NCBI GenBank assembly: GCA_016779265.1
Contig: JADHNY010000004.1
Location: 5,584 to 69,583, forward strand
DNA: 64,000 bases
Source: Pirellulales bacterium
GTDB taxonomy: Bacteria; Planctomycetota; Planctomycetia; Pirellulales; UBA1268
Direction of reading: 5' to 3'
In this document: positions 1 through 64,000 of the stretch, one piece after another
Layout: the number at the start of each line of letters is the position of its first letter
Position numbering within the stretch: position 1 is the stretch's first letter
The notes under the pieces: model-generated
Told to the model about the DNA's origin: nothing
Seen by the model: the letters and a program-made list of their open reading frames with translations, nothing else
Database searches by the model: none
Position numbers and translations under genes: made by a program

Positions 1-1026
1 GTTGACATGAAAGGTTCCGCAGAACGCCTCGCGAACACCCACACGCGTGTCCCGGAGTTGTGGCAGCCGTTGCAGCACCATATTGACCTTCAGCTGGGCA
101 CCGGTCGCGTCACCTGTCGGAGGCGTTGGACTCCTGCCCTGCAGCCGCTGGAGCACCGCCGGCGGACAGTTGGCAAGCACGTAACCTGCTTGCACGAGCT
201 GCTCATTCCCGTCGATCTCTACACGCACCGCGGCAGCTTGCTCATCCGCATCAATCGCTGTCACCCGAGCTGAGGTCACGATGCGGGCCCCGTACTGCCT
301 CGCCCGGGCCGCCAGCTGCTGCGTGACCGCCCCCATTCCACCCACCGGCAGATCCCAGTCGCCGGTACCGTTGCCAATCACGTGGTAGAGGAAACAGATG
401 TTTTGCCGCAGCGACCTATCGTGCAGATCGGCGAAGGTGCCGATCAGGGCATCTGTCGCGACAACGCCCCGAGCCAGATCCGTCTTGAGCGAACTTTCGA
501 TCACCTCTCCGAGTGGTCGCTCGACAAAGTCATGCCAGTCACTCGGCTCACACAGGGCCTGCATCTCCGCGGCCGTCCGCAGCGGCTCCGTGAGCGTTGG
601 AAACACAGCCTTCGCCATCCTCGCTGTGCGGTGATAAAAGGCTTGCCAGCGTTCTGCTTCAGCCGCGTCGCCCGTCGCGGCCGCGAACTGCTCCGCGAGC
701 GAGAACGGGTCCTCAACAACGGCAAGCCCTCTGGCAGGATCGGTGGGGCATGGCGTGTAGGAAGACACACGCCGTCGCACCACCTCCACCTGCAGCCCAA
801 GATCATGCATCAGCCACCGCGGCATCAGCGAGAGCAGGTAGGCATACTTCGACACGCGTGCCGGCACACCAGGAAAGATCTCCGCCGACACCGCGGCTCC
901 TCCGGTCTCGCGAGCACGCTCAAACACGACCACATCGAGACCGGCCCGTGCGAGCAGGCAGGCAGCCACAAGCCCGTTGTGACCGCCACCAACAATCACC
1001 ACGTCAACCCGCTGGCTCACCTGCAT
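1..1026 (-). CDS. NAD(P)/FAD-dependent oxidoreductase, phytoene dehydrogenase-like (partial; continues past the left edge)
   Basis: Missing from the ORF track because there is no stop in the window. Manual translation from ATG 1026 gives MQVSQRVDVVIVGGGHNGLVAACLLARAGLDVVVFER (Rossmann GxGxxG), then ARVSKYAYLLSLMP, and is still open at the edge (GAQLKVNMVLQRLPQLRD...EAFCGTFHVN). Confidence 0.85.
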   Translation of the reverse strand, partial: MQVSQRVDVVIVGGGHNGLVAACLLARAGLDVVVFERARETGGAAVSAEIFPGVPARVSKYAYLLSLMPRWLMHDLGLQVEVVRRRVSSYTPCPTDPARGLAVVEDPFSLAEQFAAATGDAAEAERWQAFYHRTARMAKAVFPTLTEPLRTAAEMQALCEPSDWHDFVERPLGEVIESSLKTDLARGVVATDALIGTFADLHDRSLRQNICFLYHVIGNGTGDWDLPVGGMGAVTQQLAARARQYGARIVTSARVTAIDADEQAAAVRVEIDGNEQLVQAGYVLANCPPAVLQRLQGRSPTPPTGDATGAQLKVNMVLQRLPQLRDTRVGVREAFCGTFHVN

Positions 1027-1208
1027 CTCTCCGGCTGAGATCGATTCCGTCTGTTCCCTGAAGCGAGCTGCCGCCTGCTTACGCGCCGAGCAACCTGCAT
1101 CGCTCACCATGCAACGCGAGCAGCGACACACTGGCCGAAGACGTTTTGTAAACTGATTGACGAGAGGAAGGGAACCGGGATCCACGCCACCTGCGAAGGA
1201 GCGAAACC

Positions 1209-3407
1209 GTGAAAGGCCAGACACTGACACGCCTTGTCGTCATGCTAATCTGCGTGACGGGAACTGAGGCCGGTGCTGCTGCTGGCCCCGAAGCGGTAGC
1301 GATCGACTTCACCCGAGACATCCAGCCGCTCTTCGCCAAGCACTGTCTGCTCTGCCACGGTCCTGATGCAGCCCAGGGCGGCCTGCGTCTACACACCCAG
1401 GCGGCCGCTGCAGCCCTCCTTGAGTCTGGAAGCCACGGGATTGTCCCTGGAGATCCAGCAGCCAGCGAGGTGCTTGCCCGTGTCACCTCTCGCGACCCTC
1501 TCCTACAGATGCCTCCTGAAGGGGACCGGCTCACGCCGGCAGAGACCGATCTCCTCGAAGCCTGGATCGCTCAAGGCGCCGCCTGGGAAACCCACTGGGC
1601 CTACCGTCCTCTCACGGTCCCTGCGGCTCCGACCGTCCACCACGAGCAGGCGGCGGCAACCAACATCGACCGCTTTGTGGTGGCAAAGCTCGAAGCGAAA
1701 GGGCTCACGCCATCATCTGAGGCAGACCGCACCACGCTGATGCGGCGTCTCTCCTATGACCTGATCGGCTTGCCTCCGAAGCCCGCCGAGGTCGACGCGT
1801 TCGTTGCCGACGACCGTGCAGACGCCTATGAACGGCTCGTCGATCGTCTTCTGGCATCACCCCATTTCGGTGAACGTTGGGGCCGCCACTGGCTCGACAA
1901 AGCCCGCTACGCGGACTCCGACGGCTATGAAAAAGACAACCATCGCCCGGATGCCTGGCGGTATCGCGACTGGGTGATTGACGCGATCAACAGCGACATG
2001 CCCTTTGATCAGTTCACAATCGAGCAGCTCGCAGGCGACCTCCTGCCGGAGGCCACCCCCAGCCAGCAGCTGGCGACCGCATTTCACCGACAGACGCTCA
2101 CCAATACCGAAGGGGGTGTTGATCGCGAGCAGTTCCGCGTCGCCGCGGTGATGGACCGCACTGAGACGCTGGGCACGGTGTGGCTGGGGCTTAGTGTCGG
2201 CTGTGCCCGCTGCCACACCCATAAATACGACCAGATCACACAGCAGGAGTACTACGAACTCTACGCCTTCTTCAACAACGCCGACGAAGCTGACGCAACG
2301 CTCCCAGACGCCGACGAGACCATTTCGGTGCGGGTGGTTCGTGAGCGAACCGACGACCGTCGGGCCACCCACATTCTCCGCCGGGGTGAGTTCAAGCAGC
2401 CGCTTGAGAGAGTGGAAACAGGCACGCTCGCCACCCTCCCACCGCTCACCCCGCGAGATGAAAACGCTGGACCAGATCGGCTTGACCTCGCCCAGTGGCT
2501 TGTCAGTGGAGCCAATCCTCTGGTGCCGCGGGTGGCGGTGAATCACCTCTGGAAACATCTCTTCGGTGAAGGCCTTGTGCCCACCATGAATGACTTTGGC
2601 GTGCGTGGAGACCGTCCGTCCCACCCAGCCCTGCTCGACTATCTTGCCACCCGGCTGATCGCCAGTGGATGGTCACGAAAAGCACTGATCAAAGAGATCG
2701 TGATGTCGTCCACATACCGGCAGTCGTCGCAGCACCGCGGCGATCTCGTTGAGATCGATCCAACCAACCGACTGCTTGCGCGACAGAATCGTTTTCGTGT
2801 TGAAGCGGAGATCATCCGTGATATCAGCCTGGCCGCCAGCGGCCTCCTCTCCCCAACACTCGGCGGAGCAAGCGTCTTCCCACCGATTCCTGAGGGAGTC
2901 ACAGACCTGACCTACAACAGCAGCTTCAAGTGGAAGATCAGCGATGGCGAAGACCGCTACCGCCGCGGCCTCTACACCTACTTTAAGCGAACCGCTCCGC
3001 ACCCCAACCTGATCACCTTCGACTGCCCCGACTCCAATGTCACCAACGTCGATCGTGATCGCAGCAACACGCCAATCGCCGCCTTGGTTACCCTCAACAA
3101 CGCCACGTTTGTGGAGGCAGCCCAGGCACTTGCCCAGCTGGTTCTCGCTGTCCCGGAGGCTTCCGACACCGAACGGCTGACACATGCCTTGCGTCGCTGC
3201 GTCGCCCGCAGGCCAACCGACGATGAGCTTCATGACTTCGCATCACTGCTGGCCACAAGCCGAGCCTGGTATGCCGAGCAACCAGAGCAGGCGAAAGAAC
3301 TGGTCGGCGAGCGGCCGGCCCCAGAGGCCGGGTTAGCGGAGAATGCCGCCTGGATCAGTGTTGTGAGGATCATGCTCAACCTCGATGAGTTTCTCACCCG
3401 CGAGTAG
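1209..3407 (+). CDS. Planctomycete cytochrome c (PSCyt1) + DUF1549 + DUF1553 protein
   Basis: Signal peptide; IDFTRDIQPLFAKHCLLCHG (CxxCH); HWAY; FGERWGRHWLDKARYADSDG; CARCHTH; PSHPALLDYLA; YTYFKRT; LITFDCPD. Confidence 0.92.
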   Translation: MKGQTLTRLVVMLICVTGTEAGAAAGPEAVAIDFTRDIQPLFAKHCLLCHGPDAAQGGLRLHTQAAAAALLESGSHGIVPGDPAASEVLARVTSRDPLLQMPPEGDRLTPAETDLLEAWIAQGAAWETHWAYRPLTVPAAPTVHHEQAAATNIDRFVVAKLEAKGLTPSSEADRTTLMRRLSYDLIGLPPKPAEVDAFVADDRADAYERLVDRLLASPHFGERWGRHWLDKARYADSDGYEKDNHRPDAWRYRDWVIDAINSDMPFDQFTIEQLAGDLLPEATPSQQLATAFHRQTLTNTEGGVDREQFRVAAVMDRTETLGTVWLGLSVGCARCHTHKYDQITQQEYYELYAFFNNADEADATLPDADETISVRVVRERTDDRRATHILRRGEFKQPLERVETGTLATLPPLTPRDENAGPDRLDLAQWLVSGANPLVPRVAVNHLWKHLFGEGLVPTMNDFGVRGDRPSHPALLDYLATRLIASGWSRKALIKEIVMSSTYRQSSQHRGDLVEIDPTNRLLARQNRFRVEAEIIRDISLAASGLLSPTLGGASVFPPIPEGVTDLTYNSSFKWKISDGEDRYRRGLYTYFKRTAPHPNLITFDCPDSNVTNVDRDRSNTPIAALVTLNNATFVEAAQALAQLVLAVPEASDTERLTHALRRCVARRPTDDELHDFASLLATSRAWYAEQPEQAKELVGERPAPEAGLAENAAWISVVRIMLNLDEFLTRE

Positions 3408-3455
3408 CCACGCCTCGCTGCCTCGCACCTTCTGTTCCCCTGAAGTAGACGGCCC

Positions 3456-4946
3456 ATGCATCCAGCTCAAGCGATTCACCACCGCACCCGGCGTGAGTTT
3501 CTCACGACCACCGCCAGTGGACTTGGTGGCATGGCCCTCGGCAGCATGCTTACCGACGAGGGCGTACTGCGGGCAGACGATGCGATCGACATGCCATCTG
3601 GAGCCGGCAAGACCAAGCCCGCCCACTTTGATCCCAAGGCCAAGGCTTGCATCTTTATCTTTATGGCGGGGGCTCCCTCACAGCTCGACCTGTTCACGCC
3701 CAAGCCAAAACTCAACGACCTTCACGGCCAGAAACTTCCCCAGTCCATCCTCGACTCCGCACGCTTCGCCTTCATCCAGCCTGAGACCGCCACCCTGATG
3801 GGCTCGCCTCGCACCTTCACCAAGCATGGTGAGTGCGGAATGGAGTTTTCCGACTGGCTGCCGCAGCTAGGGAGCGTGGCTGACGATCTGCTGATGGTCC
3901 GCAGCCTGCACAGCGAAGAGTTCAACCACCATCCAGGGCAGCTGATGATGCAATGCGGCGTGTCACGCTTTGGCATGCCGACTATGGGTTCCTGGCTCAA
4001 CTACGGCCTTGGCAGTGAGTCGAAAGACCTGCCCGGCTATGTCGTCCTGACCGCAGGCAGGGGCAGCAGCGGCGGAGCCACGCTCTATCAGAGCGGCTTC
4101 CTGCCTTCGAACTATGGGGGCGTTCTGTTTCGCAACCAGGGTGAGCCTGTCCTCAACCTCACCAATCCCAGCGGGCTGCCACCAGAACTGCAGCGGGCCG
4201 GCCTCGATGTGCTCGCCCGAGCCAACAGTCGCCGTTACCAGGAGGTCCACGACCCTGAAATCGCAAGTCGCATCGCCAGCTATGAACTCGCCAACCGGAT
4301 GCAGTCTGCAGCGCCCGAGCTGATTGACCTTTCCCAGGAATCACAGCAGACGCTCGAGATGTATGGCGTGGGCCGACCAGAGCCAGAAAAAACCTGGCGA
4401 GGGTCACTTGGCCACCTCCGCACCTACGACACCTTTGCCCGCAACTGCCTCCTCGCCCGGAGGCTGGTCGAGCGAGGCGTGCGGTTTATCAACATCATCC
4501 ATGCTTCCTGGGACCAGCACAGCGACCTCGACTTCAACCTCTTTCACAACGCGGAGTGCGTGGACCAGCCGATCGCTGCATTGATCAAAGACCTCAAGCA
4601 GCGGGGCATGCTCGACTCCACCATGGTTGTCTGGGGCAGCGAGTTTGGTCGCACCCCCCTCGGCGAGAACCGCCAGGGGCGTGATGCGAACACCGGGCGA
4701 GACCACCATCCCTTCGCCTACACCATGCTGCTGGCAGGTGGCGGGCTCAAAGGCGGCCTGACCTACGGATCGACTGATGACATCGGCTGGCATATCGAAG
4801 ACAAGCCCGTGCATATCAACGACCTGCACGCCACGATGCTTCACCAGTTTGGGCTCGACCACCTCCGGCTGACCTACCGCTTCCAGGGCCGTGATTTCCG
4901 GCTCACGGATGTTGGAGGCAACGTGATCTCAGATTGGATTGCCTAA
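3456..4946 (+). CDS. DUF1501 family protein with Tat-type N-terminus
   Basis: TRREFL twin-arginine-like motif; KACIFIFMAGAPSQLDLF; LLARRLVERGVRFI; WDQH; SEFGRTP; GRDHHP; HINDLHATMLH. Canonical partner of DUF1549/1553 genes. Confidence 0.92.
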   Translation: MHPAQAIHHRTRREFLTTTASGLGGMALGSMLTDEGVLRADDAIDMPSGAGKTKPAHFDPKAKACIFIFMAGAPSQLDLFTPKPKLNDLHGQKLPQSILDSARFAFIQPETATLMGSPRTFTKHGECGMEFSDWLPQLGSVADDLLMVRSLHSEEFNHHPGQLMMQCGVSRFGMPTMGSWLNYGLGSESKDLPGYVVLTAGRGSSGGATLYQSGFLPSNYGGVLFRNQGEPVLNLTNPSGLPPELQRAGLDVLARANSRRYQEVHDPEIASRIASYELANRMQSAAPELIDLSQESQQTLEMYGVGRPEPEKTWRGSLGHLRTYDTFARNCLLARRLVERGVRFINIIHASWDQHSDLDFNLFHNAECVDQPIAALIKDLKQRGMLDSTMVVWGSEFGRTPLGENRQGRDANTGRDHHPFAYTMLLAGGGLKGGLTYGSTDDIGWHIEDKPVHINDLHATMLHQFGLDHLRLTYRFQGRDFRLTDVGGNVISDWIA

Positions 4947-4973
4947 GCTCGCCGACGTCTACCACCCGCGTCT

Positions 4974-7529
4974 TTACCGCAGTGGAACGAGATGCACCGG
5001 CCCGAGCAGCCCCGACGGCTGCAGCGGCCAGCCTGAAGCGTCAAACCGCTTGTAGTGCACATCGACAAAGTTGATTTCATGAAAATTTTTCCAGGCCACA
5101 CCTCGCTGATCGAGGTCACGAATCCTGTTGGCAGCGAGGTTGGTCACCTCGAGCACAAGTCGATTGCGGCCTGCCCGCAGATGCCCACCGAGCCGACACG
5201 AGAACGGGAGGCTCCAGACGCAGTCAACCTCCTGACCGTTGACCTTCACGCGAGCGACTTCACGGAGATCACCGAGGTCGAGTCTCCAATCACCGGCCGC
5301 GTCCACGTCCGACTGCTCAAGCTCAAACACCATCTCGTAGGCCGCCGTTCCAGCAAACCGTTCCCACTCCCCGCCCTGCTCAGTCCATGAGCGAAGCGTT
5401 GTGGTCGAAAACGGCGTGGGCATCTCTGGCCCTCCCGTAAGCGGTGTAACCCGCCACTCACCGGCCAGCTCCCGCGACTCACCAACAGGCTCCGCGTAGG
5501 GCCATGCCTGAGTCTTCCCTGCAGGCAGCTGCTGGAGTTTCAGAAAGACCGACTCCCCGGGCTCGAGCTGCAGCCGCACCTCCACCCGTCCATCCACCGT
5601 TCGGAACTCCGCGTTGCCAATGCGGCACGTGAGGGGATCCATCAGGACCGCTGCAGCACCAGGCGTGGCCAGGCCTACCCAGCCATCAACCGCGTCCGCT
5701 TGATGATTCACTAGGAAATAGAGCGTGTCGTCCGCCACACGCCGCCGAAGATAGGAAAGGCCCTCTGCCACCAGCGGCTCGACTCGGGCGGCCGCCCGCT
5801 CAACGACCGCGGCAGCGTCGGTAACGAGCAGCACACCCCCCTGTCCAACCGCCGCAGCCTCTCCTCCAGGTGCAGACTTCCAAGCAAGCCGGGCAAGCTG
5901 CTTGCGAAACGCTTCGCGTCGCTCCTCAAGCCGCCCGAGCCCTGGTACATCCTCAGGCAGCCGGTCGACAAAGATCACCTTTCCGCCGGCAGTGGCATAG
6001 TTAATCAGCCGCGTCAGGGTGCTGACTGGCATCAGCCGACACGACGGCACGACCACCGCCCGATACCGCTCGGCTTCCGACAGCAATGCGTCGGAGCAGA
6101 AATCAAACGAGACACCAGCATCGAGGAGACCTTGAGCGAGCCTGCCACTCGCAGCCTCGGTGAGCCAGTCACTCTCGTGCATCGAGAAGGCCCTCTGCCA
6201 GCCTTCCGTCGTGTGGTAGAGATCGTGAACTGGCCAGTAGACCAGCAGATCATTGTCCGGCGTGCCCGCCTGGAGCAGCGACTGAGCCCGGCCGATGTAG
6301 GCGTTGAGGCAGGCCAGATCATCCCACAGCGGATTGCGGTCGTTGGCCTGCGTTGAGGCATAGAACAGCCAGCCTGGCCAGACGGCATCCTCCGGCGAGT
6401 AGGCCGTGCCGTGATAGAAGATGTGATTGATGCCAGCCAGAAAGAGCTGATCCACTTCCGGCTTCATCTGCGACGGGGCTCCGCAGAAATGCTCCCGCAT
6501 CCAGGTGAAGGTTTCTGACGAAACCAGCTGCCGCCCCACCAGGTGCGCCGCCGACGACGCAAGCCGTGTGACGAGCGGCTGCGGCAGGTTTTTGCTCACC
6601 TGAGAGTCATCCCGACGCAGGCCCGGAATCGCAAATCGGCTCGCCCCAAACACCTCGGTCTCAGGGATGTCAGCCATCGCATAGAGATCGATCAGGTTGG
6701 CAGGGGCACCGTGGGCCTGCTCTCTGGTCAGACACCCTTCGTCATGCGCCCACTCCACCCACTCCTTGAGATAGGCCATGTGCAGCTGCTCAAGTGTCGC
6801 TCGGTAGTCAGCCTTCACGCGGGCCACGGTGTCGGAATCCCCATTCCCCTCCAACGCGTCCAGTTGTGACTCGAGCGTGTAGCCATGCATCGACTCAAAC
6901 GCAGCAGGCACCTCCGTTGACCAGTTGGCCTGATACTCAAATGAGTCGTGAAACTGGCTACGCAGGCCACCGGAGGAGAGCTGACGAAACGCGTTGTGAA
7001 ACGGTTCGAGATACCGTCGCGCCGCCGCTGGTGAGAATGGATTGACCACGAAGCCAGCACCACCAGGGGCCGCTCGCTTCACCTTGAAGCCCGTTGGCTG
7101 CGGTGCAAACCGCCCGTCTTTTCCAGCGATCCGCAGCTCAACGTCCGCTTCACCCACGATAGGACCACCGAATGGCCAGCCGGTGCCCGTCGCCATGTCA
7201 ACACCAAGCCCAAGCCGCTTGGCTTCCGTGCAGGTCAGTTCGAGTGCCTGCATGTATTCAGGTGAGAGAAACTCCAGAAATCGATCCTCGGCCCCCTTGG
7301 CTCCATAAATCGGCGTAATCTCGACACCACCAAAGCCCGCCTCGGCAAACGCGGCGAGTTCGTGCTTCAGCCCAGCTTCATCAACCGCGCTGCCCAGCCA
7401 CCACCAGCGTGTCCACGGCTTGCACTGGGCGGTCAACTCGGGCCAGTGCTCCGTTGGCTCTTCAGCACCACTCCCACCCCCCACGCATGCCACCACTAGT
7501 GCGGCCCAGATCAGACTCCAACGCATCAT
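4974..7529 (-). CDS. GH106 glycoside hydrolase (alpha-L-rhamnosidase-like), secreted
   Basis: KPWTRWWWLG...GFGGVEITPIYG; DMATGTGWPFGG; HDSFEY; DIPETE; SSETFTW; C-terminal LDLGDLREVARVKVNG. Start reassigned to ATG 7529 (signal peptide MMRWSLIWAALVV), which overlaps the upstream stop. Confidence 0.85.
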   Translation of the reverse strand: MMRWSLIWAALVVACVGGGSGAEEPTEHWPELTAQCKPWTRWWWLGSAVDEAGLKHELAAFAEAGFGGVEITPIYGAKGAEDRFLEFLSPEYMQALELTCTEAKRLGLGVDMATGTGWPFGGPIVGEADVELRIAGKDGRFAPQPTGFKVKRAAPGGAGFVVNPFSPAAARRYLEPFHNAFRQLSSGGLRSQFHDSFEYQANWSTEVPAAFESMHGYTLESQLDALEGNGDSDTVARVKADYRATLEQLHMAYLKEWVEWAHDEGCLTREQAHGAPANLIDLYAMADIPETEVFGASRFAIPGLRRDDSQVSKNLPQPLVTRLASSAAHLVGRQLVSSETFTWMREHFCGAPSQMKPEVDQLFLAGINHIFYHGTAYSPEDAVWPGWLFYASTQANDRNPLWDDLACLNAYIGRAQSLLQAGTPDNDLLVYWPVHDLYHTTEGWQRAFSMHESDWLTEAASGRLAQGLLDAGVSFDFCSDALLSEAERYRAVVVPSCRLMPVSTLTRLINYATAGGKVIFVDRLPEDVPGLGRLEERREAFRKQLARLAWKSAPGGEAAAVGQGGVLLVTDAAAVVERAAARVEPLVAEGLSYLRRRVADDTLYFLVNHQADAVDGWVGLATPGAAAVLMDPLTCRIGNAEFRTVDGRVEVRLQLEPGESVFLKLQQLPAGKTQAWPYAEPVGESRELAGEWRVTPLTGGPEMPTPFSTTTLRSWTEQGGEWERFAGTAAYEMVFELEQSDVDAAGDWRLDLGDLREVARVKVNGQEVDCVWSLPFSCRLGGHLRAGRNRLVLEVTNLAANRIRDLDQRGVAWKNFHEINFVDVHYKRFDASGWPLQPSGLLGPVHLVPLR

Positions 7530-10045
7530 CAGCCTTGCTCGCTCGTGTCGTTTCCTGTGACCGATGGTGTGGGCACCAGCTCCAGCGTGTGCACCGGTGG
7601 CCCAGGCAGGAACGGCGTGGCTTGTCCCTTCGCCCATGCCTCGTGCCCATCGCGGTAGTGCGGTGAGAGGAAATGCCCACATTGCCCACCAGGCATGTGG
7701 AAAAATCCCTCGTCTTCTCGACCAGGGGAGACCACCATTCGCTGTGACGCACCAGCCCAGGGCAGCTGCACCCGCGGCATATTGGCATCACCCGGCAACG
7801 GCCGTGGCGACATATCAAGCCAGTCTGCGAGCAGCGGAATTGCAGCCCCGAGCGGATGCTGAACACGGCTGACGTTCCACTCTCCCCAGGTTCGTCCTGA
7901 GAGCGGTCCATCGTCAGCAAGGTCGGCGAGCGTGGCGTCGAGTGCGGAGAGCAGCAGGTCGTCCCAGTTCTCAAACTGTGGTGCAAGCAGATGTGGTGGC
8001 TGCTCTTTCAGCAGCGTCCAGAGCGGTGTTTCAAACCGACGGAAGTCTCGCAGGTAGTCAGCGCGGGGATCGGCGAACTCGATTTCGACCACGAGTGGCC
8101 GCAGGGCTGCCGCCGCAACCTCCAGTCGCCATTCACGAACGATGCGATAGCCAGCAGACTCGACTGAGGCCTTACCACCCCAGTCTTCGACGAGCCGACG
8201 TGCTTCACGTCGCTGCTGATCGCCTGCGACGGCATCTGCAGAGAGCGTGTCGAGCAACAGCTCACGCCAGCGTGTCAGAAACACCGCGCGATCATCGAGC
8301 TGCACCGCAAGCATGTCGGCAGGGGTCGCCGAGTCGATGGCAAGCAAGGCATCGCGAATCTGCCCCTGCCTTCCCCCCACGTCCTGGCCTTCATCGCCAA
8401 TCACACCATGCCCGGAAGCAGGCACCACTCGGGCATTCGCAGACCAGAGACGCCCCGTCTGCGGATCCACCACCGTTGGACGCTCATCTGCGGGAAGCCA
8501 CCCGTCCCAGCGGGCAGTGCCATCAGCCCAGGAGGTGGGGCGTCGACCATCAAAGCCAACCCGCCTGGGGATTCGCCCGATGATCGTCCAGCCAACGCGT
8601 CCCTCCTGATCCACGCAGACGAGGTTCTGGCAGGGCACGCCCACCTCACCCGCAAGGGCTAAGGCCTCATCGACAGTCTCTATCTCTTCAAACCGCACAA
8701 GGTTGAGGTTCGCTCCCTCCGGATCGTGTGCGGTCCACCGCACGACCCGCAGTCGACCGGCATGGTCGCGATCCACGACCGGTCCCCAGATGGTCTCACG
8801 CACCTCGAGCAGCACGGGCTCGCCCCCTGCCACCTCGATCGTTTCCTGGTGATGCGAGAAGGTCTTCCAGCCGTCTGGCGTGAGATAGCGGTCGGCATCA
8901 GCCGGATCGGTCTCAAGCAGCACGAGGTCGAGCCAGTCGCCTTCGCTGTTGGTGAATGCCCAGGCAATCTTGCCGGTGCTTCCCGCCACAACGCAGGGGG
9001 TTCCGGGCAAGGTGACCCCGACCACCCGACGATCACCTTCTACAGACGGCCAGTGCATCGCCGCCCGGTACCAGATGCTCGGTACTCCCAGCCGCAGGTG
9101 CATGTCGCCGGCCAACAGGGCATGTCCATCAGCGGTGTGTGAGCCAGCAACAGCCCAGTTGTTGCTGCCATAGACCACCTCAGGTGGCGTGTGTCTATCC
9201 AGAAAGCGATCCCAGTATCCAGGCTGGGCCACGACGGATTCGCTGACGAGCAGGTCACGGACAGGCTGGCTGCGGAGATCGACCACCTGACGAGTCGGCA
9301 GATCCGCAGACTCAAGCGGCGGCCCTTCCAGCGGTGCGTCGAGCGGCGACCCGGATGGCAGGAGAAATGCCACCAGGTCTAGCGGCAGCAGGTCATGCAT
9401 CAAGCCACGGACCGACTCATGCCCGCCTGTCTCGTTCTGTAGGTCGAGAAACATCGAGTAGACCGTCAGTATCGTGTCGGCCGGCAGCCAGGGCTGCGGC
9501 GACACCCGCAGAGCCAGATACTCCGGCGGCACCACGGCAAGTGCCGAAAGCCCGGCATTGACCCCGGCTGTGTACGCCTCCAGCAGCTGACGATCTTCGG
9601 CAGGCAGTCGCTCCACGACGCCATTCGCCCTGTAGCGAAAGCGATGCAGGCGGAGCTGCCGGTCTAGACCGACCGCCGCGGCCCCGACCAGTGCTGACAG
9701 TTCTCCAGCACTCTGCCGACGCAGCAGGTCCATCTGAAAGAATCGATCCTGGGCATGCACAAAGCCCAGCCCACGTGCGACATCGAGCCGGTTCTCAGCT
9801 CGCAGTGTGGGCACACCACGGGCATCTCGCTCCACCGTCACAGCAGCCGCGAGTCCCTCCAGCGGCTGCCTGCCGTCGAGGATGGGCAGACTCGCTCTGA
9901 GCTTCCACAGGCCCACCGCAAGAAACACACAGCCAACAACTGCAACGCCCCCTGCCACAGCAAAGAAGCGACGAGACCAAGACCATCTCCGCGACTTCTC
10001 AGCCGCAGCAGTCACTGATTCGTGAGATTCCGACACCTGGTTCAT
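7529..10045 (-). CDS. Penicillin acylase family (Ntn-hydrolase, peptidase S45)
   Basis: VTVERDARGVP; GLGFVHAQDRFFQMDLLRR; autocleavage motif GSNNWAV; DMHL; N-terminal TM anchor. Start ATG 10045. Confidence 0.9.
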   Translation of the reverse strand: MNQVSESHESVTAAAEKSRRWSWSRRFFAVAGGVAVVGCVFLAVGLWKLRASLPILDGRQPLEGLAAAVTVERDARGVPTLRAENRLDVARGLGFVHAQDRFFQMDLLRRQSAGELSALVGAAAVGLDRQLRLHRFRYRANGVVERLPAEDRQLLEAYTAGVNAGLSALAVVPPEYLALRVSPQPWLPADTILTVYSMFLDLQNETGGHESVRGLMHDLLPLDLVAFLLPSGSPLDAPLEGPPLESADLPTRQVVDLRSQPVRDLLVSESVVAQPGYWDRFLDRHTPPEVVYGSNNWAVAGSHTADGHALLAGDMHLRLGVPSIWYRAAMHWPSVEGDRRVVGVTLPGTPCVVAGSTGKIAWAFTNSEGDWLDLVLLETDPADADRYLTPDGWKTFSHHQETIEVAGGEPVLLEVRETIWGPVVDRDHAGRLRVVRWTAHDPEGANLNLVRFEEIETVDEALALAGEVGVPCQNLVCVDQEGRVGWTIIGRIPRRVGFDGRRPTSWADGTARWDGWLPADERPTVVDPQTGRLWSANARVVPASGHGVIGDEGQDVGGRQGQIRDALLAIDSATPADMLAVQLDDRAVFLTRWRELLLDTLSADAVAGDQQRREARRLVEDWGGKASVESAGYRIVREWRLEVAAAALRPLVVEIEFADPRADYLRDFRRFETPLWTLLKEQPPHLLAPQFENWDDLLLSALDATLADLADDGPLSGRTWGEWNVSRVQHPLGAAIPLLADWLDMSPRPLPGDANMPRVQLPWAGASQRMVVSPGREDEGFFHMPGGQCGHFLSPHYRDGHEAWAKGQATPFLPGPPVHTLELVPTPSVTGNDTSEQG

Positions 10046-10156
10046 GAAAGAGCCCCCCGAGAACTCGGAGTCTACCCAATCATGACCACACCAAGGAGCC
10101 CGCACTGGAGATCGGCTCAGCGTTGAATGCCCATGCGAACGCACTCGCTACGGACG

Positions 10157-13100
10157 TTAGTACTTCGAGAAGAACAGGTTCCGGGCTTCGACGTCCGCGG
10201 CAACGTTCTGGAAGCCCCAACGGTTTGCCCGCATCAGTCCTTCTGTGACGTTGGCAACCCAGAGCGCCCCGCGAGCGAGTTCTGCCGACGTCGCTCGTCG
10301 TCCGAGAAGTTCATCGCGACCGTCACCATCAGCGTCACCAGCGATGATGCCAGTCCAGATCACGTTGGGGTTCCAGTAACCCACCAGCGTATTGGTCCGA
10401 GTTCCACTCGTTCCATCGGAGACCAGCCCCCACCACTGCCCGTTTGCCGCGCGGGCAAGAATCTCTGCCTGCCCGTCGCCGTTAAAGTCACCAACGGTCG
10501 TGCTAGACCAGGTGGTATTGCCCCACACCCCCAACACCGTCGTTGTCAAACCGATGGTGTCGGTATTGGCAGTCGCCACATACCAGACATTCGCAGCACT
10601 TCGTCCGGCAATATCGGTCCTGCCGTCACCATTGAAGTCAGCAGCGACGATATCGTCGGTGAAGTTCAGAGTCGGGCTCCAGAATCCGAGAACCTCTGAC
10701 GTCCAGCCTCGCCCCTCTTGGCCAAACAATCCAAACCACTGTCCAGTGGTGGCCAGGCCAGCGATGTCTGTATTACCGTCACCGTTGAAGTCGCCGGTCT
10801 GAATCGACCTAAACGTGAAACTGGTGAGCCAGCCACCAACACGCAGGTTGGTAAAGCCGACCTCGCCGCCCGTCTTCGCAAAGCCCACCCACCAGGCGCC
10901 GTTGCTGGCCATGCCTGCAACATCCGTCGCTCCATCACCGTTGAAGTCGCCCGTGACGATGTTTTCAATGCCGAGCGTAGGCCGCCAATAGGTCATCAAC
11001 ACAGGTGCCGTACCGCCCAGACCATCACCACCGGTGCCGTTGCCGTTGTTGAGCGAGGCCCACCACTGACCAATCGTTGTCCGCCCTGCCACATCCATCA
11101 GTCCGTCGCCGTTGAAATCCCCCTCAACAACAGACGTCCAATCGACACGGTCATTGATGGCCCACGCGGCGTAGGTCGTCTGGGTGAAACTCGTACCATT
11201 GCTGGTGTTGAGCACCCAATACCCGTTTGAGGTGAAGGTCATCACCGAATCAAAGGTGGGCGGATCGACAGAGTTGTCGGTCACCGTGAATGTGAACGAC
11301 CGCTCGACCGACCCATTGTCGGCCGCTGTAGAAAGATTCCCATCGAGCCCGCCATCTTCGACGGTGACGGTGATCGTTGCTGAGCCAGCGAGCAGCGGGA
11401 CGAGACGCACGGTGCCGTCTGTATCGGGCGATGCGTAGACGACGTCTGGCTGGCCGACCACTGCCTGATCGCTGCTGGTCACCGTCACTCGCAGCGGCTG
11501 GGAATCACCACTGCCAGCGGTGATGCCTGTCAACGCCACGGTCTGCTCACCATCACTGAGATCCACGGTAATATTGCTGATGGCATCGAGTGTCGGCTGT
11601 CGGTTGTACCGCAGCACCTCAACGCTCACCACGTCGCTGGCATCCGAAAGCGTGGCACGACTCTCGAAGACACGGACCTGGCCAGACTGGAAGCCCGCGT
11701 CAGAACTCCCGATAGCTCCGACGGCCACAAAGTTGCCCGAGGCAGAAACGGCCACCGACATACCTGCGCTGTTGTCTGCAGCTTCCCCATCGATGTCTGC
11801 ATTGAGCCGCACCCAGGCTTCCCCAGTTGCGTCCCAGCGATACACCCTGGCATGCCCGGCCCCGTTTACTCCAGGCCCGGCGTTCTTATCCGCTCCGACC
11901 ACGACCACGCTGGCATCAGCCGAAAGAGCAACCGACACGCCGGCGTTGTCAAACATCGCCTCGCCATCAAGGTCCTGCCCTTGCTGAACCCACTGCGAGC
12001 TTCCACTGTCGAACGAATAGACCCGAACATGGCCGGCTCCGAAGCCGTTCCCCGCGTTCCCAGGGCCTCCAACGGCCATTGTCAGGCCATCCGCAGAGAG
12101 AGACACACTGCCACCGAAGTTGTCCGCATTCGCTTCGCCAGCGACAGCCGCTCCCACGAGATCCCAGGCTGACGTGTTCGCGTTCCAGCTGAACACGCGG
12201 ACCTGGCCACGTGCAGCCCCCGACCGTGGCTCACCGACGGCGACGACGTTGCCATCGGAGGCGAGTGACACGCTTGTGCCAGCACCATTGCCTTCCGCCA
12301 GCCCGTTGATATCGCCACCGAGTTGCTGCCAGGCACCGGCCCCAGCATTCCAGCGAAAGATCCTGGCATGCCCTGCATCGGGCCCCACTTCATCGTTGCC
12401 AAACGCACCAATCGCCAGAGTGGTGGCGTCGCCAGAAAGCGAGACCGCGGAGCCAGCGCGATCCAACGAGGCTTCACCATTGATCGGCTCACCGACCTGC
12501 ACCCACGACTCAAGGGATGCATTCCAGTTGTAGACACGCACCTGCCCGGCATCGCGACCGCCGTCATCATTCGCCGGCGCCCCCACCGCAATCGTCAGGC
12601 CATCGGATGACATTGAGACGGCTGTGCCCGCTGCGTCGGAAGCAGCCACTCCAGCAATGCCGGCTCCCATGGGCTGCCAGACGCCAGTGGCGGCGTCGTA
12701 GCGAGAGACCATGACCACACCAGCTCCATCTCCAGCGGCATCGTTGCCAGTCGCTCCAATCGCAACAATCTGTCCATCGGCAGACATGGCGACTGCGCGT
12801 CCGGCGTAGTCCTGGGCGGCTGCGCCTGCCAGTGTGTTCCCAACCTGCTGCCAGCTCGTCCCCTGATCCCAACCGCGCACGGTGATCACGTCAGAAATGC
12901 TGCCAGTCCAGGCGGCGGCAGGCTGGAAATACAGCCGAGTGCTCGCGTCGGCGACCAGCAGCAGTGGGCTCGCCTCAGAGACACCGCTCGCCTGCGTCCA
13001 GGTATTACCACCGTCTTGCGAAGACCACAGCGTTCCCCCGTCGAGGTTGGCCCCCACCACGGCAACCCCTGGCGCATCACCGTCGGCATCCTGAAAGTTC

Positions 13101-13723
13101 GAGAGAGCTGCATCAGTGTCAACGAGCGTCGACACGAGCACGCCGACCGCGCCCGTCGGCGGAGGAGCATCCTCTGTCACAGTCCCCAGCGTCAACGCAG
13201 CAGAAGGATCGAGCACAGGAAGGTCATTGATCGCGAGCACCGTGACATCAAAGGCCTGTGTTGTCGTCTGATTATCGCCAGAGGTCGCAAGATCACCGTC
13301 ATCACCACCATCCTCAACCTGCACCGTGACCGTCACCGTTCCGCTAGCGTCGGCAACGGGCGTGAAGGTCATCACACCGAAGGACTTAGGTGATGTGTAG
13401 CTCACCGTGGGGTCAGGCAGCACGCTGGCGTCGCTGCTACTGGCTGTGACTCGCAACGGCTGTGACTCACCAGAACCTGCTGAGATGCCTTGCAGGAACA
13501 CTGTCTGCTCACTCGCATCTTCGTCGATCGTGATATCGGCGATTGCATCGAGCGTGGGAGCCACGCTGGCGACATCTGCGGCAAGCATCGCCCGCGACTC
13601 CAGACGCTCCAAGACGGTGCCCAATGACAGCCCTCGAAAGGATGCGGTCTGCGTCTGCGTGCCACAACGGCGACGAGTGCGACTCTCACCACGTGCCTTC
13701 GACGTCCTGCCTGGCCTCGCCAT
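10157..13723 (-). CDS. Large surface/adhesin-like protein: planctomycete extracellular motif, two cadherin/Ig-like domains, 7-blade FG-GAP propeller, C-terminal GDFNGDG (VCBS/FG-GAP) repeats
   Basis: LERLESRAMLA; two copies of PTLDAI...GI.AGSG.SQPLRVT; 7 copies of G.AVS.S.DG..VA.GA; 6 copies of GDFNGDG-type motifs. Confidence 0.85.
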   Translation of the reverse strand: MARPGRTSKARGESRTRRRCGTQTQTASFRGLSLGTVLERLESRAMLAADVASVAPTLDAIADITIDEDASEQTVFLQGISAGSGESQPLRVTASSSDASVLPDPTVSYTSPKSFGVMTFTPVADASGTVTVTVQVEDGGDDGDLATSGDNQTTTQAFDVTVLAINDLPVLDPSAALTLGTVTEDAPPPTGAVGVLVSTLVDTDAALSNFQDADGDAPGVAVVGANLDGGTLWSSQDGGNTWTQASGVSEASPLLLVADASTRLYFQPAAAWTGSISDVITVRGWDQGTSWQQVGNTLAGAAAQDYAGRAVAMSADGQIVAIGATGNDAAGDGAGVVMVSRYDAATGVWQPMGAGIAGVAASDAAGTAVSMSSDGLTIAVGAPANDDGGRDAGQVRVYNWNASLESWVQVGEPINGEASLDRAGSAVSLSGDATTLAIGAFGNDEVGPDAGHARIFRWNAGAGAWQQLGGDINGLAEGNGAGTSVSLASDGNVVAVGEPRSGAARGQVRVFSWNANTSAWDLVGAAVAGEANADNFGGSVSLSADGLTMAVGGPGNAGNGFGAGHVRVYSFDSGSSQWVQQGQDLDGEAMFDNAGVSVALSADASVVVVGADKNAGPGVNGAGHARVYRWDATGEAWVRLNADIDGEAADNSAGMSVAVSASGNFVAVGAIGSSDAGFQSGQVRVFESRATLSDASDVVSVEVLRYNRQPTLDAISNITVDLSDGEQTVALTGITAGSGDSQPLRVTVTSSDQAVVGQPDVVYASPDTDGTVRLVPLLAGSATITVTVEDGGLDGNLSTAADNGSVERSFTFTVTDNSVDPPTFDSVMTFTSNGYWVLNTSNGTSFTQTTYAAWAINDRVDWTSVVEGDFNGDGLMDVAGRTTIGQWWASLNNGNGTGGDGLGGTAPVLMTYWRPTLGIENIVTGDFNGDGATDVAGMASNGAWWVGFAKTGGEVGFTNLRVGGWLTSFTFRSIQTGDFNGDGNTDIAGLATTGQWFGLFGQEGRGWTSEVLGFWSPTLNFTDDIVAADFNGDGRTDIAGRSAANVWYVATANTDTIGLTTTVLGVWGNTTWSSTTVGDFNGDGQAEILARAANGQWWGLVSDGTSGTRTNTLVGYWNPNVIWTGIIAGDADGDGRDELLGRRATSAELARGALWVANVTEGLMRANRWGFQNVAADVEARNLFFSKY

Positions 13724-13897
13724 AACGACTGCTCCTGCTTCGTGTGGTGTGCATTCACGATAACGGTCGCGTCTTGAGTCCGACACTTATCGGTCAGCGC
13801 AAACCGTTCCCGAAAAACTCCTCTCAAGAGGGATACTGAGCCTAGGAGCCGCCCGTTCGGACGGTCAACCTCAGTTGCCATGAGAAGTGAGGTGCAC

Positions 13898-16021
13898 TCA
13901 GGGATTTACGACAGGAAAGACAAACTTGTTCAGCGGTTCACCGGTGACCGTGTGGTGCCGGACGACCAGCGTCGAGCCCCCCTGTTCCCCAGAAACTCGT
14001 ACCTCACCAGACAGAAAGCCGCCAGCCACCCGCAGAAAACGATGCTTGGGTCGCGTATCCCCCTCCCGCCAGCCCAGTTCGTGGTCTGCGCTTCCCGGCC
14101 CGCAGCCAAACTCCCACAGGCCAGTCGTCTCATCGACCGACGCATACTGCCAGTGGCGATCACCGCAGCAGACGATCACGCCCGGGATAGCGGACAGTTG
14201 GGCGCGAAGCTCCTCACCTTCCCAGGCAAAGATGTCGTTGGCGTGGTTGTCCTTCTTGTTCGCACGGTCTGGCCCCACGATCGGCGTTGGACTAACCACC
14301 AGCTTGAAGCGGGCATCTGAGGCCTGCAGCGTGTCGAACAGCCAGGCCTTCTGATCCACCCCGAGAATCGTCTTGTCAGGCCCATCGGGCATCGTGTGAG
14401 GACTGCGGTAGTCTCGGCCTTCGAGCACCCACAACTGCAGGTCACGCCCCCACCGCACCGTGGCATATCGCGGTGAGCGAGCGGGGAACTGCTCCTCATT
14501 AAACAGTTTCACTCCTTCCGCAAACGTCACCGAGCCGTAGGTCTGTCCGGGCCAACAGTCATTCATCAGCGTGTCATGGTCGTCTTTGATGAAGTAGGTC
14601 GACGTCGTGCTGTAGAACTGACGATTGGCCGGAAGCGCGAACAGCCGTCCCCACTTAAAACGCATCAGCTCCTTGGTCAACGCCCACGGATCCGGCTTGT
14701 CGTAATACTCAATATCGCCGGCATGGACGATGAACGCGGGATCGATCTCCCGCATCGCCGTGTAGATCTTGTGACCACGCAGTCCGTCGTCACGGCGAAT
14801 GAAGTCGTGACAGGTGGTGATGCAGAATCGCAGCGGCGTCGTCGCCTTCGCCGCAAAGGCCGTCCGGAATCCCCCCAAAGCAACGGCTGACGGTTCCCCC
14901 TCAGACGTCTGGGCTTCAATGACCGTGAGATACCGAGCGCCAGGCTTGAGGTCCTCAAGCTTCCACTGCGCTGTGTAGTCGTCGTCTCCGTTTGTCACCA
15001 CCCAGTCCGTCTGCCGCATCTGCTTGCGTTGATGCTCAGGGTAGTAGGAGAGTCGCACTCGGCCCGGAGCTCCAGGACAGGCTCCAAGCATGTCATCAAG
15101 CGATGCTCCCTCCGGCAGCTGTGGACTGAGGAGTTTGGCGGGATCGGTTTCGCGAGCCAGCTGCCTGGCCTCTTTCACCGAGAGGCTGACAAACGGCAGG
15201 CCATCACCCCGCATCTGCTTGTTTTTTGTCGTCCGCGTCCAGATCACGATGCTCGTCTGGTCAGCCCAGCTGTTCCGACTGCCGTTGGCCAGAAATGGAC
15301 CGGTTTCGACCATGGGATCCGCCGCAGGTGGATCGTGCGGCACAAACTCAAAATCCTTGTAGGTCACACGCCCACCATGATCGGTGAGCATCACACGATC
15401 ACCAGCCCGCGGCCGGCCAAAGTCTTCCGCGTCGAAGAACTTGCTCAGTGCGACCGTCGTGTCCCAGGCTGGCCCCGCGAGGTCTGCGGCTGTCACGAGC
15501 TGGCCGTTGAGGTAGTGCTCCACCCGCGGCCCTACGGCCACCACCTTTGAACTGTTCCATTCTCCCGGTGAATGGAGGACTTTGTCTGCTACAGGCGCCA
15601 CGAGGTCGTAGATCGCCGCCGTCGATCCGAGCGATGTGTCGCCGGGGGGACTGTCGATGATCTGATACTCAAGGCCGATCGTTCGCGACATCGCTCTCTC
15701 GTGAAATGTCCGCACGCGATACTTCAGCCCACTGTTGACCCCTTTCTCAATCTTCCACTTCCAGCTCAGCTCGAAGTGCGGTGGCAATGGCTTGCTCACG
15801 ATATTGCCACCCTGCCGAGGCGTGACCAGCGACACTTCGCCGTTGGCAAACTGCCAGCCCTCCGAAACCTGTCCGCCGGCGGGCGTCTCCCAAAACTCGC
15901 GCTGGCTCCAGGCGGCAGCAGACAAGTCCTCCGCCGTTGCGATCGCGGCTGTCCATCCGCCGATCACACATACCAACAGCAGCACCAGCCCACGCAGAAC
16001 TTTGGTTGCCCCCTGCAGCAT
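13898..16021 (-). CDS. DUF1080 (3-keto-disaccharide hydrolase-like) domain fused to PhoD-like alkaline phosphatase
   Basis: N-terminal FELSWKWK...NSGLKY, LEYQIID, GEWNSSKV...VEHYLNG, LTDHG (DUF1080). C-terminal HAGDIEYYD, KDDHD, GRDYRS, GDRHWQY (PhoD). Start ATG 16021 gives a signal peptide. Confidence 0.85.
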   Translation of the reverse strand: MLQGATKVLRGLVLLLVCVIGGWTAAIATAEDLSAAAWSQREFWETPAGGQVSEGWQFANGEVSLVTPRQGGNIVSKPLPPHFELSWKWKIEKGVNSGLKYRVRTFHERAMSRTIGLEYQIIDSPPGDTSLGSTAAIYDLVAPVADKVLHSPGEWNSSKVVAVGPRVEHYLNGQLVTAADLAGPAWDTTVALSKFFDAEDFGRPRAGDRVMLTDHGGRVTYKDFEFVPHDPPAADPMVETGPFLANGSRNSWADQTSIVIWTRTTKNKQMRGDGLPFVSLSVKEARQLARETDPAKLLSPQLPEGASLDDMLGACPGAPGRVRLSYYPEHQRKQMRQTDWVVTNGDDDYTAQWKLEDLKPGARYLTVIEAQTSEGEPSAVALGGFRTAFAAKATTPLRFCITTCHDFIRRDDGLRGHKIYTAMREIDPAFIVHAGDIEYYDKPDPWALTKELMRFKWGRLFALPANRQFYSTTSTYFIKDDHDTLMNDCWPGQTYGSVTFAEGVKLFNEEQFPARSPRYATVRWGRDLQLWVLEGRDYRSPHTMPDGPDKTILGVDQKAWLFDTLQASDARFKLVVSPTPIVGPDRANKKDNHANDIFAWEGEELRAQLSAIPGVIVCCGDRHWQYASVDETTGLWEFGCGPGSADHELGWREGDTRPKHRFLRVAGGFLSGEVRVSGEQGGSTLVVRHHTVTGEPLNKFVFPVVNP

Positions 16022-16200
16022 CGAAGAGCCTCCGCAAGACACTCGTTTCTCGTACCCCTCACCGCGGGCAACACAGTACCATGTCTGCAGCGGTTTCGGG
16101 CAGGAGCCAGCGATGGTCTGTCGTCCGCCACCGAGTTCCGAGATTTCCGGTGCCAGCTGTGACACGTTGGCCATCTTTTCATCACCGCGACAGCCGCACG

Positions 16201-17361
16201 ATGACCGACGACGTCGACACATTCCATGGCGGTGTCTTCAGTGACGAACTGGCAGGCGGTCGCGCTGGTGCTGAGTTGCAGTTCGCCACAGACAGCCTCG
16301 TGGCAACGGTGCCCCCGGGGCGTGCGTCGGCGAGCGGCCGTGACTTTGCGATTCGCTACCGCGACTGTCAGGTCGACATTGGCGGCTACAACGGCCGCAT
16401 GATCTTCTGCCGCACAGCAGACCGCAGCCTGACGATTTTCTGTGACACACCTGGCTTTGCCCGAGCACTCGCAGGGGCAGCAGGCGGCCTGCTCGACGAA
16501 CAGCTCGACGCAACCGCCGCCACGCAGCGACAGGCACACCGTCGCGGCTGGCTCGCGGGCCTGCTACTGGTCGCCGTCACTGCGGGCTTTCTCCTGGCCT
16601 GCTTCTACGGCATCCGCCTCGCTGCTGACGCCTCGATCACCGCCGTCCCGATGGCCGTCGATCGTCAGATTGGTCAACAGGCCTACCGCCTGATGGACCA
16701 TGACGGTCCAGAGGTCGACGACGAGGTGATCACCAATGCCGTCTCAGGCATTGTCGCCCGGCTGAAACCTCACGCGGCTGCTGAGGGCCTGCAGTTTGAT
16801 GTGCACATCATCGATGCTGACATCTGCAACGCCTTCTGCCTCCCAGGGGGCACGATCGTTCTCTACACCGGACTTCTGCGGCGAGCGGGCTCTGCCGAAG
16901 AGGTTGCCGGCGTGCTTGCCCACGAGATGGCCCACGCATCACTGCGTCACGGACTGCGGCAGGTCACACAGTCTGTCGGCATCGCAGCAGCAGTCAATCT
17001 GCTCATCGGCAACGTCGAGGGCCTCGTGGTAGCAGGAGCCGAGATTTTCAAACTCGCCACAATCAACAGCTACAGCCGACAGCAGGAAACAGACGCAGAC
17101 ACAGAGGGCGTGCGGATGCTCCACGCAGCGGGAATCAACCCACTCTCCCTCGCTCGCTTTTTCGAGACGATGCAACGCGAGGCAGGCGATCTCCCAGCAG
17201 GCCTGACCTGGCTGAGCACTCACCCTGACCATGCCGCTCGCATCGCTGCCGTCCGAGATCAGGTAGGCAGACTTGCCCAGCAGGAGTATGTTCCCTTCGA
17301 GATCGACTGGGAACGTGTACGTACTGCCGCGAGCAGTGATGAGTTCACAGCGGGCGAGTAG
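16201..17361 (+). CDS. M48 family zinc metallopeptidase, membrane-anchored
   Basis: NAFCLPGG, AHEMAH (HExxH), YSRQQETDAD, LSTHPD; one TM segment after an N-terminal cytoplasmic domain. Start ATG 16201. Confidence 0.9.
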   Translation: MTDDVDTFHGGVFSDELAGGRAGAELQFATDSLVATVPPGRASASGRDFAIRYRDCQVDIGGYNGRMIFCRTADRSLTIFCDTPGFARALAGAAGGLLDEQLDATAATQRQAHRRGWLAGLLLVAVTAGFLLACFYGIRLAADASITAVPMAVDRQIGQQAYRLMDHDGPEVDDEVITNAVSGIVARLKPHAAAEGLQFDVHIIDADICNAFCLPGGTIVLYTGLLRRAGSAEEVAGVLAHEMAHASLRHGLRQVTQSVGIAAAVNLLIGNVEGLVVAGAEIFKLATINSYSRQQETDADTEGVRMLHAAGINPLSLARFFETMQREAGDLPAGLTWLSTHPDHAARIAAVRDQVGRLAQQEYVPFEIDWERVRTAASSDEFTAGE

Positions 17362-17411
17362 GAAGCCCACGCAGGCAGCACGGGCAACGAACCAACATCA
17401 GTGAGCTCTGA

Positions 17412-17452
17412 GTCTTTCGGCAACGCACACTGTCTTTCGGCAAACCACACTG
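17412..17452 (+). repeat. Tandem 20-bp direct repeat upstream of the AIM24 genes
   Basis: gtctttcggcaacgcacact / gtctttcggcaaaccacact: 18 of 20 identical, directly abutting. Confidence 0.85.
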
Positions 17453-17470
17453 GGACGCGAGAGGTACGAA

Positions 17471-18127
17471 ATGCAACACGTCGTCCGCAATCGACCGTCC
17501 TTCGCCAACATCCATCTGCAGCTTCAGCGGGGCGACCGCATCATCGCTGAGGCAGACGCCATGGCGAGCATGAGTTCGACGATCGACATGCGAACTCGGT
17601 TTAGCGGCGGACCGGTGCAAGGCCTGCTGCGACGGGGGTTTGGCAGCGAGTCGATGTTTGTGAATGAGTTCTCAACAGCCTCGGAAGGTGAGCTCGTGCT
17701 GACACAGCCCTTTCCTGGTGACATCGAATGCCTCGAACTCGAGCGGACCAGCCTATTCCTTCAGCCTGGAGCCTTTATCGCCTGTGAGCCCGGAGTCCGC
17801 CTCGGTTTGGGTTGGGCTGGGCTGCGGATGGCGATCGCACGCGAGGGTCTCTTTCGCCTGCGTGTCAGCGGTCGAGGCAAGGTCTGGTTTGGCGCCTACG
17901 GCGGCATCTTCAGCCGTGAGGTCACGGACGAATACATTGTCGACACCGGCCATCTCGTCGCCTACGAGCCGACGATTGATGTCCGCATTGGCATGGCCGG
18001 GGGCCTGTTCTCAAGCATCTTTAGCCAAGAAGGCCTCGTCACACGCGTGCGGGGCCCTGGCCGGATCTATCTCCAGTCTCGCTCGTTTGGCGGACTTGCC
18101 GCCTGGGCCAACGCACACCTCTGGTAA
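17471..18127 (+). CDS. AIM24 / TIGR00266 (DUF124) family protein, copy 1
   Basis: RPSFANIHLQL..GD.IIAEADAMASM; GSESMFVNEF; VDTGHLVAYE; SQEGLV; YLQSR. Confidence 0.92.
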   Translation: MQHVVRNRPSFANIHLQLQRGDRIIAEADAMASMSSTIDMRTRFSGGPVQGLLRRGFGSESMFVNEFSTASEGELVLTQPFPGDIECLELERTSLFLQPGAFIACEPGVRLGLGWAGLRMAIAREGLFRLRVSGRGKVWFGAYGGIFSREVTDEYIVDTGHLVAYEPTIDVRIGMAGGLFSSIFSQEGLVTRVRGPGRIYLQSRSFGGLAAWANAHLW

Positions 18128-18131
18128 TCCC

Positions 18132-18818
18132 ATGCGTCATGACATCGTGTCACGTCCCGCGGCAGCGGTCGCACGTCTCACCTTTGACGAAGGCGAATCC
18201 CTGACCTGTGAGGTCGGTGGCATGATTGCCATGTCGCCAGACTTCACGGTGGAAACCACCACCCGCAAGAAACGTGGCAGCGGCGGCGGCCTGCTCAAGG
18301 GCCTCAAACGGATGCTCGCTGGCGAGAGTCTGTTTCTCAACCATTTCACCGCCACGAAGCCAGACCAGACGCTGCTGGTCGGCCCGCGGCTTCTCGGTGA
18401 CGTGATTCACCGCCGGCTGCAGGGAGGCTCGATGATTGTGCAGGGCAGCAGCTGGCTGGCGTCCTCCACCGCCATCGACATCGATGCCACCTGGCAGGGA
18501 TTTGGCAAAGCGATCTTCAGCGGCGAGGGCTTGTTCTGGCTGAAATGCAGCGGAGAGGGTGACCTCTTCCTCAGCAGCTTTGGTGCCATTTACGAGGTGG
18601 AAGTCGATGGCGACTATGTCGTCGACACCGGACACATCGTCGCCTTTGACGACACGCTGCAGTTCGCCATTCGAAAAGCAGGGGCGAGCTGGATCGGCAG
18701 CTTCCTTGGCGGCGAAGGGCTCGTCTGCCGGTTCTCAGGGAAAGGCCGGCTGCTGTGCCAGTCGCACAATCCCCCGAGCTTCGGCGCCTTGCTCGGCCCA
18801 AAACTCAAGCCGCGGTAA
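18132..18818 (+). CDS. AIM24 / TIGR00266 family protein, copy 2
   Basis: Start ATG 18132 (MRHDIVSRP); GESLFLNHF; GEGLFWLKCSG.G; VDTGHIVAFD; GGEGLVCRFSG.G.L.CQS. Confidence 0.92.
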   Translation: MRHDIVSRPAAAVARLTFDEGESLTCEVGGMIAMSPDFTVETTTRKKRGSGGGLLKGLKRMLAGESLFLNHFTATKPDQTLLVGPRLLGDVIHRRLQGGSMIVQGSSWLASSTAIDIDATWQGFGKAIFSGEGLFWLKCSGEGDLFLSSFGAIYEVEVDGDYVVDTGHIVAFDDTLQFAIRKAGASWIGSFLGGEGLVCRFSGKGRLLCQSHNPPSFGALLGPKLKPR

Positions 18819-18843
18819 CCCCCTCTGCCGGGAGCAATGCATC

Positions 18844-19770
18844 ATGATCGAGTTTGCCTGTGACCAGTGCGGCACCACCTTTCGCGTGGCAGCGGAGCAT
18901 GCTGGAAAAACAGCAAAGTGCAAGCAGTGTGGCGGTGCGATTCAGATCCCAGCGGCCTCCGCGACCGCAGCGGCGGCCTCCCCAACTCAGTCAAGCACTG
19001 CTCCGTCTGGCACTGCTCCGCCAGATACCGATCAGCCCGACACCAACGCAACCTCCGCAGTGATTCGGGGATCGGGCGACCTCTTCAGCTATGAGATCAC
19101 CCAGCGTCCTGACTTCGCCATGATCACCCTGACGCTGCAAGAGGGTGGCCGTGTGTTCGCCGAGCCTGCTGCGATGGCCAGCATGTCGCCCGCCGTCAGC
19201 CTCAAGGCAGGCTTCAAAGGTGGGCTCCGCAAAACGCTTGGCCGTGCGTTCGGCGGCGAGAGTATGATCGTCAACACGTTCACGGCAGACCGAGGGCCTG
19301 GTGAGGTCGTGTTTGCACCTGGTCCAGCCGGAGATGCAGCACACTACCGGCTCGATGGCGGCAGCCTGCTGATGCAGCGAGGAGCGTTTGTCTGCCACGG
19401 CCCAGGTGTTGAGATTTCAGGCAAGTGGCAAGGAGCCAAGAGTTTCTTCGGCGGCGAGGGGCTGGTCTTGCTCAAAGCGAGTGGCCAGGGGGATCTTTTC
19501 TTCAACTCATACGGAGCCATCCTCCCAGTTGACGTGAAAGACGAATACATCGTCGACACCGGCTATATCGTGGCCTTCGAAGACACGCTCGACTATCGCG
19601 TATCTGTGCTTCCCGGCCTCCGCGCGGGCAGCAAACTCAAGACGTTCTTCTTCGGTGGTGAAGGGCTCGTCTGTCGGTTCCGTGGCCAAGGTCGGCTCTG
19701 GGTACAGACGCGGCACGTGCAGTCATTCCTCTCGTGGGTGCATCCCTTCCGGCCCTCTCGCCGCAACTAG
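18844..19770 (+). CDS. AIM24 / TIGR00266 family protein, copy 3, with N-terminal zinc ribbon
   Basis: MIEFACDQCG...KCKQCG (two CxxC), an Ala/Pro/Thr linker, then GGESMIVNTF, VDTGYIVAFE, GGEGLVCRF. Confidence 0.9.
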   Translation: MIEFACDQCGTTFRVAAEHAGKTAKCKQCGGAIQIPAASATAAAASPTQSSTAPSGTAPPDTDQPDTNATSAVIRGSGDLFSYEITQRPDFAMITLTLQEGGRVFAEPAAMASMSPAVSLKAGFKGGLRKTLGRAFGGESMIVNTFTADRGPGEVVFAPGPAGDAAHYRLDGGSLLMQRGAFVCHGPGVEISGKWQGAKSFFGGEGLVLLKASGQGDLFFNSYGAILPVDVKDEYIVDTGYIVAFEDTLDYRVSVLPGLRAGSKLKTFFFGGEGLVCRFRGQGRLWVQTRHVQSFLSWVHPFRPSRRN

Positions 19771-19799
19771 CCGCGACTCCTCACCGCAACTTCGTGAGG

Positions 19800-19842
19800 G
19801 CCTCGCACCTTGAAGTCAGGCCCCGTGGTGCCTCGCACCTTC
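19800..19842 (+). repeat. GCCTCGCACCTT short repeat (copies at 19800 and 19830; third copy at 3420)
   Basis: Exact 12-mer in two intergenic regions. It sits next to a CCTCAC/GTGAGG hairpin (19779-19799) between convergent genes. Confidence 0.6.
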
Positions 19843-19859
19843 GCAGCAGAGGACGTGGG

Positions 19860-20801
19860 TCACGCGGGATCTTTGCCAGCAGAGTCAGCCCGGGCTTCGG
19901 CGAGCCGCTGCCGACATGTAACGGTGCGGGGATGATCGGGACCATGCACTTTTTCATGCAGCCGCAGCGCCCGCTCATAGAGTGGCTTCGCCTCGTCGCG
20001 GCGATCCTGCAGCCAGAACAGGTTGGCGAGGCTGTTGACCGTCACTGCGATATTGCCGTGGTCAGAACCAAAGGCGGTTTCAAACACCGTCAACGCTCTG
20101 CGAAAAAGATCTTCCGCATCGTCATAGCGTCGTTGATGGCTGTAGAGCGTGGCCAGGTTGCTCATGCTTGTGGCAGTACGGGGATGCGTCTGTCCTAAGA
20201 TCCGCTCACAGATAGCGAGGGCTCGCTCAAACAGCGGCTCGGCCTTGTCGTACTGACGCTGCGTGTCGTAGTGCAGTGCGAGGTTGTTGAGGCTCGTTGC
20301 TGTATCCGGATGGCTTGGCCCCAGCACCTTCTCATACGTTGCGAGGGCGCGTTGATAGAGCCCTTCGGCCTTGTCGTAGCGGCCACGTGCGTCATAGAGC
20401 AGGGCGAGGTTGTTCAGGCATGTGGCTGTGTCTGGGTGATCGGGCCCGACGAGCCGCTCATAGGTCGCCAGCCCCCGCTGGTAAGCAGCTTCGGCCTCAT
20501 CGTAGTTCCCCTGCCGATAGCAGGCATGGGCGAGATTGACGAGACTCGTCGCTGTGTCCGGGTGTTCTTCTCCGAGCTGCTGTTCGCGGATCGCCAACGC
20601 CTCGCGATACAGCGTTGTCGCCTCTCCATAGCGTGCCATCGCATCGTAGAGCACCGCGAGATCGTTCATCGCCCGAGCGGTCTCTGCGTGATCGCGACCA
20701 TGCTCGGCAGCCGCTTCGTCGACCGCCGCTTCAGCAAGCGGCACAGCCTCGGCATAACTGCCAAGCGCGTAGAGCTTTTCGATCTGCCGCCGCTTGCTCA
20801 C
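19860..20801 (-). CDS. Tetratricopeptide repeat protein (42-aa kinesin-light-chain-type repeats)
   Basis: About 7 repeats of A..Y.RALA..E..LG..HP.TA.SLNNLA..Y. Likely GTG start at 20801 with AAGGA 8 nt upstream. Confidence 0.9.
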   Translation of the reverse strand: MSKRRQIEKLYALGSYAEAVPLAEAAVDEAAAEHGRDHAETARAMNDLAVLYDAMARYGEATTLYREALAIREQQLGEEHPDTATSLVNLAHACYRQGNYDEAEAAYQRGLATYERLVGPDHPDTATCLNNLALLYDARGRYDKAEGLYQRALATYEKVLGPSHPDTATSLNNLALHYDTQRQYDKAEPLFERALAICERILGQTHPRTATSMSNLATLYSHQRRYDDAEDLFRRALTVFETAFGSDHGNIAVTVNSLANLFWLQDRRDEAKPLYERALRLHEKVHGPDHPRTVTCRQRLAEARADSAGKDPA

Positions 20802-20962
20802 AGTAAGAATCCTTGCAGGCCACACCTGACTCCGCTGAACACCAAGACACCACCCCCTTTTTTGAGGGAAAAACCATCCTACGAACGAACGCCGCCGGAC
20901 TCAACAGCACCCGGGCGAATCGTTTGAAAGGCGTAGACTCGGGGCATGAAAGGGCATCCACG

Positions 20963-21577
20963 ATGACAGTGACTTCCAGCGGCATGCTTGTACTCGTAAC
21001 CAGCCTGGCGAGTGCTGTGGCGGTGTTCTCGCTGATCGCTGCCTTCAACCGGCTTGTCCGTCGCCGCAACCTGGTTGCTGAGGGCAAAAGCGGAATCGAT
21101 GTGCAGCTCAAACGCCGACACGAACTGATCCCCAACCTGGTGGCCTGCGTCCAGGGCTACACCGGTTTCGAACGGTCGTTGCTTGAAGACCTCACTCGCC
21201 TTCGTGAGGGAGCCGACCAGGCCTCGTCGATGGCCGATGTGAACAACCGTGAAACAGCGCTCAACCGTGGCCTGAGTTCCTTTTTTGCTCGCGTCGAAGC
21301 GTATCCTGAACTCAAGGCAAATACCTCGTTTGCAGAGCTGTCCAGGCAGCTCGTCGACACCGAGGATGCGCTGCAGTATTCCCGTCGTTACTACAACGGT
21401 GCGGTCCGAGACCTGAACATCGCTGTTGAAGCATTTCCGTCGAACCTCGTTGCCGGTGTGTTCGGCTTTCAAGTAGCCGACTACTTTCAGGTCGACTCCA
21501 TCGCAGAACGAGCAGCTCCCGCCGTCAGCCTCTCGACGCCAGCGTCCCCTGTTTCCTCCACCCCGCCAGGCCCATGA
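20963..21577 (+). CDS. lemA: LemA family protein
   Basis: N-terminal TM; FNRLVRRRN; [16 protein letters not shown]; EAYPELKAN; [12 protein letters not shown]; FPSNLVAG. Confidence 0.95.
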
Positions 21578-23589
21578 CTCTCCGAATCACACCAACTCGC
21601 CGCCCCTGCGATCGCTTTGCTTTACTCATCTGCGTCGGAGCCTTGGTTATCGGCAGCCTGCTCTGCCACCGGTCAGCTCTTGCCGTCGAGCGGATCACCA
21701 GCTTTGACTGCCGCGTCGTCGTGGGTGAGGAAGGCATGCTCTCGATCACGGAAACGATCACGGTCGTCGCCGAGGGCAACAAGATCAAGCACGGTATCTA
21801 CCGCGACATTCCGATCCGTTATTCCGATGGCGGGCTCGGGCTGGGCACCAACATCCCTTTCACAATCACTGCGATCGAGTACGACGGCAAACCGGCCACG
21901 TATCGCGCCGAAAACCGCGACACGACCAAGCGGATCTACATCGGTGACAAAGACACGACGGTGCCGCACGGAACCCACACCTACATAATCTCCTACGACA
22001 CACGGCAGCTGAGATTCTTTGACGACCACGATGAGGTCTACTGGAATGCCACCGGCAACGCCTGGGATTTTCCGATCGAGCAGGCCACAGCTCGCGTGCT
22101 CCTCCCCGAAGGTGTTCCACAAGAGGCTGTCCAGGCAGAGGCCTACCTCGGCCCCCTGGGATCAAAGAACCAGGCCGGCGTTGAGATCGCTCCACTCGAC
22201 GATGCTGTTGGAACGCAGTTTTCCACATCGCAGCAGCTTGAGCCCAGGTCTGGCATGACCATCGTGGTCCAGTTTCCCAAGGGCTTCGTCACCGAACTCT
22301 CCGCAGCCACACGGATCTTGGAAGATCCTTATGTGCCGATCGGCATTGGTGGATTGGCGATTGTGGCCCTCTACTTCGTGGCCGCCTGGGTACTTGTTGG
22401 CCGCGATCCGGCCACGGGGGTTGTGATCCCGCTCTTCGCCCCTCCAGACAATCTCAGTCCTGCCGCCTGCCGGTTCATCAGTCGCATGGGCTTTGATAAG
22501 AGCTGCTTCTCAGTCGCCCTGCTTTCGCTCGGCTCCTACGGCACGCTTGTCATTGAAGACAAGAAAGGAAAGTACACGCTCGAACGCGCCGGTGAACTGC
22601 CAGACCACGCATCTGCGGGAGAGAAGAAGGTCTTCGACGCTCTGCTTCGCAGCCGTAAGAAGCTCGAAGTCAAACAGACGTACCACGCCACCTTCTCAAA
22701 GGCGATCTCTGACCTCAACGATGCGCTCGTTCGCGAGTTTGAGGGCACACTCTTCCATCGCAACCGCGTCTGGTTTTTTGGTGGCGTGGTGATCGCGTTT
22801 GTCACGCTGATCATCACAGTTTTTCTTGGTGGCGGCGCGGAAGCCTCACTGCAAGCCGGGTTCCTCACTCTCTGGCTCTCCTTCTGGTCAATCGCGGTCG
22901 TCGCGTTGGTGCATGGCACGCTCACCGCCTGGCGATCGGTGTTCACCAGCAGCGGGGCGGGCGAGAAAGCCATCGCCCTGCGAAAGTCCCTCTTCACCAC
23001 CGCATTTGCCACGCCCTTCGTCGCTGGCAAGTTCATCGCTCTCTACATGCTGGCTCAGAGCACTTCGCTGTGGATGATTCCGATCGTGCTCGGCATCGTC
23101 TCGATCGTGGCCCTTTTCTACGAACTGATTAAGGCTCCAACGGCTACCGGGCGAGCAGTGATGGACCGCATCGACGGCTTTCGGATGTATCTCGAAACGG
23201 CCGAGCAGGAACGGCTTGAGGCAGTCACCGAGCAGGCGTTTGCTGCGGAGGCTGCCTCGCCAGAACCACGGAGCCTTCAGCTCTTCGAGCGGTTTCTGCC
23301 ATACGCGGTTGCCCTCGGTGTGGCGAATGCTTGGGCAGCCAAGTTCCAAGACCTGATCGCCGCGGCCAGCATCCACGACAGCGATGGCAGCACCCAGCAC
23401 TACCATCCCGCCTGGTACCACGGCTCAGGCTGGGCTCCGACGAATGTCGGTGTTGCAGCTGCCGGACTCGGTGCCGCGATGACTTCGGCTGTTGCGGCGG
23501 CTGCGACCAGTCCATCATCCGGAAGCGGTGGCGGCGGTGGGGGCTCCTCGGGCGGGGGCGGGGGCGGTGGGGGTGGCGGGGGCTGGTGA
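21574..23589 (+). CDS. DUF2207 membrane protein with Gly-rich C-terminal tail
   Basis: ERITSFD; HGIYRDIP; YWNATGNAW; [13 protein letters not shown]; tail [26 protein letters not shown] overlap with lemA. Confidence 0.92.
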
Positions 23590-23590
23590 G

Positions 23591-24043
23591 ATGGCCGCAG
23601 CATTCCCACTGTTCGTCTATGGCACCCTGCGGCCCTGCCTGATTCATCGGGCAACCGCAGCCCCACGGCAGGTCGTTGAGACCCGCACGCATCTCGGTGA
23701 AGCGGTCTTCGCAGGCCTGCTTTTCGATCTTGGGGAATACCCCGGAGTTGTCGAAGACTTTGCGATCGAATCCGCCAACGCCCGCCGGCCGGCTTCCTCA
23801 CAGCCCTCGCGTGTGATCGGTGATCTCCTTGCGGTCACCGACGGAGATCTTGAAGTCCTCGACACCTACGAGGAGTGCGGCGGCCGCAACCCGCTGTATC
23901 GAAGAGAGTGCCGCACCGTCACCTGTTGCAGTGACACCAAGCCCATCGAGTGTTGGATCTACATCTACAACCACGAACCTCCAGCCGAAGGTCTGATTCC
24001 ACACGGCGACTACCGGCGGCACCTTGCCGAGCACCGTCGGTAA
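23591..24043 (+). CDS. Gamma-glutamylcyclotransferase (AIG2-like) family protein
   Basis: LFVYGTL; LFDLGEYPG; LDTYEE; LYRR; CWIYIYN. Start 1 nt after the DUF2207 stop. Confidence 0.88.
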   Translation: MAAAFPLFVYGTLRPCLIHRATAAPRQVVETRTHLGEAVFAGLLFDLGEYPGVVEDFAIESANARRPASSQPSRVIGDLLAVTDGDLEVLDTYEECGGRNPLYRRECRTVTCCSDTKPIECWIYIYNHEPPAEGLIPHGDYRRHLAEHRR

Positions 24044-24189
24044 GCAGCAGCACAACACTCCAGTTCGTCACCGCGGTCTGCCGCGCAGAGAGGCAACTGC
24101 GGTGTCTGCGTGCTACTTTTTTGTGCGTAGCGCGAGCGAAAATGCTGGCAATCCCCGCGTTTTCCGTGGGATTCCCAACAAGGCTCCAT

Positions 24190-24206
24190 CTGGTACGATT
24201 TTTGCA
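24190..24206 (+). promoter_or_regulatory. Sigma54 (-24/-12) promoter of glnII
   Basis: CTGGTACGATTTTTGCA matches YTGGCACGrNNNTTGCW, with exact GG-N10-GC spacing, upstream of glutamine synthetase. Confidence 0.8.
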
Positions 24207-24392
24207 GACAGTTAGAGCAGCGGCTTTGTCCATTCAGACGTGGGCATGCCCGCGGAAGGGGAGTTCGGCATGAACCGACGCCACCGAAAGCGGCTGTGCA
24301 GCGTTTTGCGGAATGATGTAGCGACGTCCGGCGGATGACCAAGCCATCACGTTTCCCATCCCTTTGTCCATAGCGTAAGGAAGAGCGTCAGT

Positions 24393-25409
24393 ATGAGCAC
24401 GAAGTCGAAGCTTGAGTACATCTGGCTCGATGGATACAAGCCCACCCAAAGCCTGCGGTCGAAGACCCGTATCGAAAAGGATTTTGGCGGCACCCTCGAA
24501 GAGTGCCCGATGTGGTCTTTTGACGGCAGCAGCACCGAACAAGCCGAAGGCGGTTCCTCCGACTGTCTGCTAAAGCCAGTTGCAATCGTCCCCGATCCAG
24601 GTCGCCTCAACGCCTATCTGGTAATGACCGAGGTGCTCAACGCCGATGGTACGCCACATGAGTCGAACGGCCGAGCCACGATCAGCGACGACGACGAGGA
24701 CTTCTGGTTCGGTTTCGAGCAGGAGTACTTCCTCTGGTCAGTTGAGAACAACAATCCTCCGGGCTTTCCTCGTGGCGGATGGCCAAACCCTCAGGGGCCC
24801 TACTATTGCAGCGTGGGTGCCGAAAATGCCCATGGCCGCTCGTGCGTAGAAGACCACCTCGACGCCTGTCTTGAGGCAGGGCTGAATGTCGAAGGCATCA
24901 ACTCTGAGGTTGCCGCTGGACAGTGGGAGTTCCAGATCTTCGCAAAGGGTGCCAAGCGTGCCGGCGATGAAATCTGGATCGCCCGTTATCTGCTTGAGCG
25001 GATCGGCGAGAACTACGGCTACGCCATCGAGTGGCACCCCAAGCCGCTCGGTAAGACCGACTGGAATGGTTCGGGCATGCATGCCAACTTCTCCAACGAT
25101 GTGATGCGGACCGCTGGAAACAAGGACATCTTCACGAAGATCTGCGAAGGCTTTGGTGGTGTCGTCGACCGTCACATTAGCGTGTATGGTGCCGACAACG
25201 ACCAGCGGCTCACAGGTCAGCATGAGACGCAGCGGATCGACCAGTTCAGCTACGGCGTTTCTGATCGTGGTGCATCAATCCGGATCCCCGTGGGCACGAT
25301 TGAAAACGGCTGGAAGGGCCGTTTGGAAGATCGCCGTCCTGCATCCAATGCCGACCCATACAAGGTCGCTGCAGCCATCATCAAGACGGTCAAGGAGGCT
25401 CTTGCCTAA
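24393..25409 (+). CDS. glnII: Glutamine synthetase type II
   Basis: KLEYIWLDG; WSFDGSST; WFGFEQEYF; GINSEVAAGQWEFQ; WNGSGMHANFS; RGASIRIP; LEDRRPASNADPY; 338 aa is GSII length. Confidence 0.93.
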   Translation: MSTKSKLEYIWLDGYKPTQSLRSKTRIEKDFGGTLEECPMWSFDGSSTEQAEGGSSDCLLKPVAIVPDPGRLNAYLVMTEVLNADGTPHESNGRATISDDDEDFWFGFEQEYFLWSVENNNPPGFPRGGWPNPQGPYYCSVGAENAHGRSCVEDHLDACLEAGLNVEGINSEVAAGQWEFQIFAKGAKRAGDEIWIARYLLERIGENYGYAIEWHPKPLGKTDWNGSGMHANFSNDVMRTAGNKDIFTKICEGFGGVVDRHISVYGADNDQRLTGQHETQRIDQFSYGVSDRGASIRIPVGTIENGWKGRLEDRRPASNADPYKVAAAIIKTVKEALA

Positions 25410-25438
25410 GGCAAGACGCTCCGAAAATGCCACTCATG

Positions 25439-25477
25439 CACCCCTGCGGGCCACCTGGCTCGCGGGGGTGTTTTTTT
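25439..25477 (+). terminator. Intrinsic terminator after glnII
   Basis: cacccctgcgggcc-acct-ggctcgcgggggtg followed by T7. Confidence 0.85.
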
Positions 25478-25479
25478 GA

Positions 25480-26466
25480 TCATGCCTGTGGCCCCAGATC
25501 GATGTCACGAAGTGCGTCGAGCATCTGTCGCATCGTCTGGTAACGGTCTGCCGGCACCTTGCTGATCGCCTTCATCACCACATCATCAAAGGCCTTCGGA
25601 ATCCCCTGCTCTGGATTCTGCTCAGAGGGCGGTGGGGGGGTGTCGTGGATGATGTTGTCAAACGTCTCCTGAACCACCCGTCCCCGAAACGGCTCTCGCA
25701 GTGCAGCAGTTTCATAGAGCACGACCCCCGCGCTGAAGATGTCGCTCCGCTCATCCACCTGCGACCGGTTGACGTTCACCTGTTCGGGCGACATGTAGAG
25801 CGGCGTTCCCGGCCGGTCTCCAGCCATCGTGAGTTCTTGCACCTGCTGGGCTTCCTGCTGCCGTGCAACTGTTGGATGGAGCGGCATATCGTCAGGCTGG
25901 CCCCAGACCTTCGCCACGCCCCAGTCGAGAAGCAGCACCTCACCGAAGTTGCCTACCCAGATATTCTCGGGCTTCACATCGCGATGGATCACCCCGCGGG
26001 CATGGGCATACATCAGGGCCTGACACGCATCGGTGACGATCGCAACACGCCGTGCCAGCGGAAACTCTGCAACCGTCTCCGGAACGTTGGTGGCCACCCG
26101 CTTGAGAATCTCAAACAGGTTCTCCCCAGACACCCGCTTCATCGTGAAGTAGATGCCGTCGACCTTATCTTCACCAATCTCGTACACCGGTACGGTGTTG
26201 GGATGCTGCAGCTGCGCGGTCACCCGGGCTTCTCTCAGCAGCCGCCGACTTTCTTTCTGGTCGAGGAGAAACTTGTACTGGAGGGTCTTGACCACAACGG
26301 TGCGTCCGGTGATCTGATCAAAACAGCTTCGCAGCCGGCCTGTCCCACCCGTTGCCATCTCGCGAAAGCCGACGTACTTCGCCAACCCCTCGGGCATTGG
26401 CTTGGGGAGCGCGAAGTCGGTCGAAGACAGAAAAATCGCCCCTTGGCTGTCGACTGTGCGTCCCAT
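25480..26466 (-). CDS. Hanks-type Ser/Thr protein kinase, soluble, kinase domain only
   Basis: VVVKTL; EARVTAQLQHPN; HRDVKPEN; DWGVAK; GTPLYMSPEQ; DIFSAG. Start ATG 26466. Confidence 0.92.
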   Translation of the reverse strand: MGRTVDSQGAIFLSSTDFALPKPMPEGLAKYVGFREMATGGTGRLRSCFDQITGRTVVVKTLQYKFLLDQKESRRLLREARVTAQLQHPNTVPVYEIGEDKVDGIYFTMKRVSGENLFEILKRVATNVPETVAEFPLARRVAIVTDACQALMYAHARGVIHRDVKPENIWVGNFGEVLLLDWGVAKVWGQPDDMPLHPTVARQQEAQQVQELTMAGDRPGTPLYMSPEQVNVNRSQVDERSDIFSAGVVLYETAALREPFRGRVVQETFDNIIHDTPPPPSEQNPEQGIPKAFDDVVMKAISKVPADRYQTMRQMLDALRDIDLGPQA

Positions 26467-26611
26467 GAGGTCGCTCCCGCGAGGATCAGAGTGCCGGTTT
26501 CTACCGACATTTCGCAGCATAGCCCACCGCACCGGTTTGCTCCGACGGCACTCTGGCGAGCAACTGCCAGCACGTTTTTGCGTCACAACGCAAAACTCAC
26601 TCCGCTGCTCG

Positions 26612-26641
26612 TTGAAATACCGAAACTAGGGAGAGTATTCT
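26612..26641 (+). promoter_or_regulatory. Possible sigma70-type promoter for the Cys-rich gene
   Basis: TTGAAA-N18-TATTCT in an AT-richer divergent intergenic region. Confidence 0.4.
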
Positions 26642-26765
26642 GAAAGGGTAGACCGTACCGATTACGCGGGCGTCTTTCGAAGGTCCGGCCAGTGCTGCTG
26701 GCTTGGTCACACGCAGAAATGCGTCCGTCCCGCCTCGATTCTTCCTGCCTTCTAGAAAGGACACC

Positions 26766-27149
26766 ATGAAACTCTCCGCGTTTCTTGCAGCCTGCCTTCT
26801 CTGCTCCGGCCTGATGTCGGTGCCAATGCTCGATGCGGCCTCCACCGCTGAGGCTGGCCTTCGTCACCATCGTCGGGACTGCTGTGACCCTTGCTGCACC
26901 GATCCCTGCTGCGAGCCATGCCCTCCGCCGCCAGTCGATGTGCCACTTTGCGTGGTCGATCCCTGCACCGGCTGTGCCACCGAGGTGTGCGTCTCCGTGC
27001 CATGTGAGTGCGCCAACGAAAAGCCTTGCCTGGTCGACTGCCGTCCTGGCTGCTTCGGTCGCAAGATCCTCACCTACCGCTGGGCGAGCTGCGACTACTG
27101 CGTGGACGTGGTCCTCACCAAGCACGGCCGAGCCATCGTCCGTGACTGA
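26766..27149 (+). CDS. Small secreted Cys/Pro-rich protein (127 aa, 20 Cys)
   Basis: RBS AGAAAGG 5 nt before ATG; signal peptide ending AEA; DCCDPCCTDPCCEPCPPPP; followed by a strong terminator. Confidence 0.88.
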   Translation: MKLSAFLAACLLCSGLMSVPMLDAASTAEAGLRHHRRDCCDPCCTDPCCEPCPPPPVDVPLCVVDPCTGCATEVCVSVPCECANEKPCLVDCRPGCFGRKILTYRWASCDYCVDVVLTKHGRAIVRD

Positions 27150-27180
27150 ACGGTCGCGATGAACGAGAGGCCGCGATAAC

Positions 27181-27216
27181 AAAAGGCCGTAGCCCACCTT
27201 TGGGCTACGGCCTTTT
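27181..27216. terminator. Bidirectional intrinsic terminator
   Basis: Perfect 16-bp stem aaaaggccgtagccca-cctt-tgggctacggcctttt between convergent genes. Confidence 0.92.
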
Positions 27217-27268
27217 CTGTGTCTGGATGTGCAGCCGCCGAGGTCAGCAGTTCAGCGTCGTCAGCACC

Positions 27269-29002
27269 TCAGCGTTTGGCACGCCATGCCCCCAGTGGCA
27301 GCACATCTGCTCGCTCGGCATACGCATCCCACGCGTCGGCCAGCTGCTTCACCTTCTCAGGCATCTCAGCAGCAAGATCGTGGAGTTCGGTGCGATCGTC
27401 TTTGAGGTCGTAAAGTTCCCACGGCCGTCCTTCCTTCGCCACCAGTTTCCAGCGGCCGTCTCGGATCGCCCGGTTCCCCTCGTGCTCCCAGAAGATCGGC
27501 GTGCCTCGCTGCACTGACTGCCCAGAAAACGCAGGCGTGAGACTCACTCCTTCCGCCGGCTTGATCGTGTGCCCTTCACGCATCCTGGGATAGTCGGCAC
27601 CCGCGAGATCGACGCAGGTGGCCATGATGTCAATCAGGTGACCAGGCGTCTGCACGAGATGGCCGCGATGCTCTTCGGCGATCCCGGCAGGCCAGTGCAC
27701 AATCAGCGGAGTCGAGATACCTCCCTCATGGACCCAGTGCTTGTACTCGCGAAACGGCGTGTTGCTGACATTGGCCCAGCCTTCGCCGTAGCCGATGTAG
27801 GTGTCTGCTCCGCCCGGCATCACGCCATAGCCCTGCCGCATCGGATAGCCATCACGGGTCTGCTTGGGAATCATGTCGAACTGCAGTGCATCGGCTGCCA
27901 TCGGCGGGAGTGATGGACTTGCGAGCCGAGCCTGCGCAGGCTGCTTTCGATTCCCACGCCCCATGCCCTCAGCACAGCCGCCGTTATCTTGCAGGTAGAA
28001 GATCACGGTGTTGTCGAGCGTGCCCTGACGACGGAGTTCATCGACAAGCCGCCCGATGCTGCGATCCATCGCATCAACCATCGCGGCATAGACCTCCATG
28101 CAGCGAATCTCGAATGCCTTGTCACCCACCGAGTCCCACTCCACCGCTTGCGGACTCATTGCCCAGTCTGCGTCGAGCAGTCCCAGGCTGCGTGCCTTCG
28201 CCAAACGCGCGTCACGAATCGCACCAAACCCGTCGTCATACATCCCTTGATAGCGAGCAACGTCTTCCTCGAGAGCGTGCATCGGCCAATGGGCCGCGGT
28301 GTAGGTCAGATAGAGAAAGAAGGGACGTTCATCCCCCGACGATGCATGCTCTGCGACAAAACTCACCGCGTTGTCACCAATCGCATCCGTGTAGTAGTAG
28401 GTCTCTGGTGTGTAGTGTGGATCTGACTCCGGGGAGATCAGTGTGTTGTCACGGGTCAGCGAGTTGGGATCGAAGAAACTCCCTGCTCCGTGGATCGTGC
28501 CGTAGAAGCGTTCGAAGCCACGCTGCAACGGCCAGTTGTGCTTCTGATGATCTTCCTCCGGTCGCACCTTCTTGGTCACATGCCATTTCCCCGAGGCAAA
28601 GGTGGCGTAGTCGGCATCGTGGAGCACCTCGGCAATCGTCACCGACTCCCGGTTGAGATCGCCGCGATAGCCGTCGTATCCACGGTCGTCCATCATGTGG
28701 CCAATACCCGCCTGATGCGGATAGAGGCCGGTCAGCAGCGAGGCCCGGGTCGGGCAGCAGCGGGCCGTGTTGTAAAACTGTGTAAACCGCAGGCCATTCG
28801 CGGCAAGGCCATCGAGCACGGGCGTCTGGATCTCTCCCCCGAAGCAGCCGATATCGGAGAAGCCCATGTCGTCAGCCATGATCACGATCACATTCGGCCG
28901 CCCGGCCTCCTTGGCCGCCACCGCCTGAGGCATTCCCCACACCATGCTTGCTGACAAAGCCAGCAGGGCATGAATCCAGGCTGCAGAAATCGTCGGTCTC
29001 AT
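27269..29002 (-). CDS. Arylsulfatase (Cys-type, S1 family)
   Basis: RPNVIVIMADDMG; CCPTRASLLTG (CxPxR); GKWH; DNG; KHWVHEGGISTP. True start ATG 29002; the ORF-track extension is spurious. Confidence 0.93.
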   Translation of the reverse strand: MRPTISAAWIHALLALSASMVWGMPQAVAAKEAGRPNVIVIMADDMGFSDIGCFGGEIQTPVLDGLAANGLRFTQFYNTARCCPTRASLLTGLYPHQAGIGHMMDDRGYDGYRGDLNRESVTIAEVLHDADYATFASGKWHVTKKVRPEEDHQKHNWPLQRGFERFYGTIHGAGSFFDPNSLTRDNTLISPESDPHYTPETYYYTDAIGDNAVSFVAEHASSGDERPFFLYLTYTAAHWPMHALEEDVARYQGMYDDGFGAIRDARLAKARSLGLLDADWAMSPQAVEWDSVGDKAFEIRCMEVYAAMVDAMDRSIGRLVDELRRQGTLDNTVIFYLQDNGGCAEGMGRGNRKQPAQARLASPSLPPMAADALQFDMIPKQTRDGYPMRQGYGVMPGGADTYIGYGEGWANVSNTPFREYKHWVHEGGISTPLIVHWPAGIAEEHRGHLVQTPGHLIDIMATCVDLAGADYPRMREGHTIKPAEGVSLTPAFSGQSVQRGTPIFWEHEGNRAIRDGRWKLVAKEGRPWELYDLKDDRTELHDLAAEMPEKVKQLADAWDAYAERADVLPLGAWRAKR

Positions 29003-29102
29003 CGAGGCTCCCCTTCTGTTCTCCCCACGCGGACTACAATCACAGGCAGAGTATCCATAAGAACACTGCTGCTGGCCACCGCCGGGGTGGGCCGGCGGGG
29101 CT

Positions 29103-32100
29103 GTGGACCTTTTTCGGGGGAGTTCGGCCATCGTGTCTGTACGCAACCAGATCTGTCGCCCATCCTGTTCCGTTGTATCACGCTGGTCGCAGACAGCCTG
29201 GTGTCTCCCGGCCCTGATGCTGCTGGCGTTGGTGGTGGCGGTGCCCAACACGCTGGCTGCCGACGAAGATCCCTTCGCCTCTCATGTGCGTCCCACAGAC
29301 CCACTGTCGCCTGAAGAGGAACGGGCTGGCTTTCAGCTTCCTCCCGGCTTCGTCGCAGAACTCGTTGCCGCAGAAGACCAGATCGCGAAGCCGATGAACC
29401 TCGCCTTCGACGATCGTGGTCGACTCTGGGTGAGCTGCTCGCTGGAGTATCCCTACGCGGCCCCGCTCGACGCACCCTCGCGCGATTTCATCAAGGTCTT
29501 CGAAGACCGCGACGGCGATGGCACCTTCGAGACGGCCACGACCTTCGCCGATGGCCTCAACATCCCGATCGGACTCGTGCCCGTCAGCGACGGCGTGATC
29601 TGCTTCAGCATTCCCAACATCTGGCATCTTCGCGACACCGACGGCGATGGTCGCGCCGACGAGCGAAACGTGCTCTATGGCCCGATGGGCTGGGAGCGCG
29701 ACACACACGGCATGTGCAACGCCTTTCGGCCCGGCCCCGATGGCTGGATCTATGCCTGCCATGGCTTCAACAACGAAACCACCGTCAGCGGTCGCGATGG
29801 TCACGCCATCACGATGCAGTCGGGCAACACCTTTCGCTTCCGGCCCGATGGCAGCCGCATCGAACACTACACCTGGGGGCAGGTGAATCCATTCGGCATG
29901 GACTTCGACGCCCACGGCGACCTGTTCACTGCCGACTGCCACACCAAGCCGGTTACCCTGCTCCTCCCTGACGGGCGTTACGAGAGTTTTGGGAAGCCAC
30001 ACGACGGACTGGGGTTTGTGCCGGCGGTGATGGACCACCTGCATGGCTCCACTGCGATCGGTGGCATTGCGATCTACGACGACGTCCGCTTTCCCGAGGC
30101 CTACCGAGGCAGCAGCTTTGGCGGCAACGTGATGACCAGTCGCATCAACCGCAACCGACTTGAGCATGAGGGGGCAACGGTTCAAGCGGTTGCCGAGGAC
30201 GACTTTCTCTCCGCGAGTGACCCCTGGTTTCGGCCGGTCGATCTCCGGATGGGCCCCGACGGAGCCCTCTACGTGGCCGACTTCTACAACCGCATCATTG
30301 GCCACTACGAGGTGCCGCTCGACCATCCTGGTCGTGACCGTACCCGCGGACGTATCTGGCGGATTCGCTACACAGGCAAAGACGCCTTGGTGACGCCTCC
30401 CCTCTCAGCGACCAGGCTCGACCAGCTGAGTTCTCCTGTTCTTGTCGACGCCTTGGCCGACCCCAACAGGCTCAGGCGTTCGCTGGCAATCGAACGGCTC
30501 GTGACCGCGACCACGCCGAACATTCCTGGGCGGCTGGCTGCAATGTCACTGCAAGGCTTCCGCAGTGCCGAGTCGCGTGTGGCAGCCAGCTGGTGTAGAG
30601 CCCGCCGGGGCGAGCTCTCCGCCGCAGAGCTCACGGGCTTTGCGAATGATGCGTCACCGCTGCTTCGCGAGCATGCCATGCGGATTGCAGGTTCTGGCCT
30701 GCTCACTGCGAGCGAGCCGCTGCAAGAGATCATCTGCATCGGACTAAGCGACGAACTCCCACAGGTACAGCGAGCAGCAGCCATGGCGGTGCCGATGCTC
30801 TTCGCCGCCGCTTCAGACGCCACACCCACCCCAGACGTGATCGCGGCATTACTCGCATCGCTTGAGCACGCCTCATCGCGTGACCTGCACCTGCGTCATG
30901 CCCTGAGGATCGCCCTGCGAGACTGCCTGCGGAATCCCTCAACACTCAAGACCGTGGCGAACGAAGCCAGCGACCCAGCCACCGCAGCGACGGTCGCTGA
31001 CATTTGCCTCGGGCTCGATTCACAACAGGCTGCCGACCTGATCGTGAACTACCTCGCGGACCACGGGGAAGAGGATCCAGCTCGCCTGCGGAGCTTTGTG
31101 GAGCACGCGGCCACACGCGCCTCTGCAGACGGACTCGCAACCCTGGCCTCCGTGGCCCAGGAGCAGTTTGCCAACAACCTGAGTTTTCAGCTCGAACTCC
31201 TCGAGGCGGCCCGTCGCGGTCTCGACCGCCAAGGGAAGCCTGCCAGCGACAGCCTGAGGAACTGGGCAGCCGCCACGGCCCGCGAGCTGCTCCAGCTGGA
31301 TGAGCAGGACCGCCCAGCCGAGCACACGATTCCTCTCTCGTGGGCTGCCTCAGCGTTGCCCGGTATCCCGGGCGACAGCGAGCCGTGGCCGCTTCAGCCA
31401 AGGCCATCGGCGGATGGGGTTGAGGCGACATTTCGCTGCAGCCTCCTGCGAGGTGAGCAGTGGCGTGGCCAGACCCGTTCGGCTGCGTTTCCGATTGGCG
31501 AACAGTTCTCATTCTTTCTTGCCGGACATGCGGGCTACCCCGACATGCCGGCCCATTCGAAAAACGCCGTTCGCCTCCTCGACGCTGCCAGCGGCGAACT
31601 GCTGCGGGAAGCCATCCCGCCTCGTAACGACACGGCCCAGCAGGTCAGTTGGAACACCACCGATATCGCCGGTCGCTCAGTCATCGTTGAGATCGTTGAT
31701 GGCGACGAGGGAGATGCCTATGCCTGGCTCGCCGTCGGTCGCTTCTCTGTCGATGCCCTCAACCCAACGGCTGTGGACACACAACGCCAAGCCGCTGCCT
31801 CGCTCGTTGAGGGCTACCGACTCGCCAGCCTGCTCAACCCGCTGGGACTGTTGATCACGGAACTACCTGCGACGCGAGCCACGCAGCGTGCGGTGGCTGA
31901 GGCGTTCAACAGTTTTGAACCGGATGCACGACTCGATGCCGTGGCAGTGGCCCTCACGATGCAGGCAGCGAGCAGCGAACAGCGAGCGGCAGCAGGGCGA
32001 CAGATCGTCGGCAGACAGGCCTCCGCTGCCGAGGAGTTGCTGCCAGAGCTGCTTCGCGTGGCCAACACACAACAGCAGCGTGCGATCGCCACGCGACTTG

Positions 32101-32729
32101 CGGCCGATGACGCGGGCGGCCTGCTGCTGGCCTCGGTTGTGGAGCGAGGGCTCTGCTCACCCCGCATCCTCAACGACCCTGCCGTCGCGACGAAGCTCGA
32201 GGGGCTTCGCACGAAGGAACTGCAGCATCGGCTGCAGGCACTCGCCGCCACGGCACCAGAGGTGGATGCCGTTCTGGCTCGACTGATCGACGATCGCCGA
32301 AAGGAATACCGTGAGCATCCGGGGGACGCTGACGCTGGGCTCGACGTCTTTCGTAAGCACTGCGTCAACTGCCACCAGGTTGCCGGCAATGGCGCCAAGG
32401 TTGGCCCTCAGCTCGATGGCATCGGCAACCGTGGGCTCAACCGGGTGACCGAAGACATGCTCGATCCCAACCGGAATGTCGATGTCGCATTCCGTACCAC
32501 CACGTTCGTCACCGACGACGGCCGTGTGCTCTCTGGCCTGGTGACGAATGAAACGGACGACGCCGTGGTGTGTGTCGACCAGCAGGGCAAGGAGTTTGTC
32601 GTGCCGACAGGCAGCATCGATGAGCGGAAGATCTCCACTCTCTCGCTGATGCCGGCCAACTTCCATGAAACGCTCACGCCCGAAGAGATCCGTAGTCTCC
32701 TGAGCTATCTCCTTTCGCTGAGGAACTGA
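29103..32729 (+). CDS. PVC-type membrane-bound dehydrogenase with beta-propeller, HEAT repeats and C-terminal c-type heme (CxxCH)
   Basis: FQLPPGFVAELVAAE...KPMNLAFDDRGRLWV; FRPVDLRMGPDGALYVADFYN; HCVNCHQ; GPQLDGIG; SLMP. Start uncertain (29103-29217). Confidence 0.9.
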   Translation: MDLFRGSSAIVSVRNQICRPSCSVVSRWSQTAWCLPALMLLALVVAVPNTLAADEDPFASHVRPTDPLSPEEERAGFQLPPGFVAELVAAEDQIAKPMNLAFDDRGRLWVSCSLEYPYAAPLDAPSRDFIKVFEDRDGDGTFETATTFADGLNIPIGLVPVSDGVICFSIPNIWHLRDTDGDGRADERNVLYGPMGWERDTHGMCNAFRPGPDGWIYACHGFNNETTVSGRDGHAITMQSGNTFRFRPDGSRIEHYTWGQVNPFGMDFDAHGDLFTADCHTKPVTLLLPDGRYESFGKPHDGLGFVPAVMDHLHGSTAIGGIAIYDDVRFPEAYRGSSFGGNVMTSRINRNRLEHEGATVQAVAEDDFLSASDPWFRPVDLRMGPDGALYVADFYNRIIGHYEVPLDHPGRDRTRGRIWRIRYTGKDALVTPPLSATRLDQLSSPVLVDALADPNRLRRSLAIERLVTATTPNIPGRLAAMSLQGFRSAESRVAASWCRARRGELSAAELTGFANDASPLLREHAMRIAGSGLLTASEPLQEIICIGLSDELPQVQRAAAMAVPMLFAAASDATPTPDVIAALLASLEHASSRDLHLRHALRIALRDCLRNPSTLKTVANEASDPATAATVADICLGLDSQQAADLIVNYLADHGEEDPARLRSFVEHAATRASADGLATLASVAQEQFANNLSFQLELLEAARRGLDRQGKPASDSLRNWAAATARELLQLDEQDRPAEHTIPLSWAASALPGIPGDSEPWPLQPRPSADGVEATFRCSLLRGEQWRGQTRSAAFPIGEQFSFFLAGHAGYPDMPAHSKNAVRLLDAASGELLREAIPPRNDTAQQVSWNTTDIAGRSVIVEIVDGDEGDAYAWLAVGRFSVDALNPTAVDTQRQAAASLVEGYRLASLLNPLGLLITELPATRATQRAVAEAFNSFEPDARLDAVAVALTMQAASSEQRAAAGRQIVGRQASAAEELLPELLRVANTQQQRAIATRLAADDAGGLLLASVVERGLCSPRILNDPAVATKLEGLRTKELQHRLQALAATAPEVDAVLARLIDDRRKEYREHPGDADAGLDVFRKHCVNCHQVAGNGAKVGPQLDGIGNRGLNRVTEDMLDPNRNVDVAFRTTTFVTDDGRVLSGLVTNETDDAVVCVDQQGKEFVVPTGSIDERKISTLSLMPANFHETLTPEEIRSLLSYLLSLRN

Positions 32730-32737
32730 CGCGGGAT

Positions 32738-33538
32738 ATGAGCCCCACCTGTCTCGTGCGGGCCCTCTCGGCCGCCTGTCTCACAGCGACGTGCGTCATC
32801 GCCGGCAACCTGCCGCCCGCCAACGCAGCAGGTGTGCAGAAGCAGACGCACCGCATCGACACCGGGAGCGACCGGATCGAGGTCGACTTCTATTACGTGC
32901 CGGGTAGCGTTCCAAAGCCCGTGGCGGTCGTATCGCACGGCTTTCTCGGCAACCGTCATCGGATGGCAGCCTGGGGACGCCGGCTGGCAGCGGATGGGTT
33001 TCTCGTCGCGGTACCAACCAACCCCGCCATCGTGAGCATCGATCGCAACGTCAGCAGCCTCCGATTTCTGCTCACCCGCGGCAGCCAGAGCCGCTGGCCG
33101 ATCCCGGTCGTAAGCAATGGCCAGACAGTGCTCATCGGCTTCTCAAAAGGCGGACTGGAGACCCTACTGGTTGCCGCCTCACACGCTGTGCCCCTGCAGG
33201 CCTGGGTTGGTCTCGACCCGGTCGATCGGGATCAGCGGGGCAGCGTCGCTGCCCGCCAAGTGCAGGTGCCAGGACTCGCCATTCTCGCCGCCCCATCCCC
33301 GATGAATGCCTACGGCAATGCCCGCGCGATGCTGGCCTGCTACGCCGGCCCCCTGCAGATAAAACGGGTTCCCGGAGCCAGGCATGTCGAGGCGGAGTCT
33401 CCTGACTGGCCTGCTGATCCGAACACCTTTCAACGGTTTGCCTCAGAGGTCAGCCGATTCCTCAAGACGACGTTGAACGCTCCCACCGCCCCACCACTCC
33501 CCAACGCCCTCAAGATCGGCGATTTTCCGCAACCTTGA
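32738..33538 (+). CDS. Secreted alpha/beta hydrolase, chlorophyllase/cutinase-like
   Basis: VVSHGF; nucleophile elbow GFSKGG; GLDPVD; GARH. Confidence 0.7.
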   Translation: MSPTCLVRALSAACLTATCVIAGNLPPANAAGVQKQTHRIDTGSDRIEVDFYYVPGSVPKPVAVVSHGFLGNRHRMAAWGRRLAADGFLVAVPTNPAIVSIDRNVSSLRFLLTRGSQSRWPIPVVSNGQTVLIGFSKGGLETLLVAASHAVPLQAWVGLDPVDRDQRGSVAARQVQVPGLAILAAPSPMNAYGNARAMLACYAGPLQIKRVPGARHVEAESPDWPADPNTFQRFASEVSRFLKTTLNAPTAPPLPNALKIGDFPQP

Positions 33539-33651
33539 TCGTTTTGCCACGTTCAAGAGTGCATCGCACCACATGCTCACAACGCAGCTGGCCACTCTCC
33601 GGAGTGTTGCCGAAGCTTTCGTGAGTGCCTACGAGAAAACCACCTTAAGAC

Positions 33652-35043
33652 ATGCCGCAGCATCTGTCTGACACACCGTGGGATATCGGGATACTTGGCG
33701 GAGGGCCAGGAGGTCTTCTCACCGCCCGCATGCTCGAACAGACGGCGGCCGTTCCCCCTTCGATCAGCATCATCGAGGCGAGTGATCGCATTGGCGGGAA
33801 GGTGCTCACTGGCATGTTCAATGCCCTGCCTGTGCCCTACGAGGCTGGGGCCGCCGAGCTCTATGACTACTCGGCCATCGATGAGGATCCTCTCAAGCAG
33901 CTGATTGCTGATCTTGGCCTACCGATTCAGCCGCTCGACGGCTCGTCCCTGATCCACAACGATCAGCTGATCGGCAACCTCGACGACCTGCGAGATTCGC
34001 TCGGCAGCGAGGCAGCGGCAGCACTCGTGCAGTTTCACCATCGCGGCCGCGATCGTCTCTCGCCACGTGAGTTCTACGAAGCCCTCCCTGTTCCCTCGCT
34101 CGATGGCTGTGAAGGCGGCTCCTTCGAGACGCTGCTGGCGTCGATTCAATCGCCAGCAGCCCGCCGCTACGTGGAGCGGTTTATCCATAGCGACCTCGCC
34201 ACCGAGGCGAGTCGGACAAGCCGCCGCTACGGCTTGGAAAACTATCTGATGAACGATCCGGCCTACATGCAGCTCTACTGCGTGGCTGGTGGAAACGAGC
34301 AGCTGATCGAGGCCATCGTCTCCCGTCTTTCGGCTCAGATTGAGCGGCAGGTGCGGGCCATCTCAGTGGGCCGTGGAGCTGATGGCCGACTGACCGTCGA
34401 GACAGAGTCTGCAGGAGGGCGATCGCAGCGATCCTTCGATGCGGTTGTCCTCGCCCTCCCGATTGAGCCCCTCAAACATCTCCGTTTCCACGGCGATGGC
34501 CTGCACACTGCCATGCAGCGGCACATTGCCCATCACGATCATCCGGCCGACTACCTGCGTGTCTCGATCCTGTTCGATAAGGCTTTCTGGAGAGGCCGCT
34601 GGGATGACGCTTACTGCATGCTCGAAGACTTCGACGGCTGCTGTCTCTACGATGAGTCCGCTCGGGATCCTGCCGAAGACCATGGCGTCCTCGGCTGGCT
34701 GCTCGGCGGCGAAGCAGCCGTAGCCTGGAGCCAGCGACCGGATGCAGAGATTGTCGAAGCGGCCATCTCTGCCCTTCCCTCCTGGCTCCGCGAACCAGCT
34801 CGACACCACCAGCTGGAGGTCCGCGTTCATCGCTGGATCGGCGCCGTCAGCAGCCTGCCTGGTGGCTGGCAGCCGCTTCCGCTCGACCGCCGGCATCAGC
34901 CCGATGCCACCGATCACCCCACCCTTTTCGTTGTTGGTGACTACCTGTTCGATTCGACGCTCAATGGCGTTCACGATTCGGCCGAGTATGTTGCAGATTG
35001 GCTGACCACACTGATGCTCGACCGCCCAGGATCTCCCGCATGA
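33652..35043 (+). CDS. Flavin-dependent amine oxidoreductase family protein
   Basis: GILGGGPGGL; EASDRIGGK; GAAEL; GGNEQL; FDAVVLALP; C-terminal VGDY...TLNGVHDSA. Confidence 0.8.
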   Translation: MPQHLSDTPWDIGILGGGPGGLLTARMLEQTAAVPPSISIIEASDRIGGKVLTGMFNALPVPYEAGAAELYDYSAIDEDPLKQLIADLGLPIQPLDGSSLIHNDQLIGNLDDLRDSLGSEAAAALVQFHHRGRDRLSPREFYEALPVPSLDGCEGGSFETLLASIQSPAARRYVERFIHSDLATEASRTSRRYGLENYLMNDPAYMQLYCVAGGNEQLIEAIVSRLSAQIERQVRAISVGRGADGRLTVETESAGGRSQRSFDAVVLALPIEPLKHLRFHGDGLHTAMQRHIAHHDHPADYLRVSILFDKAFWRGRWDDAYCMLEDFDGCCLYDESARDPAEDHGVLGWLLGGEAAVAWSQRPDAEIVEAAISALPSWLREPARHHQLEVRVHRWIGAVSSLPGGWQPLPLDRRHQPDATDHPTLFVVGDYLFDSTLNGVHDSAEYVADWLTTLMLDRPGSPA

Positions 35044-35819
35044 ACGCCGATTCCACCGTCGCTCCACTCGCCACGCCCATGCTGCCGGAAGGCGTGCCGG
35101 CGGGGAGCCGAATCGAGCTTCTACCGTCTGCCGACGGTGGAAGCCACGCCCTTCTGCTCGTGCCAGCCGGCACCGGTGAGTCTCTGGACGTTGTCGAGGC
35201 CGCACGATGTTGGGTGGCAGAGTCGGTGGCGGCAGACAGCCGCGGGCCAATCGCGTTCCCCGTTCTGCTTCGACTCTACAACGTCGAACTCGCATGGTCC
35301 CCCACCCGTTCGGCAGCGATCGCCGTCGAGGAGCGGTTTGCCACCATTCGAGATGCAGTGGTCGACTTCACGAACCTCGAAGCAGAACTCCACGGAATCG
35401 AAACTGGCATCGCCGAGGCATGGCCCAACTACGAGGCCGATCTCTCGTTTGCCTATGGCTTTACCGAGGCGACCCTTGGACAGCGAGAGCGGCTGCTTGG
35501 ACGGTATGCCCAGGTGATGTCACTGCACGGCCGCCTGGCCAGGCTCACCCGCCGCATCACCCAGCCTGCGCCACAGCCCCCCACTCTCGCCGGCCAGATT
35601 GGCGAACGCCTCCGCGAGCGGCTCCGTGTTGAAGAACGTGACGAGGCTGCCGATGGTGAACTGGAAGTACTCTGCGGCCACTACGATGCCTGCGGCCAGC
35701 GGGCCAGTGACTACACCATCGCCCGGCGCGAGAACATGCTCTCCTGGACGATCATCATCCTCCTGGTGATCGAGACCCTCTTGTTTGCGGCCGACCTGCT
35801 CGCTTCGGCAGGAACCTGA
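35040..35819 (+). CDS. Hypothetical membrane protein with DUF155/RMD1-like C-terminus
   Basis: ATGA overlap with the upstream gene; long amphipathic helices; ends RENMLSWTIIILLVIE (one TM), as in DUF155 proteins. Confidence 0.6.
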   Translation: MNADSTVAPLATPMLPEGVPAGSRIELLPSADGGSHALLLVPAGTGESLDVVEAARCWVAESVAADSRGPIAFPVLLRLYNVELAWSPTRSAAIAVEERFATIRDAVVDFTNLEAELHGIETGIAEAWPNYEADLSFAYGFTEATLGQRERLLGRYAQVMSLHGRLARLTRRITQPAPQPPTLAGQIGERLRERLRVEERDEAADGELEVLCGHYDACGQRASDYTIARRENMLSWTIIILLVIETLLFAADLLASAGT

Positions 35820-35823
35820 CCGC

Positions 35824-36990
35824 ATGCGTCACCTGTCGATCGACATCCTGAGAACAGCTGCCATCTTCATGATGGTGGTCGTGCACTTTGTCGAGAATCT
35901 CTCTGCGACGTATGAGACACAGGCCTCGGGCGGCCATCCGCTGAACCCATGGTGGCTGCCGGCCGGCCTCGCAGCACCATTGTTTACCCTGCTGACTGGC
36001 GTGAGCTATGCGATCTGGCTCGGTGTTCAGCAGCGGCGTGGTGTCGCCGATGCCGCAATCAGTCGCCGTACCGTCCGACGCGGTCTGTTTCTGCTCGGCC
36101 TTGGCGTCACCTTCAACGTTCTCGTCTGGCTGCCAGAAGACACCTTTAACTGGGATGTGCTCACGCTGATCGGAACAGCGATGCTCATGCTTGCAATGGT
36201 GCGGCATGTACCCCTCCCGGTGCCAGTGGGCATCGGCCTGGCAGCGATGTTCGTGGCGCCCGTCTTGCGATCCATCGCCGACTACCCTGCCTACTGGCAG
36301 AACTACCACTTCGACTACGACTTCACACTCAGCGATGTCACGCTCGGCTTTCTGGCCGTCGGCTACTTCCCCGTCTGCCCTTGGCTGCTCTACCCGCTTG
36401 TCGGCTTTGTGGTGGGTCGCACTGTTTTTCGTGATCCTACGTCATCGGCAGCGACCCACACCGTCGGCAGCCGCACGCTTCTCATGCTCGGTGGCCTCCT
36501 CCTCTCAGCAGCAGCGGTGGCCTCACTCCTGAGCCTGCTGCAGACCACTGTGACCAGCGAAAGCTGGCGGCCACCTGGCTGGACGATGTTTCCTCCCTCT
36601 CCCAGCTACCTGCTGGGGACCCTTGCCGCTGGATTTCTTCTCTTGGGATCGTTGCATGCGTTGGTCGACATGCCGACGCCACCAGCTGCGAGCAGTCGGC
36701 CTCGTGTCGTGCTGCCACCTCGGATCACCGCCTACTTCAATCGAATCAGCCGACACTCACTCTCGATCTACCTGCTTCACCATGTCGTCCACATCTGGCC
36801 CCTCTGGGTGTATGGAGTGGCCACGGCAGGTGAGCCGACCGCCCACTGGCAGTCATTCATGCCGGCCTGGGCAGCCGCGATACTCGCCCTCGCTTTCTAC
36901 GCGGTGTGTGGCCCACTCTTCGCCTGGCTCGACGAGCGTGGCTTCCCCACCGCAGAGTCGGTGATGCGATGGGTCTGCGACGAAGGCTGA
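35824..36990 (+). CDS. DUF1624 / HGSNAT-like transmembrane acyltransferase
   Basis: SIDILRTAAIFMMVVVH; AAPLFTLLTG; DVLTLIG; GYFPVCPW; SLSIYLLH; about 10 TM segments. Confidence 0.8.
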   Translation: MRHLSIDILRTAAIFMMVVVHFVENLSATYETQASGGHPLNPWWLPAGLAAPLFTLLTGVSYAIWLGVQQRRGVADAAISRRTVRRGLFLLGLGVTFNVLVWLPEDTFNWDVLTLIGTAMLMLAMVRHVPLPVPVGIGLAAMFVAPVLRSIADYPAYWQNYHFDYDFTLSDVTLGFLAVGYFPVCPWLLYPLVGFVVGRTVFRDPTSSAATHTVGSRTLLMLGGLLLSAAAVASLLSLLQTTVTSESWRPPGWTMFPPSPSYLLGTLAAGFLLLGSLHALVDMPTPPAASSRPRVVLPPRITAYFNRISRHSLSIYLLHHVVHIWPLWVYGVATAGEPTAHWQSFMPAWAAAILALAFYAVCGPLFAWLDERGFPTAESVMRWVCDEG

Positions 36991-37118
36991 CGCCACTATC
37001 TCTGGCCGTGCGGTCGTGGTCGCCGCCGCTACAATCAGCTCCACCAGTCAGCACAGCAGCTTAGCTACAGCCAGCAACTGCCACATCCACATCATCTTCC
37101 CTGTTTGAAAGCCACCAG

Positions 37119-38384
37119 ATGATCGCCTCACACCACCGTCGGGCTCACCACCTCGCATGCCTGGCCCTGCTCACAACGCTGTTGAGTGTTGTGTGTGCGA
37201 TGGCAACCGCAGCTGACTGGGCGGGCTGGCGAGGACCAACTCGCGACGGCGTTGCACCAACGGGTGAAACACTTCCCCTGACATGGTCGAACGAGAGCAA
37301 CGTGCTGTGGGAGGCTGACGTACCCGGTCGGGGCCACGGCTCGCCGTGTGTTGCCGGCAACACGATCTACCTGGCCACCTGCGATGAAGGCGACGGCAGT
37401 CAGGCGGTGCTCGCCTACGACCGCGAAACCGGCCGTCGGCTCTGGCAGCAGCAGGTGCATGCAGCGGGAGGCATGCGAAAAAACGAACGCTCAACCGCGG
37501 CTTCAGCAACCGTGGCCTGCGATGGCAACGCCGTTTATATTGCCTTTCCAAACGGGGGGCGACTCGTGGCGACCGCCCTCTCCCTCGACGGAAAACTGCT
37601 CTGGCAGACACCGATCAGCGACTACGAGATTCACCAAGGCTACGGGGCATCGCCGCTGCTCTACAGCAACCTTGTGATTATCTCTGCCGACAACAAGTCG
37701 GGGGGAGCGATCGCTGCTCTCGACCGCAGCTCCGGCAAGGTCGTCTGGCGTGTGGAACGCCCGGCCACCCCCAACTACCCATCGCCGATCGTGCATCACC
37801 TGTTCGGTCGTGATCAGCTGATCATGACCGGCTGTGACAAGGTTGCCTCCTACGATCCTGAGAACGGCGAGGTGATCTGGGAGATCGAGGGAGCGACCAC
37901 CGAGTGCGTGACGACCACCGTCACCGATGGCGAGCGGGTCTACTCCTCGGGAGGCTATCCCCGCAACCATGTGGCGGCGATCCGTGCTGACGGCTCGGGC
38001 ACGATCGACTGGGATCTTGGCCAGCGGCTCTACGTACCTTCGATGATCTATCACGATGGCCATCTCTATGCGGTGCTCGATGCGGGCATCGCCGTCTGCT
38101 GGAACTCCGCTACGGGCGAAGAGCGGTGGAAGCAACGGCTCGGCGGCACGTTCAGCGCGTCGCCCGTGCTCGTGGGCGACACGATTCTCGTCACCAGTGA
38201 AGAAGGAATCTCGCACCTCTTCCGTGCCACTCCCGAAGGCTTTGAATCGCTTGGTGAGAACTCGCTAGGTGATCAGGTGTTTGCCTCACCGGCGGTCTGT
38301 GACGGCCGGCTCTACTTCCGCGTGGCGGATTTCGAGGGGGACGTGCGTCGCGAGCGGCTCGTGTGCGTCGGAGCGGGCTCCTGA
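37119..38384 (+). CDS. PQQ-like beta-propeller repeat protein
   Basis: ADWAGWRGPTRDG; LPLTWS; GHGSP; YGASP; FSASP; VFASPAV. Confidence 0.9.
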   Translation: MIASHHRRAHHLACLALLTTLLSVVCAMATAADWAGWRGPTRDGVAPTGETLPLTWSNESNVLWEADVPGRGHGSPCVAGNTIYLATCDEGDGSQAVLAYDRETGRRLWQQQVHAAGGMRKNERSTAASATVACDGNAVYIAFPNGGRLVATALSLDGKLLWQTPISDYEIHQGYGASPLLYSNLVIISADNKSGGAIAALDRSSGKVVWRVERPATPNYPSPIVHHLFGRDQLIMTGCDKVASYDPENGEVIWEIEGATTECVTTTVTDGERVYSSGGYPRNHVAAIRADGSGTIDWDLGQRLYVPSMIYHDGHLYAVLDAGIAVCWNSATGEERWKQRLGGTFSASPVLVGDTILVTSEEGISHLFRATPEGFESLGENSLGDQVFASPAVCDGRLYFRVADFEGDVRRERLVCVGAGS

Positions 38385-38589
38385 GCACCGGGGCCTCGAC
38401 GCGGCCCCCACTTCGTGCAGGCCTCCCAAGCCACCAGGGCATACCGGCAGCCCGTAGAGCATGGGTAAGCGGGCGAAACCTCCATTCTTCCGGTCATCCT
38501 TAGCACGGCTGCGGACGATACTCGCGGTAGTTTGCGGTGACTTTTTGCAAGAGCTGCCGCTCGCGATTCCCCGGAAACCACGGCTCGCC

Positions 38590-40029
38590 ATGCACCGGCT
38601 CTGCACCCACCGATCGTCACTCATGGTGGCTGGCGGAATGGTTGCGTGGCTGACCGCCTGGCTTTTGACGCCACCAGCTCTGGCCCAGGCTCCGGAGATG
38701 TCCGATGTGGCTCCCGAAGAAGTCCGGGAGTCCTGGGAGCGGACCGACTATGGCAGTGGTCCAGACCGTCGCATCCACTTTCCCCGGCTCGAAGACCGCG
38801 ACATCTACACCTACGGCTGGATCGAATACGGCATCGGGGCCAACAACTGGGGAGCTCCCTTCAACGGCCCCGTCACCATGGCCGACCGGGCCTGGCAGGG
38901 CCAGCTCAACCAGCTCTACACGGTGGTGGAGCGAGAGGTCGACGGCAGCGATGGCTGGGACCTCGGCGGACGGGCCGACCTGCTCTTCGGCACCGACTAC
39001 TTCTACACCACTGCCCTCGGCTGGGACGCCCAAAACCTTCAGCCGTCTGGCATTGAAAACATCGCAGCCTGGGACTTCTCCAAAGACTACGGCCTGGCAA
39101 TGCCGCAGCTCTACGCTGACGTGGCCTATCACGACGTGAACCTCCGCTTTGGCCACTTCTACAGCATCCTCGGGTTTGAGCAGGTGCCGGCAATCGGCAA
39201 CTTCTTCTACACCCACTGCTACTCAATGCAGTTCTCGCCCTTCACGTTCACGGGCTTTCTCGGCTCCTGGGCTCCCAATGAGAATGTCACGATCTACAGC
39301 GGGGTGACGACCGGCTGGAACAACTTCTTCGACGGCCAGCCGATGACCGGAGACTTCGCAATCCTCAATCCCGATTATCCCGGAGCCAGCAGCAACGCGA
39401 GCTACCTCGGTGGCGTCGAGTTTGAGAGCAGTGACAAGAAACAGAAACTGGCGATCATGACCACGAGCGGCAACGAGGTGACCACGATCAGCCGCAACCC
39501 AGCCGACGGATCGCTGGTGGGCAACCGCTCCCTGATCAGCACTGTCTACACCAACCGGCTCACGGACAGGCTCGTCTGGGTGTTTCAGAACGACAATGCC
39601 TGGCAGTTCAACGCCAACGTGGCCCCGGGCAACCAAGGCCAGCAGCCGGGCACCGCCCAGTGGTACTCGTTTGTGAACTACCTCTTCTGGGAGTTCACAC
39701 CCGAGTGGCAGGGAGCCGTGCGGCTGGAATACTTCCGCGACAACAACGGCTATATCATCTCCGCCCCGCTGCGAAATGAGAGTCAGCTCGGTAACCCGGG
39801 CTACTGGACCGAAGGCTTCGCGGGCAACTTCTGGGAGCTGACCTTCGGCCTCAACTGGTATCCCAACAACAACTGGATGATCCGCCCCGAGCTCCGCTAC
39901 GACTGGTTCACACCCAACAACGACTCCGTGCCCCTGCCCTACGGCAAGCCACTTGGCCAGGGCATCGACACCGGCGGCAACCAATACGGCCAGTTCTACG
40001 CCGGCTGCGACATGGTCTGGCAGTTCTGA
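38590..40029 (+). CDS. Outer-membrane beta-barrel porin (BBP2 family)
   Basis: QLNQLY; GRADLLFGTD; PQLYADV; GHFYSILGFE; AVRLEYFRD; IRPELRYDW; C-terminal WQF. Confidence 0.85.
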   Translation: MHRLCTHRSSLMVAGGMVAWLTAWLLTPPALAQAPEMSDVAPEEVRESWERTDYGSGPDRRIHFPRLEDRDIYTYGWIEYGIGANNWGAPFNGPVTMADRAWQGQLNQLYTVVEREVDGSDGWDLGGRADLLFGTDYFYTTALGWDAQNLQPSGIENIAAWDFSKDYGLAMPQLYADVAYHDVNLRFGHFYSILGFEQVPAIGNFFYTHCYSMQFSPFTFTGFLGSWAPNENVTIYSGVTTGWNNFFDGQPMTGDFAILNPDYPGASSNASYLGGVEFESSDKKQKLAIMTTSGNEVTTISRNPADGSLVGNRSLISTVYTNRLTDRLVWVFQNDNAWQFNANVAPGNQGQQPGTAQWYSFVNYLFWEFTPEWQGAVRLEYFRDNNGYIISAPLRNESQLGNPGYWTEGFAGNFWELTFGLNWYPNNNWMIRPELRYDWFTPNNDSVPLPYGKPLGQGIDTGGNQYGQFYAGCDMVWQF

Positions 40030-40094
40030 AGCATCGACACAGGGCCTCGACGCATGTGTGCCGAAGGGCAGCATGTCCCTGGAGTTTCCTGAGA

Positions 40095-40571
40095 ATGCGT
40101 GTTCGTACGACTGTTCTTCCGTGTACGTTGGGCTTTGTCGCTTGCCTGGCAGTGATGTTGAGCGGCTGCGGGGGGCCAAGCCGTCCCGCTGTGACCCCCG
40201 CCAAGGGGAAAGTGCTGATCAACGGTGAACCACTCACAGGCCACCTCGGGTTTGTCCGCGTTGAACCCGCAGACAGCAGGGCGGCCACCGGAGAGATCAA
40301 CCAGACTGATGGCACCTTCACGCTGAGCTCGTTTGTTGAGGGCGACGGCTGCGTCCCTGGGACCCATGCGGTCGCAGTCATCGTGAACACCACGATGGGG
40401 GCGGAGCTGATCTCGTTGATCCCGGAGCATTACAGCGACGCCACGACCTCCGGACTGACTGTGACGGTCGGCACAGAACCAGCGGATCTCACCATCGAGC
40501 TCTCCGGACAACTGAAGGCCGCCCAAGGCCCGACAGCCGAGGAACTCGAGGGTGACGACCCTGGCTTTTAA
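40095..40571 (+). CDS. Lipoprotein with carboxypeptidase regulatory-like domain
   Basis: Lipobox LSGC; PAKGKVLINGEPL; ATGEINQTDGTFTLS; GCVPGTHAV; IPEHYSD. Confidence 0.8.
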   Translation: MRVRTTVLPCTLGFVACLAVMLSGCGGPSRPAVTPAKGKVLINGEPLTGHLGFVRVEPADSRAATGEINQTDGTFTLSSFVEGDGCVPGTHAVAVIVNTTMGAELISLIPEHYSDATTSGLTVTVGTEPADLTIELSGQLKAAQGPTAEELEGDDPGF

Positions 40572-40747
40572 CAGCAGCTCTTTCGACATCTGCCTTGCAC
40601 GGCCTGCCGCGAGCGTTGTTCGGAGAGAGCGATTGTCGGATCAGAGTTTGCCGTCCACGTCATAATCTGCGTCAATGGGCTTGATGGGGCCGTGGGGGTT
40701 CGACTTCCTGCAGGCCTGGTACAGGCTCACACAGTGAAGGCGTCTGC

Positions 40748-42151
40748 ATGGACTCCACCTCTTCTTCCGGGCAATCAGCTTCCGGGCAGCGGTCTTCTGG
40801 ACAGCTGAAGCAGGTCCTCGGTACATGGCAGCTCTGGGGGCTGGCTGTTGGCCTGGTGATTTCCGGCGAGTACTTCGGCTGGAGTTACGGCTGGGCTCAA
40901 GCCGGCACGCTGGGGTTTCTCGTGACCACCCTGGTCGTGGCAGTGATGTACACGAGTTTCATCTTCAGTTTCACTGAGCTGACCACAGCCATTCCCGACG
41001 CAGGTGGCCCGTTTGCCTATGCACGGCGTGCCTTTGGGCCGCTCGGCGGAGCGATCGCCGGCTGGGCGACGCTGATCGAGTTTGTATTTGCACCGCCGGC
41101 GATCGCCCTGGCAATTGGTGCCTACGTGGCCGTGCAGTTCCCTGGTCTGGAACCCACCTGGACTGCGGTCGCTGCGTATGCGGTGTTTATGACGCTCAAC
41201 ATTCTTGGCGTCACAATCGCCGCCAACTTCGAACTCTTTGTGACCCTGCTAGCTGTGGGAGAACTGCTGGTCTTCATGGGAGTCGTCGCCCCAGGATTCA
41301 GCTGGGCGAACTTCACCGCTGATGGCTGGGCTGGCAGCGACCATTTCTCCACGGCAGCCATCCCCGGGATTCTCGCCGCCACGCCGTTTGCAATCTGGTT
41401 TTTCCTGGCCATCGAGGGTGTCGCCATGGCCGCCGAAGAAGCCCGTGACCCACACCGCACAATACCTCGGGCCTACATCACAGGCATGCTGACGCTCGTG
41501 GCGCTCGCGTTCGGGGTGATGTTCTTCGCTGGCGGCGTTGGTGAATGGCAACAGCTCGCCAACATCAACGATCCCCTACCACAGGCGATGAAGAAGGTCG
41601 TGGGTGATTCGAGTGGCTGGCTTCACATGCTCGTCTGGCTCGGTCTGTTTGGCCTCGTGGCGTCGTTTCACGGCATCATCATGGGCTACTCCCGACAGAT
41701 CTTCGCGATGGCACGAGCCGGCTACCTTCCCCGCCGCTTATCAACGCTGCATCCCACCCGTGGCACTCCCTGGGTCGCTATCCTCACCGGCGGTGTCGTT
41801 GGGATCGCGGCAATCTTCAGTGATTCGGTCATCGTGCTTGGCGGACAGCCATTGACCGCCAACATCGTCACCATGGCCGTACTCGGTGTGATGGTGATGT
41901 ACATCGCTGCGATGGCAAGCCTGTTTGTGCTCAGGCGACGTGAGCCGGAGCTGCCAAGATCTTTTCCGGCGATCGGCTATCCTTGGGTGCCCGGCATTGC
42001 ATTGGTGCTGGCCGTCTTTTGTCTGGTTACTGTGATCTGGTCAAACCCTGGTGTGAGCCTCGTGTTTGGTGGCTTGATGACGACGGCTGTGGTCGGCCAC
42101 ATGCTCTTCGGCGTGGAGCAGACTCAGTCATCAACCGGTGTACCGCGATGA
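40748..42151 (+). CDS. eat: Ethanolamine permease (APC family)
   Basis: LWGLAVGLVISGEYFGWSYGW; ELTTAIPDAGGPFAY; PFAIWFFLAIEGVAMAAEE; SFHGIIMGYSRQIFA. Confidence 0.93.
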   Translation: MDSTSSSGQSASGQRSSGQLKQVLGTWQLWGLAVGLVISGEYFGWSYGWAQAGTLGFLVTTLVVAVMYTSFIFSFTELTTAIPDAGGPFAYARRAFGPLGGAIAGWATLIEFVFAPPAIALAIGAYVAVQFPGLEPTWTAVAAYAVFMTLNILGVTIAANFELFVTLLAVGELLVFMGVVAPGFSWANFTADGWAGSDHFSTAAIPGILAATPFAIWFFLAIEGVAMAAEEARDPHRTIPRAYITGMLTLVALAFGVMFFAGGVGEWQQLANINDPLPQAMKKVVGDSSGWLHMLVWLGLFGLVASFHGIIMGYSRQIFAMARAGYLPRRLSTLHPTRGTPWVAILTGGVVGIAAIFSDSVIVLGGQPLTANIVTMAVLGVMVMYIAAMASLFVLRRREPELPRSFPAIGYPWVPGIALVLAVFCLVTVIWSNPGVSLVFGGLMTTAVVGHMLFGVEQTQSSTGVPR

Positions 42152-43524
42152 GCTATCAGCACACGCTTGATGGTCGCGTCTGGCACTTTGACAACCTCGC
42201 GACGCTGCTCGCCAAGGCATCTCCGTATCGTTCAGGTGATGTGCTCGCCGGCGTTGCGGCAGAGTCACCGGTGGAACGGACGGCTGCCAAGATGGCGCTG
42301 GCGGAGGTGTCTCTCTCCCGCTTCCTCGCAGAACCCGTCGTGCCAGCAGAACTGGACGAGGTCACTCGGCTGATTCTCGACAGCCACGATGCCAAGGCTT
42401 TTCAGCCGGTTGCACATCTGACCGTCGGCGATTTTCGCGACTGGCTCTTAGGTGAGTTGGCAGACGAAGCCACGCTCACCGCGATCGGAGCTGGCCTGAC
42501 ACCAGAGATGGCCGCTGCCGTCAGCAAGCTGATGCGGAATCAAGACCTGATCAGTGTGGCCCGCAAGTGCCGCGTGGTCACCCGCTTTCGCAACACGATT
42601 GGGCTGCCTGGCACTCTGGCGATGCGACTGCAGCCCAACCATCCTGCAGACGACCTGGGTGGAATCCTCGCTGGCGTGCTCGATGGACTGATGTATGGCT
42701 GTGGAGATGCGGTGATCGGAGTGAATCCTGTCAGCGACGACATGACCACCTTGGCCACACTGCTGCGAGGGCTCGATGAGGTGATCGACCGCTTTGAGAT
42801 CCCAACACAGTCCTGCGTGCTGGCGCATGTCACCAGTCAGCTGGAGGCAATCGAGGCGGGCTTGCCAGTCGACCTTGTTTTTCAGTCGATCGGGGGCACT
42901 GAAGCAACCAATCAGAGCTTCGGCATAACGCTTTCGTTGTTGCGGGAAGCCCGCGAGGCAGCGATGGCTCTCGGCCGCGGCACGATCGGCAGCAACGTCA
43001 TGTATTTCGAGACAGGACAGGGCTCAGCTCTCTCCGCTGATGCGCATCATGGCGTGGACCAGCAGACACTCGAGGCCCGAGCTTACGGGGTTGCCCGAGC
43101 CTTTGATCCGCTGATCTGCAACACCGTTGTGGGCTTTATCGGTCCGGAGTATCTCCACAATGGCAAGCAGATCATCCGGGCTGGCTTAGAGGATCACTTC
43201 TGCGGCAAACTGCTCGGCCTGCCGATCGGCTGCGACGCCTGCTACACCAACCATGCCGAGGCCGACGCCGACGACATGGACACCTTGATGACGCTTCTTG
43301 CCGCAGCGGGTGTGACCTTCTTGATCGGTGTGCCAGGTGCTGATGATGTGATGCTTGGCTACCAGAGCCTCTCCTTCCACGACGCGCTCTATCTCCGCGA
43401 GGTCTTCGGCCTGCGGCGTGCTCCCGAGTTTGAGGCCTGGCTAGCCACCATGGAACTCGCCGACGAGCGAGGCCGATTGCTTCCTGTTTCCCCTCGACAT
43501 CCTCTGCTCACGCTCCAGGGATAG
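42148..43524 (+). CDS. eutB: Ethanolamine ammonia-lyase large subunit
   Basis: LLAKASPYRSGDVLAG; RLQPNHP; GDAVIGVNP; YFETGQGSALS; NTVVGFIGPEYL; GADDVMLGYQS. Start ATG 42148 overlaps the eat stop. Confidence 0.96.
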   Translation: MSYQHTLDGRVWHFDNLATLLAKASPYRSGDVLAGVAAESPVERTAAKMALAEVSLSRFLAEPVVPAELDEVTRLILDSHDAKAFQPVAHLTVGDFRDWLLGELADEATLTAIGAGLTPEMAAAVSKLMRNQDLISVARKCRVVTRFRNTIGLPGTLAMRLQPNHPADDLGGILAGVLDGLMYGCGDAVIGVNPVSDDMTTLATLLRGLDEVIDRFEIPTQSCVLAHVTSQLEAIEAGLPVDLVFQSIGGTEATNQSFGITLSLLREAREAAMALGRGTIGSNVMYFETGQGSALSADAHHGVDQQTLEARAYGVARAFDPLICNTVVGFIGPEYLHNGKQIIRAGLEDHFCGKLLGLPIGCDACYTNHAEADADDMDTLMTLLAAAGVTFLIGVPGADDVMLGYQSLSFHDALYLREVFGLRRAPEFEAWLATMELADERGRLLPVSPRHPLLTLQG

Positions 43525-43549
43525 ACCCTGCCTCTTACAGACACCACTC

Positions 43550-44395
43550 GTGACCAACGACATCGATTCCTCCCTTGAGCCTCCCGCACCGAAGCCACCA
43601 ACCGTGGTGCACGACCACTGGATAGGCCTGCGGTCGCTCACGCCGTCACGGATCGCCCTTGGCCGTGCCGGGCATGCGGTTCCCACCCGAGAGCTTCTAC
43701 GGGCAGATGCAGCGCATGCCCGGGCCCGTGCAGCAGTTCATGCCCCTCTCGAGGTCGCGTCGCTGCGAGCGGAGCTGGAGGCAGTTCCCGGGCTGGCCCC
43801 CCCGTTGGAAGTTCGCTCCGCGGCGTCAACCCGCGACCACTACCTGCTGCGGCCAGACCTGGGCCGTCGACTGTCTGCCGAGAGCCGACAACAGCTCCGT
43901 GACGTCAGCTCAGCCCCAGCCGCCTGCGACCTACTTCTGGTGATCGGGGATGGGCTCTCAACCTCCGCTGTGCAGCGGCATGCAGTGGCCGTTGTCACCG
44001 CGATCACTGCCGCTCGTCCAGCCAACTGGTCACTTGGGCCTCCTGTGATCGCCACCGAGGCGCGGGTCGCCCTGGGCGATGAGATCGGCAAGCTGCTTCG
44101 CGGCCAGCTGGTGGCCATGCTGATCGGTGAACGCCCAGGCCTTTCCTGCCAAGAGAGTCTCGGCATCTATCTCACCTGGCAGCCACAGCCCGGTCGCACC
44201 GATGCCGAGCGAAACTGCCTCTCCAACATTCACCCCGGTGGCCTCTCCCCCAGCGACGCCGCCAGCCGCCTCTGGTGGCTGGCGACGGAGGCTCGTCGAC
44301 TGGCTACCACCGGCGTGGCCCTCAAGGACCGCAGCAGCTCGTTTGCTCTTGCCAACGCCTCCACAGAACGGATCACTCCGCCAACAGCTCAATGA
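43550..44395 (+). CDS. eutC: Ethanolamine ammonia-lyase small subunit
   Basis: TPSRIALGRAG; YLLRPDLGRRL; DGLS; RVALGDEIG; LIGERPGLS; RNCLSNI. Confidence 0.95.
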   Translation: MTNDIDSSLEPPAPKPPTVVHDHWIGLRSLTPSRIALGRAGHAVPTRELLRADAAHARARAAVHAPLEVASLRAELEAVPGLAPPLEVRSAASTRDHYLLRPDLGRRLSAESRQQLRDVSSAPAACDLLLVIGDGLSTSAVQRHAVAVVTAITAARPANWSLGPPVIATEARVALGDEIGKLLRGQLVAMLIGERPGLSCQESLGIYLTWQPQPGRTDAERNCLSNIHPGGLSPSDAASRLWWLATEARRLATTGVALKDRSSSFALANASTERITPPTAQ

Positions 44396-45482
44396 TTCGC
44401 TCGGTCATCCACTGATCCCCCGTGGCTCCTTGCCATTTCAGTTCCCCAGGCCAGAAGTAGCGAAGACGTCCTTGCTTGTCGACCAGGTAGACCGAGGGCC
44501 ACATCGAGTTTCCCCAGGCATTCCAGTTGGTCTTCTTCACGTCGATCAACACGGGAAACGTGAAGCCTGCTTCTTCGGCCCGCTGACGGACATGGGCGAG
44601 TTCCTCTTCTGCTGAGGTCTCGGGAGTGTGGATCCCCAAAATCACAACATCACGCGCTGCAAACTTGGTCGACCAGTCGAGGTAGACCGGATAGTTGTGA
44701 ATGCAGTTAATACATCCACAGGCGTAAAAGTGAACCACCACCACCTTCCCAGCCAGTTCTTTAAGACTCAGTGGAGCTGTGTTTATCCATTCGCCTGAGT
44801 CAATCAGCTCGGGGGCTTTATAGGTCGGCTGCCCGAGAGCACTGAGGTCAAAGTCGCGTCCCAATGCCCGCTGCCATGCCGTGATCTGACGTTGCGTGAG
44901 CGCCGCCTGCATCGCGAGGCGTTCCTTTTCCTTCGCCGTCGCGTACGCCTTCTCAAGCAGGCCCCTTGGCTCGCCGGCTGCCAGTCGTTTTTGCAATGCT
45001 GCGGCGGTTTCGGTGGCCGTATCCGCAGCCTGCTGCAGCTTGGCTCTCTGGTCTTCAGTGTAGTCGAGCAGTGCTCTCCCATCCGCAGACAGGAGAGCTG
45101 CCGAACCTTGACACCTCCGTCGTAGTTCCATCAGCCGTGACAGCTGCCGCTCCGTCAGAACTTTTTTGAGCTCATCAACCAGGCCAGTCAGAAGCGTTTC
45201 AACCTCCTGACCAACTCGGTCTGACGGATGGTTGCGAAGCGGGAAGAACTTGCCGTCATAGGTATCGAGCAGAAGTTCAAGGCTCTGAGCCTGATCACCA
45301 GCAATCCTCAGTTCTCGGAGAACTGGAGGCTCGTGCAGCAGTGACCACAAGGGATCTGCACCATAAAACGGATCAGCTGCTGTGGCCGCGGAAAGCCCTC
45401 CGGCCATCCACAGCCCTGCAAGCATGACCAGCGCTCTTTGCACCATCGCAGTCACCTCTCGTCGTCGGGTCGCTGTGTTCAC
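44373..45482 (-). CDS. Periplasmic redoxin (thioredoxin-fold) protein with helical N-terminal region
   Basis: Signal peptide; EWINTAPLSLKELAGKVVVVHFYACGCINC; GIHTPE; WPSVYLVDKQG. Alternative start ATG 45446. Confidence 0.85.
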   Translation of the reverse strand: MNTATRRREVTAMVQRALVMLAGLWMAGGLSAATAADPFYGADPLWSLLHEPPVLRELRIAGDQAQSLELLLDTYDGKFFPLRNHPSDRVGQEVETLLTGLVDELKKVLTERQLSRLMELRRRCQGSAALLSADGRALLDYTEDQRAKLQQAADTATETAAALQKRLAAGEPRGLLEKAYATAKEKERLAMQAALTQRQITAWQRALGRDFDLSALGQPTYKAPELIDSGEWINTAPLSLKELAGKVVVVHFYACGCINCIHNYPVYLDWSTKFAARDVVILGIHTPETSAEEELAHVRQRAEEAGFTFPVLIDVKKTNWNAWGNSMWPSVYLVDKQGRLRYFWPGELKWQGATGDQWMTERIIELLAE

Positions 45483-45514
45483 TCAGGCACACCTCACTCG
45501 AAAAGAAATGGTAA

Positions 45515-47824
<2,310 letters not shown>

Positions 47825-48075
47825 GGACTTCGGTGGCTCAGCTGCGAAGCCGAAGTTCTCAGCACCGAGGGGCGTGACCCACACCGACAGCAACGACAAC
47901 GAGCCAGTCCTCATAGCCGAACCGGCTTCCACCGCAGATCCACCCGGCTCGGCATCAGGTCTTTCGTCAGAATTTTCCAGAGCCCCATTTCTGCCACCTC
48001 AAGACACTTGCTACCTGAGCCGGAAAGAGACACGCTGAGCCAACATGAATCCGTGCCGTTTATACCGGCATCCCC

Positions 48076-49728
48076 ATGGAGTATCCCATGCGATTGCTCT
48101 CCATACTGATCACGTCAGTTGTCTGCACGGCTACGGTTCTCACCGGCGCACTCGCAACGGCTGTCGAGCGACCAAACATCGTCTTCATCCTGGCAGATGA
48201 CCTTGGCTACGGTGATATCGAGGCATTCGGGGGCGATCTCTGCAATGTCGACACTCCTCACTTCGATGCACTCTGCGCCCAGGGCATGAAGTTCACCAAC
48301 GCCCACGTGACCAACTCCGTCTGCGTACCCAGCCGCACGTCGATCATGACTGGTCGATATGCCTTGCGGTTTGCCCCACCAGCCCAAGGGGGCCCCTGGG
48401 GCTTCCTTGGCCTGCAGTTCCCCACCACGCAGTTCACCCTCGGACGGATGCTGAAGCAGGCTGGCTTCACAACGGGCTACGTTGGCAAGTGGCACCTCGG
48501 CACACAGATGGCAACCCGTGATGGCGGCATTCAGAACGCCGCAAACACCGACTTCACCAAGCCCCTTGAGGTTGGCCCACGTGACTATGGATTTGACGAG
48601 AGTTTTATTCTGCCCGGCTCTCTCGACATGTTTCCCTACGCGTTCATCCACAATCACCAGTGGGTTGGCGATGTGACAGCGGAGAAAGGCTGGAGCGCCT
48701 TCAACCGACGTGGGCCGGCGGCTGAAGACTTCGAAGACGTCAACGTACTCGACACCTTCTGTAGCCAGGCCGAGCACTTCATCACCACGCAGGCCACAGT
48801 CGACACGCCCTTTTTCCTCTACGTTGCCCTCACCGCCCCCCACACTCCCACCTCCCCCTCACAAGAGTTCGAAGGCAAAAGCCGCATCGGCCTCTATGGC
48901 GACTTTGTGATGAATGCCGACGCCTGCATTGGCCGCGTGGTGGAGGCGTTGAAGAAAAACGGGCTCACTGAAAACACTTTGGTGATTGCCTCTTCTGATC
49001 ACGGTCCCGGTCACTACTCGGGCCGGCTGCGGAAGGCGACCGCCAACCAGATGCAGGAGATGGAGAAAGACGGTCATCGCCCCAACGGCCCTTGGCGAGG
49101 CTACAAGTTCTCCGTCTTTGAAGGTGGAACACGTGTGCCCTTCGCTGCCAAGTGGCCTGGCGTCGTACAGCCAGGGAGTACATCCGACGCCCTGATCGGT
49201 CTTCAGGATCTGATGGCCACCACCGCCGAGATTGCCGGCGTTGCTCTGGCAACCGACCAGGCCCCCGACTCGGTCAGTTTCCTGCCACTCATCAAAGACG
49301 CGACCGCACCGCCACCTCGCACATCGATGGTGATCCAGGGCACTCGCGGCAGCAGTCTTCGCGATGGTGACTGGAAACTCGTGCTCTGCCCGGGTAGCGG
49401 GAGCGCAGGCCCGTTCTTCACTGAGCCGGAAGCTGACGCCGCATGGCGATCAGCAGTCAAAGCCTTCGGCCGCAAGCCAATGTCCGCCGACGAACTTGAG
49501 CAGCCTCCGTTTCTGCAGCTGTTCAACCTTGCGAAAGATCCCGGTGAAACCACCAACCTGGCCGCGGCTCATCCAGAACGAATCCGCGAGATGATCGCTA
49601 CCTACCGAGAGATCCTTGAGAGCGGCCGCAGCACCCCCGGCCCCACGCTTCCAAATGGCCGGAAACTCAACGTGTTTCAACCCGTTCCATCTTTCGTCTG
49701 GGCAGAGACTGATGGGCGTTCGCCCTAG
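48076..49728 (+). CDS. Arylsulfatase (Cys-type)
   Basis: PNIVFILADDLGYGD; CVPSRTSIMTG; GKWHLG; SSDHG; YKFSVFEGGTRVP. Confidence 0.93.
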   Translation: MEYPMRLLSILITSVVCTATVLTGALATAVERPNIVFILADDLGYGDIEAFGGDLCNVDTPHFDALCAQGMKFTNAHVTNSVCVPSRTSIMTGRYALRFAPPAQGGPWGFLGLQFPTTQFTLGRMLKQAGFTTGYVGKWHLGTQMATRDGGIQNAANTDFTKPLEVGPRDYGFDESFILPGSLDMFPYAFIHNHQWVGDVTAEKGWSAFNRRGPAAEDFEDVNVLDTFCSQAEHFITTQATVDTPFFLYVALTAPHTPTSPSQEFEGKSRIGLYGDFVMNADACIGRVVEALKKNGLTENTLVIASSDHGPGHYSGRLRKATANQMQEMEKDGHRPNGPWRGYKFSVFEGGTRVPFAAKWPGVVQPGSTSDALIGLQDLMATTAEIAGVALATDQAPDSVSFLPLIKDATAPPPRTSMVIQGTRGSSLRDGDWKLVLCPGSGSAGPFFTEPEADAAWRSAVKAFGRKPMSADELEQPPFLQLFNLAKDPGETTNLAAAHPERIREMIATYREILESGRSTPGPTLPNGRKLNVFQPVPSFVWAETDGRSP

Positions 49729-49872
49729 CGTTCACATGCTGAACACGAACAGGGCAGCCGAGAGTGTGACAAGGACACGACTCATCACCCCTCCAGTGTC
49801 GTCGTGACCGTCGTTGGGTAGACTCGTGGTTTCGGGGACTAGGCACCGTTTGTGAAGAGAAGGACTTGGGGT

Positions 49873-51588
49873 ATGCACCGCACACGTCGCGCGATTCTGG
49901 CCAGTTTTGTTATTGCCACCATCACGGCGGCACCACTGCTCCAGGCAGCAGACACCGGCCCACAGCCACCTGCCTCGCAGCCAAATGTTGTCTGGCTCTC
50001 GGTTGAAGACATGAGCCCTTGGCTGGCTGCGTACGGTGATGAGACGGTGGCAACGCCTCATCTCAATCAGCTCGCCGCCGAGGGCGTGGTCTACGACAAC
50101 GCTTTTGCCACGTCGCCCGTCTGTGCACCGGCTCGCTCATCCCTGATCACCGGCATGTTCTGCACCCGCATCGGCACGATGCAGATGCGGAACAACTCGC
50201 CAAGCCCAGCGGCCGTCGAGAAAAACCCCGAGGCCTACCGCGAGATTCCCGGCTATGAAGGCCTGCCGCCAGCCTTCGTTCGCTGCTTTCCCGAGCACCT
50301 GCGGGCGGCAGGCTACTACTGCACCAACAACTCCAAGAAGGACTATCAGTTCAAGGAGCCGGTCACGGTCTGGGACGAGAGCAGTCGGAACGCTCACTGG
50401 AAAAACCGAGCTGACGGCCAGCCCTTTTTTGCCGTCTTCAACCATACAGGTACCCATGAGAGCCAGACCTTTCCAGATACCAAACCAGCTCCACGTGTGC
50501 TTGCTCCAGAAGACGCTCCCCTCCCTCCCTTTTATCCCGACACGCCTGCCGTCCGTGAGGCCGTCGCTCGCACCTACGACAACATCGTTCGAATGGACAA
50601 CTGGGTGGGGAAGCAGATGGCCGAACTCAAGGAAGCCGGGCTCCTCGAGACCACGATCGTGATCTTCTTTAGCGACCACGGCGTCGGCCTACCTCGCGGG
50701 AAACGTTCCTGCTTCGACACCGGCACACGCGTCCCCCTGATCGTGCGATATCCCGATGGCCGCGATGCGGGAACCCGTGAAGACCGCGTGGTGAGCTTCA
50801 TCGATTTCGGGCCTTCGGTTCTCTCTCTGGCAGGCATCCAGCCCGACAGCCGTCTTGATGGCACGCCCTTCCTCGGCACCTTTGCCACCGAGCGTGACGA
50901 CTATCGAAATGGCCACGCCTACGCCAATGCAGACCGCTTCGACGCGGTCTATGACCGGGCTCGTACCGTTTCCAATGGTCGCTACCGCTACACACGCAAC
51001 TTCATCACCGATCTCCCCTATCTGATTCGCAACGCCTACCGCGAGCGAATCCCCATGACCTTTGATCTCTATGCCCTGGAAGAGACTGGCCCGAAGACTC
51101 CGGCGCAGTGGCAGATGGCCGCCAAAAGCCGACCGGCCGAAGAGTTCTATGATGCCGAAGCAGACCCATGGGAAGTGGTCAACCTGATCGATGCTCCGGA
51201 GCACCAGGAACAGATCGCCGCCATGCGCAAGCACCTCGATGCGTGGATCGAGGCCACTGGCGACCTTGGCTTTGTCCTTCCGGAGACCACACTCGTCCGC
51301 CAGCACATCTGGCCACCGGAAGGCGTGCAGCCCACCACACCAACTGCCGAGATCAGCGACACCGCGGTACAAAAGGATGGCCGCACCGCCTTTGCCGTGA
51401 GTCTCACCTGCGAAGATCCAGCCGCGTCGATCGGCTACCGCCTCAGCACCAGCAAGAACTCCAAGGGACCGTGGCAGGTCTATACAGGTCCCTTTGAAAC
51501 AACTGGTGAGCAGCGGTTTCTGGAAGTGCAGACCCATCGGATCGGACATCTGCCCGCAACGACCGGTGCGTTGCTCGGGGGTGAGTAG
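49873..51588 (+). CDS. Sulfatase (Cys-type) with C-terminal Fn3-associated/CHB_HEX_C-like domain
   Basis: PNVVWLSVED; CAPARSSLITG; FSDHG; RGKR; C-terminal ASIGYRL...WQVYTGP. Confidence 0.9.
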   Translation: MHRTRRAILASFVIATITAAPLLQAADTGPQPPASQPNVVWLSVEDMSPWLAAYGDETVATPHLNQLAAEGVVYDNAFATSPVCAPARSSLITGMFCTRIGTMQMRNNSPSPAAVEKNPEAYREIPGYEGLPPAFVRCFPEHLRAAGYYCTNNSKKDYQFKEPVTVWDESSRNAHWKNRADGQPFFAVFNHTGTHESQTFPDTKPAPRVLAPEDAPLPPFYPDTPAVREAVARTYDNIVRMDNWVGKQMAELKEAGLLETTIVIFFSDHGVGLPRGKRSCFDTGTRVPLIVRYPDGRDAGTREDRVVSFIDFGPSVLSLAGIQPDSRLDGTPFLGTFATERDDYRNGHAYANADRFDAVYDRARTVSNGRYRYTRNFITDLPYLIRNAYRERIPMTFDLYALEETGPKTPAQWQMAAKSRPAEEFYDAEADPWEVVNLIDAPEHQEQIAAMRKHLDAWIEATGDLGFVLPETTLVRQHIWPPEGVQPTTPTAEISDTAVQKDGRTAFAVSLTCEDPAASIGYRLSTSKNSKGPWQVYTGPFETTGEQRFLEVQTHRIGHLPATTGALLGGE

Positions 51589-51653
51589 CAGGACTTCGAG
51601 TTCTGTTGTGAGTTGGCATATTTTGCTCGGCACCGCTCCGGAGTCGCGTCAGC

Positions 51654-52583
51654 ATGGAAGCACCGTCCACGAAACCTGTCCGCCGTGTCCGCGGCATCCT
51701 CGCTGTGGGTGCGATCATCATGCTCACGCTTGCGATGGGCATCGTCGCGGCTGTCGCCGCTGCCTGGATCTACTTCCATCCGAAGTACGAGTGGACTCGT
51801 GGAGTCGTCTACGGCGAACGGAACGGCACCGAACTCACACTCGACGTCGTCTCGCCAGCCAAGCCCAACGGAGTTGGCGTGGTGTTCGTCGTCAGCGGTG
51901 GCTGGAAGTCGGGCACGGGCTCCTTCCGCCCCTGGCTCGCGGCTCCGCTGCTGCGACACGGCTACACGGTGTTTCCCGTTTACCATCTCTCCCAGCCCGA
52001 TGCCTCCGTTAGTGAGATCTTTGAGGATGTCTCGCGTGGCGTGCGGTTTGTCAGGGCTCATGCGAAGGACTACGGGATCGATCCGAACCGGCTGGGGGTG
52101 ACTGGTGGCAGCGCCGGCGGCCACCTCTCGCTGATGCTCGCAACTCGCGGGGAACCAGGACCTGCCGATGCCGAGGATGCGGTCGCTCGCGAAAGCAGCG
52201 GCGTGCAGTCGGTGGCGATCTTCTATCCCGTCACCGACCTGACCGACCTGACCGGGTCGACCGAATTCGCCGGAGATGGCCAGCCGCCGAAGAGTTTTCT
52301 CAAGGCCTTCCGGCAAGAACCGCTTGACCTGCCGCGATGGCAGGAAACCTCGCAAGCCCTCTCCCCGATTCTCCACCTCAGCGAGCGTCTTCCTCCCACG
52401 CTGATCCACCACGGCAACGCCGACACACTCGTGCCCTTTAGTCAGTCAAAGAGGTTTATCGAGAAGGCGGAGCAGCTCGGCTGCACCGTGCACCTGAAAG
52501 AGGTGCCCGATGCTGGCCACGGCTGGCTGACAATGCCGCTGGATATCATGGCCTTTGCCGACTGGTTCGACCGTACGCTCTAA
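51654..52583 (+). CDS. Alpha/beta hydrolase (esterase/lipase, BD-FAE-like)
   Basis: VVSGGW; GGSAGGHL; HGNADTLVP; GHGW (Ser-Asp-His). Confidence 0.88.
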   Translation: MEAPSTKPVRRVRGILAVGAIIMLTLAMGIVAAVAAAWIYFHPKYEWTRGVVYGERNGTELTLDVVSPAKPNGVGVVFVVSGGWKSGTGSFRPWLAAPLLRHGYTVFPVYHLSQPDASVSEIFEDVSRGVRFVRAHAKDYGIDPNRLGVTGGSAGGHLSLMLATRGEPGPADAEDAVARESSGVQSVAIFYPVTDLTDLTGSTEFAGDGQPPKSFLKAFRQEPLDLPRWQETSQALSPILHLSERLPPTLIHHGNADTLVPFSQSKRFIEKAEQLGCTVHLKEVPDAGHGWLTMPLDIMAFADWFDRTL

Positions 52584-52647
52584 CGGCCTCACGTTTCGAC
52601 GTTTTCCATCTGACGCTCTCGCACACTCCCCTTTGGCTTTTCTTCTC

Positions 52648-54090
52648 ATGTCTCACCGACCGACTTTTCTGAGGGCCGCCTGCGGTGTGCTTCTTCTGCT
52701 GACGGGTGCTGCATTCGCTGACGACAACGTCCCTGACAACAACCAGCACGGTTGCGACTACGCCATCGTGATCTCAAAGGCGACCGCAGGCGATCCTGCC
52801 TGGCAGCAGGTCGTCACTGCCCTCCACACAAAGCATGCTGCTCGCGGCGTGCTGGTGTTTGAGTACGACACCGCTGTCGACGAGGTCGCCCAAGGCCTCA
52901 CCGAGCATATGCCCGCCTACACCTGCATCGTGGCCACGCCAGCAGAAGCAGGCCGCGACTTCGTGGCGAAGGTGCATCAGTTCACCCGCAGTCTCGACGA
53001 CGATCCCTACACCGACACGCTGTGGGGCATCCTTACCGGCTTCGATGCGGCCAACGCCCTCTCGATCGCCACCCATGCCGAGCCCTTGCGAATCGAACGA
53101 GTCACCTCCGGCACGGAACTCGCCATGGATCGCGTCAGGGAGGGCGTCTGGTTCTCTGAACTCGAGCCAAACCTGAAGGTGGTCAAACCTCGCGACACCC
53201 CAGCTGAGCGGGCCTTCACGGAAACAGACACGACCGCAGCGATTGCCTCCCGCCTCTCAACAGGGCAGACGGACCTTTTTGTCACCTCCGGCCATGCTAC
53301 GGAGCGGGGCTGGCAGATCGGCTTTCGCTATCGCAACGGCACGTTTCGCTCCCAGGCTGGCCAGCTCTTTGGTGTTGAGACCTCGGGCAATCGTTTTCCG
53401 ATTCACTCCGAAAACCCGAAGGTCTGGCTACCGATTGGCAACTGCCTCGCCGGCCACATTGACGGCCCCGATGCACTCGCCCTCGCGTTTCTCAACGCTG
53501 CAGGGGTGCACCAAATGCTGGGCTACACCGTCCCCACCTGGTTTGGCTACGCAGGCTGGGGCTGCCTCGACTACTTTGTCGAACAGCCTGGCCGCTACAC
53601 GCTTACCGAGGCCTTCCACGCCAACGGCCATGCCCTGATCTACAACCTGGAACAGGCCAGGCAGGGCAAGCCGGTCACCGTTCCACTTGAGGGGCTCCGC
53701 TTTGATCGCGACGTGCTTGCGTTTTACGGCGACCCTGCCTGGGAAGCCCGGATGGCAGACGGGCCTCTCAACTACAGCCAGTCCTTGCAGACAATGCCCC
53801 AGCCCGACGGTCGTTTACTGCTCACGCTCGACATCACACCGCTGCGTGAGAAAGACTCCTTCTCAACGGTGAACACGAACGGTTCCCAGCGGGGTGGCCG
53901 ACCGCTGGTAGCCTACCTCCCGCAGCGTCTGCTCAATCTCACGCTCGTCGCAGGCGACGCCTACGAACCTGTCCTCACAGACCGCTTTGTGCTTGTTTCC
54001 CACCCAGGCCCTGACTGGAATGGCGAACCGATCCGCATCGTGTTTTCTGGTCGTCCAGCAGCTGCAGCGATCGTCGGAGACACTCCGTGA
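52648..54090 (+). CDS. Secreted hypothetical protein; candidate clan CD (gingipain/C25-like) cysteine peptidase
   Basis: Signal peptide MSHRPTFLRAACGVLLLLTGAAFA; FVTSGHA and LPIGNCLAG; FYGDPAW. The CDS is solid; the family call is an inference. Confidence 0.6.
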   Translation: MSHRPTFLRAACGVLLLLTGAAFADDNVPDNNQHGCDYAIVISKATAGDPAWQQVVTALHTKHAARGVLVFEYDTAVDEVAQGLTEHMPAYTCIVATPAEAGRDFVAKVHQFTRSLDDDPYTDTLWGILTGFDAANALSIATHAEPLRIERVTSGTELAMDRVREGVWFSELEPNLKVVKPRDTPAERAFTETDTTAAIASRLSTGQTDLFVTSGHATERGWQIGFRYRNGTFRSQAGQLFGVETSGNRFPIHSENPKVWLPIGNCLAGHIDGPDALALAFLNAAGVHQMLGYTVPTWFGYAGWGCLDYFVEQPGRYTLTEAFHANGHALIYNLEQARQGKPVTVPLEGLRFDRDVLAFYGDPAWEARMADGPLNYSQSLQTMPQPDGRLLLTLDITPLREKDSFSTVNTNGSQRGGRPLVAYLPQRLLNLTLVAGDAYEPVLTDRFVLVSHPGPDWNGEPIRIVFSGRPAAAAIVGDTP

Positions 54091-55238
54091 TGCAGGCCAC
54101 GCCAGCAGCCACCGCTGCCCAGCTGCATACCTGGTGCGGCCGGGAGGTGGACTTTCTCGCTGCAGCTCCCGGTCGAATCAACCTGATTGGTGAGCATGTT
54201 GACTATCAGGGAGGCCTGGTGCTGCCAGCAGCCATCGACCTCAGTGTCTTTGCTGCGGCTGCTCGTCTCGACGAACCGGTCATCCGCCTACACACCTCCT
54301 TTCCAGGAGCAGACGAGGTGGTGATTCCGCTTGCGGCTCTGGCCTCTCAGTCTGGACCAGCCGCCTGGGCGAACTATCCAATCGGTGTGCTCGCCTGCTA
54401 CCAACAGGCCGGCCACGCGACCGGTGGCCTTGCGATCGCCTTTGATGCGAGCCTTCCCGCCGGAGCAGGTCTCAGCAGCAGCGCTGCCTTTGAGGCCGCC
54501 ACGGCCGTGATCATCGAACAGGCACTCGGCATCAGGCTTCCTGCCCGTGACCGCGCCCTGCTCTGCCAGCAAGCAGAGCATCGGTATGCCGGGGTGCCGT
54601 GCGGCATCATGGATCAGCTTGCAGTGAATGCGGGCCAGGCTGGTCACGCCCTGCTGATCGACTGCCAGTCGCTTGAAGTCAGCCCCACGCCTGTGCCCGA
54701 CAGTGTGGCGATGGTGGTTGTCGACAGTGGCGTCAAGCATGCCCTCGCCGACGGAGAATACGCCAAGCGACGCGCAGACTGTGAAGCTGCGGCCCAAACA
54801 CTCGGGGTCCGTTGTCTGCGTGAGGCCAGCCCAGAGATGGTGATTTCCGCCCAAACGCAGCTTGGCGAGCGAATCTTCCGCCGGGCGCGGCATGTGGTCA
54901 CGGAAGTTGAGCGAACGCGAAAGTTTGCAGCCGCGTTGGCTGAGCACCATCTTGAAGAAGCCGCTCGGTTAATGGCCGCCAGCCACGCCTCGTTACGAGA
55001 CGACTTCGAGGTCAGCTGTGACGAGCTCAACACTCTTGTGGAGATTGCCAACGGCATGGGCATCCGTGGATCGCGGATGATGGGAGGGGGGTTTGGCGGC
55101 AGTACGATCCAGCTCGTTCCTGTGGCAGATGCTCCAGCGATTGCTACCGCGATTGAACACGCTGCCGGCGGGCGTGGGCTTCGCGTGTCGGCTTTTCCGG
55201 TCACAGCTGCAGCGGCAGCAGCGCCGGTTGCGTTGTGA
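54087..55238 (+). CDS. galK: Galactokinase
   Basis: APGRINLIGEHVDY; GAGLSSSAA; CGIMDQ; RARHVVTE; GSRMMGGGFGG. Confidence 0.95.
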   Translation: MMQATPAATAAQLHTWCGREVDFLAAAPGRINLIGEHVDYQGGLVLPAAIDLSVFAAAARLDEPVIRLHTSFPGADEVVIPLAALASQSGPAAWANYPIGVLACYQQAGHATGGLAIAFDASLPAGAGLSSSAAFEAATAVIIEQALGIRLPARDRALLCQQAEHRYAGVPCGIMDQLAVNAGQAGHALLIDCQSLEVSPTPVPDSVAMVVVDSGVKHALADGEYAKRRADCEAAAQTLGVRCLREASPEMVISAQTQLGERIFRRARHVVTEVERTRKFAAALAEHHLEEAARLMAASHASLRDDFEVSCDELNTLVEIANGMGIRGSRMMGGGFGGSTIQLVPVADAPAIATAIEHAAGGRGLRVSAFPVTAAAAAAPVAL

Positions 55239-55391
55239 CCTCTCCAAGCAGATCATCCTGACAGGGAGTGACTGCGGTCGAGAAGCCGCCGCGTGCTGCG
55301 GCCGACCTGCCGCGTCCCTTGTCGAGTGGTTTCTGGACAGACTGCTCGTGTCGAGAGAAGCCGATGTATCAATGCTCGTGAGGTGCCTGCC

Positions 55392-57656
55392 GTGACCGTT
55401 CGCCACCTGCTCTGTTTTGCTGCGCTGCTTGCGGCAGCTTTCGCCGTTGCCTGCGAGACTCGCGCCGAGTTTGCCGACCCTGCCTGGCAGTACACGACAA
55501 AAGCTCCCGACGCCGGCTGGGAAAAGCCTGGGTTCGACGCTTCAGGATGGAAAACCGGCTTCGGCGGCTTCGGTGATCCCTCTACACCGGGGTCCCGTGT
55601 CAGCACCACCTGGTATACGCCGGAGATCTGGCTGCGACGGACCATCACCCTCGACGCCGTGCCTGCCGAGCCCGCCCTGCTGATCCATCACGACGAAGAT
55701 GCTGACGTGTTTATCAACGGTGAGAAAGCCGCGACTTTCGCAGGCTTCATCACCGAGTTTCAGCTCCACAAGCTCGATACGGCCGCGGCCAAGCTGCTGA
55801 AAGCCGGCGAGAACCTGATCGCGGTCCACTGTCGCCAGACCGGCGGTGGGCAGTCGATCGACGTCCACATCGTTGACGCTGCTGCTGTGCCAAAACTGCC
55901 AAAGCCCAAGCGGCCCGAACAGCCGTTCGTCTCGGAGCTGATCACCGCATGGGGCGAGAAGGTCACTCCCGAGAATGCCTGGCGGGAGTATCCCCGGCCG
56001 CAGCTTGTGCGGGAGAACTGGACCAATCTCAACGGCACCTGGAACTATGCGATCACCCCGATCAGCGCTGATGCTGCGAAGGAATGGGATGGGGACATTC
56101 TCGTCCCATTCGCAGTGGAATCGAAGCTCTCTGGGGTGCAACGGCTGCTGCACGACGACCAAGCCCTCTGGTATTCCAAGACATTCACCGCCACCCCGTC
56201 CGCTGCTCATCGCACGCTGCTGCATTTCGAAGCCTGCGACTACGCGATGAAGGCATGGCTCAACGGCGTCCACATCGGCAGCCATGTTGGTGGCAATCTG
56301 CCGTTTGCTTTCGACATTACCGACGCTCTGGCCGCTGCGGAAAACGGCTTGAGTGAGCTGATCGTTCGCGTGGAAGATGCCACCGGCGATTACCAGCTGC
56401 GAGGCAAGCAGAACGTCCGGCCCCACGGCATCTTCTACACCCAAGTCTCTGGGATCTATGGCACCGTCTGGCTTGAGCAGGTGCCCCAGACCTACCTCCG
56501 CGACATCGGCATCGACACCCGCTGTGATGGCACGGTGACCTTCACGCTCGATGTGGAAGGTCCGCAGCAGGAAGTCGAGATCGCCGCAGCGCTCAATGGC
56601 AAAACGGTTGCTGTCGCTGAGGCAGCGACAGCAGGCGAGTCAATCCAGCTAACAATCCCCGAGCCCAAGCTCTGGAGTCCGGATTCCCCCACACTCTACG
56701 ACCTCACCATCCGCGTCGGTGACGATCGCGTGACAAGTTACTTCGGCATCCGTGAAGTTGGCCGAGAGCAAGACGCCGAAGGCCACTGGCGGTTGACCCT
56801 CAATGGCGAACCGATTTTCCACTTCGGCCCTCTCGACCAAGGCTGGTGGCCCGACGGCCTCCTCACACCTCCGTCTGACGAGGCGATGCGTTGGGATGTC
56901 GACTACCTCAAGGCCGCTGGCTTCAACATGATCCGCAAGCACATCAAGGTGGAGCCGAGGCGGTTCTATGCCTACTGCGATCAGATTGGCATGCTTCTCT
57001 GGCAGGACCAGGTGGCTGGCTTCCCCAACCCACCATGGACCCGTCTCGATCCGAATCCAACCGACGTCGAGTGGCCCGAGGAAGCCCGTGCTCAGTTCAT
57101 GGACGAGCTCGACACGATGATCACTCAGCTCGACACGCATCCGAGCATCGCGGTCTGGGTTCCCTTCAACGAAGCATGGGGCCAGCACCGGACCGTTGAG
57201 GTGGGCGAGTGGACGGTCGCTCGTGACCCATCACGCATCGTCAACATTGCCAGCGGTGGCAACTTCTGGCCTGCCGGCCATATCGTGGACGAGCATCGTT
57301 ACCCCCATCCTGGTTTCCCCTTCCACCTCGACACCAACGGTCGCTTCGACGACTTCATCAAGGTGGTCGGTGAGTTTGGCGGCCATGGCCTTCCGGTCCA
57401 GGGTCACCTCTGGGACAACTCAACGCGAAACTGGGGCTACGGCGGACTCCCTAAGAACAAGGCTGAGTACCTCGAGCGGTACCGCGAATCGATTCGGCGG
57501 CTTGTCGAGCTCAAAGGCCGAGGCATCGCTGCTGGCGTCTACACCCAGACCAGCGATGTGGAAGGCGAGATCAACGGACTGGTCACCTACGACCGGGCTG
57601 AGATCAAAATCCCTGCCAAGCAGCTCAAGAAGATGCATGAGCAGCTCTACAAGTAG
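55392..57656 (+). CDS. GH2 glycoside hydrolase (beta-galactosidase-like) with N-terminal carbohydrate-binding-like domain
   Basis: EYPRPQ; NLNGTW; LHFEACDY; SGIYGTVWLE; LDQGWWPDG; RKHIKVEP; WVPFNEAWG; GEFGG; NGLVTYDR. Likely GTG start at 55392. Confidence 0.9.
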   Translation: MTVRHLLCFAALLAAAFAVACETRAEFADPAWQYTTKAPDAGWEKPGFDASGWKTGFGGFGDPSTPGSRVSTTWYTPEIWLRRTITLDAVPAEPALLIHHDEDADVFINGEKAATFAGFITEFQLHKLDTAAAKLLKAGENLIAVHCRQTGGGQSIDVHIVDAAAVPKLPKPKRPEQPFVSELITAWGEKVTPENAWREYPRPQLVRENWTNLNGTWNYAITPISADAAKEWDGDILVPFAVESKLSGVQRLLHDDQALWYSKTFTATPSAAHRTLLHFEACDYAMKAWLNGVHIGSHVGGNLPFAFDITDALAAAENGLSELIVRVEDATGDYQLRGKQNVRPHGIFYTQVSGIYGTVWLEQVPQTYLRDIGIDTRCDGTVTFTLDVEGPQQEVEIAAALNGKTVAVAEAATAGESIQLTIPEPKLWSPDSPTLYDLTIRVGDDRVTSYFGIREVGREQDAEGHWRLTLNGEPIFHFGPLDQGWWPDGLLTPPSDEAMRWDVDYLKAAGFNMIRKHIKVEPRRFYAYCDQIGMLLWQDQVAGFPNPPWTRLDPNPTDVEWPEEARAQFMDELDTMITQLDTHPSIAVWVPFNEAWGQHRTVEVGEWTVARDPSRIVNIASGGNFWPAGHIVDEHRYPHPGFPFHLDTNGRFDDFIKVVGEFGGHGLPVQGHLWDNSTRNWGYGGLPKNKAEYLERYRESIRRLVELKGRGIAAGVYTQTSDVEGEINGLVTYDRAEIKIPAKQLKKMHEQLYK

Positions 57657-57675
57657 GGCGTCTCCCCACAAGGAA

Positions 57676-58968
57676 TCAGCCAGCAAAGGTGGCCACGAGC
57701 TTGAGCACCGTTCGGGCGGTCAAAAGCGTGGTCACCACCAGGCCTAGTGACGCCATCACGAGCATCCAGCGGGGAATTTTCCTGGCCCCCGTCAGTTCCG
57801 GCCGGGTCGCCAGATAGAGCAGCGTGGCTGCGAGTGCGGGCAGTCCCAGCACGGTCGATGCCTGGGCGACTGTAATCGCAGCAACAGGCTTGATGCCCAT
57901 CAGCTGGCAGCCAATCGCAATCCCCATAGCGATCAGTAGAGCGGCCACCGTCGCATGCTTCGTGCCGCGGTCATTCATCGTTTCTCCAAAGCCAAAGCCG
58001 TCAGCAAGCATGTTGCCGCCGATCAACGCGTTGACCATGAAGGCCCCAAAGCCACCAGCAAAGATGCCGGTGCTGAAGACGAGGGTGGCATAACGGCCAA
58101 ACAGCGGCTCAAACTGCCGGGCGACATCGCTGACGTTGGTGAGCGTGGCGGGATCGACATCCGTACCATGCAGCGCCGCAGCCGCTGTGCTCATCAGGAT
58201 CACCGAAACACCGCCGAGCACCATGATGCCGGCGAGAGAGTCGACCATGCCCTTGCGTGCATCAGCGATCCCCCAGCCACGGGCCCGCACGTTGTAGGCC
58301 TGGTAGAAGGCTCCTGCCACAGAAAAGGTCGTTGCCACTAGGGCCTGCAGCACCGTCACATTTGCATCCGCCTTCGGTGAGAGCAGCATCGCAAAGCCAC
58401 CTTCGGGCGGTGATGGAATCAGCCCTCGCAGCATGGCGGCAATGTCTGGCCTAGCCAAAACGAAGTTCACCAGGAACGAACAGACCACGACCAGCACGAT
58501 GCCCTTCAGGAGTTTCTCGACCGGCTTGTAGAGATTGCTGAATCGGTAAATCACCGCGATCACAAAGGCATTGACCGCCAGCAGCACTGCCACGGGCATC
58601 AGCGGAGAGCCGTCGCTGCCCAGCGGCAGCCCAAAGGCCTGCAAGGCGGCCACCACAGCGATGTTGTTGCTGACCTGAAAACCCACCACGACGAGAAACA
58701 GGCAAAGCCCCACGAACGCAGCAACACCTCGCCCCAAACGGGCGGCAACCTCGCCAAGGAGTGTTCGCTCAAACACAACCCCAAGCCGTGCCGAAAGCAC
58801 GATCATGCCCCACATCAAGGCAGCCGCGGAGACCACCACCCAGAGCATGGAGTAGCCGTAGATTGCTCCCGTCTTGGAGCTCATCAGCATGCTGCCAGGT
58901 CCACAGACCACGGCTGCCACAATGATCGCTGGCCCAACTGACCGAAGAACTGAGAGCAGTCCCTGCAT
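57676..58968 (-). CDS. NRAMP-family divalent metal (or related) transporter
   Basis: GPAIIVAAVVCGPGS; YGYSMLW; FQVSNN; ATTFS; about 11 TM segments. Confidence 0.8.
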   Translation of the reverse strand: MQGLLSVLRSVGPAIIVAAVVCGPGSMLMSSKTGAIYGYSMLWVVVSAAALMWGMIVLSARLGVVFERTLLGEVAARLGRGVAAFVGLCLFLVVVGFQVSNNIAVVAALQAFGLPLGSDGSPLMPVAVLLAVNAFVIAVIYRFSNLYKPVEKLLKGIVLVVVCSFLVNFVLARPDIAAMLRGLIPSPPEGGFAMLLSPKADANVTVLQALVATTFSVAGAFYQAYNVRARGWGIADARKGMVDSLAGIMVLGGVSVILMSTAAAALHGTDVDPATLTNVSDVARQFEPLFGRYATLVFSTGIFAGGFGAFMVNALIGGNMLADGFGFGETMNDRGTKHATVAALLIAMGIAIGCQLMGIKPVAAITVAQASTVLGLPALAATLLYLATRPELTGARKIPRWMLVMASLGLVVTTLLTARTVLKLVATFAG

Positions 58969-59046
58969 CGCGTATCCCCCTACAAAACGCTGATTACTCG
59001 ATGCGTAGGATAGCCCAGCAACCCCCTGCTCTGCGACCGAAACAGA

Positions 59047-60366
59047 TCAGTACTTAAAGCCAACGCCCACATCGATGCCGTCAGCAGAGAGTTCCGATGT
59101 CACGTTGGTGCCAGGGATGGGGCCACGAGGCGTTTGCCAGGGGCCACTCACGCTTCCGGTGAAGAAGTGGGCATAGGCCACCGACACATTGAAGCGATCA
59201 GAGATGTCGTACGTGCCGCCGAGCGTGACCGCCTGCTGCATCACGAAGGGGGAAGCGACATTCGCAAAGGCCTGATCCTCACCGATCGGCTTCGTGTTGT
59301 AGGAGTAGCCAATCCGCAGCCGAGTGGCCTCGGAGTAGCTGTACTCGGCACCCGTGGCCACAGCAAACATGTCGGCCACATCAAGACCTCGCACACCGCC
59401 CTCTGGCGTGAAGCCAGACGCCGAATACGGAGTCGTCGCTTCAAAGTTTAGGTAGCGAAGATCGCAGGCAAACTTCCAGTGTTCAAAGCCGCGGTAGGCC
59501 GCTCCTATCGAGAGCACCGGTGGCGCATCGACCAGGAAGTTGATTGTGCGAGGCGAGCCGTTCGGGGTGCTCGACGCATACTGAAACGGAACGAATGACT
59601 GCAGACTGCGGTACGAAATCCCAAAATCAATGTCGTAGTCGGTCTCGTACCAGGCGCCAAACATGAAGCCGCCGCCCCAGTGGTAGCCCGTGTGGGTCAG
59701 CGGGGGATACACAGGCTGCCCGCCCTGCATGTCGGGGGCCGCGAGGATGCCGGGATCAACCGCCAGCGACGCGATATTGATGAGCGGTGAGAAACTGATC
59801 GAGAGTTGATCCGTCAACTGGTAGGCCAGCGTGGGCGCGATCTGCAGCAAAATGTACTGTGAGAAGATCGGTCCGACACCAAAGCCCTGCGGTGGGCGTG
59901 GCGACACCAAGGGGTTTTCTGGGCTACCGGGATAGTTCACTCCAAACCCCGCGAGCGTCATCAGCCCAACACCGTACGACATTCTCGAATCATCCGGCCG
60001 ATACACGAAGCCGAAGTTCGGAATGGGAAACGCACCACTCTCGCTGGCAGTCCGCCCCCCCACATCCATTGGCGGCATACCTGGCCCAAATGCTCCAGCA
60101 TCGACCTCGGATGAGAGCGACGCATAAGGCATAAAGACTTCAAGTGCCATGTCCGCCGAGTTCGGCAATGCCGTCAGCGTGGCAGGATTCCAAAGAAAGG
60201 CCCCGAGCGTATCAAGGGGGAGCGCCGTCGACGCCCCGGCGATCGAGCGATTAATGGGGCCGGCGCCAGTAAGCAGTGGGCCGTACTGGGCGGCTGCTGA
60301 TGATGCCCACACGCTCGCCACCACCATCATGAGACCGACGCTCAGACGTTGCCGCCATCCGATCAT
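59047..60366 (-). CDS. FadL/OmpP1/Toluene_X family outer-membrane transport protein
   Basis: GAGPINRSIAGA; WNPATL; PNFGFV; GFGVNY; LRIGYSYN; C-terminal VGFKY. Confidence 0.85.
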   Translation of the reverse strand: MIGWRQRLSVGLMMVVASVWASSAAAQYGPLLTGAGPINRSIAGASTALPLDTLGAFLWNPATLTALPNSADMALEVFMPYASLSSEVDAGAFGPGMPPMDVGGRTASESGAFPIPNFGFVYRPDDSRMSYGVGLMTLAGFGVNYPGSPENPLVSPRPPQGFGVGPIFSQYILLQIAPTLAYQLTDQLSISFSPLINIASLAVDPGILAAPDMQGGQPVYPPLTHTGYHWGGGFMFGAWYETDYDIDFGISYRSLQSFVPFQYASSTPNGSPRTINFLVDAPPVLSIGAAYRGFEHWKFACDLRYLNFEATTPYSASGFTPEGGVRGLDVADMFAVATGAEYSYSEATRLRIGYSYNTKPIGEDQAFANVASPFVMQQAVTLGGTYDISDRFNVSVAYAHFFTGSVSGPWQTPRGPIPGTNVTSELSADGIDVGVGFKY

Positions 60367-60514
60367 GAGGATTTCCTCGGAGAGGCTCCGCACCAAACCA
60401 GGATGTCAGCCTGTGGACATCTTTGGGTGGTATCGGTCATGCCGATGAATCTGGTTGTGCCGAATGACAGGCCCCAAGAAAAGCCTCCCAAACCCCCAGG
60501 GTTTTCAGCCGGTG

Positions 60515-62020
60515 CTAGACAGACGCGGACGAGGCCTTCAGGCCAGTCACCTGAAAGATCTCCATAGGCTCCTTGCCTTTGAGAGGCACAAGCCCGAGCG
60601 ACACGCCTTCGCAGACATCCGCCACACGCATCCAGGTCGTCCTGCTCACGCAGACGGAGCCTGGCATTGCTGCATGCTCGATACGAGAGGCCGTGTTCAC
60701 TGCGTCACCCCAGATGTCGTACTGATACTTGCGATGGCCCACGACGCCGGCAAACACCGGCCCGCAGTGGACACCAACCCGCACCTGCCAGCGCGGAAGT
60801 GCCTTCGCCACCTGTTCGGCCATCTCCAGACCACAGCGGACTGATGCCAGCGCGGCATCTCCCTCTGTGCCAAGTCCAGCAGCAGCCATGAACGCATCGC
60901 CGATCGTCTTGATTTTCTCCAGCCCATGATGCGTACACGCCGCCTCCTGCACCTCAACCATGGTCTGTAGATGCTGCAGAAGTTCCTCCGGGGTGGCCTG
61001 CTCAGAAAACGCCGTAAAGCCAACCACATCACAGAACAACACACCCACGTCATCGAATCGGCGTGGCCGTACGCTGCTGTTGTTCTTCAACTCGGCTGCC
61101 ACATCGGGAGGCAGAATTACATGCAGCAGTTCATCCGACCGCTTCTTCTCCTGCTCGATACGGTCGAGGTATGCCTGCTCGCGGTCACGAAGTCGCTTCT
61201 TCTCAAGGCTGGCATTGATCCGTGTTCGCAGGAACACCGGGTCACACGGCTTGCGGAGATGGTCATCAGCCCCGAGCGCAATGCAGCGAACAACCGTCTG
61301 CGGCTCGTCGTCCGCGGAGAGCACGATCACGGGGATCGACTGCAGCTGCGGATCGGCCTTCAGCTGCTCAAGCACGGCCATTCCATCAAGCCGTGGCATC
61401 CAGAGATCGAGAAGAATCAGATCAAACGGCTGCTCACGGATTCGCTCCAGGCAAACAACACCGTCTTCCGCAAAGCCCACCTCATGCCCCAGTTGCTGCA
61501 GACGCCGTGAAAGGATCTCCCTATTCACAGCGCTGTCATCGACCACCAGGATTCTCCCTGGCTGTCCCGTCGGCAAATGGACATCGGCGACCTCGCGGCT
61601 GACTGCATAAACACCCGTGCCGTCGCTACCGCCCGTTATCACCCGCTCACTGATGACACCAAGCAGTCTCTCGGCAGCCCCCCGGATCTTGCCAACATCC
61701 GCTGCGATACTCGCCTCCCCAGCAGCCGTCGCTTCCTCAGCAACGAGTTCGGTGTAGCCAAGAATCTGATTGAGCGGCTCGCGAACTTCACGGTCAATCG
61801 TCTCGGGAGGCACCGGCGTGACCGTCCGGGCAGCTGGCGCAAGCGTTGACTCAATGACGGTCAGCAGTCGCTGACCAGCGGCATGGATCTTCTGCAGATC
61901 GTGCACAATCTGCTCGTGACCAGCATCAGACGCATCCTCAATGGCGATCTCGCTGTAGCCAAGGATGTGGTTGAGCGGCGAACGAAGTTCATGCCCCACA
62001 GACGCTTCGTGCGTGCTCAT
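60515..62020 (-). CDS. Class III adenylate/guanylate cyclase: DHp-DHp*-REC-cyclase
   Basis: HELRSPLNHILGY; REVREPLNQILGY; ILVVDD...LLDLWMP...KP; VLFCDVVGFT; KIKTIGDAFM; YDIWGDAVNTASR. Confidence 0.92.
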   Translation of the reverse strand: MSTHEASVGHELRSPLNHILGYSEIAIEDASDAGHEQIVHDLQKIHAAGQRLLTVIESTLAPAARTVTPVPPETIDREVREPLNQILGYTELVAEEATAAGEASIAADVGKIRGAAERLLGVISERVITGGSDGTGVYAVSREVADVHLPTGQPGRILVVDDSAVNREILSRRLQQLGHEVGFAEDGVVCLERIREQPFDLILLDLWMPRLDGMAVLEQLKADPQLQSIPVIVLSADDEPQTVVRCIALGADDHLRKPCDPVFLRTRINASLEKKRLRDREQAYLDRIEQEKKRSDELLHVILPPDVAAELKNNSSVRPRRFDDVGVLFCDVVGFTAFSEQATPEELLQHLQTMVEVQEAACTHHGLEKIKTIGDAFMAAAGLGTEGDAALASVRCGLEMAEQVAKALPRWQVRVGVHCGPVFAGVVGHRKYQYDIWGDAVNTASRIEHAAMPGSVCVSRTTWMRVADVCEGVSLGLVPLKGKEPMEIFQVTGLKASSASV

Positions 62021-62391
62021 GACTGCCGAGGCCCTAAGAACTGCTCGATCTTTTCAAGCAGCCGGACAAACTCCACAGGCTTCGTCTCATACTCATCACA
62101 ACCAACATCCAACGCCTTTTCACGATCTCCTGCCATGGCATGCGCCGTGAGGGCAATGATGGGAATCTGCCCAGTTTCCTCTGCCGCCTTGATCCGCTTC
62201 GTGGCCTCCCAGCCATCGATCAGTGGGATATTCATATCCATCAGGATTAGGGCTGGCGAGTCGGCCGAAGCCTTCGCCACAGCCTCTTCCCCATCAACAG
62301 CGACCGTCACCGTATACCCCTTCCGCTGCAGCCGGCGAGACAGCATGTCGCGATTAAGTTCGTTGTCTTCAACAAGCAGGATCGTGGACAT
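62017..62391 (-). CDS. Single-domain response regulator (DivK-like)
   Basis: ILLVEDN; LILMDMNIP.IDG; IIALTAHAM; TKP. Confidence 0.93.
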   Translation of the reverse strand: MSTILLVEDNELNRDMLSRRLQRKGYTVTVAVDGEEAVAKASADSPALILMDMNIPLIDGWEATKRIKAAEETGQIPIIALTAHAMAGDREKALDVGCDEYETKPVEFVRLLEKIEQFLGPRQS

Positions 62392-62413
62392 AAAAATCTA
62401 CTCTGGAAAAAAC

Positions 62414-64000
62414 TTAGTTGAGCGGAGAAGGGTGTGGATTCAGGTGCAGACGGTCTCGCAGATACTTGGAGACATCCTTTGCCGTCGTGATGCTTTTGGG
62501 AATGATGTCAACAACCCCTCCATTCATCTGCGCGCGTTGTGCTGGTGTTACATCCATGGCCGACACCACCACAACCGGCACTGCATCACCTCCAGGAATC
62601 TGACGAAACCGTTTTAGGAACTCAAAGCCATCCATCTCCGGCATCATCAGATCGAGCAGAATGACCACTGGAAGTTCGGCCTCAACCAACTCCAGCCCAA
62701 CTCGTCCGTTCTCAGCTTCAAGAACCCGCCAGCCATCTTTTTTCAGAAGCCGCACAATCTGCTCACGGCTCGCCTCGTCGTCTTCGACGACCAAGACCGG
62801 CCGGCCATCACGGTCCTTCCTGTGTCGCGCCATGATTTCTCCGAGACGCGACCAGTCAACGGGCTTCGTGAGGTACTGCGAGGCGCCCACGGCCACTCCC
62901 ATATCACGGCTGTCGGTGACCGTCACCACGACCACGGGAATCTGTGAGGTCTTCGGGTCGTTGCGGAGCGCCGTCACCACCTCCCAGCCATCCATTTCAG
63001 GCATCATCACGTCGGTGGTCACCGCCATAGGCTGCAGCCTGCGTGCCATCTCCACACCGTCGCGCCCGTTCGCGGCAAGGTGGACATCGAAGCCTTCTTT
63101 GGTCAAAAAACGATCCATCAGTTCCAGCATCACAGGATCGTCGTCGATCACCAGAATCGAGGGCCGTTTGCCTTGGCTCGTCGCTTCTCGCTTATACGCA
63201 TCGAGTGGAGTTCCTGTTGCACTCACCTCAGTACTCACCGCTGGCAGAGTCACGGTAAATGTCGACCCCTTGCCTGTCTCGCTTTCAACAGTGATGTCAC
63301 CACCGAGCATCCGGCAGAACCGGCGGCTGATTGCCAAGCCCAGGCCCGTCCCTCCAAACCGACGCGTCGTGGAAGAGTCTGCCTGAGTGAACGCCTGAAA
63401 AAGCTTGGCGACCTGCGTGCTGCTCATCCCAATGCCGGTGTCAGTTACCTGAAACACCAGCACCTCTCCCGACGGCTCCGCGTGCCGCGTCACCAGAACC
63501 CGGATGCTTCCCTGCTCGCAAAACTTCGCCGCATTGCTGAGGAGATTGATGAGAGTCTGCCGAACCTTGGTGAGATCACTCTTCATCTCACCGCAGTCAT
63601 CGCCAACCCGCACCTCGAGCGTGTTCTGGTTTTGACGCAGCAGAGGCTGCACGGTGTTTTCAACATCACGGACCACCGAGGCCACATCAAACGCCTCAAT
63701 AAATACCGTCATCTTGCCGCTCTCGATCTTAGAGATATCGAGAACGTCGTTGATCAACGACAACAGATGTCGACCTGCTCCATGAATCTTATTCAGGTCG
63801 CCCACGACCTCATCAGGCTCCATCGAGTCAAACTCCTCCATCAGCATTTCGCTGTAGCCGATGATCGCATTCATCGGAGTCCGGAGTTCATGGCTCATGT
63901 TGGCGAGAAACATCGACTTCGCGTAGTTGGCCTCCACGGCCGCATCACGGGCCTTCATGAGATCGGCGTTCATCTGCTCGTTGGCTACTTCCGCGCGGAG
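62414..64000 (-). CDS. Hybrid histidine kinase with two receiver domains (partial; 5' end beyond the right edge)
   Basis: [19 protein letters not shown]; NLLSNAAKF; DTGIG; GGTGLGL; two REC domains. The frame is open to position 64000 ([13 protein letters not shown]). Confidence 0.93.

Follow-up and report, generated by a model that had tools for sequence, protein, structure and literature searches.

A membrane-anchored M48 metalloprotease and three AIM24 paralogues form a four-gene cassette conserved across diderm phyla

The window analyzed here is a 64,000-nucleotide stretch of one contig from a Pirellulales bacterium, and at positions 16201-19770 it carries four consecutive plus-strand open reading frames encoding an M48 peptidase followed by AIM24-1, AIM24-2, and AIM24-3 (Table 1). 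An earlier note, made from the sequence alone, had described this stretch as an M48 protease with three divergent AIM24/TIGR00266 paralogues, and profile matches together with pairwise identities of 31 to 42% among the paralogues bear out that description. The spacings of 4 bp between AIM24-1 and AIM24-2 and of 25 bp between AIM24-2 and AIM24-3 are exactly those it reported; the 109 bp between the protease gene and AIM24-1 had not been given. The 3.9-Mb assembly has no AIM24 gene besides these three.

Table 1. Cassette features, numbered by window position unless residues are stated
Feature	Position	Strand	Remarks
PH-TM-M48 metallopeptidase gene	16201..17361	+	386 aa; Pfam Peptidase_M48 E=9e-31
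PH-like domain, residues 8-93, predicted cytoplasmic	16222..16479	+	AF2 model, Foldseek
Single transmembrane helix, about residues 116-137	16546..16611	+	hydrophobicity, K+R bias
M48 catalytic domain	16741..17259	+	Pfam match residues 181-353
HEMAH, residues 241-245	16921-16935	+	zinc-site motif of M48 protease
M48-AIM24-1 intergenic spacer	17362..17470	+	109 bp; holds 20-bp tandem duplication 17412-17452
AIM24-1, clade A1	17471..18127	+	218 aa; PF01987 193 bits, TIGR00266 193 bits
AIM24-2, clade A2	18132..18818	+	228 aa; PF01987 219 bits, TIGR00266 190 bits
AIM24-3, clade A3	18844..19770	+	308 aa; PF01987 205 bits, TIGR00266 221 bits
AIM24-3 candidate zinc ribbon	18844-18948	+	CxxC-x16-CxxC; AF2 pLDDT about 95
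AIM24-3 disordered linker	residues 41-68	+	AF2 pLDDT below 50
AIM24-3 AIM24 core	19090-19713	+	AF2 pLDDT mostly above 90

The first gene product matches PF01435 at 107.6 bits (cut-off 20.3), and its HExxH motif, downstream glutamate, profile match, and fold place it in peptidase family M48 (clan MA). The catalytic residues are intact: all 28 orthologues share H241, E242, H245, E296, D300, H341, and P342, and an N-terminal alignment with 27 orthologues backs the start codon. Foldseek searches with the AF2 model (pLDDT 89.9) retrieved 3C37 (E=2e-12, TM(target) 0.80) and the BepA structure 6AIT (E=1e-8). Assignment as an equivalog of BepA, LoiP, or HtpX was rejected: NCBIfam NF052400 for BepA scored 93.4 bits, where 570 are required, and matched the protease domain only, LoiP scored 55 bits against 365 (NCBIfam), and the HtpX models scored 17 to 34 bits against cut-offs of 245 to 422 (NCBIfam). 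No TPR match was obtained in the protein, which ends about 30 residues past the M48 domain. The cassette protease defines an uncharacterized envelope M48 subfamily with a predicted cytoplasmic PH-like domain.

This N-terminal domain is modeled as seven strands and a C-terminal helix at a pLDDT of about 90 to 97. Foldseek aligned it to eukaryotic PH domains with a probability of 0.93 to 1.0 and a TM(target) of 0.5 to 0.58, at E values of only 0.009 to 0.1, and scans of six proteins returned no match to the Pfam PH or bPH models. Residues G20, G61, and G62 do not vary between phyla. The strongest hydrophobic window falls at the transmembrane position in all 28 orthologues, within the long helix (residues 99 to 148) of the model, and the flanks of this helix hold a mean of 4.8 K+R on the N-terminal side versus 1.6 on the C-terminal side. 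Because of this excess in the N-flank, the positive-inside rule predicts an N-in, C-out protease, with the PH-like domain in the cytoplasm and the M48 catalytic domain in the periplasm. A signal peptide is lacking in the AIM24 proteins, and on this basis they are predicted to be cytoplasmic.

All three AIM24 proteins clear the curated cut-offs of both Pfam PF01987 (193 to 219 bits against 25.7) and NCBIfam TIGR00266 (190 to 221 bits against 96.6). The AIM24 fold has been described as three TRAP-like repeats, and a flat-faced homotrimer has been modeled for plant AIM24 (PMC6677890, PMC10203443). The AIM24 proteins of the cassette match the structures 1PG6 and 1YOX in phmmer searches at E=1e-17 to 1e-20; AIM24-2 matches 1PG6 at E=9e-20 and 1YOX at E=8e-17. 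The AIM24-3 model (overall pLDDT 79.9) likewise retrieved 1PG6 (E=8e-17, TM(target) 0.77) and 1YOX (TM(target) 0.77-0.80), and Foldseek returned no other significant PDB relative. A3 orthologues keep three GGE(S/G)L motifs with little or no variation, two of them are present in all three paralogues, and in the AIM24-3 model every motif falls within or next to one of three loops of low confidence that are probably mobile.

AIM24 sequences from the three gene positions fall into three separate orthologous clades (SH-aLRT 99, 93, and 95), and therefore the triplication is ancient. Each clade has 82 to 89 conserved positions, of which 29 are common to all three and 50 to 60 are clade specific. Gene length is constant in A1 and A2, and 30 of 77 A3 genes carry an N-terminal extension. 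Judged by their sequences, A1, A2, and A3 are ancient, non-redundant, non-interchangeable paralogues, which fits an AIM24 hetero-oligomer.

AIM24-3 of this bacterium has an N-terminal candidate zinc ribbon, of MJ0042/FmdB type, followed by a linker, a module absent from the earlier note. The ribbon knuckles, C6-x2-C9 and C26-x2-C29, are set among four short strands (pLDDT about 95). Ribbon profiles from Pfam/NCBIfam, Zn_ribbon_8/5/4 among those of Pfam, remained below cut-off (21.1 vs 34.4 and 17.4 vs 20.9), and the ribbon of one orthologue (L025) reached 30.1 against a cut-off of 30.3. Such a module occurs on A3 alone and varies by lineage, being a zinc ribbon here and a GYF_2 or L7/L12-C-like domain elsewhere.

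The 109-bp spacer could accommodate an internal promoter; searches of it returned no Rfam family, sigma-70-like promoter, or terminator-like site. The tandem repeat of 20 bp ahead of AIM24-1 was rejected as a regulatory site, since same-genus genomes have shorter spacers that lack it. Metatranscriptome contigs span M48-A1-A2 and A2-A3 and thus every junction. One 'RNA' contig also runs across a divergently oriented neighbor gene, so DNA carry-over is possible, and the metatranscriptome support for co-transcription is weak.

We surveyed public genomes through the best 80 genome loci for AIM24-1, which span eight diderm phyla, among them Verrucomicrobiota (Akkermansia), Bacteroidota, beta- and gamma-Proteobacteria, and Myxococcota. 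Three tandem AIM24 genes are present in 78 of these loci, with median gaps of 15 and 14 bp inside the trios, and the cassette protease lies directly upstream in 63, downstream in 2 more, and nearby in 2. The gap between the protease gene and A1 is 0 to 20 bp in most non-planctomycete loci. Found in 63 of these 80 loci and across eight phyla, the four-gene arrangement is not due to chance, and the neighborhood conservation that the earlier note had proposed to check extends well beyond the relatives of the window. Among those relatives, 6 of 41 have the order M48, A1, A2, A3, with flanks that differ beyond the genus, and the same order appears between unrelated flanks on Rhodopirellula-like, Fuerstiella, and Planctomycetaceae contigs. 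All-against-all clustering of flanking open reading frames found no fifth conserved gene, with no other family in more than 7 of the 80 loci; a LemA-DUF2207 pair downstream of the cassette is syntenic only inside the genus. We consider it very probable that the four genes are one real co-functional module.

The cassette is specific neither to this organism nor to planctomycete cell biology. The earlier note had found the arrangement attractive in a cell with an invaginated cytoplasmic membrane, an appeal that does not survive the survey: at least eight phyla carry the cassette, and in an even sample of 151 Planctomycetota only 14 (about 9%) do. This patchy occurrence shows that the module is dispensable. 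A same-genus genome with a 92%-complete assembly lacks the whole region, flanks included, and is uninformative on cassette loss.

A patchy distribution, seen at the level of the phylum and again between close relatives, would also fit a defense or abortive-infection module, in which the AIM24 proteins would be toxin-like, membrane-active effectors restrained or activated by the protease. Myxococcota copies are 57 to 65% identical to the planctomycete AIM24-1, a cross-phylum identity high enough to suggest horizontal transfer, and a transposase-like gene disrupts one cassette locus. We nonetheless regard this reading as highly improbable, because PADLOC returned zero matches for all four proteins at E<=0.01, which led us to reject membership in a known defense system, no defense-island or mobile-element neighbor recurs, the region keeps its gene order within the genus, and the active site is predicted to face the periplasm while the AIM24 proteins would be cytoplasmic.

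The predicted difference in compartment also bears on whether the products touch at all. Protease and AIM24 proteins could be co-regulated in one stress response yet act separately, the former in the periplasm and the latter in the cytoplasm, without forming a complex. Trios without an adjacent M48 gene occur in about 9 of 76 informative loci (about 10%), and in two relatives of the window (G011 and G020) the trio is divergent and has no M48 gene next to it, with no PH-M48 gene found in either genome. Cyanobacterial cassettes have an M48 protease without the PH-like domain. When 1.84 billion representatives were searched exhaustively with a profile, the top 150 matches contained no AIM24-AIM24, PH-AIM24, or M48-AIM24 fusion, and the only AIM24 fusions among them were to TerD, TPR, zinc-ribbon, and GYF_2 domains; because proteins with two or three AIM24 domains should outscore single-domain ones and none was seen, there is no Rosetta-stone support for the complex. 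Against separate action stand the very tight adjacency of the protease gene and A1 in most non-planctomycete loci and the dedicated PH-like domain, which the orthologue alignment shows to be invariantly kept on this M48 subfamily in seven phyla. Moreover, two genomes (G014 and G015) hold a separate AIM24 lineage in which a single AIM24 gene is followed 18 bp downstream by an N-domain-TM-M48 gene, and therefore the M48-AIM24 link recurs independently. We judge a shared pathway without a complex to be unlikely.

The fusions to TerD are consistent with another possibility, in which an AIM24 hetero-oligomer would sense a small molecule or ion through its TRAP-like repeats and GGE(S/G)(L/F) loops and report to or gate the protease, much like the TerD-AIM24 stress modules that have been proposed. 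The TRAP-like repeat fold (PMC6677890) and the conserved motifs in or beside probably mobile loops would suit such a sensor. The placement of the family in ter-type neighborhoods, which the earlier note had invoked, holds in the literature (PMC5822837) and in natural TerD-AIM24 fusions but fails here, as TerD is found nowhere in this genome and ter families do not recur next to the cassette across the 80 loci. With no ligand known for any AIM24 and no metabolic or transport gene recurring next to the cassette, ligand sensing seems distinctly improbable.

What the sequences show is the set of genes and their domains, an unbroken catalytic site, linkage across phyla, and the division of AIM24 into three orthologous clades; from there we infer the membrane topology, an AIM24 hetero-oligomer, its docking on the PH-like domain, and a physiological role. 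The best overall explanation, which we hold tentatively as a near-even judgment, is that the AIM24 hetero-oligomer and the PH-TM-M48 protease work as one module. The first gene product would be a single-pass inner-membrane zinc metalloprotease with a BepA/3C37-like catalytic domain and a complete HExxH...E site in the periplasm, and the other three would be cytoplasmic AIM24 proteins with three TRAP-like beta-sandwich repeats apiece. A1, A2, and A3 would assemble 1:1:1, the likeliest form being a trimer akin to the plant homotrimer model, and hetero-oligomerization as such is somewhat probable, in line with the three clades, the constant gene order, the short gaps, and the clade-specific conservation. 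The membrane is predicted to separate the AIM24 proteins from the catalytic domain, which counts against a complex and leaves a contact plausible only through the N-terminal PH-like domain; the oligomer may sit on this domain at the inner membrane face, a docking that we regard as possible but somewhat doubtful. The variable N-terminal module of A3, on its flexible linker, would recruit a lineage-specific partner, and the assembly would couple the cytoplasmic or membrane state to periplasmic proteolysis. It might serve as an accessory envelope quality-control or stress-signaling device, although a role of this kind is more doubtful still. In its strongest form, the proposal is an obligate A1-A2-A3 heterotrimeric ring of nine TRAP-like repeats on the PH-like domain, with the A3 arm as adaptor, constituting an undescribed and widespread diderm trans-membrane proteolytic machine; this is speculative and rather unlikely. 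If true, the ring could be a prokaryotic precedent for eukaryotic AIM24 membrane quality-control subunits in plant ERAD, fungal MICOS, and supercomplexes.

The role of AIM24 in bacteria is undefined, as the earlier note had stated and the literature agrees (PMC6677890), and in eukaryotes the family influences ER-associated degradation and the organization of the mitochondrial inner membrane. Our full-text literature searches found no published description of an M48 plus three-AIM24 operon. A link between Aim24 and the mitochondrial M48 protease Oma1 remains speculative, as the two are co-mentioned in reviews only, with no partnership described. Its constant genetic pairing with one specific PH-TM-M48 protease gives bacterial AIM24 a concrete functional context for the first time; the pairing is conserved in eight phyla, the gut commensal Akkermansia included, and the cassette makes the bacterial role directly testable.

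Several known systems resemble the cassette in part. The cassette protease shares its M48 fold with Escherichia coli BepA (YfgC; 6AIT, 6SAR) and Geobacter sulfurreducens Q74D82 (3C37), along with the HExxH...E zinc site, the hydrophobic 'lid' helices after HExxH, and a periplasmic location, which is predicted here. Unlike BepA, it lacks the C-terminal TPR and signal peptide, has a PH-like domain and a transmembrane anchor, and is accompanied by AIM24 partners. Family and fold of the AIM24 proteins are those of the structural-genomics AIM24/TIGR00266 proteins PA3696 (1YOX) and SpyM3_0169 (1PG6); those are stand-alone genes, whereas here three diverged paralogues stand in fixed order beside a protease, the third with an extra N-terminal module. 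TerD-AIM24 stress pairs, whose linkage is backed by natural fusions, share the AIM24 family but belong to a different lineage and have a single copy.

The FtsH-HflK/C and NfeD/STOPP-stomatin operons combine a membrane-anchored protease with an oligomeric membrane-proximal regulator or organizer, and it is this operon pairing of protease and oligomeric partner that the cassette resembles. However, the families are unrelated (AAA+/M41 or S49 proteases and SPFH scaffolds), and in those systems protease and scaffold are on the same side of the membrane, whereas those of the cassette are predicted on opposite sides. Arabidopsis PAWH1 and PAWH2 are AIM24 subunits of the membrane Hrd1 ERAD complex (PMC6677890, PMC10203443), and yeast Aim24, whose link to MICOS the earlier note had rightly stated, interacts with MICOS and stabilizes both it and respiratory supercomplexes (PMC4802753). 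All are AIM24-domain stabilizing subunits of membrane quality-control or organizing complexes, and the cassette trio may be their functional parallel. They differ in being eukaryotic and in partnering a ubiquitin ligase or MICOS, with no protease partner described, and the PAWH proteins have a C-terminal transmembrane helix of their own.

The earlier note had described a gene for an M48 peptidase followed by three AIM24 genes, and this arrangement was confirmed, with four plus-strand genes lying exactly as described and spacers of 109, 4, and 25 bp along the M48/AIM24-1/AIM24-2/AIM24-3 cassette. All four proteins widely exceeded curated family cut-offs in profile searches. Pairwise identity among the three AIM24 proteins is 31 to 42%, and no further AIM24 genes occur in the source assembly (3.9 Mb, ~95% complete). 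The longest open reading frame of the upstream PhoD-like fusion gene reaches position 16222, which would make it overlap the beginning of the M48 gene; the true start of the fusion gene is likely the signal-peptide methionine near 16021. The TPR gene downstream is found in one relative's genome (G004) and is missing at the same position in G001 and at locus L030, so it is a recent insertion that separates the cassette from LemA. In G001 and L030, the LemA-DUF2207 pair lies directly 3' of AIM24-3. Synteny of this pair with the cassette is restricted to the genus; in other lineages, the two are not linked.

Features of the cassette and its flanks in the window
Feature	Position	Strand	Length or relation
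3-Keto-disaccharide-hydrolase (DUF1080-type) domain fused to PhoD-like phosphatase, secreted	13898-16021	-	divergent from M48 gene
M48 peptidase gene	16201-17361	+	386 aa
Tandem repeat in spacer	17412-17452		two abutting 20-bp copies
AIM24-1 (AIM24/TIGR00266)	17471-18127	+	218 aa
AIM24-2 (AIM24/TIGR00266)	18132-18818	+	228 aa
AIM24-3 (AIM24/TIGR00266)	18844-19770	+	308 aa
TPR_12/TPR_10 (kinesin-light-chain-like) repeat protein	19860-20825	-	convergent to AIM24-3
LemA and DUF2207 pair	20813-23589		254 and 671 aa (C-terminal poly-Gly/Ser tail on DUF2207); 4-bp overlap

Of 40 relatives, four genomes of the same genus share the gene order M48, A1, A2, A3 (A1 to A3 being the AIM24 genes by position), as does a second genus of the family, where the flanks of the cassette differ. 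Starting from three distant M48 homologues, we also found the four-gene set amid unrelated neighbors in a Rhodopirellula-like genome, Fuerstiella, and a Planctomycetaceae MAG. A cross-phylum scan with one genome per species returned 583 AIM24-1 relatives, and the 80 best loci were retained for analysis. These belong to the Planctomycetota (27), Pseudomonadota (19), Verrucomicrobiota (11, including Akkermansia muciniphila), Bacteroidota (10), Myxococcota (5), Cyanobacteriota (5), Lentisphaerota (2), and Thermodesulfobacteriota (1). The AIM24 trio is in tandem at 78 of the 80 loci, with the remaining 2 interrupted by contig ends. The proposed linkage of M48 with three AIM24 genes held across this set, in which eight phyla are represented: a full-length gene for a protease with an N-terminal PH-like domain, one transmembrane helix, and an M48 catalytic domain (PH-TM-M48) sits directly upstream of the trio at 63 of the best 80 loci. 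As for the others, the M48 gene is downstream and lacks the PH-like domain in 2 cyanobacteria, is nearby in 2 further loci, and cannot be assessed in 4 because the contig ends too soon; about 9 loci have no adjacent M48 gene, one of them with a transposase-like gene in its position. When all flanking ORFs were clustered, no further recurrent family was found beside the cassette, which therefore consists of exactly four genes. Two Akkermansia muciniphila contigs (L084 and L100) carry the full cassette, whose AIM24-3 bears a GYF_2 domain. This species is a genetically tractable gut commensal, and published transposon data for it might already contain a cassette phenotype. Other tractable carriers include cultured Planctomycetaceae/Pirellulaceae strains, Mucilaginibacter, and Steroidobacter. 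E. coli K-12 is not known to encode AIM24. In the Fuerstiella lineage only, a BlaI/BlaR1-type pair (a Penicillinase_R repressor and an M56 signal-transducing peptidase; positions 10918-13374 of locus L026) adjoins the cassette downstream.

The distribution is far from uniform. In an even sample of 151 Planctomycetota genomes, only 14 have a full-length orthologue (completeness is ≥90% and contamination ≤5% in 141 of the 151), so the module is accessory and patchy; its spread is probably due in part to horizontal transfer. Since the cassette also occurs in Pseudomonadota, Bacteroidota, and Verrucomicrobiota, the earlier suggestion of a role tied to the planctomycete membrane should be dropped.

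In a tree of AIM24 domains, after relabeling of one permuted cyanobacterial locus, the domains group by gene position into three clades, one each for the first, second, and third genes (SH-aLRT, 99, 93, and 95). Within each clade, 82 to 89 positions are conserved at ≥80%, and only 29 of these hold the same residue in all three. By these patterns, the triplication is ancient. Length is fixed in A1 and A2 (medians, 220 and 227 aa), and N-terminal additions are confined to A3 (30 of 77 loci): part of the Planctomycetota have a putative zinc ribbon, Verrucomicrobiota have GYF_2, and beta- and gamma-Proteobacteria have an L7/L12-C-like domain, with none elsewhere. The AIM24 genes are separated by median gaps of 15 and 14 bp. 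A 1:1:1 hetero-oligomer would predict the fixed order, equal dosage, distinct conservation, and single specialized subunit seen here, although these do not prove one. Two variants were found among the relatives. In G014 (locus L019, positions 5946-7760) and G015 (L020), a single AIM24 gene outside the three clades precedes an M48 gene by 18 bp; the 372-aa M48 product combines a divergent N-terminal domain of its own with a transmembrane helix. The origin or persistence of the M48-AIM24 link is therefore independent of the triplication. G011 (locus L021, positions 5718-7743) and G020 (L022) carry a highly divergent, long-branched AIM24 trio in an A1-A2-A3-like order, with no adjoining M48 gene and no PH-M48 orthologue found in either genome.

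The AIM24 fold has been described as three TRAP-like beta-sandwich repeats and modeled as a flat-faced homotrimer (PMC6677890). AIM24-2 has relatives in the PDB, 1PG6 and 1YOX, the only two solved family members. The AIM24-3 model (pLDDT 79.9) matched both with a TM(target) of 0.77 to 0.80 and had no other match in the PDB up to April 2026. At the AIM24-3 N terminus, a putative CxxC-x16-CxxC zinc ribbon (pLDDT ~95) connects to the core through a disordered linker (residues 41 to 68; pLDDT <50). The invariant or near-invariant residues of A3 orthologues include three GGE(S/G)(L/F) motifs, one in each repeat. The model has three low-confidence loops, each with one of the motifs within or next to it, and two of the motifs are common to all three paralogues. 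None of the three AIM24 proteins has a signal peptide.

An AlphaFold2 model of the protease, with 28 orthologues as input, had a mean pLDDT of 89.9. Residues 8 to 93 form seven strands and a helix, which Foldseek matched to many PH domains with probabilities of 0.93 to 1.0 and a TM(target) of 0.5 to 0.58, at E values of only 0.009 to 0.1; no Pfam model covers this domain. Homology of the N-terminal domain extends across phyla, and its residues G20, G61, and G62 are invariant. The only strongly hydrophobic segment (residues ~116 to 137) lies in a long helix (residues 99 to 148), and the remainder resembles the soluble M48 peptidase 3C37 (E = 2e-12; TM(target), 0.80), with BepA as a further match. 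Because H241, E242, H245, E296, D300, H341, and P342 are invariant in the 28 orthologues, the enzyme should be active. Lysine and arginine average 4.8 in the 15 residues preceding the transmembrane helix versus 1.6 after it (28 orthologues), and there is no signal peptide; from both, we infer a cytoplasmic PH-like domain and a periplasmic catalytic domain.

Salt-marsh metatranscriptome contigs run from M48 through the 109-bp spacer into AIM24-1 and AIM24-2, and others from AIM24-2 to the end of AIM24-3, which fits a single transcript. However, one 8.5-kb contig from metatranscriptome run X25 (window positions 15000-18562) spans genes of both strands, including the divergent upstream gene, at even depth, which suggests that genomic DNA may have carried over into the RNA libraries. 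Within the cassette, neither terminator-like nor promoter-like nor Rfam elements were found. The unusually long spacer is explained in part by the tandem copies of GTCTTTCGGCAA(C/A)(G/C)CACACT, ~18 bp before the AIM24-1 start codon. This repeat is absent from same-genus genomes and thus looks like a recent local duplication.

We are highly confident that the four genes form one module. The most economical model, which we moderately favor, is that A1, A2, and A3 would assemble as a cytoplasmic hetero-oligomer. Tentatively, this oligomer may bind the PH-like domain of the protease, its sole predicted cytoplasmic part, and the tethered module on A3 could recruit a further partner. More speculatively still, the module might couple cytoplasmic or membrane state to periplasmic proteolysis, in envelope quality control or stress signaling. 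Several observations speak against a physical complex: the predicted compartments of the catalytic domain and AIM24 are opposite, the PH-like domain is missing from cyanobacterial M48, some AIM24 trios have no protease, and no multi-AIM24, PH-AIM24, or M48-AIM24 fusions were found among the top matches from 1.84 billion representatives.

The component families are already known, and nothing was reported to be known about any bacterial AIM24 in 2019 (PMC6677890). Full-text searching, which did not cover a 2012 Ter-system paper discussing AIM24, found no description of the cassette. The four-gene module is real, strongly conserved, and uncharacterized, and the AIM24 heteromer is a proposed part of it. 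The ter-type stress context raised previously is not applicable, as TerD is absent from the genome. Natural TerD-AIM24 fusions (P0215 and P0230; 447 and 483 aa) provide Rosetta-stone evidence for the reported link between TerD and AIM24, in a separate lineage of AIM24; a TPR-AIM24 fusion (P0199; 539 aa) was also found. No known defense system was matched by PADLOC. The protease is no equivalog of BepA, LoiP, or HtpX: it scored 93 bits against BepA (cut-off, 570), 55 bits against LoiP (365), and at most 34 bits against HtpX (245 to 422), and, unlike BepA, it has no TPR domain. Eukaryotic AIM24 proteins offer an analogy to the module rather than evidence for it: they are membrane-associated stabilizing subunits, in the plant Hrd1 ERAD complex and with yeast MICOS and supercomplexes (PMC6677890, PMC10203443, PMC4802753).

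Follow-up and report, generated by a model that had tools for sequence, protein, structure and literature searches.

The window analyzed here is a stretch of 64,000 nucleotides from a Pirellulales bacterium (assembly GCA_016779265.1, contig JADHNY010000004.1, positions 5,584 to 69,583 of the forward strand), and all coordinates below refer to this window. Its + strand carries, at 52648..54090, the gene for a predicted secreted Cys/His protein with a C25-like (gingipain-type) fold, which we call P0001. The open reading frame and its translation run from an ATG at 52648 to a TGA at 54088-54090 and encode 480 amino acids; this start codon is backed by the N-termini of homologues. From the sequence we read a putative Sec signal peptide at residues 1-25 (52648..52722, +), in which a basic n-region (MSHRPTFLR) and a hydrophobic core precede an AxA site, with cleavage predicted between AFA and DD (MSHRPTFLRAACGVLLLLTGAAFA, followed by DDN). 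Hydrophobic N-termini are present in all aligned homologues, and residues 7-21 form a helix of low pLDDT in the structural model described below.

Past the signal peptide, an N-terminal subdomain of alternating strands and helices (residues ~38-190; 52759..53217, +) would be the counterpart of gingipain subdomain A and contains the conserved motif LDDDPYTDxLWGILTG (residues 117-131; 52996..53040, +). It is followed by the putative catalytic alpha/beta subdomain, delimited from the model (residues ~191-370; 53218..53757, +), in which two residues stand out: His216, the candidate catalytic His within TSGHA (codon 53293..53295, +; surrounding sequence DLFVTSGHATER), and Cys266, the candidate nucleophile within GNCLAG (codon 53443..53445, +; surrounding sequence VWLPIGNCLAGH, longer stretch KVWLPIGNCLAGH). 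The two are spaced 50 residues apart. A conserved YGDP motif (residues 360-363; 53725..53736, +), which reads FYGDP over residues 359-363, lies close to the end of this subdomain. A C-terminal all-beta, Ig-like domain (residues ~371-470; 53758..54057, +) comprises seven strands in the model (residues 376-470), and the protein ends approximately 10 residues beyond it. The initial annotation had placed the reading frame, the His216 codon (53293), the Cys266 codon (53443) and FYGDP correctly.

The P0001 gene is embedded in a same-strand run of genes. Upstream on the + strand lie a sulfatase gene with a signal peptide (49852..51588; Pfam Sulfatase, 4.6e-34) and a gene for a membrane-anchored or secreted BD-FAE/alpha-beta-hydrolase esterase (51654..52583; Pfam BD-FAE, 2.6e-34), the latter being syntenic with the P0001 gene in the closest relatives. 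Downstream, also on the + strand, are the galactokinase gene galK (54087..55238; Pfam GalKase_gal_bdg, 1.5e-18, with GHMP_kinases_N and GHMP_kinases_C) and a GH2 glycoside hydrolase gene (55293..57656; Pfam Glyco_hydro_2_N, Glyco_hydro_2 and Glyco_hydro_2_C). The gaps along this run are 65, 64, -4 and 54 nt, and the sulfatase, esterase, P0001, galK and GH2 genes likely form an operon in this genus. The P0001 stop codon and the galK start overlap in GTGATG, by 4 nt if galK begins at GTG 54087 or by 1 nt if it begins at ATG 54090, and a GGAG at 54076-54079 lies 7-10 nt upstream of the galK start. A promoter and terminator scan of 49500-58000 returned no site that scored better than shuffles.

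Family size and conservation of the candidate dyad

The protein had initially been described as an orphan, a description that gives way to a large family. A word-indexed search, in which 8000 candidates were scored, recovered more than 2000 homologues; an exhaustive phmmer search yielded 773 clusters at 50% identity, including 331 with E <= 1e-30; and when GTDB species genomes were scanned, at least 470 species proved to encode a relative. Among the best 120 homologues listed, the closest shares 97% identity with P0001 and the remaining 119 share 52-71%, over approximately 90% of the length. All 120 count as hypothetical, lack Pfam domains and come for the most part from Planctomycetota metagenome-assembled genomes. 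Relatives currently carry the label 'hypothetical' or, for several homologues in JGI, 'zinc protease'. We rejected the latter name, as the protein contains neither HExxH nor another metalloprotease motif, and no match speaks for one.

Existing models do not reach this family. P0001 had no Pfam match even at E <= 1, nor did any of 48 aligned homologues at E <= 10, and searches of P0001 and its homologues against Pfam and NCBIfam returned noise only. PDB sequences searched by phmmer and hmmsearch, with the single protein and with a profile, gave nothing at E <= 10.

Conservation was scored in 138 family representatives that are 31-50% identical to P0001. His216 is kept in 135/138 and Cys266 in 136/138, which places both among the ten most conserved columns, and their immediate surroundings are nearly as constant: Ser214 is found in 133, Gly264 in 135, Asn265 in 136 and G269 in 128 of the 138. 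The same holds for Y360 (128/138), G361 (135/138), D362 (130/138) and P363 (136/138) of the YGDP motif, and for D117, D119, D123, W126, T130 and G131 of the Asp-rich motif, each of which is retained in 126-136 representatives. His216 is followed by Ala in most representatives (119), less often by Gly (15) or Ser (3). Since His216 and Cys266 are preserved to this degree at such low overall identity, the motifs are no product of chance. We infer a catalytic role for the His216/Cys266 pair, a candidate dyad, from this near-invariance and from its alignment to the C25 dyad described below.

Predicted fold

An AF2 model of P0001 was built from a 48-sequence alignment and reached a pLDDT of 88.9 and a pTM of 0.88. 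It consists of two successive alpha/beta parts and an all-beta part, with the residue boundaries given above, and thereby displays the composition of the gingipain-type fold, in which two alpha/beta subdomains, one of them the caspase-like half, are joined to an Ig-like domain. The initial annotation had pointed to RgpB as a structure with which to compare the protein, and Foldseek bears this out: the model had three matches in the PDB at E <= 1e-3, and all three are gingipain R (RgpB; 1cvr at 1.9e-6, 4ief at 2.5e-6 and 1.2e-5), with a probability of 1.00 and approximately 500 aligned columns. An alignment of this length would take in the Ig-like domain of RgpB. The superpositions are loose, with TM-scores of 0.42-0.48 and an rmsd of 10-11 A. 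The next matches are periplasmic (sugar-)binding proteins and similar structures, at E >= 0.02 and TM <= 0.17. The name 'ABC substrate-binding protein', given to one relative in JGI, was rejected on these values.

The arrangement around the candidate dyad follows that of clan CD, where the His precedes the Cys and each is located after a hydrophobic strand of the central sheet. In the P0001 model, His216 sits three residues past strand 210-213 (LFVT); after a beta-hairpin insert (232-252) comes strand 258-262 (KVWLP), with Cys266 four residues beyond its end, and then helix 277-284 and strand 287-293. The Cys thus follows the next strand in an A-C-x-x-G-like motif, GNCLAG, that leads into a helix, the residue before the Cys being Asn rather than Ala. 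The loop immediately after His216 (217-224) is the sole internal stretch of low pLDDT in the model, and it belongs to HATERDWQIG, the most conserved motif of the family.

The change of the canonical His-Gly to His-Ala, the poorly modeled loop after His216, the periplasmic sugar-binding proteins among the lower Foldseek matches and the one JGI record named as a substrate-binding protein would all fit a non-catalytic binding or scaffold protein, that is, a pseudo-enzyme that has retained the fold. Pseudo-enzymes normally lose their catalytic residues, however, and here the His, the Cys and their small flanking residues are kept in approximately 98% of representatives at 31-50% identity, while the sugar-binding-protein matches are those at the poor E-values and TM-scores reported above. 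We therefore regard a pseudo-enzyme as very improbable.

Relationship to peptidase family C25

Genuine C25 proteins do occur among the planctomycetes. Proteins annotated as 'C25 family cysteine peptidase' and positive for PF01364 (Peptidase_C25; ~520-530 aa; our alignments A2 and A5) come from the same phylum as P0001 and resemble it in size, in having a signal peptide and in the order of their motifs, which runs from an N-terminal strand through a DDD block, the His and the Cys to GDP. In 12 genomes of the same order, the PF01364 HMM scores 180-225 bits, far above its curated Pfam cut-off of 23 bits, whereas P0001 does not pass this cut-off, and the HMM has 0 matches in the window's own genome. 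Nor was PF01364 found in any of the sampled genomes of the same taxonomic family (24 besides the window's own), of which 10 carry the P0001 family. PF01364 proteins and the P0001 family are thus largely complementary to one another across the sampled genomes. A literature search on gingipains and C25 in Planctomycetes found nothing relevant, and nor did consulting a paper on planctomycete fucoidan degradation (PMC11685898).

Direct profile comparison between the P0001 family and the PF01364 proteins by hhalign is non-significant (E 0.12-0.43); a small C25 alignment, a larger one and a sub-profile of the Cys region all gave values of 0.1-0.4. These non-significant alignments are nonetheless co-linear. 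They set Cys266 opposite the Cys of ACYxG, with the helix after it also in register, and they match the DDD block and the N-terminal strand to their C25 counterparts.

A significant connection runs through a second family. Weak matches in a phylum-wide search, which covered residues ~35-141 in the N-terminal subdomain of P0001, led us to four longer proteins that were then fetched, and these define what we call the bridge family (P0272-like, ~500 aa, Planctomycetota/Phycisphaerae). It is likewise secreted and without annotation, although two members have precomputed PF01364 matches and a third is named 'Peptidase family C25' by JGI. The bridge proteins contain recognizable clan-CD motifs (LLFFSHGYPDE, ILVNCACYNG and ILFGDPAF). 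The P0001 family aligns to them (our alignment A3) by hhalign with E 1.2e-18, or 3e-22 with a more diverse profile, at a probability of 99.1-99.5 over ~330-336 columns; His216 falls on the His of the bridge SHG motif, and the highest confidence digits are found in the N-terminal subdomain. The bridge family in turn aligns to the genuine planctomycete PF01364 proteins with E 5.3e-5 and 8e-4. Here both His and Cys are aligned, the bridge SHG His being paired with the GHG His of the PF01364 proteins. The DDD block reads VDDDPFVDFEYGFITG in the bridge family and DLDDDxVPDLAIGRLT in the PF01364 proteins, and the counterparts of the YGDP motif are YGDPA and LLGDPLL, respectively. A model of the bridge family (pLDDT 92.9) repeats the order of secondary-structure elements seen around the dyad in P0001 and matches the gingipain Kgp at 1e-8 and 7.8e-8, as well as separases at 2e-4 to 7e-4, and CHAT.

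The bridge family is the closest sequence relative outside the P0001 family, and the two share their order of subdomains. They differ at the active site: the bridge proteins keep the canonical His-Gly and Ala-Cys with a spacing of 32 residues (FFSHGYP, LVNCACYNG, YGDPA), and their insert follows the Cys, whereas that of P0001 lies between His and Cys. They also carry other C-terminal domains or fusions than P0001, including LanC-like and HEAT domains.

Taken together, the Foldseek matches, the transitive hhalign chain and the matches of the bridge model provide good support for relatedness of the P0001 family to C25 and clan CD at the superfamily level. As P0001 does not match the Pfam C25 model, it falls in a family of its own, removed from C25 by superfamily distance, and is no C25 member in the strict sense. 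The proposal of a new C25-like branch made in the initial annotation thus stands as regards the fold, the transitive profiles and the near-invariant His and Cys, but not as regards membership of C25 itself. We consider this large and mostly planctomycete family to be, probably, a remote sister of family C25. Several observations run against a C25 reading, namely the failure of the PF01364 HMM, the non-significant direct profiles, the low TM-scores and the His-Ala pair.

Distribution, gene neighborhood and domain fusions

Carriers of the family are nearly all Planctomycetota, with Pirellulales, Planctomycetaceae, Schlesneria, Rubripirellula and Phycisphaerae among them, and include the cultured Bremerella cremea JCM 17758 and Aeoliella sp. 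SH292. Within the genus, 5/6 genomes carry a P0001-family gene; among the other genomes of the taxonomic family the count is 5/19, and in the remainder of the order it is 2/16. In a sample of the whole phylum, 49/301 genomes have a match at E <= 1e-3, about half of which are weak and partial matches to the N-terminal subdomain. Given this patchy distribution, the gene is accessory rather than core.

The distribution also bears on the possibility that P0001 is a transpeptidase or sortase-like processing enzyme, which would cleave a sorting or maturation signal and transfer the product to an acceptor, in the manner of PorU, GPI8 or the legumain ligases. PorU, an enzyme of the C25 type, functions as a sortase, and the very high conservation of the P0001 family would fit action on one specific substrate. 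On the other hand, a gene so patchily distributed does not look like part of core sorting machinery, the surroundings of the related loci showed no conserved gene that could encode a substrate or acceptor, and, to our knowledge, no type IX secretion system (T9SS) is to be expected in Planctomycetota. A processing role of this kind therefore seems improbable.

The galK coupling reported in the initial annotation is present at this locus in the form of the stop/start overlap, but it is not a family trait. Among related loci with enough downstream flank, galK lies directly downstream in just 3/66, all of them close relatives; the arrangement of the window is seen at the P0004 locus (71% identity). 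The coupling is thus a local operon arrangement confined to the closest clade, and we rejected a functional link between galK and the family as a whole. More frequent is a gene directly upstream that encodes a TAT-signal AP_endonuc_2 protein (a xylose-isomerase-like TIM barrel), found in 12/62 loci and often with a 4-nt overlap. Other loci have SASA or GDSL esterases as neighbors, or GH16 together with GH29, and elsewhere the adjacent genes are unrelated; 3keto-disac_hyd, GFO_IDH_MocA and amidohydrolase genes occur near some loci. Even the most frequent partner reaches no more than approximately 20% of loci.

Additional domains are seen in the longer relatives. A C-terminal transglutaminase-like core domain, which is of the Cys-protease type, is present in 10 of the 17 long relatives scanned, and other fusions in this set involve FGE-sulfatase, CBM9, BACON, CBM96, LamG, C14 caspase, HEAT repeats and protein kinase domains. 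The transglutaminase-like, C14 caspase, CBM9, BACON, CBM96 and LamG fusions fit an enzyme that acts outside the cell on protein or glycoprotein.

The neighborhood raises the alternative that P0001 is no protease, and that the same fold and dyad act in periplasmic carbohydrate catabolism on a non-peptide or glycan-linked bond, such as an amide or ester bond of a glycoconjugate, a glycopeptide linkage or a bond in an N-acyl sugar. The neighbors are overwhelmingly sugar-related, both in the window (sulfatase, BD-FAE esterase, galK and GH2) and elsewhere (SASA and GDSL esterases, GH16 with GH29, the upstream TIM-barrel gene and the 3keto-disac_hyd, GFO_IDH_MocA and amidohydrolase genes). Many invariant Trp, Tyr and Gln residues surround the His/Cys pair, and some relatives are fused to CBMs or FGE-sulfatase domains. 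However, sulfatases and sugar genes are abundant in planctomycete genomes, which makes proximity weak evidence; the partners recur in at most about a fifth of loci; the commonest fusion is to a transglutaminase-like, protein-directed domain; and every characterized clan-CD enzyme that we know of has a peptide bond as its target, which it either hydrolyzes or uses for transpeptidation. We consider this alternative unlikely. A more specific version of the idea is that a caspase/gingipain-fold Cys-His family was recruited to periplasmic glycoconjugate catabolism alongside TIM-barrel enzymes, esterases and sulfatases, as a cysteine-type glycopeptidase or as an amidase or esterase on a sugar-linked bond. 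This is, in our estimation, rather unlikely. If true, such recruitment would link a clan-CD activity to glycan degradation for the first time.

Discussion

Clan-CD peptidases, which include caspases, legumains, separases and gingipains, are few and well studied. We propose that P0001 is an active secreted cysteine peptidase of this clan that represents a new C25-like family, with Cys266 as nucleophile, His216 as base and no zymogen prodomain, and we hold this reading to be the probable one, if with considerable reservation. The enzyme has the gingipain (C25, clan CD, caspase-hemoglobinase) architecture, with an Ig-like beta-sandwich behind the two alpha/beta subdomains, and would be exported by the Sec pathway. 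Its mechanism is most likely that of clan CD: Cys266, in the loop after strand 258-262, would serve as the nucleophile and His216, in the loop after strand 210-213, as general base or acid, and together they would hydrolyze a peptide (amide) bond via an acyl-thioester intermediate. Specificity for peptide bonds is suggested by analogy, from clan membership.

The gingipains RgpB and Kgp of Porphyromonas gingivalis (C25, clan CD; PDB 1CVR, 4IEF, 4RBM, 6I9A) are among the known systems closest to P0001. They share its architecture of two alpha/beta subdomains and an Ig-like domain, the position of His before Cys with each just past one of consecutive beta-strands, an Asp-rich DDDxxxD...G..T block, a GDP motif and, just past the Cys strand, a C-x-x-G. 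Sequence identity to P0001 is 8-9%. At the candidate active site, P0001 has His-Ala where gingipains and C25 have His-Gly, and Asn-Cys where C25 has Ala-Cys, and its three-strand beta-hairpin insert widens the His-Cys spacing to 50 residues versus 33 in RgpB. P0001 also differs from the gingipains in that it is without their ~200-aa prodomain, their hemagglutinin/adhesin domains and their T9SS C-terminal domain; its first catalytic-domain strand starts at residue 38, directly after the signal peptide. Since there is neither a prodomain nor a T9SS tail, the protein is probably made as an active enzyme that would reside in the periplasm or outside the cell. Its host, finally, is an environmental planctomycete in which the gene is found in a carbohydrate-related context, unlike that of the gingipains.

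The wider clan offers further points of comparison. PorU, the separases (C50), the caspases (C14) and legumain (C13) have the caspase-hemoglobinase core and the His-then-Cys order in common with P0001, yet none of them is a significant Foldseek match of P0001 itself. In contrast to PorU, which is the T9SS sortase, there is no sign of a partner secretion system for P0001.

Because of the neighbors (sulfatase, esterases, glycosidases and the TIM-barrel protein) and the domain fusions, it is weakly suggested that P0001 works on glycosylated or sulfated protein substrates in glycoconjugate scavenging.

Two observations sit uneasily with a protease. The conservation of the family is unusually high for a secreted protease, as the identities of 119 of the best 120 homologues illustrate, and the neighbors are sugar-metabolic rather than proteolytic. 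Together, they could indicate a non-proteolytic substrate.

The P0001 family probably constitutes a new and sizeable branch of a known protease clan; as a kind of system it is not new. No Pfam or NCBIfam model covers its clusters, of which there are at least 773 at 50% identity. This is a real annotation gap, and a definition of the family would permit the re-annotation of hundreds of planctomycete genomes. To clan CD, the family would add a divergent active-site variant, characterized by His-Ala, Asn-Cys and the insert-bearing 50-residue stretch between His and Cys. For the planctomycetes themselves, P0001 would provide a testable candidate for the attack on glycoprotein or proteoglycan, alongside the many sulfatases that these bacteria possess.

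Domain architecture

The most conserved motif of the C25-like family is the loop that directly follows the candidate catalytic His216 of the secreted protein P0001 (ATERGWQI, residues 217-224, window 53296-53319). Away from its termini, the predicted P0001 model falls below a pLDDT of 50 in this loop alone, and the loop may act as a mobile lid covering the candidate active site. In relatives of about 800 aa, the C25-like module precedes a transglutaminase-like core domain (approximately residues 600-720), which places two cysteine-protease-type domains in each secreted protein. This fusion was found in 10 of the 17 long relatives scanned (P0135, P0145, P0147, P0149, P0150, P0156, P0157, P0161, P0168 and P0187).

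A second planctomycete family of C25-like proteins, which is without annotation and links the P0001 family to PF01364 proteins, contains the canonical SHG and NCACYNG motifs. Four of its members are encoded at loci L013 (235-2256, +), L014 (280-3018, +), L015 (1808-4012, -) and L016 (947-2512, -) of other genomes. One protein of this bridge family also carries a fused LanC-like domain (PF05147, E = 2.6e-44), and a second one has HEAT repeats fused to it. Read by eye, the L013 member has a Cys at the expected His position (MTGCGDP).

Several C25-like family members (P0034, P0038, P0045, P0052, P0057, P0092, P0111 and P0118) bear the JGI name 'zinc protease'. We reject this assignment, which found support neither in the sequence nor in any search run; the label is probably a propagated mis-annotation.

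Genomic context

The commonest neighbor of the C25-like gene among related loci is an AP_endonuc_2 gene, whose product is a xylose-isomerase-like TIM-barrel protein with a TAT signal. In 12 of 62 loci (L045, 991-1977, +, and 11 others) it sits immediately upstream in the same orientation, and a 4-nt overlap joins the two genes in all three cases with called genes (L031, L035 and L036).

In the window, the C25-like gene (52648-54090, +) belongs to a same-strand cluster (49852-57656) in the order sulfatase, BD-FAE esterase, C25-like gene, galK and GH2, with successive intergenic gaps of 65, 64, -4 and 54 nt. The cluster is retained in relatives at approximately 64-72% identity (L026, L039, L040 and L054), and it resembles an operon directed at a sulfated and acetylated galactoside or galactose-rich glycoconjugate.

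Follow-up and report, generated by a model that had tools for sequence, protein, structure and literature searches.

Tandem DHp hairpins without an ATPase domain on a Pirellulales adenylate cyclase: a candidate single-chain histidine phosphotransferase

One gene in the 64,000-nucleotide stretch of Pirellulales DNA analysed here (the window) encodes a 501-aa protein that starts with two tandem DHp helical hairpins, continues with a receiver (REC) domain and ends in a predicted class III cyclase domain. The reading favoured here, with a slightly better than even chance of being right, is that the two hairpins act as a single-chain, pseudo-dimeric, CA-less histidine phosphotransferase that is fused to its target regulator and is possibly a phosphatase too. 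The gene and its parts are listed below.

60515..62020, minus strand: adenylate cyclase gene (DHp-DHp-REC-cyclase, 501 aa), from the open reading frame, Pfam (HisKA twice, Response_reg, Guanylate_cyc) and AF2
61826..62014, minus strand: DHp repeat 1, residues 3-65, with helices 8-33 and 36-65 and the H-box GHELRSP (Pfam, AF2)
61991-61993, minus strand: codon CAT of His10 (codon check)
61637..61807, minus strand: DHp repeat 2, residues 72-128, with helices 72-99 and 103-128 and the degenerate H-box DREVREP (genome search, AF2)
61790-61792, minus strand: codon CGT of Arg77 (codon check)
61556..61636, minus strand: flexible linker from bundle to REC, residues 129-155, with AF2 pLDDT below 50 at 132-141; the least conserved region of all
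61211..61555, minus strand: REC domain, residues 156-270, with the acidic pair D161/D162, S235 and K257 (Pfam, 98.9 bits; invariant columns)
61406-61408, minus strand: codon GAT of the REC phospho-acceptor Asp205 (codon check)
61067..61210, minus strand: long signalling helix and cyclase-transducer-like element, residues 271-318 (AF2 helices 261-302 and 305-314)
60545..61066, minus strand: class III cyclase catalytic domain, residues 319-492 (Pfam, 146 bits; Foldseek)

The Pfam HisKA match (PF00512) reaches 44.1 bits, above the gathering cut-off of 26.9, and is split over two stretches, both of which are hairpins in AF2. No match to HATPase_c was found in the 501-aa protein at E ≤ 1 in a Pfam search, and the DHp repeats are not followed by the HATPase_c with N, G1 and G2 boxes of a sensor histidine kinase, so that the original prediction of two tandem DHp hairpins without an ATPase domain holds. 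The motifs that it quoted are all present: those of repeat 1, GHELRSPLNHILGYSE...DLQKIHAAGQRLL, span cyclase residues 9-53 and include His10, and that of repeat 2, DREVREPLNQILGYTE, spans residues 76-91 and includes Arg77, both residues being read from their codons; those quoted for the kinase DHp are there as well. The H-box cores are HELRSP in repeat 1 and REVREP in repeat 2, with Ser and Glu, respectively, at position H+4.

Response_reg is matched at residues 157-268, where D162, D205, S235 and K257 never vary among 69 relatives and D161 hardly does, as in a canonical receiver, and Guanylate_cyc is matched at 319-492. A weak Pfam match to the C-terminal part of HNOBA lies between them (283-311), and the spacing from repeat 2 to REC, of about 27 residues, is disordered in AF2. 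In the cyclase domain, D331, D375, K371, D435, N442 and R446, whose codons were also read, are all invariant among the 69 relatives; by its metal Asp pair, Lys/Asp pair and Asn/Arg, the protein is classed from its sequence as a class III adenylate cyclase, the catalytic roles of these residues and the substrate specificity being presumed from what is known of class III cyclases. Solved cyclases superpose on the modelled domain with target-normalised TM values of 0.83-0.91 (Foldseek), the top matches, 5o5l and 5o5k, covering 215-223 aligned columns against the 174 residues of the Pfam cyclase stretch.

With the full-length AF2 model (pLDDT 89.6), Foldseek matches are dominated by the cyclase and uninformative on the N-terminus, which was modelled separately as residues 1-140 with 19 diverse sequences. 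This AF2 monomer run returned the compact four-helix bundle anticipated by the original prediction (pLDDT 88.9, pTM 0.83), with helices at 3-32, 36-60, 72-99 and 103-128. Both hairpins are thus predicted to form one intramolecular four-helix bundle, in a monomer model that is blind to interchain or swapped pairing in a dimer. The best superposition of the bundle is on 1yo7, a homodimeric ROP protein re-engineered as a single chain (TM 0.67/0.77, rmsd 3.6 Å), and other single-chain superpositions include a pectin methylesterase inhibitor, Ccsp and de novo designed bundles. None of the Foldseek E-values is significant (best 0.1), a common outcome with helical bundles.

Twelve residues of repeat 1 are invariant among the 69 relatives: H10, R13, P15, L16, G21, Y22, E24, E28, D41, L42, I45 and G49. 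A census of histidines in 146 relatives found 110 with one in each repeat (H/H), 17 with H/R, nine with Q/H, one each with Y/H, H/Y and H/H/R, seven with a single DHp bearing a histidine, and none free of histidine. The replacement of His by Arg in repeat 2, noted at the outset, is therefore true of the window protein but not of the family. Mapped on a tree of the REC and cyclase parts alone, the histidine state shows at least eight independent changes, and either repeat is able to lose its histidine, with alphaproteobacterial members having lost that of repeat 1. Since one histidine is always kept while losses recur in the other repeat, this is the pattern expected of a pseudo-dimer that needs one active site. 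Arg77 is a trait of the window's Pirellulales clade, with a few independent recurrences elsewhere, and seems to carry no special meaning: His turns into Arg, Gln or Tyr by the change of a single base, and all three replacements have arisen repeatedly among the relatives. Repeat 2 of the H/R clade is still conserved (mean identity 0.65, against 0.27-0.36 for linkers), and is evidently under constraint despite the loss of its histidine. In Opitutaceae members, a His-bearing repeat (RH[AST]LRTP) has no acidic residue at H+1, which is required for autokinase chemistry, and this loss fits a pure shuttle.

In a tblastn search of each repeat against the whole 3.9-Mb genome, the best non-self match of repeat 1 is the DHp of the adjoining hybrid kinase (45% over 55 aa, ungapped, E 2e-12), followed by repeat 2 (48% over 50 aa, E 4e-10), whereas no further kinase does better than E 1e-4. 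Repeat 2 matches the adjoining kinase at E 3e-7, and below E 0.5 it matches no kinase besides. The resemblance to the neighbouring DHp that had been pointed out is hence specific and not generic, and the N-terminus of the cyclase would have arisen by duplication of a hairpin from the lineage of its partner kinase, with no ATP-binding domain present. A profile search for tandem DHp among PDB sequences gave single-repeat matches only (HK853, RetS, DivL and others), with the tandem in none of the solved structures, and the closest solved relatives by sequence include the RetS DHp structures 6dk7 and 6dk8 and the two-chain kinase entry 7n0e. An apparent second unit of the DHp2+REC type in the genome (C164) was rejected: there, a chemoreceptor's helical end had been translated across a stop codon into CheB.

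Upstream of the cyclase, two more genes with receivers are encoded on the same strand.

62017..62391, minus strand: single-domain REC protein, 124 aa, with E8/D9, D52, T82 and K104 (open reading frame, Pfam)
62414..64000, minus strand: hybrid histidine kinase, C-terminal 528 of 728 aa (open reading frame, Pfam)
63716-63922, minus strand: kinase DHp, with its His codon at 63890-63892 (Pfam, codon check)
63239-63577, minus strand: kinase HATPase (Pfam)
62837-63157, minus strand: kinase REC1 (Pfam)
about 62441-62788, minus strand: kinase REC2 (Pfam)

The N-terminal 200 aa of the 728-aa kinase lie past the window end (full gene at L009:2998-5184 on the contig). The stop of the single REC gene overlaps the cyclase start by 4 nt (ATGA) and its start lies 22 nt past the kinase stop, an overlap and a gap from which the three genes would be co-transcribed. 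In 17 of 24 loci, the cyclase has a hybrid kinase (CA-REC-REC) for a neighbour, in most cases along with a single REC gene; these loci come from Verrucomicrobiota, Gemmatimonadota, Alpha- and Gammaproteobacteria, Opitutaceae and Chthonomonadaceae; the remaining seven are mostly on short contigs or have a contig end near the gene. The gene content of a multistep phosphorelay, with a hybrid kinase, a putative His intermediate and a terminal REC-output protein encoded together, is thus found in these 17 loci, which supports the trio as a conserved module across several phyla. Of the single operon first proposed, the adjoining frames and the conserved trio stand, but a scan of 58900-64000 for promoter and terminator consensus gave no excess over shuffled expectation and no operon boundary. 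The regulator called DivK-like is a canonical single-domain REC, but its NCBIfam matches are to generic REC only and lend it no DivK specificity.

The hybrid kinase keeps its own intact DHp with His as well as two receivers, and the module holds four receivers, above the need of a linear relay. No Pfam match to an Hpt domain (PF01627) was found in the cyclase, the REC protein or the kinase, the latter also searched at full length, and no Hpt is listed among the genes of four relatives' loci. Five Hpt-domain matches lie elsewhere in the genome, one in a frame of 292 aa and the other four in large open frames (622-880 aa), and an HPt partner encoded away from the module may serve the relay.

In the mechanism that we propose, the hybrid kinase would autophosphorylate, and a receiver would then take over the phosphoryl group: either of the two on the kinase itself, or the stand-alone REC, which would act in a Spo0F-like manner. 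From the receiver Asp the group would move to His10, the one phosphorylatable histidine exposed on the bundle, repeat 2 with its Arg77 serving as the structural other half only. His10 would then hand it to Asp205 of the cyclase's own REC, within reach of the flexible tether of roughly 27 residues, and phospho-REC would alter cAMP synthesis by the dimeric catalytic domain through the signalling helix and the transducer element. That His10 is phosphorylated and passes the group on, that it does so in this direction, and that cyclase activity responds is what we infer from this arrangement, from the domain content, residue conservation and predicted fold, and from the recurrence of operon and cassette. 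As the H-box chemistry is retained, the bundle may also reverse the reaction or dephosphorylate a receiver.

Among known carriers, Spo0B from Bacillus and ChpT from Caulobacter (CckA-ChpT-CtrA/CpdR) have the kinase-derived DHp four-helix bundle with a histidine that is predicted here, and they shuttle phosphoryl groups between receivers without autokinase activity, the same job as proposed here. The layout in the window (kinase, single REC, DHp-type His, REC with output) also matches the KinA-Spo0F-Spo0B-Spo0A order of Bacillus sporulation. Spo0B and ChpT, however, each form a separate homodimer in which the CA-like domain is degenerate and the H-box weak, whereas the cyclase bundle is predicted to be one chain of two repeats, is fused to its presumed target receiver and has a full HisKA H-box (44 bits to PF00512). 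Because it has no C-terminal CA-like domain, being directly followed by linker and REC, it is not a member of the Spo0B/ChpT family. The earlier description of an intramolecular pseudo-dimeric, ChpT-like protein thus has computational support in its first part, from the modelled intrachain bundle and the invariant His10, while the likeness to ChpT, itself dimeric and of kinase-like build (PMC3433190), is limited to the proposed job. HPt domains (PF01627; ArcB-C, Ypd1, LuxU) are also monomeric four-helix bundles with one exposed histidine and the same proposed job, but have no sequence relationship to the cyclase bundle, which would derive from a DHp duplication and has another H-box context.

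On the output side, CyaC from Spirulina and Anabaena and ACR from Dictyostelium are, like the window protein, class III cyclases under His-Asp control within a multidomain protein. [quoted passage not shown] CyaC has a complete, self-phosphorylating kinase core with an ATPase domain. Unlike these, the window cyclase has no HATPase_c in the same polypeptide as its HisKA, and would rely on a separate kinase. A precedent for loading the histidine of a kinase-like protein from a receiver, without autophosphorylation, is RedE from the Myxococcus RedCDEF system, which takes the receiver phosphoryl on a conserved His and is a receiver phosphatase too (PMC2755868). RedE nevertheless keeps its HATPase_c, its HisKA is poorly conserved, and it stands as a protein of its own with no tandem fused to REC.

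RedE also bears on the best surviving alternative, which is unlikely all the same: that the bundle serves solely for docking or as a phosphatase, binding phospho-REC, its own or that of a partner, and speeding its dephosphorylation like the DHp of kinases with no onward transfer of the group, and that the kinase phosphorylates Asp205 directly. The kinase-like H-box (H-E/D-x-R-T/S-P), with its acid at H+1 and Ser/Thr at H+4, would fit this function equally well, and Thr at H+4 is often kept in repeats without His (QDT, LET, YET, RNT), although the window protein has no Thr there (Ser in its first repeat, Glu in its second), and the H+1 acid is absent from some His-bearing repeats. RedE dephosphorylates RedF independently of its histidine (PMC2755868), yet not one of the 146 relatives is without a His, and among the 92 tandem-bearing representatives described below only two are, while independent losses recur in the other repeat. 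Two receivers on the hybrid kinase, in a module that has no HPt, point to a relay.

The phosphotransferase reading gains from the distribution of the hairpin pair beyond cyclases. A survey over 50%-identity representatives found CA-less tandem DHp in 92 of the best 148, and only two were without any CA-less His. The DHp-DHp-REC cassette also stands ahead of SpoIIE/PP2C, Sigma54_activat (sigma-54 AAA+), Pkinase (Ser/Thr kinase) and full kinase cores; since it is shared by several outputs, the hairpin pair appears functionally tied to REC and not to the cyclase. The phosphorelay-to-cAMP module originally predicted is accordingly right for the cassette on this cyclase, but not specific to cAMP. 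In proteins with four or six repeats, these are grouped in pairs: P0123 has six, and its linkers are short within each of the three pairs and long between them, every pair having one His. Some cassettes have a complete kinase core downstream of REC in one protein, and kinase, REC and cyclase are fused in the relatives L066 and L078.

The cassettes with a kinase core downstream count against a second alternative, in which the ATPase domain of the neighbouring kinase would phosphorylate the bundle in trans, as its substrate, and His10 would pass the group to Asp205, as a split kinase with no His-Asp-His-Asp relay. Parallels are the P1 domain of CheA and CheA3 phosphorylated by CheA4, and in its favour the repeats are nearest genome-wide to the adjoining kinase DHp, ungapped, with equal loop length and a full H-box. 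Nonetheless, that kinase retains an intact DHp of its own, His included, as well as two receivers, several His-bearing CA-less repeats have lost the H+1 acid, and cassettes occur in proteins that already have a complete kinase core past REC, all of which make phosphorylation in trans quite improbable. A non-phosphorylated scaffold, dimerising the cyclase by interchain pairing or modulating the kinase through mixed bundles with its DHp as RetS reportedly does with GacS, is just as improbable: in its favour, dimerisation is obligatory for class III cyclases, the nearest solved sequences include RetS DHp (6dk7, 6dk8) and 7n0e with its two chains, and single-DHp relatives exist (L038, L043, L049), but a scaffold has no need of the near-universal retention of one His, the repeats occur in pairs, the cassette is joined to several unrelated outputs, including a PP2C phosphatase and a Ser/Thr kinase, and AF2 packs both repeats together (pTM 0.83).

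If the phosphotransferase reading is right, its scope could reach well beyond this genome. Hybrid kinases hand on phosphate via HPt or, rarely, Spo0B/ChpT, and many of them have, to our knowledge, no known downstream carrier. We tentatively propose, at somewhat less than an even chance, that the tandem CA-less DHp is a third, widespread class of histidine phosphotransfer module beside these two: a one-chain pseudo-dimer needing one of its two histidines, carried in a portable DHp-DHp-REC cassette that links hybrid-kinase relays to cAMP, PP2C, sigma-54, Ser/Thr kinase and kinase outputs, and multipliable to two or three bundles per protein. This would give partners to many orphan hybrid kinases in Planctomycetota, Verrucomicrobiota, Proteobacteria and other phyla, and make visible a path from the homodimeric kinase core to a one-chain carrier. 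The natural variants in which one site is enough (H/H, H/R, Q/H) would be ready-made mutants, and the module, compact and encoded by linked genes, would lead to cAMP by way of His-Asp-His-Asp and could be rebuilt in E. coli. The architecture search for HisKA-HisKA-REC-CYC suggested by the original prediction found relatives in several phyla, and the open-access literature yielded no published account of this architecture, nor any description of tandem or CA-less HisKA in receiver-cyclases; such proteins are currently annotated as 'adenylate cyclase' or 'response regulator' only.

Two minor observations concern the receivers and the input side. One feature that bears on the class of a receiver is the aromatic switch residue on beta5 (PMC9981736). 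By eye, the residue three before the conserved Lys is Tyr in REC1 of the kinase and in the single REC, His in the cyclase REC (family consensus Tyr), and non-aromatic in REC2 of the kinase, which has no Lys-Pro (IIPKS). As a sorter of intermediate and terminal receivers this position is suggestive only, and was not used for the verdict.

In this genome, the input side consists of TusA and DsrE_2, and the kinase N-terminus has no Pfam match. In two loci of Verrucomicrobia (L010 and L012), the partner kinase carries CHASE8-HAMP and a DUF4154 gene lies ahead, an input that we take to be like that of YfiR/YfiN (YfiBNR-type); what these operons have in common with the window genome is limited to kinase core, REC and cyclase.

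At its right end the window carries a head-to-tail set of three minus-strand genes:

62414 to beyond 64000, minus strand: hybrid histidine kinase, full length 728 aa on the contig; HisKA, HATPase_c and two receivers present, HPt absent
62017-62391, minus strand: single-domain receiver, 124 aa
60515-62020, minus strand: DHp-DHp-REC-cyclase, 501 aa, with Pfam HisKA in two stretches, Response_reg at 157-268 and Guanylate_cyc at 319-492

The kinase stop is separated from the start of the single-receiver gene by 22 nt, and the stop of the latter shares an ATGA overlap with the start of the cyclase gene. The 501-aa protein holds a bona fide HisKA domain, a receiver and a class III cyclase, and no HATPase_c was found in it by the Pfam scan, which bears out the original prediction of tandem DHp hairpins preceding a receiver-cyclase that lacks an ATPase domain. 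The predicted His of repeat 1 (His10, codon CAT, 61991-61993) and Arg of repeat 2 (Arg77, codon CGT, 61790-61792) were likewise verified on the minus strand, together with all the motifs quoted for them. Nearby PSD1/PSCyt genes of the usual planctomycete kind, and closest named relatives that belong to Pirellulales, agree in marking the source as a planctomycete.

The likeness of both repeats to the DHp of the adjacent kinase, also predicted, was recovered when each was run by tblastn against the whole 3.9-Mb genome. Repeat 1 matches this DHp at 45% identity over 55 ungapped residues (E 2e-12), repeat 2 at 48% identity over 50 residues, and the next-best kinase of the genome at E 1e-4 only. 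For repeat 2 the match to the adjacent kinase has an E-value of 3e-7, and no other kinase of the genome scores below E 0.5. In one orthologous Verrucomicrobia-type operon, the cyclase repeats are likewise close to the partner-kinase DHp, as compared with the family consensus.

The full-length AlphaFold2 model of the cyclase (69 sequences, pLDDT 89.6) begins with four long helices (8-33, 36-65, 72-99, and 103-128). A disordered tether (132-141) links these to a canonical receiver, after which come a 40-residue helix and the cyclase. Residues 1-140 modelled alone reach a pLDDT of 88.9 and a pTM of 0.83 with 19 sequences from several phyla, so that the mutual placement of the four helices is confidently predicted. 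Foldseek superposes them best on single-chain four-helix bundles of the up-down type, first of all on 1yo7 (TM 0.67/0.77, rmsd 3.6 A), in which the homodimeric ROP protein has been rebuilt as a single chain; the E-values for the bundle are non-significant, as is expected for plain helical bundles. The proposed intramolecular pseudo-dimer fits this predicted fold, and interchain pairing is also compatible with what is a monomer model. Among PDB structures none with a tandem DHp was found, and relatives there match one repeat only. The cyclase part can be superposed on class III cyclases of known structure; the alignments to the best matches, 5o5l and 5o5k, span 215-223 columns and exceed the 174 residues that Pfam assigns to the cyclase. 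A weak Pfam match to the HNOBA C terminus (283-311) falls on the same segment as the extra columns.

Among 69 relatives at 50-85% identity, His10 and eleven further positions of repeat 1 are invariant, as are D205, S235, and K257 of the receiver and D331, D375, K371, D435, N442, and R446 of the cyclase. In class III cyclases the Lys/Asp pair (here K371/D435) marks ATP-specific enzymes, which makes cAMP the likely product; two cNMP-binding proteins are encoded in the genome. The His column was read in every repeat of 146 relatives after alignment to the repeat HMM.

Residues at the His column (repeat 1/repeat 2) in 146 relatives
H/H: 110
H/R: 17
Q/H: 9
Y/H: 1
H/Y: 1
H/H/R, three repeats: 1
Single DHp with His: 7
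Without any His: 0

Arg in repeat 2 is therefore no family-wide trait. In a tree of the receiver and cyclase parts only, the H/R clade of the window protein is monophyletic (14 tips, support 0.996), and the repeat-2 His was lost again independently in the relatives P0092 and P0081 and in Opitutaceae. Loss of the repeat-1 His typifies alphaproteobacterial members and occurs in one Thiotrichaceae member. Parsimony requires at least eight changes of state, and the Arg, Gln, and Tyr substitutes are each one base change from His. In the window's clade repeat 2, though its His is gone, keeps a mean pairwise identity of 0.65, against 0.61 elsewhere and 0.27-0.36 in linkers. A pseudo-dimer that requires both of its halves for the fold, and for which a single active site suffices, would be expected to show this pattern. 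In four Opitutaceae loci (L045, L046, L024, L026), repeat 1 reads RH[A/S/T]LRTP, with the His kept and the H+1 acid gone; the corresponding sequence in repeat 2 is R[H/R]DMRTP or Q[R]DLRTP, each half having lost a different part of the H-box.

A search of 1.84 billion representatives with a tandem profile gave 395 clusters at E <= 1e-30. At least two CA-less repeats are present in 92 of the best 148 of these, the others being ordinary partner-type kinases, and a CA-less His is absent from only two of those 92 tandem-bearing representatives. Besides the class III cyclase, the outputs associated with DHp-DHp-REC include:

SpoIIE (PP2C phosphatase), behind the cassette: P0143, P0147, P0256
Sigma54_activat (sigma-54 AAA+ activator), behind the cassette, in a protein that also has Fer4_5: P0187
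Pkinase (Ser/Thr protein kinase), behind the cassette: P0219
Complete histidine kinase core, behind the cassette: P0126, P0137, P0139, P0146, P0265

Some receiver-cyclases hold three to six detected CA-less repeats: P0123 (906 aa), P0124 (833 aa), and P0125 and P0127 (~730 aa). The six repeats of P0123 form three pairs (30-154, 198-327, and 387-507), with linkers of ~13 residues within pairs versus 44-60 between them, and one His per pair (-/H, R/H, Q/H). The hairpin pair is the unit, and the DHp-DHp-REC cassette is portable. Many short entries with DHp-DHp only look like truncated gene calls, some stopping in the first strand of the receiver, and stand-alone versions are thus not claimed.

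In 17 of 24 loci the DHp(-DHp)-REC-cyclase gene has a hybrid kinase (CA-REC-REC) as its neighbor, usually together with a single-receiver gene. Represented among these loci are Verrucomicrobiota, Gemmatimonadota, Alpha- and Gammaproteobacteria, Opitutaceae, and Chthonomonadaceae; the remaining loci are mostly on short contigs or have the contig end near the gene. Neither the full-length kinase nor any of the three proteins in the window has a Pfam match to Hpt, and none is among the listed genes of four relatives' loci (L010, L012, L099, L100). The five Hpt matches of the genome lie outside the module, four in open frames of 622-880 aa and the fifth in a frame of 292 aa. The predicted relay is supported in part by this conserved HPt-free trio; its close gene spacing suggests a single operon.

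Where the phosphoryl group of a hybrid kinase comes to rest on a receiver Asp, a His carrier is needed for it to reach a second receiver. Since, besides the kinase, only the hairpin pair attached to the terminal receiver is a conserved His-bearing element of the module, a route via His10 is favored. In this route, which we consider somewhat probable, the kinase His would hand the phosphoryl group to the Asp of its own or the stand-alone receiver, from which it would pass to His10 and then to Asp205, the flexible tether permitting intramolecular delivery; the phosphorylated receiver would act on the cyclase through the signaling helix and transducer element. Some His-bearing repeats (RH[AST]LRTP in Opitutaceae; HAT, HGT, and HNT in other cassettes) no longer carry the H+1 acid, which fits a shuttle that can do without autokinase chemistry. 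In the second kinase receiver (62441-62788, minus strand), the beta5 switch position is taken by Ile and not by an aromatic residue (the first, the single receiver, and most cyclase receivers have Tyr there), and PKS stands in place of the usual Lys-Pro; this receiver is possibly of an intermediate or atypical kind.

RedE from Myxococcus, a kinase-like protein that does not autophosphorylate, accepts a phosphoryl group on its His from a receiver and can also serve as a phosphatase (PMC2755868). By analogy, a dual phosphotransfer and phosphatase role is plausible for the bundle; a role as phosphatase or docking module only seems unlikely. The kinship with the partner kinase would suit trans-phosphorylation by its ATPase domain, an improbable reading. 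Just as doubtful is a non-phosphorylated dimerization or kinase-modulating element, which the near-universal retention of one His disfavors.

The relay through His10 would resemble the working of Spo0B and ChpT, and the predicted likeness to ChpT holds for this proposed job only; the window protein is no member of that class, having neither a CA-like domain nor a stand-alone homodimeric build, nor is it an HPt by sequence. It also lacks the built-in kinase core that CyaC and Dictyostelium ACR have. Its description as a single-chain, CA-less DHp-type histidine phosphotransferase fused to its own receiver is partly supported. The arrangement is widespread and, as far as could be found, unstudied: no description of tandem or CA-less HisKA in receiver-cyclases was found in the full-text open-access literature.

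The input side of the module varies. The orthologous Verrucomicrobia-type operons L010:1587-5579 and L012:1548-5598 (50-54% identity) run from a gene for a protein resembling outer-membrane proteins (with a faint Phenol_MetA_deg match in L010 and no recorded family in L012) through DUF4154 to a CHASE8-HAMP kinase, a layout that we take to resemble the YfiB/YfiR/YfiN input. Relative to the window's clade, the sensory front end is swapped and the relay core kept. In that clade the kinase N terminus (~220 aa) has no Pfam match, and directly upstream of the kinase, just past the right end of the window, lie:

L009:5236-6145 (contig C101 of this genome), minus strand: TusA (76.7 bits) and DsrE_2 (165 bits)

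The order TusA-DsrE_2-kinase-REC-cyclase recurs in L099 and L100 (relatives at 64% and 80% identity), and this neighborhood suggests a sulfur- or thiol-related input. On the other side, 118 nt downstream of the cyclase, is a FadL/Toluene_X-type outer-membrane protein (59047-60396, minus strand; same layout in L099), followed by an Nramp transporter (57676-58968, minus strand), whose counterpart in L100 comes directly after the cyclase. The signaling operon is also flanked by genes for a 1021-aa DUF7133/HEAT/cytochrome c protein (L009:6237-9302, minus strand) and a PSCyt1-PSCyt2-PSD1 protein (L009:10846-13395, plus strand), the latter domains being typical of planctomycete genes; a DUF7133 gene precedes TusA in L100 too.
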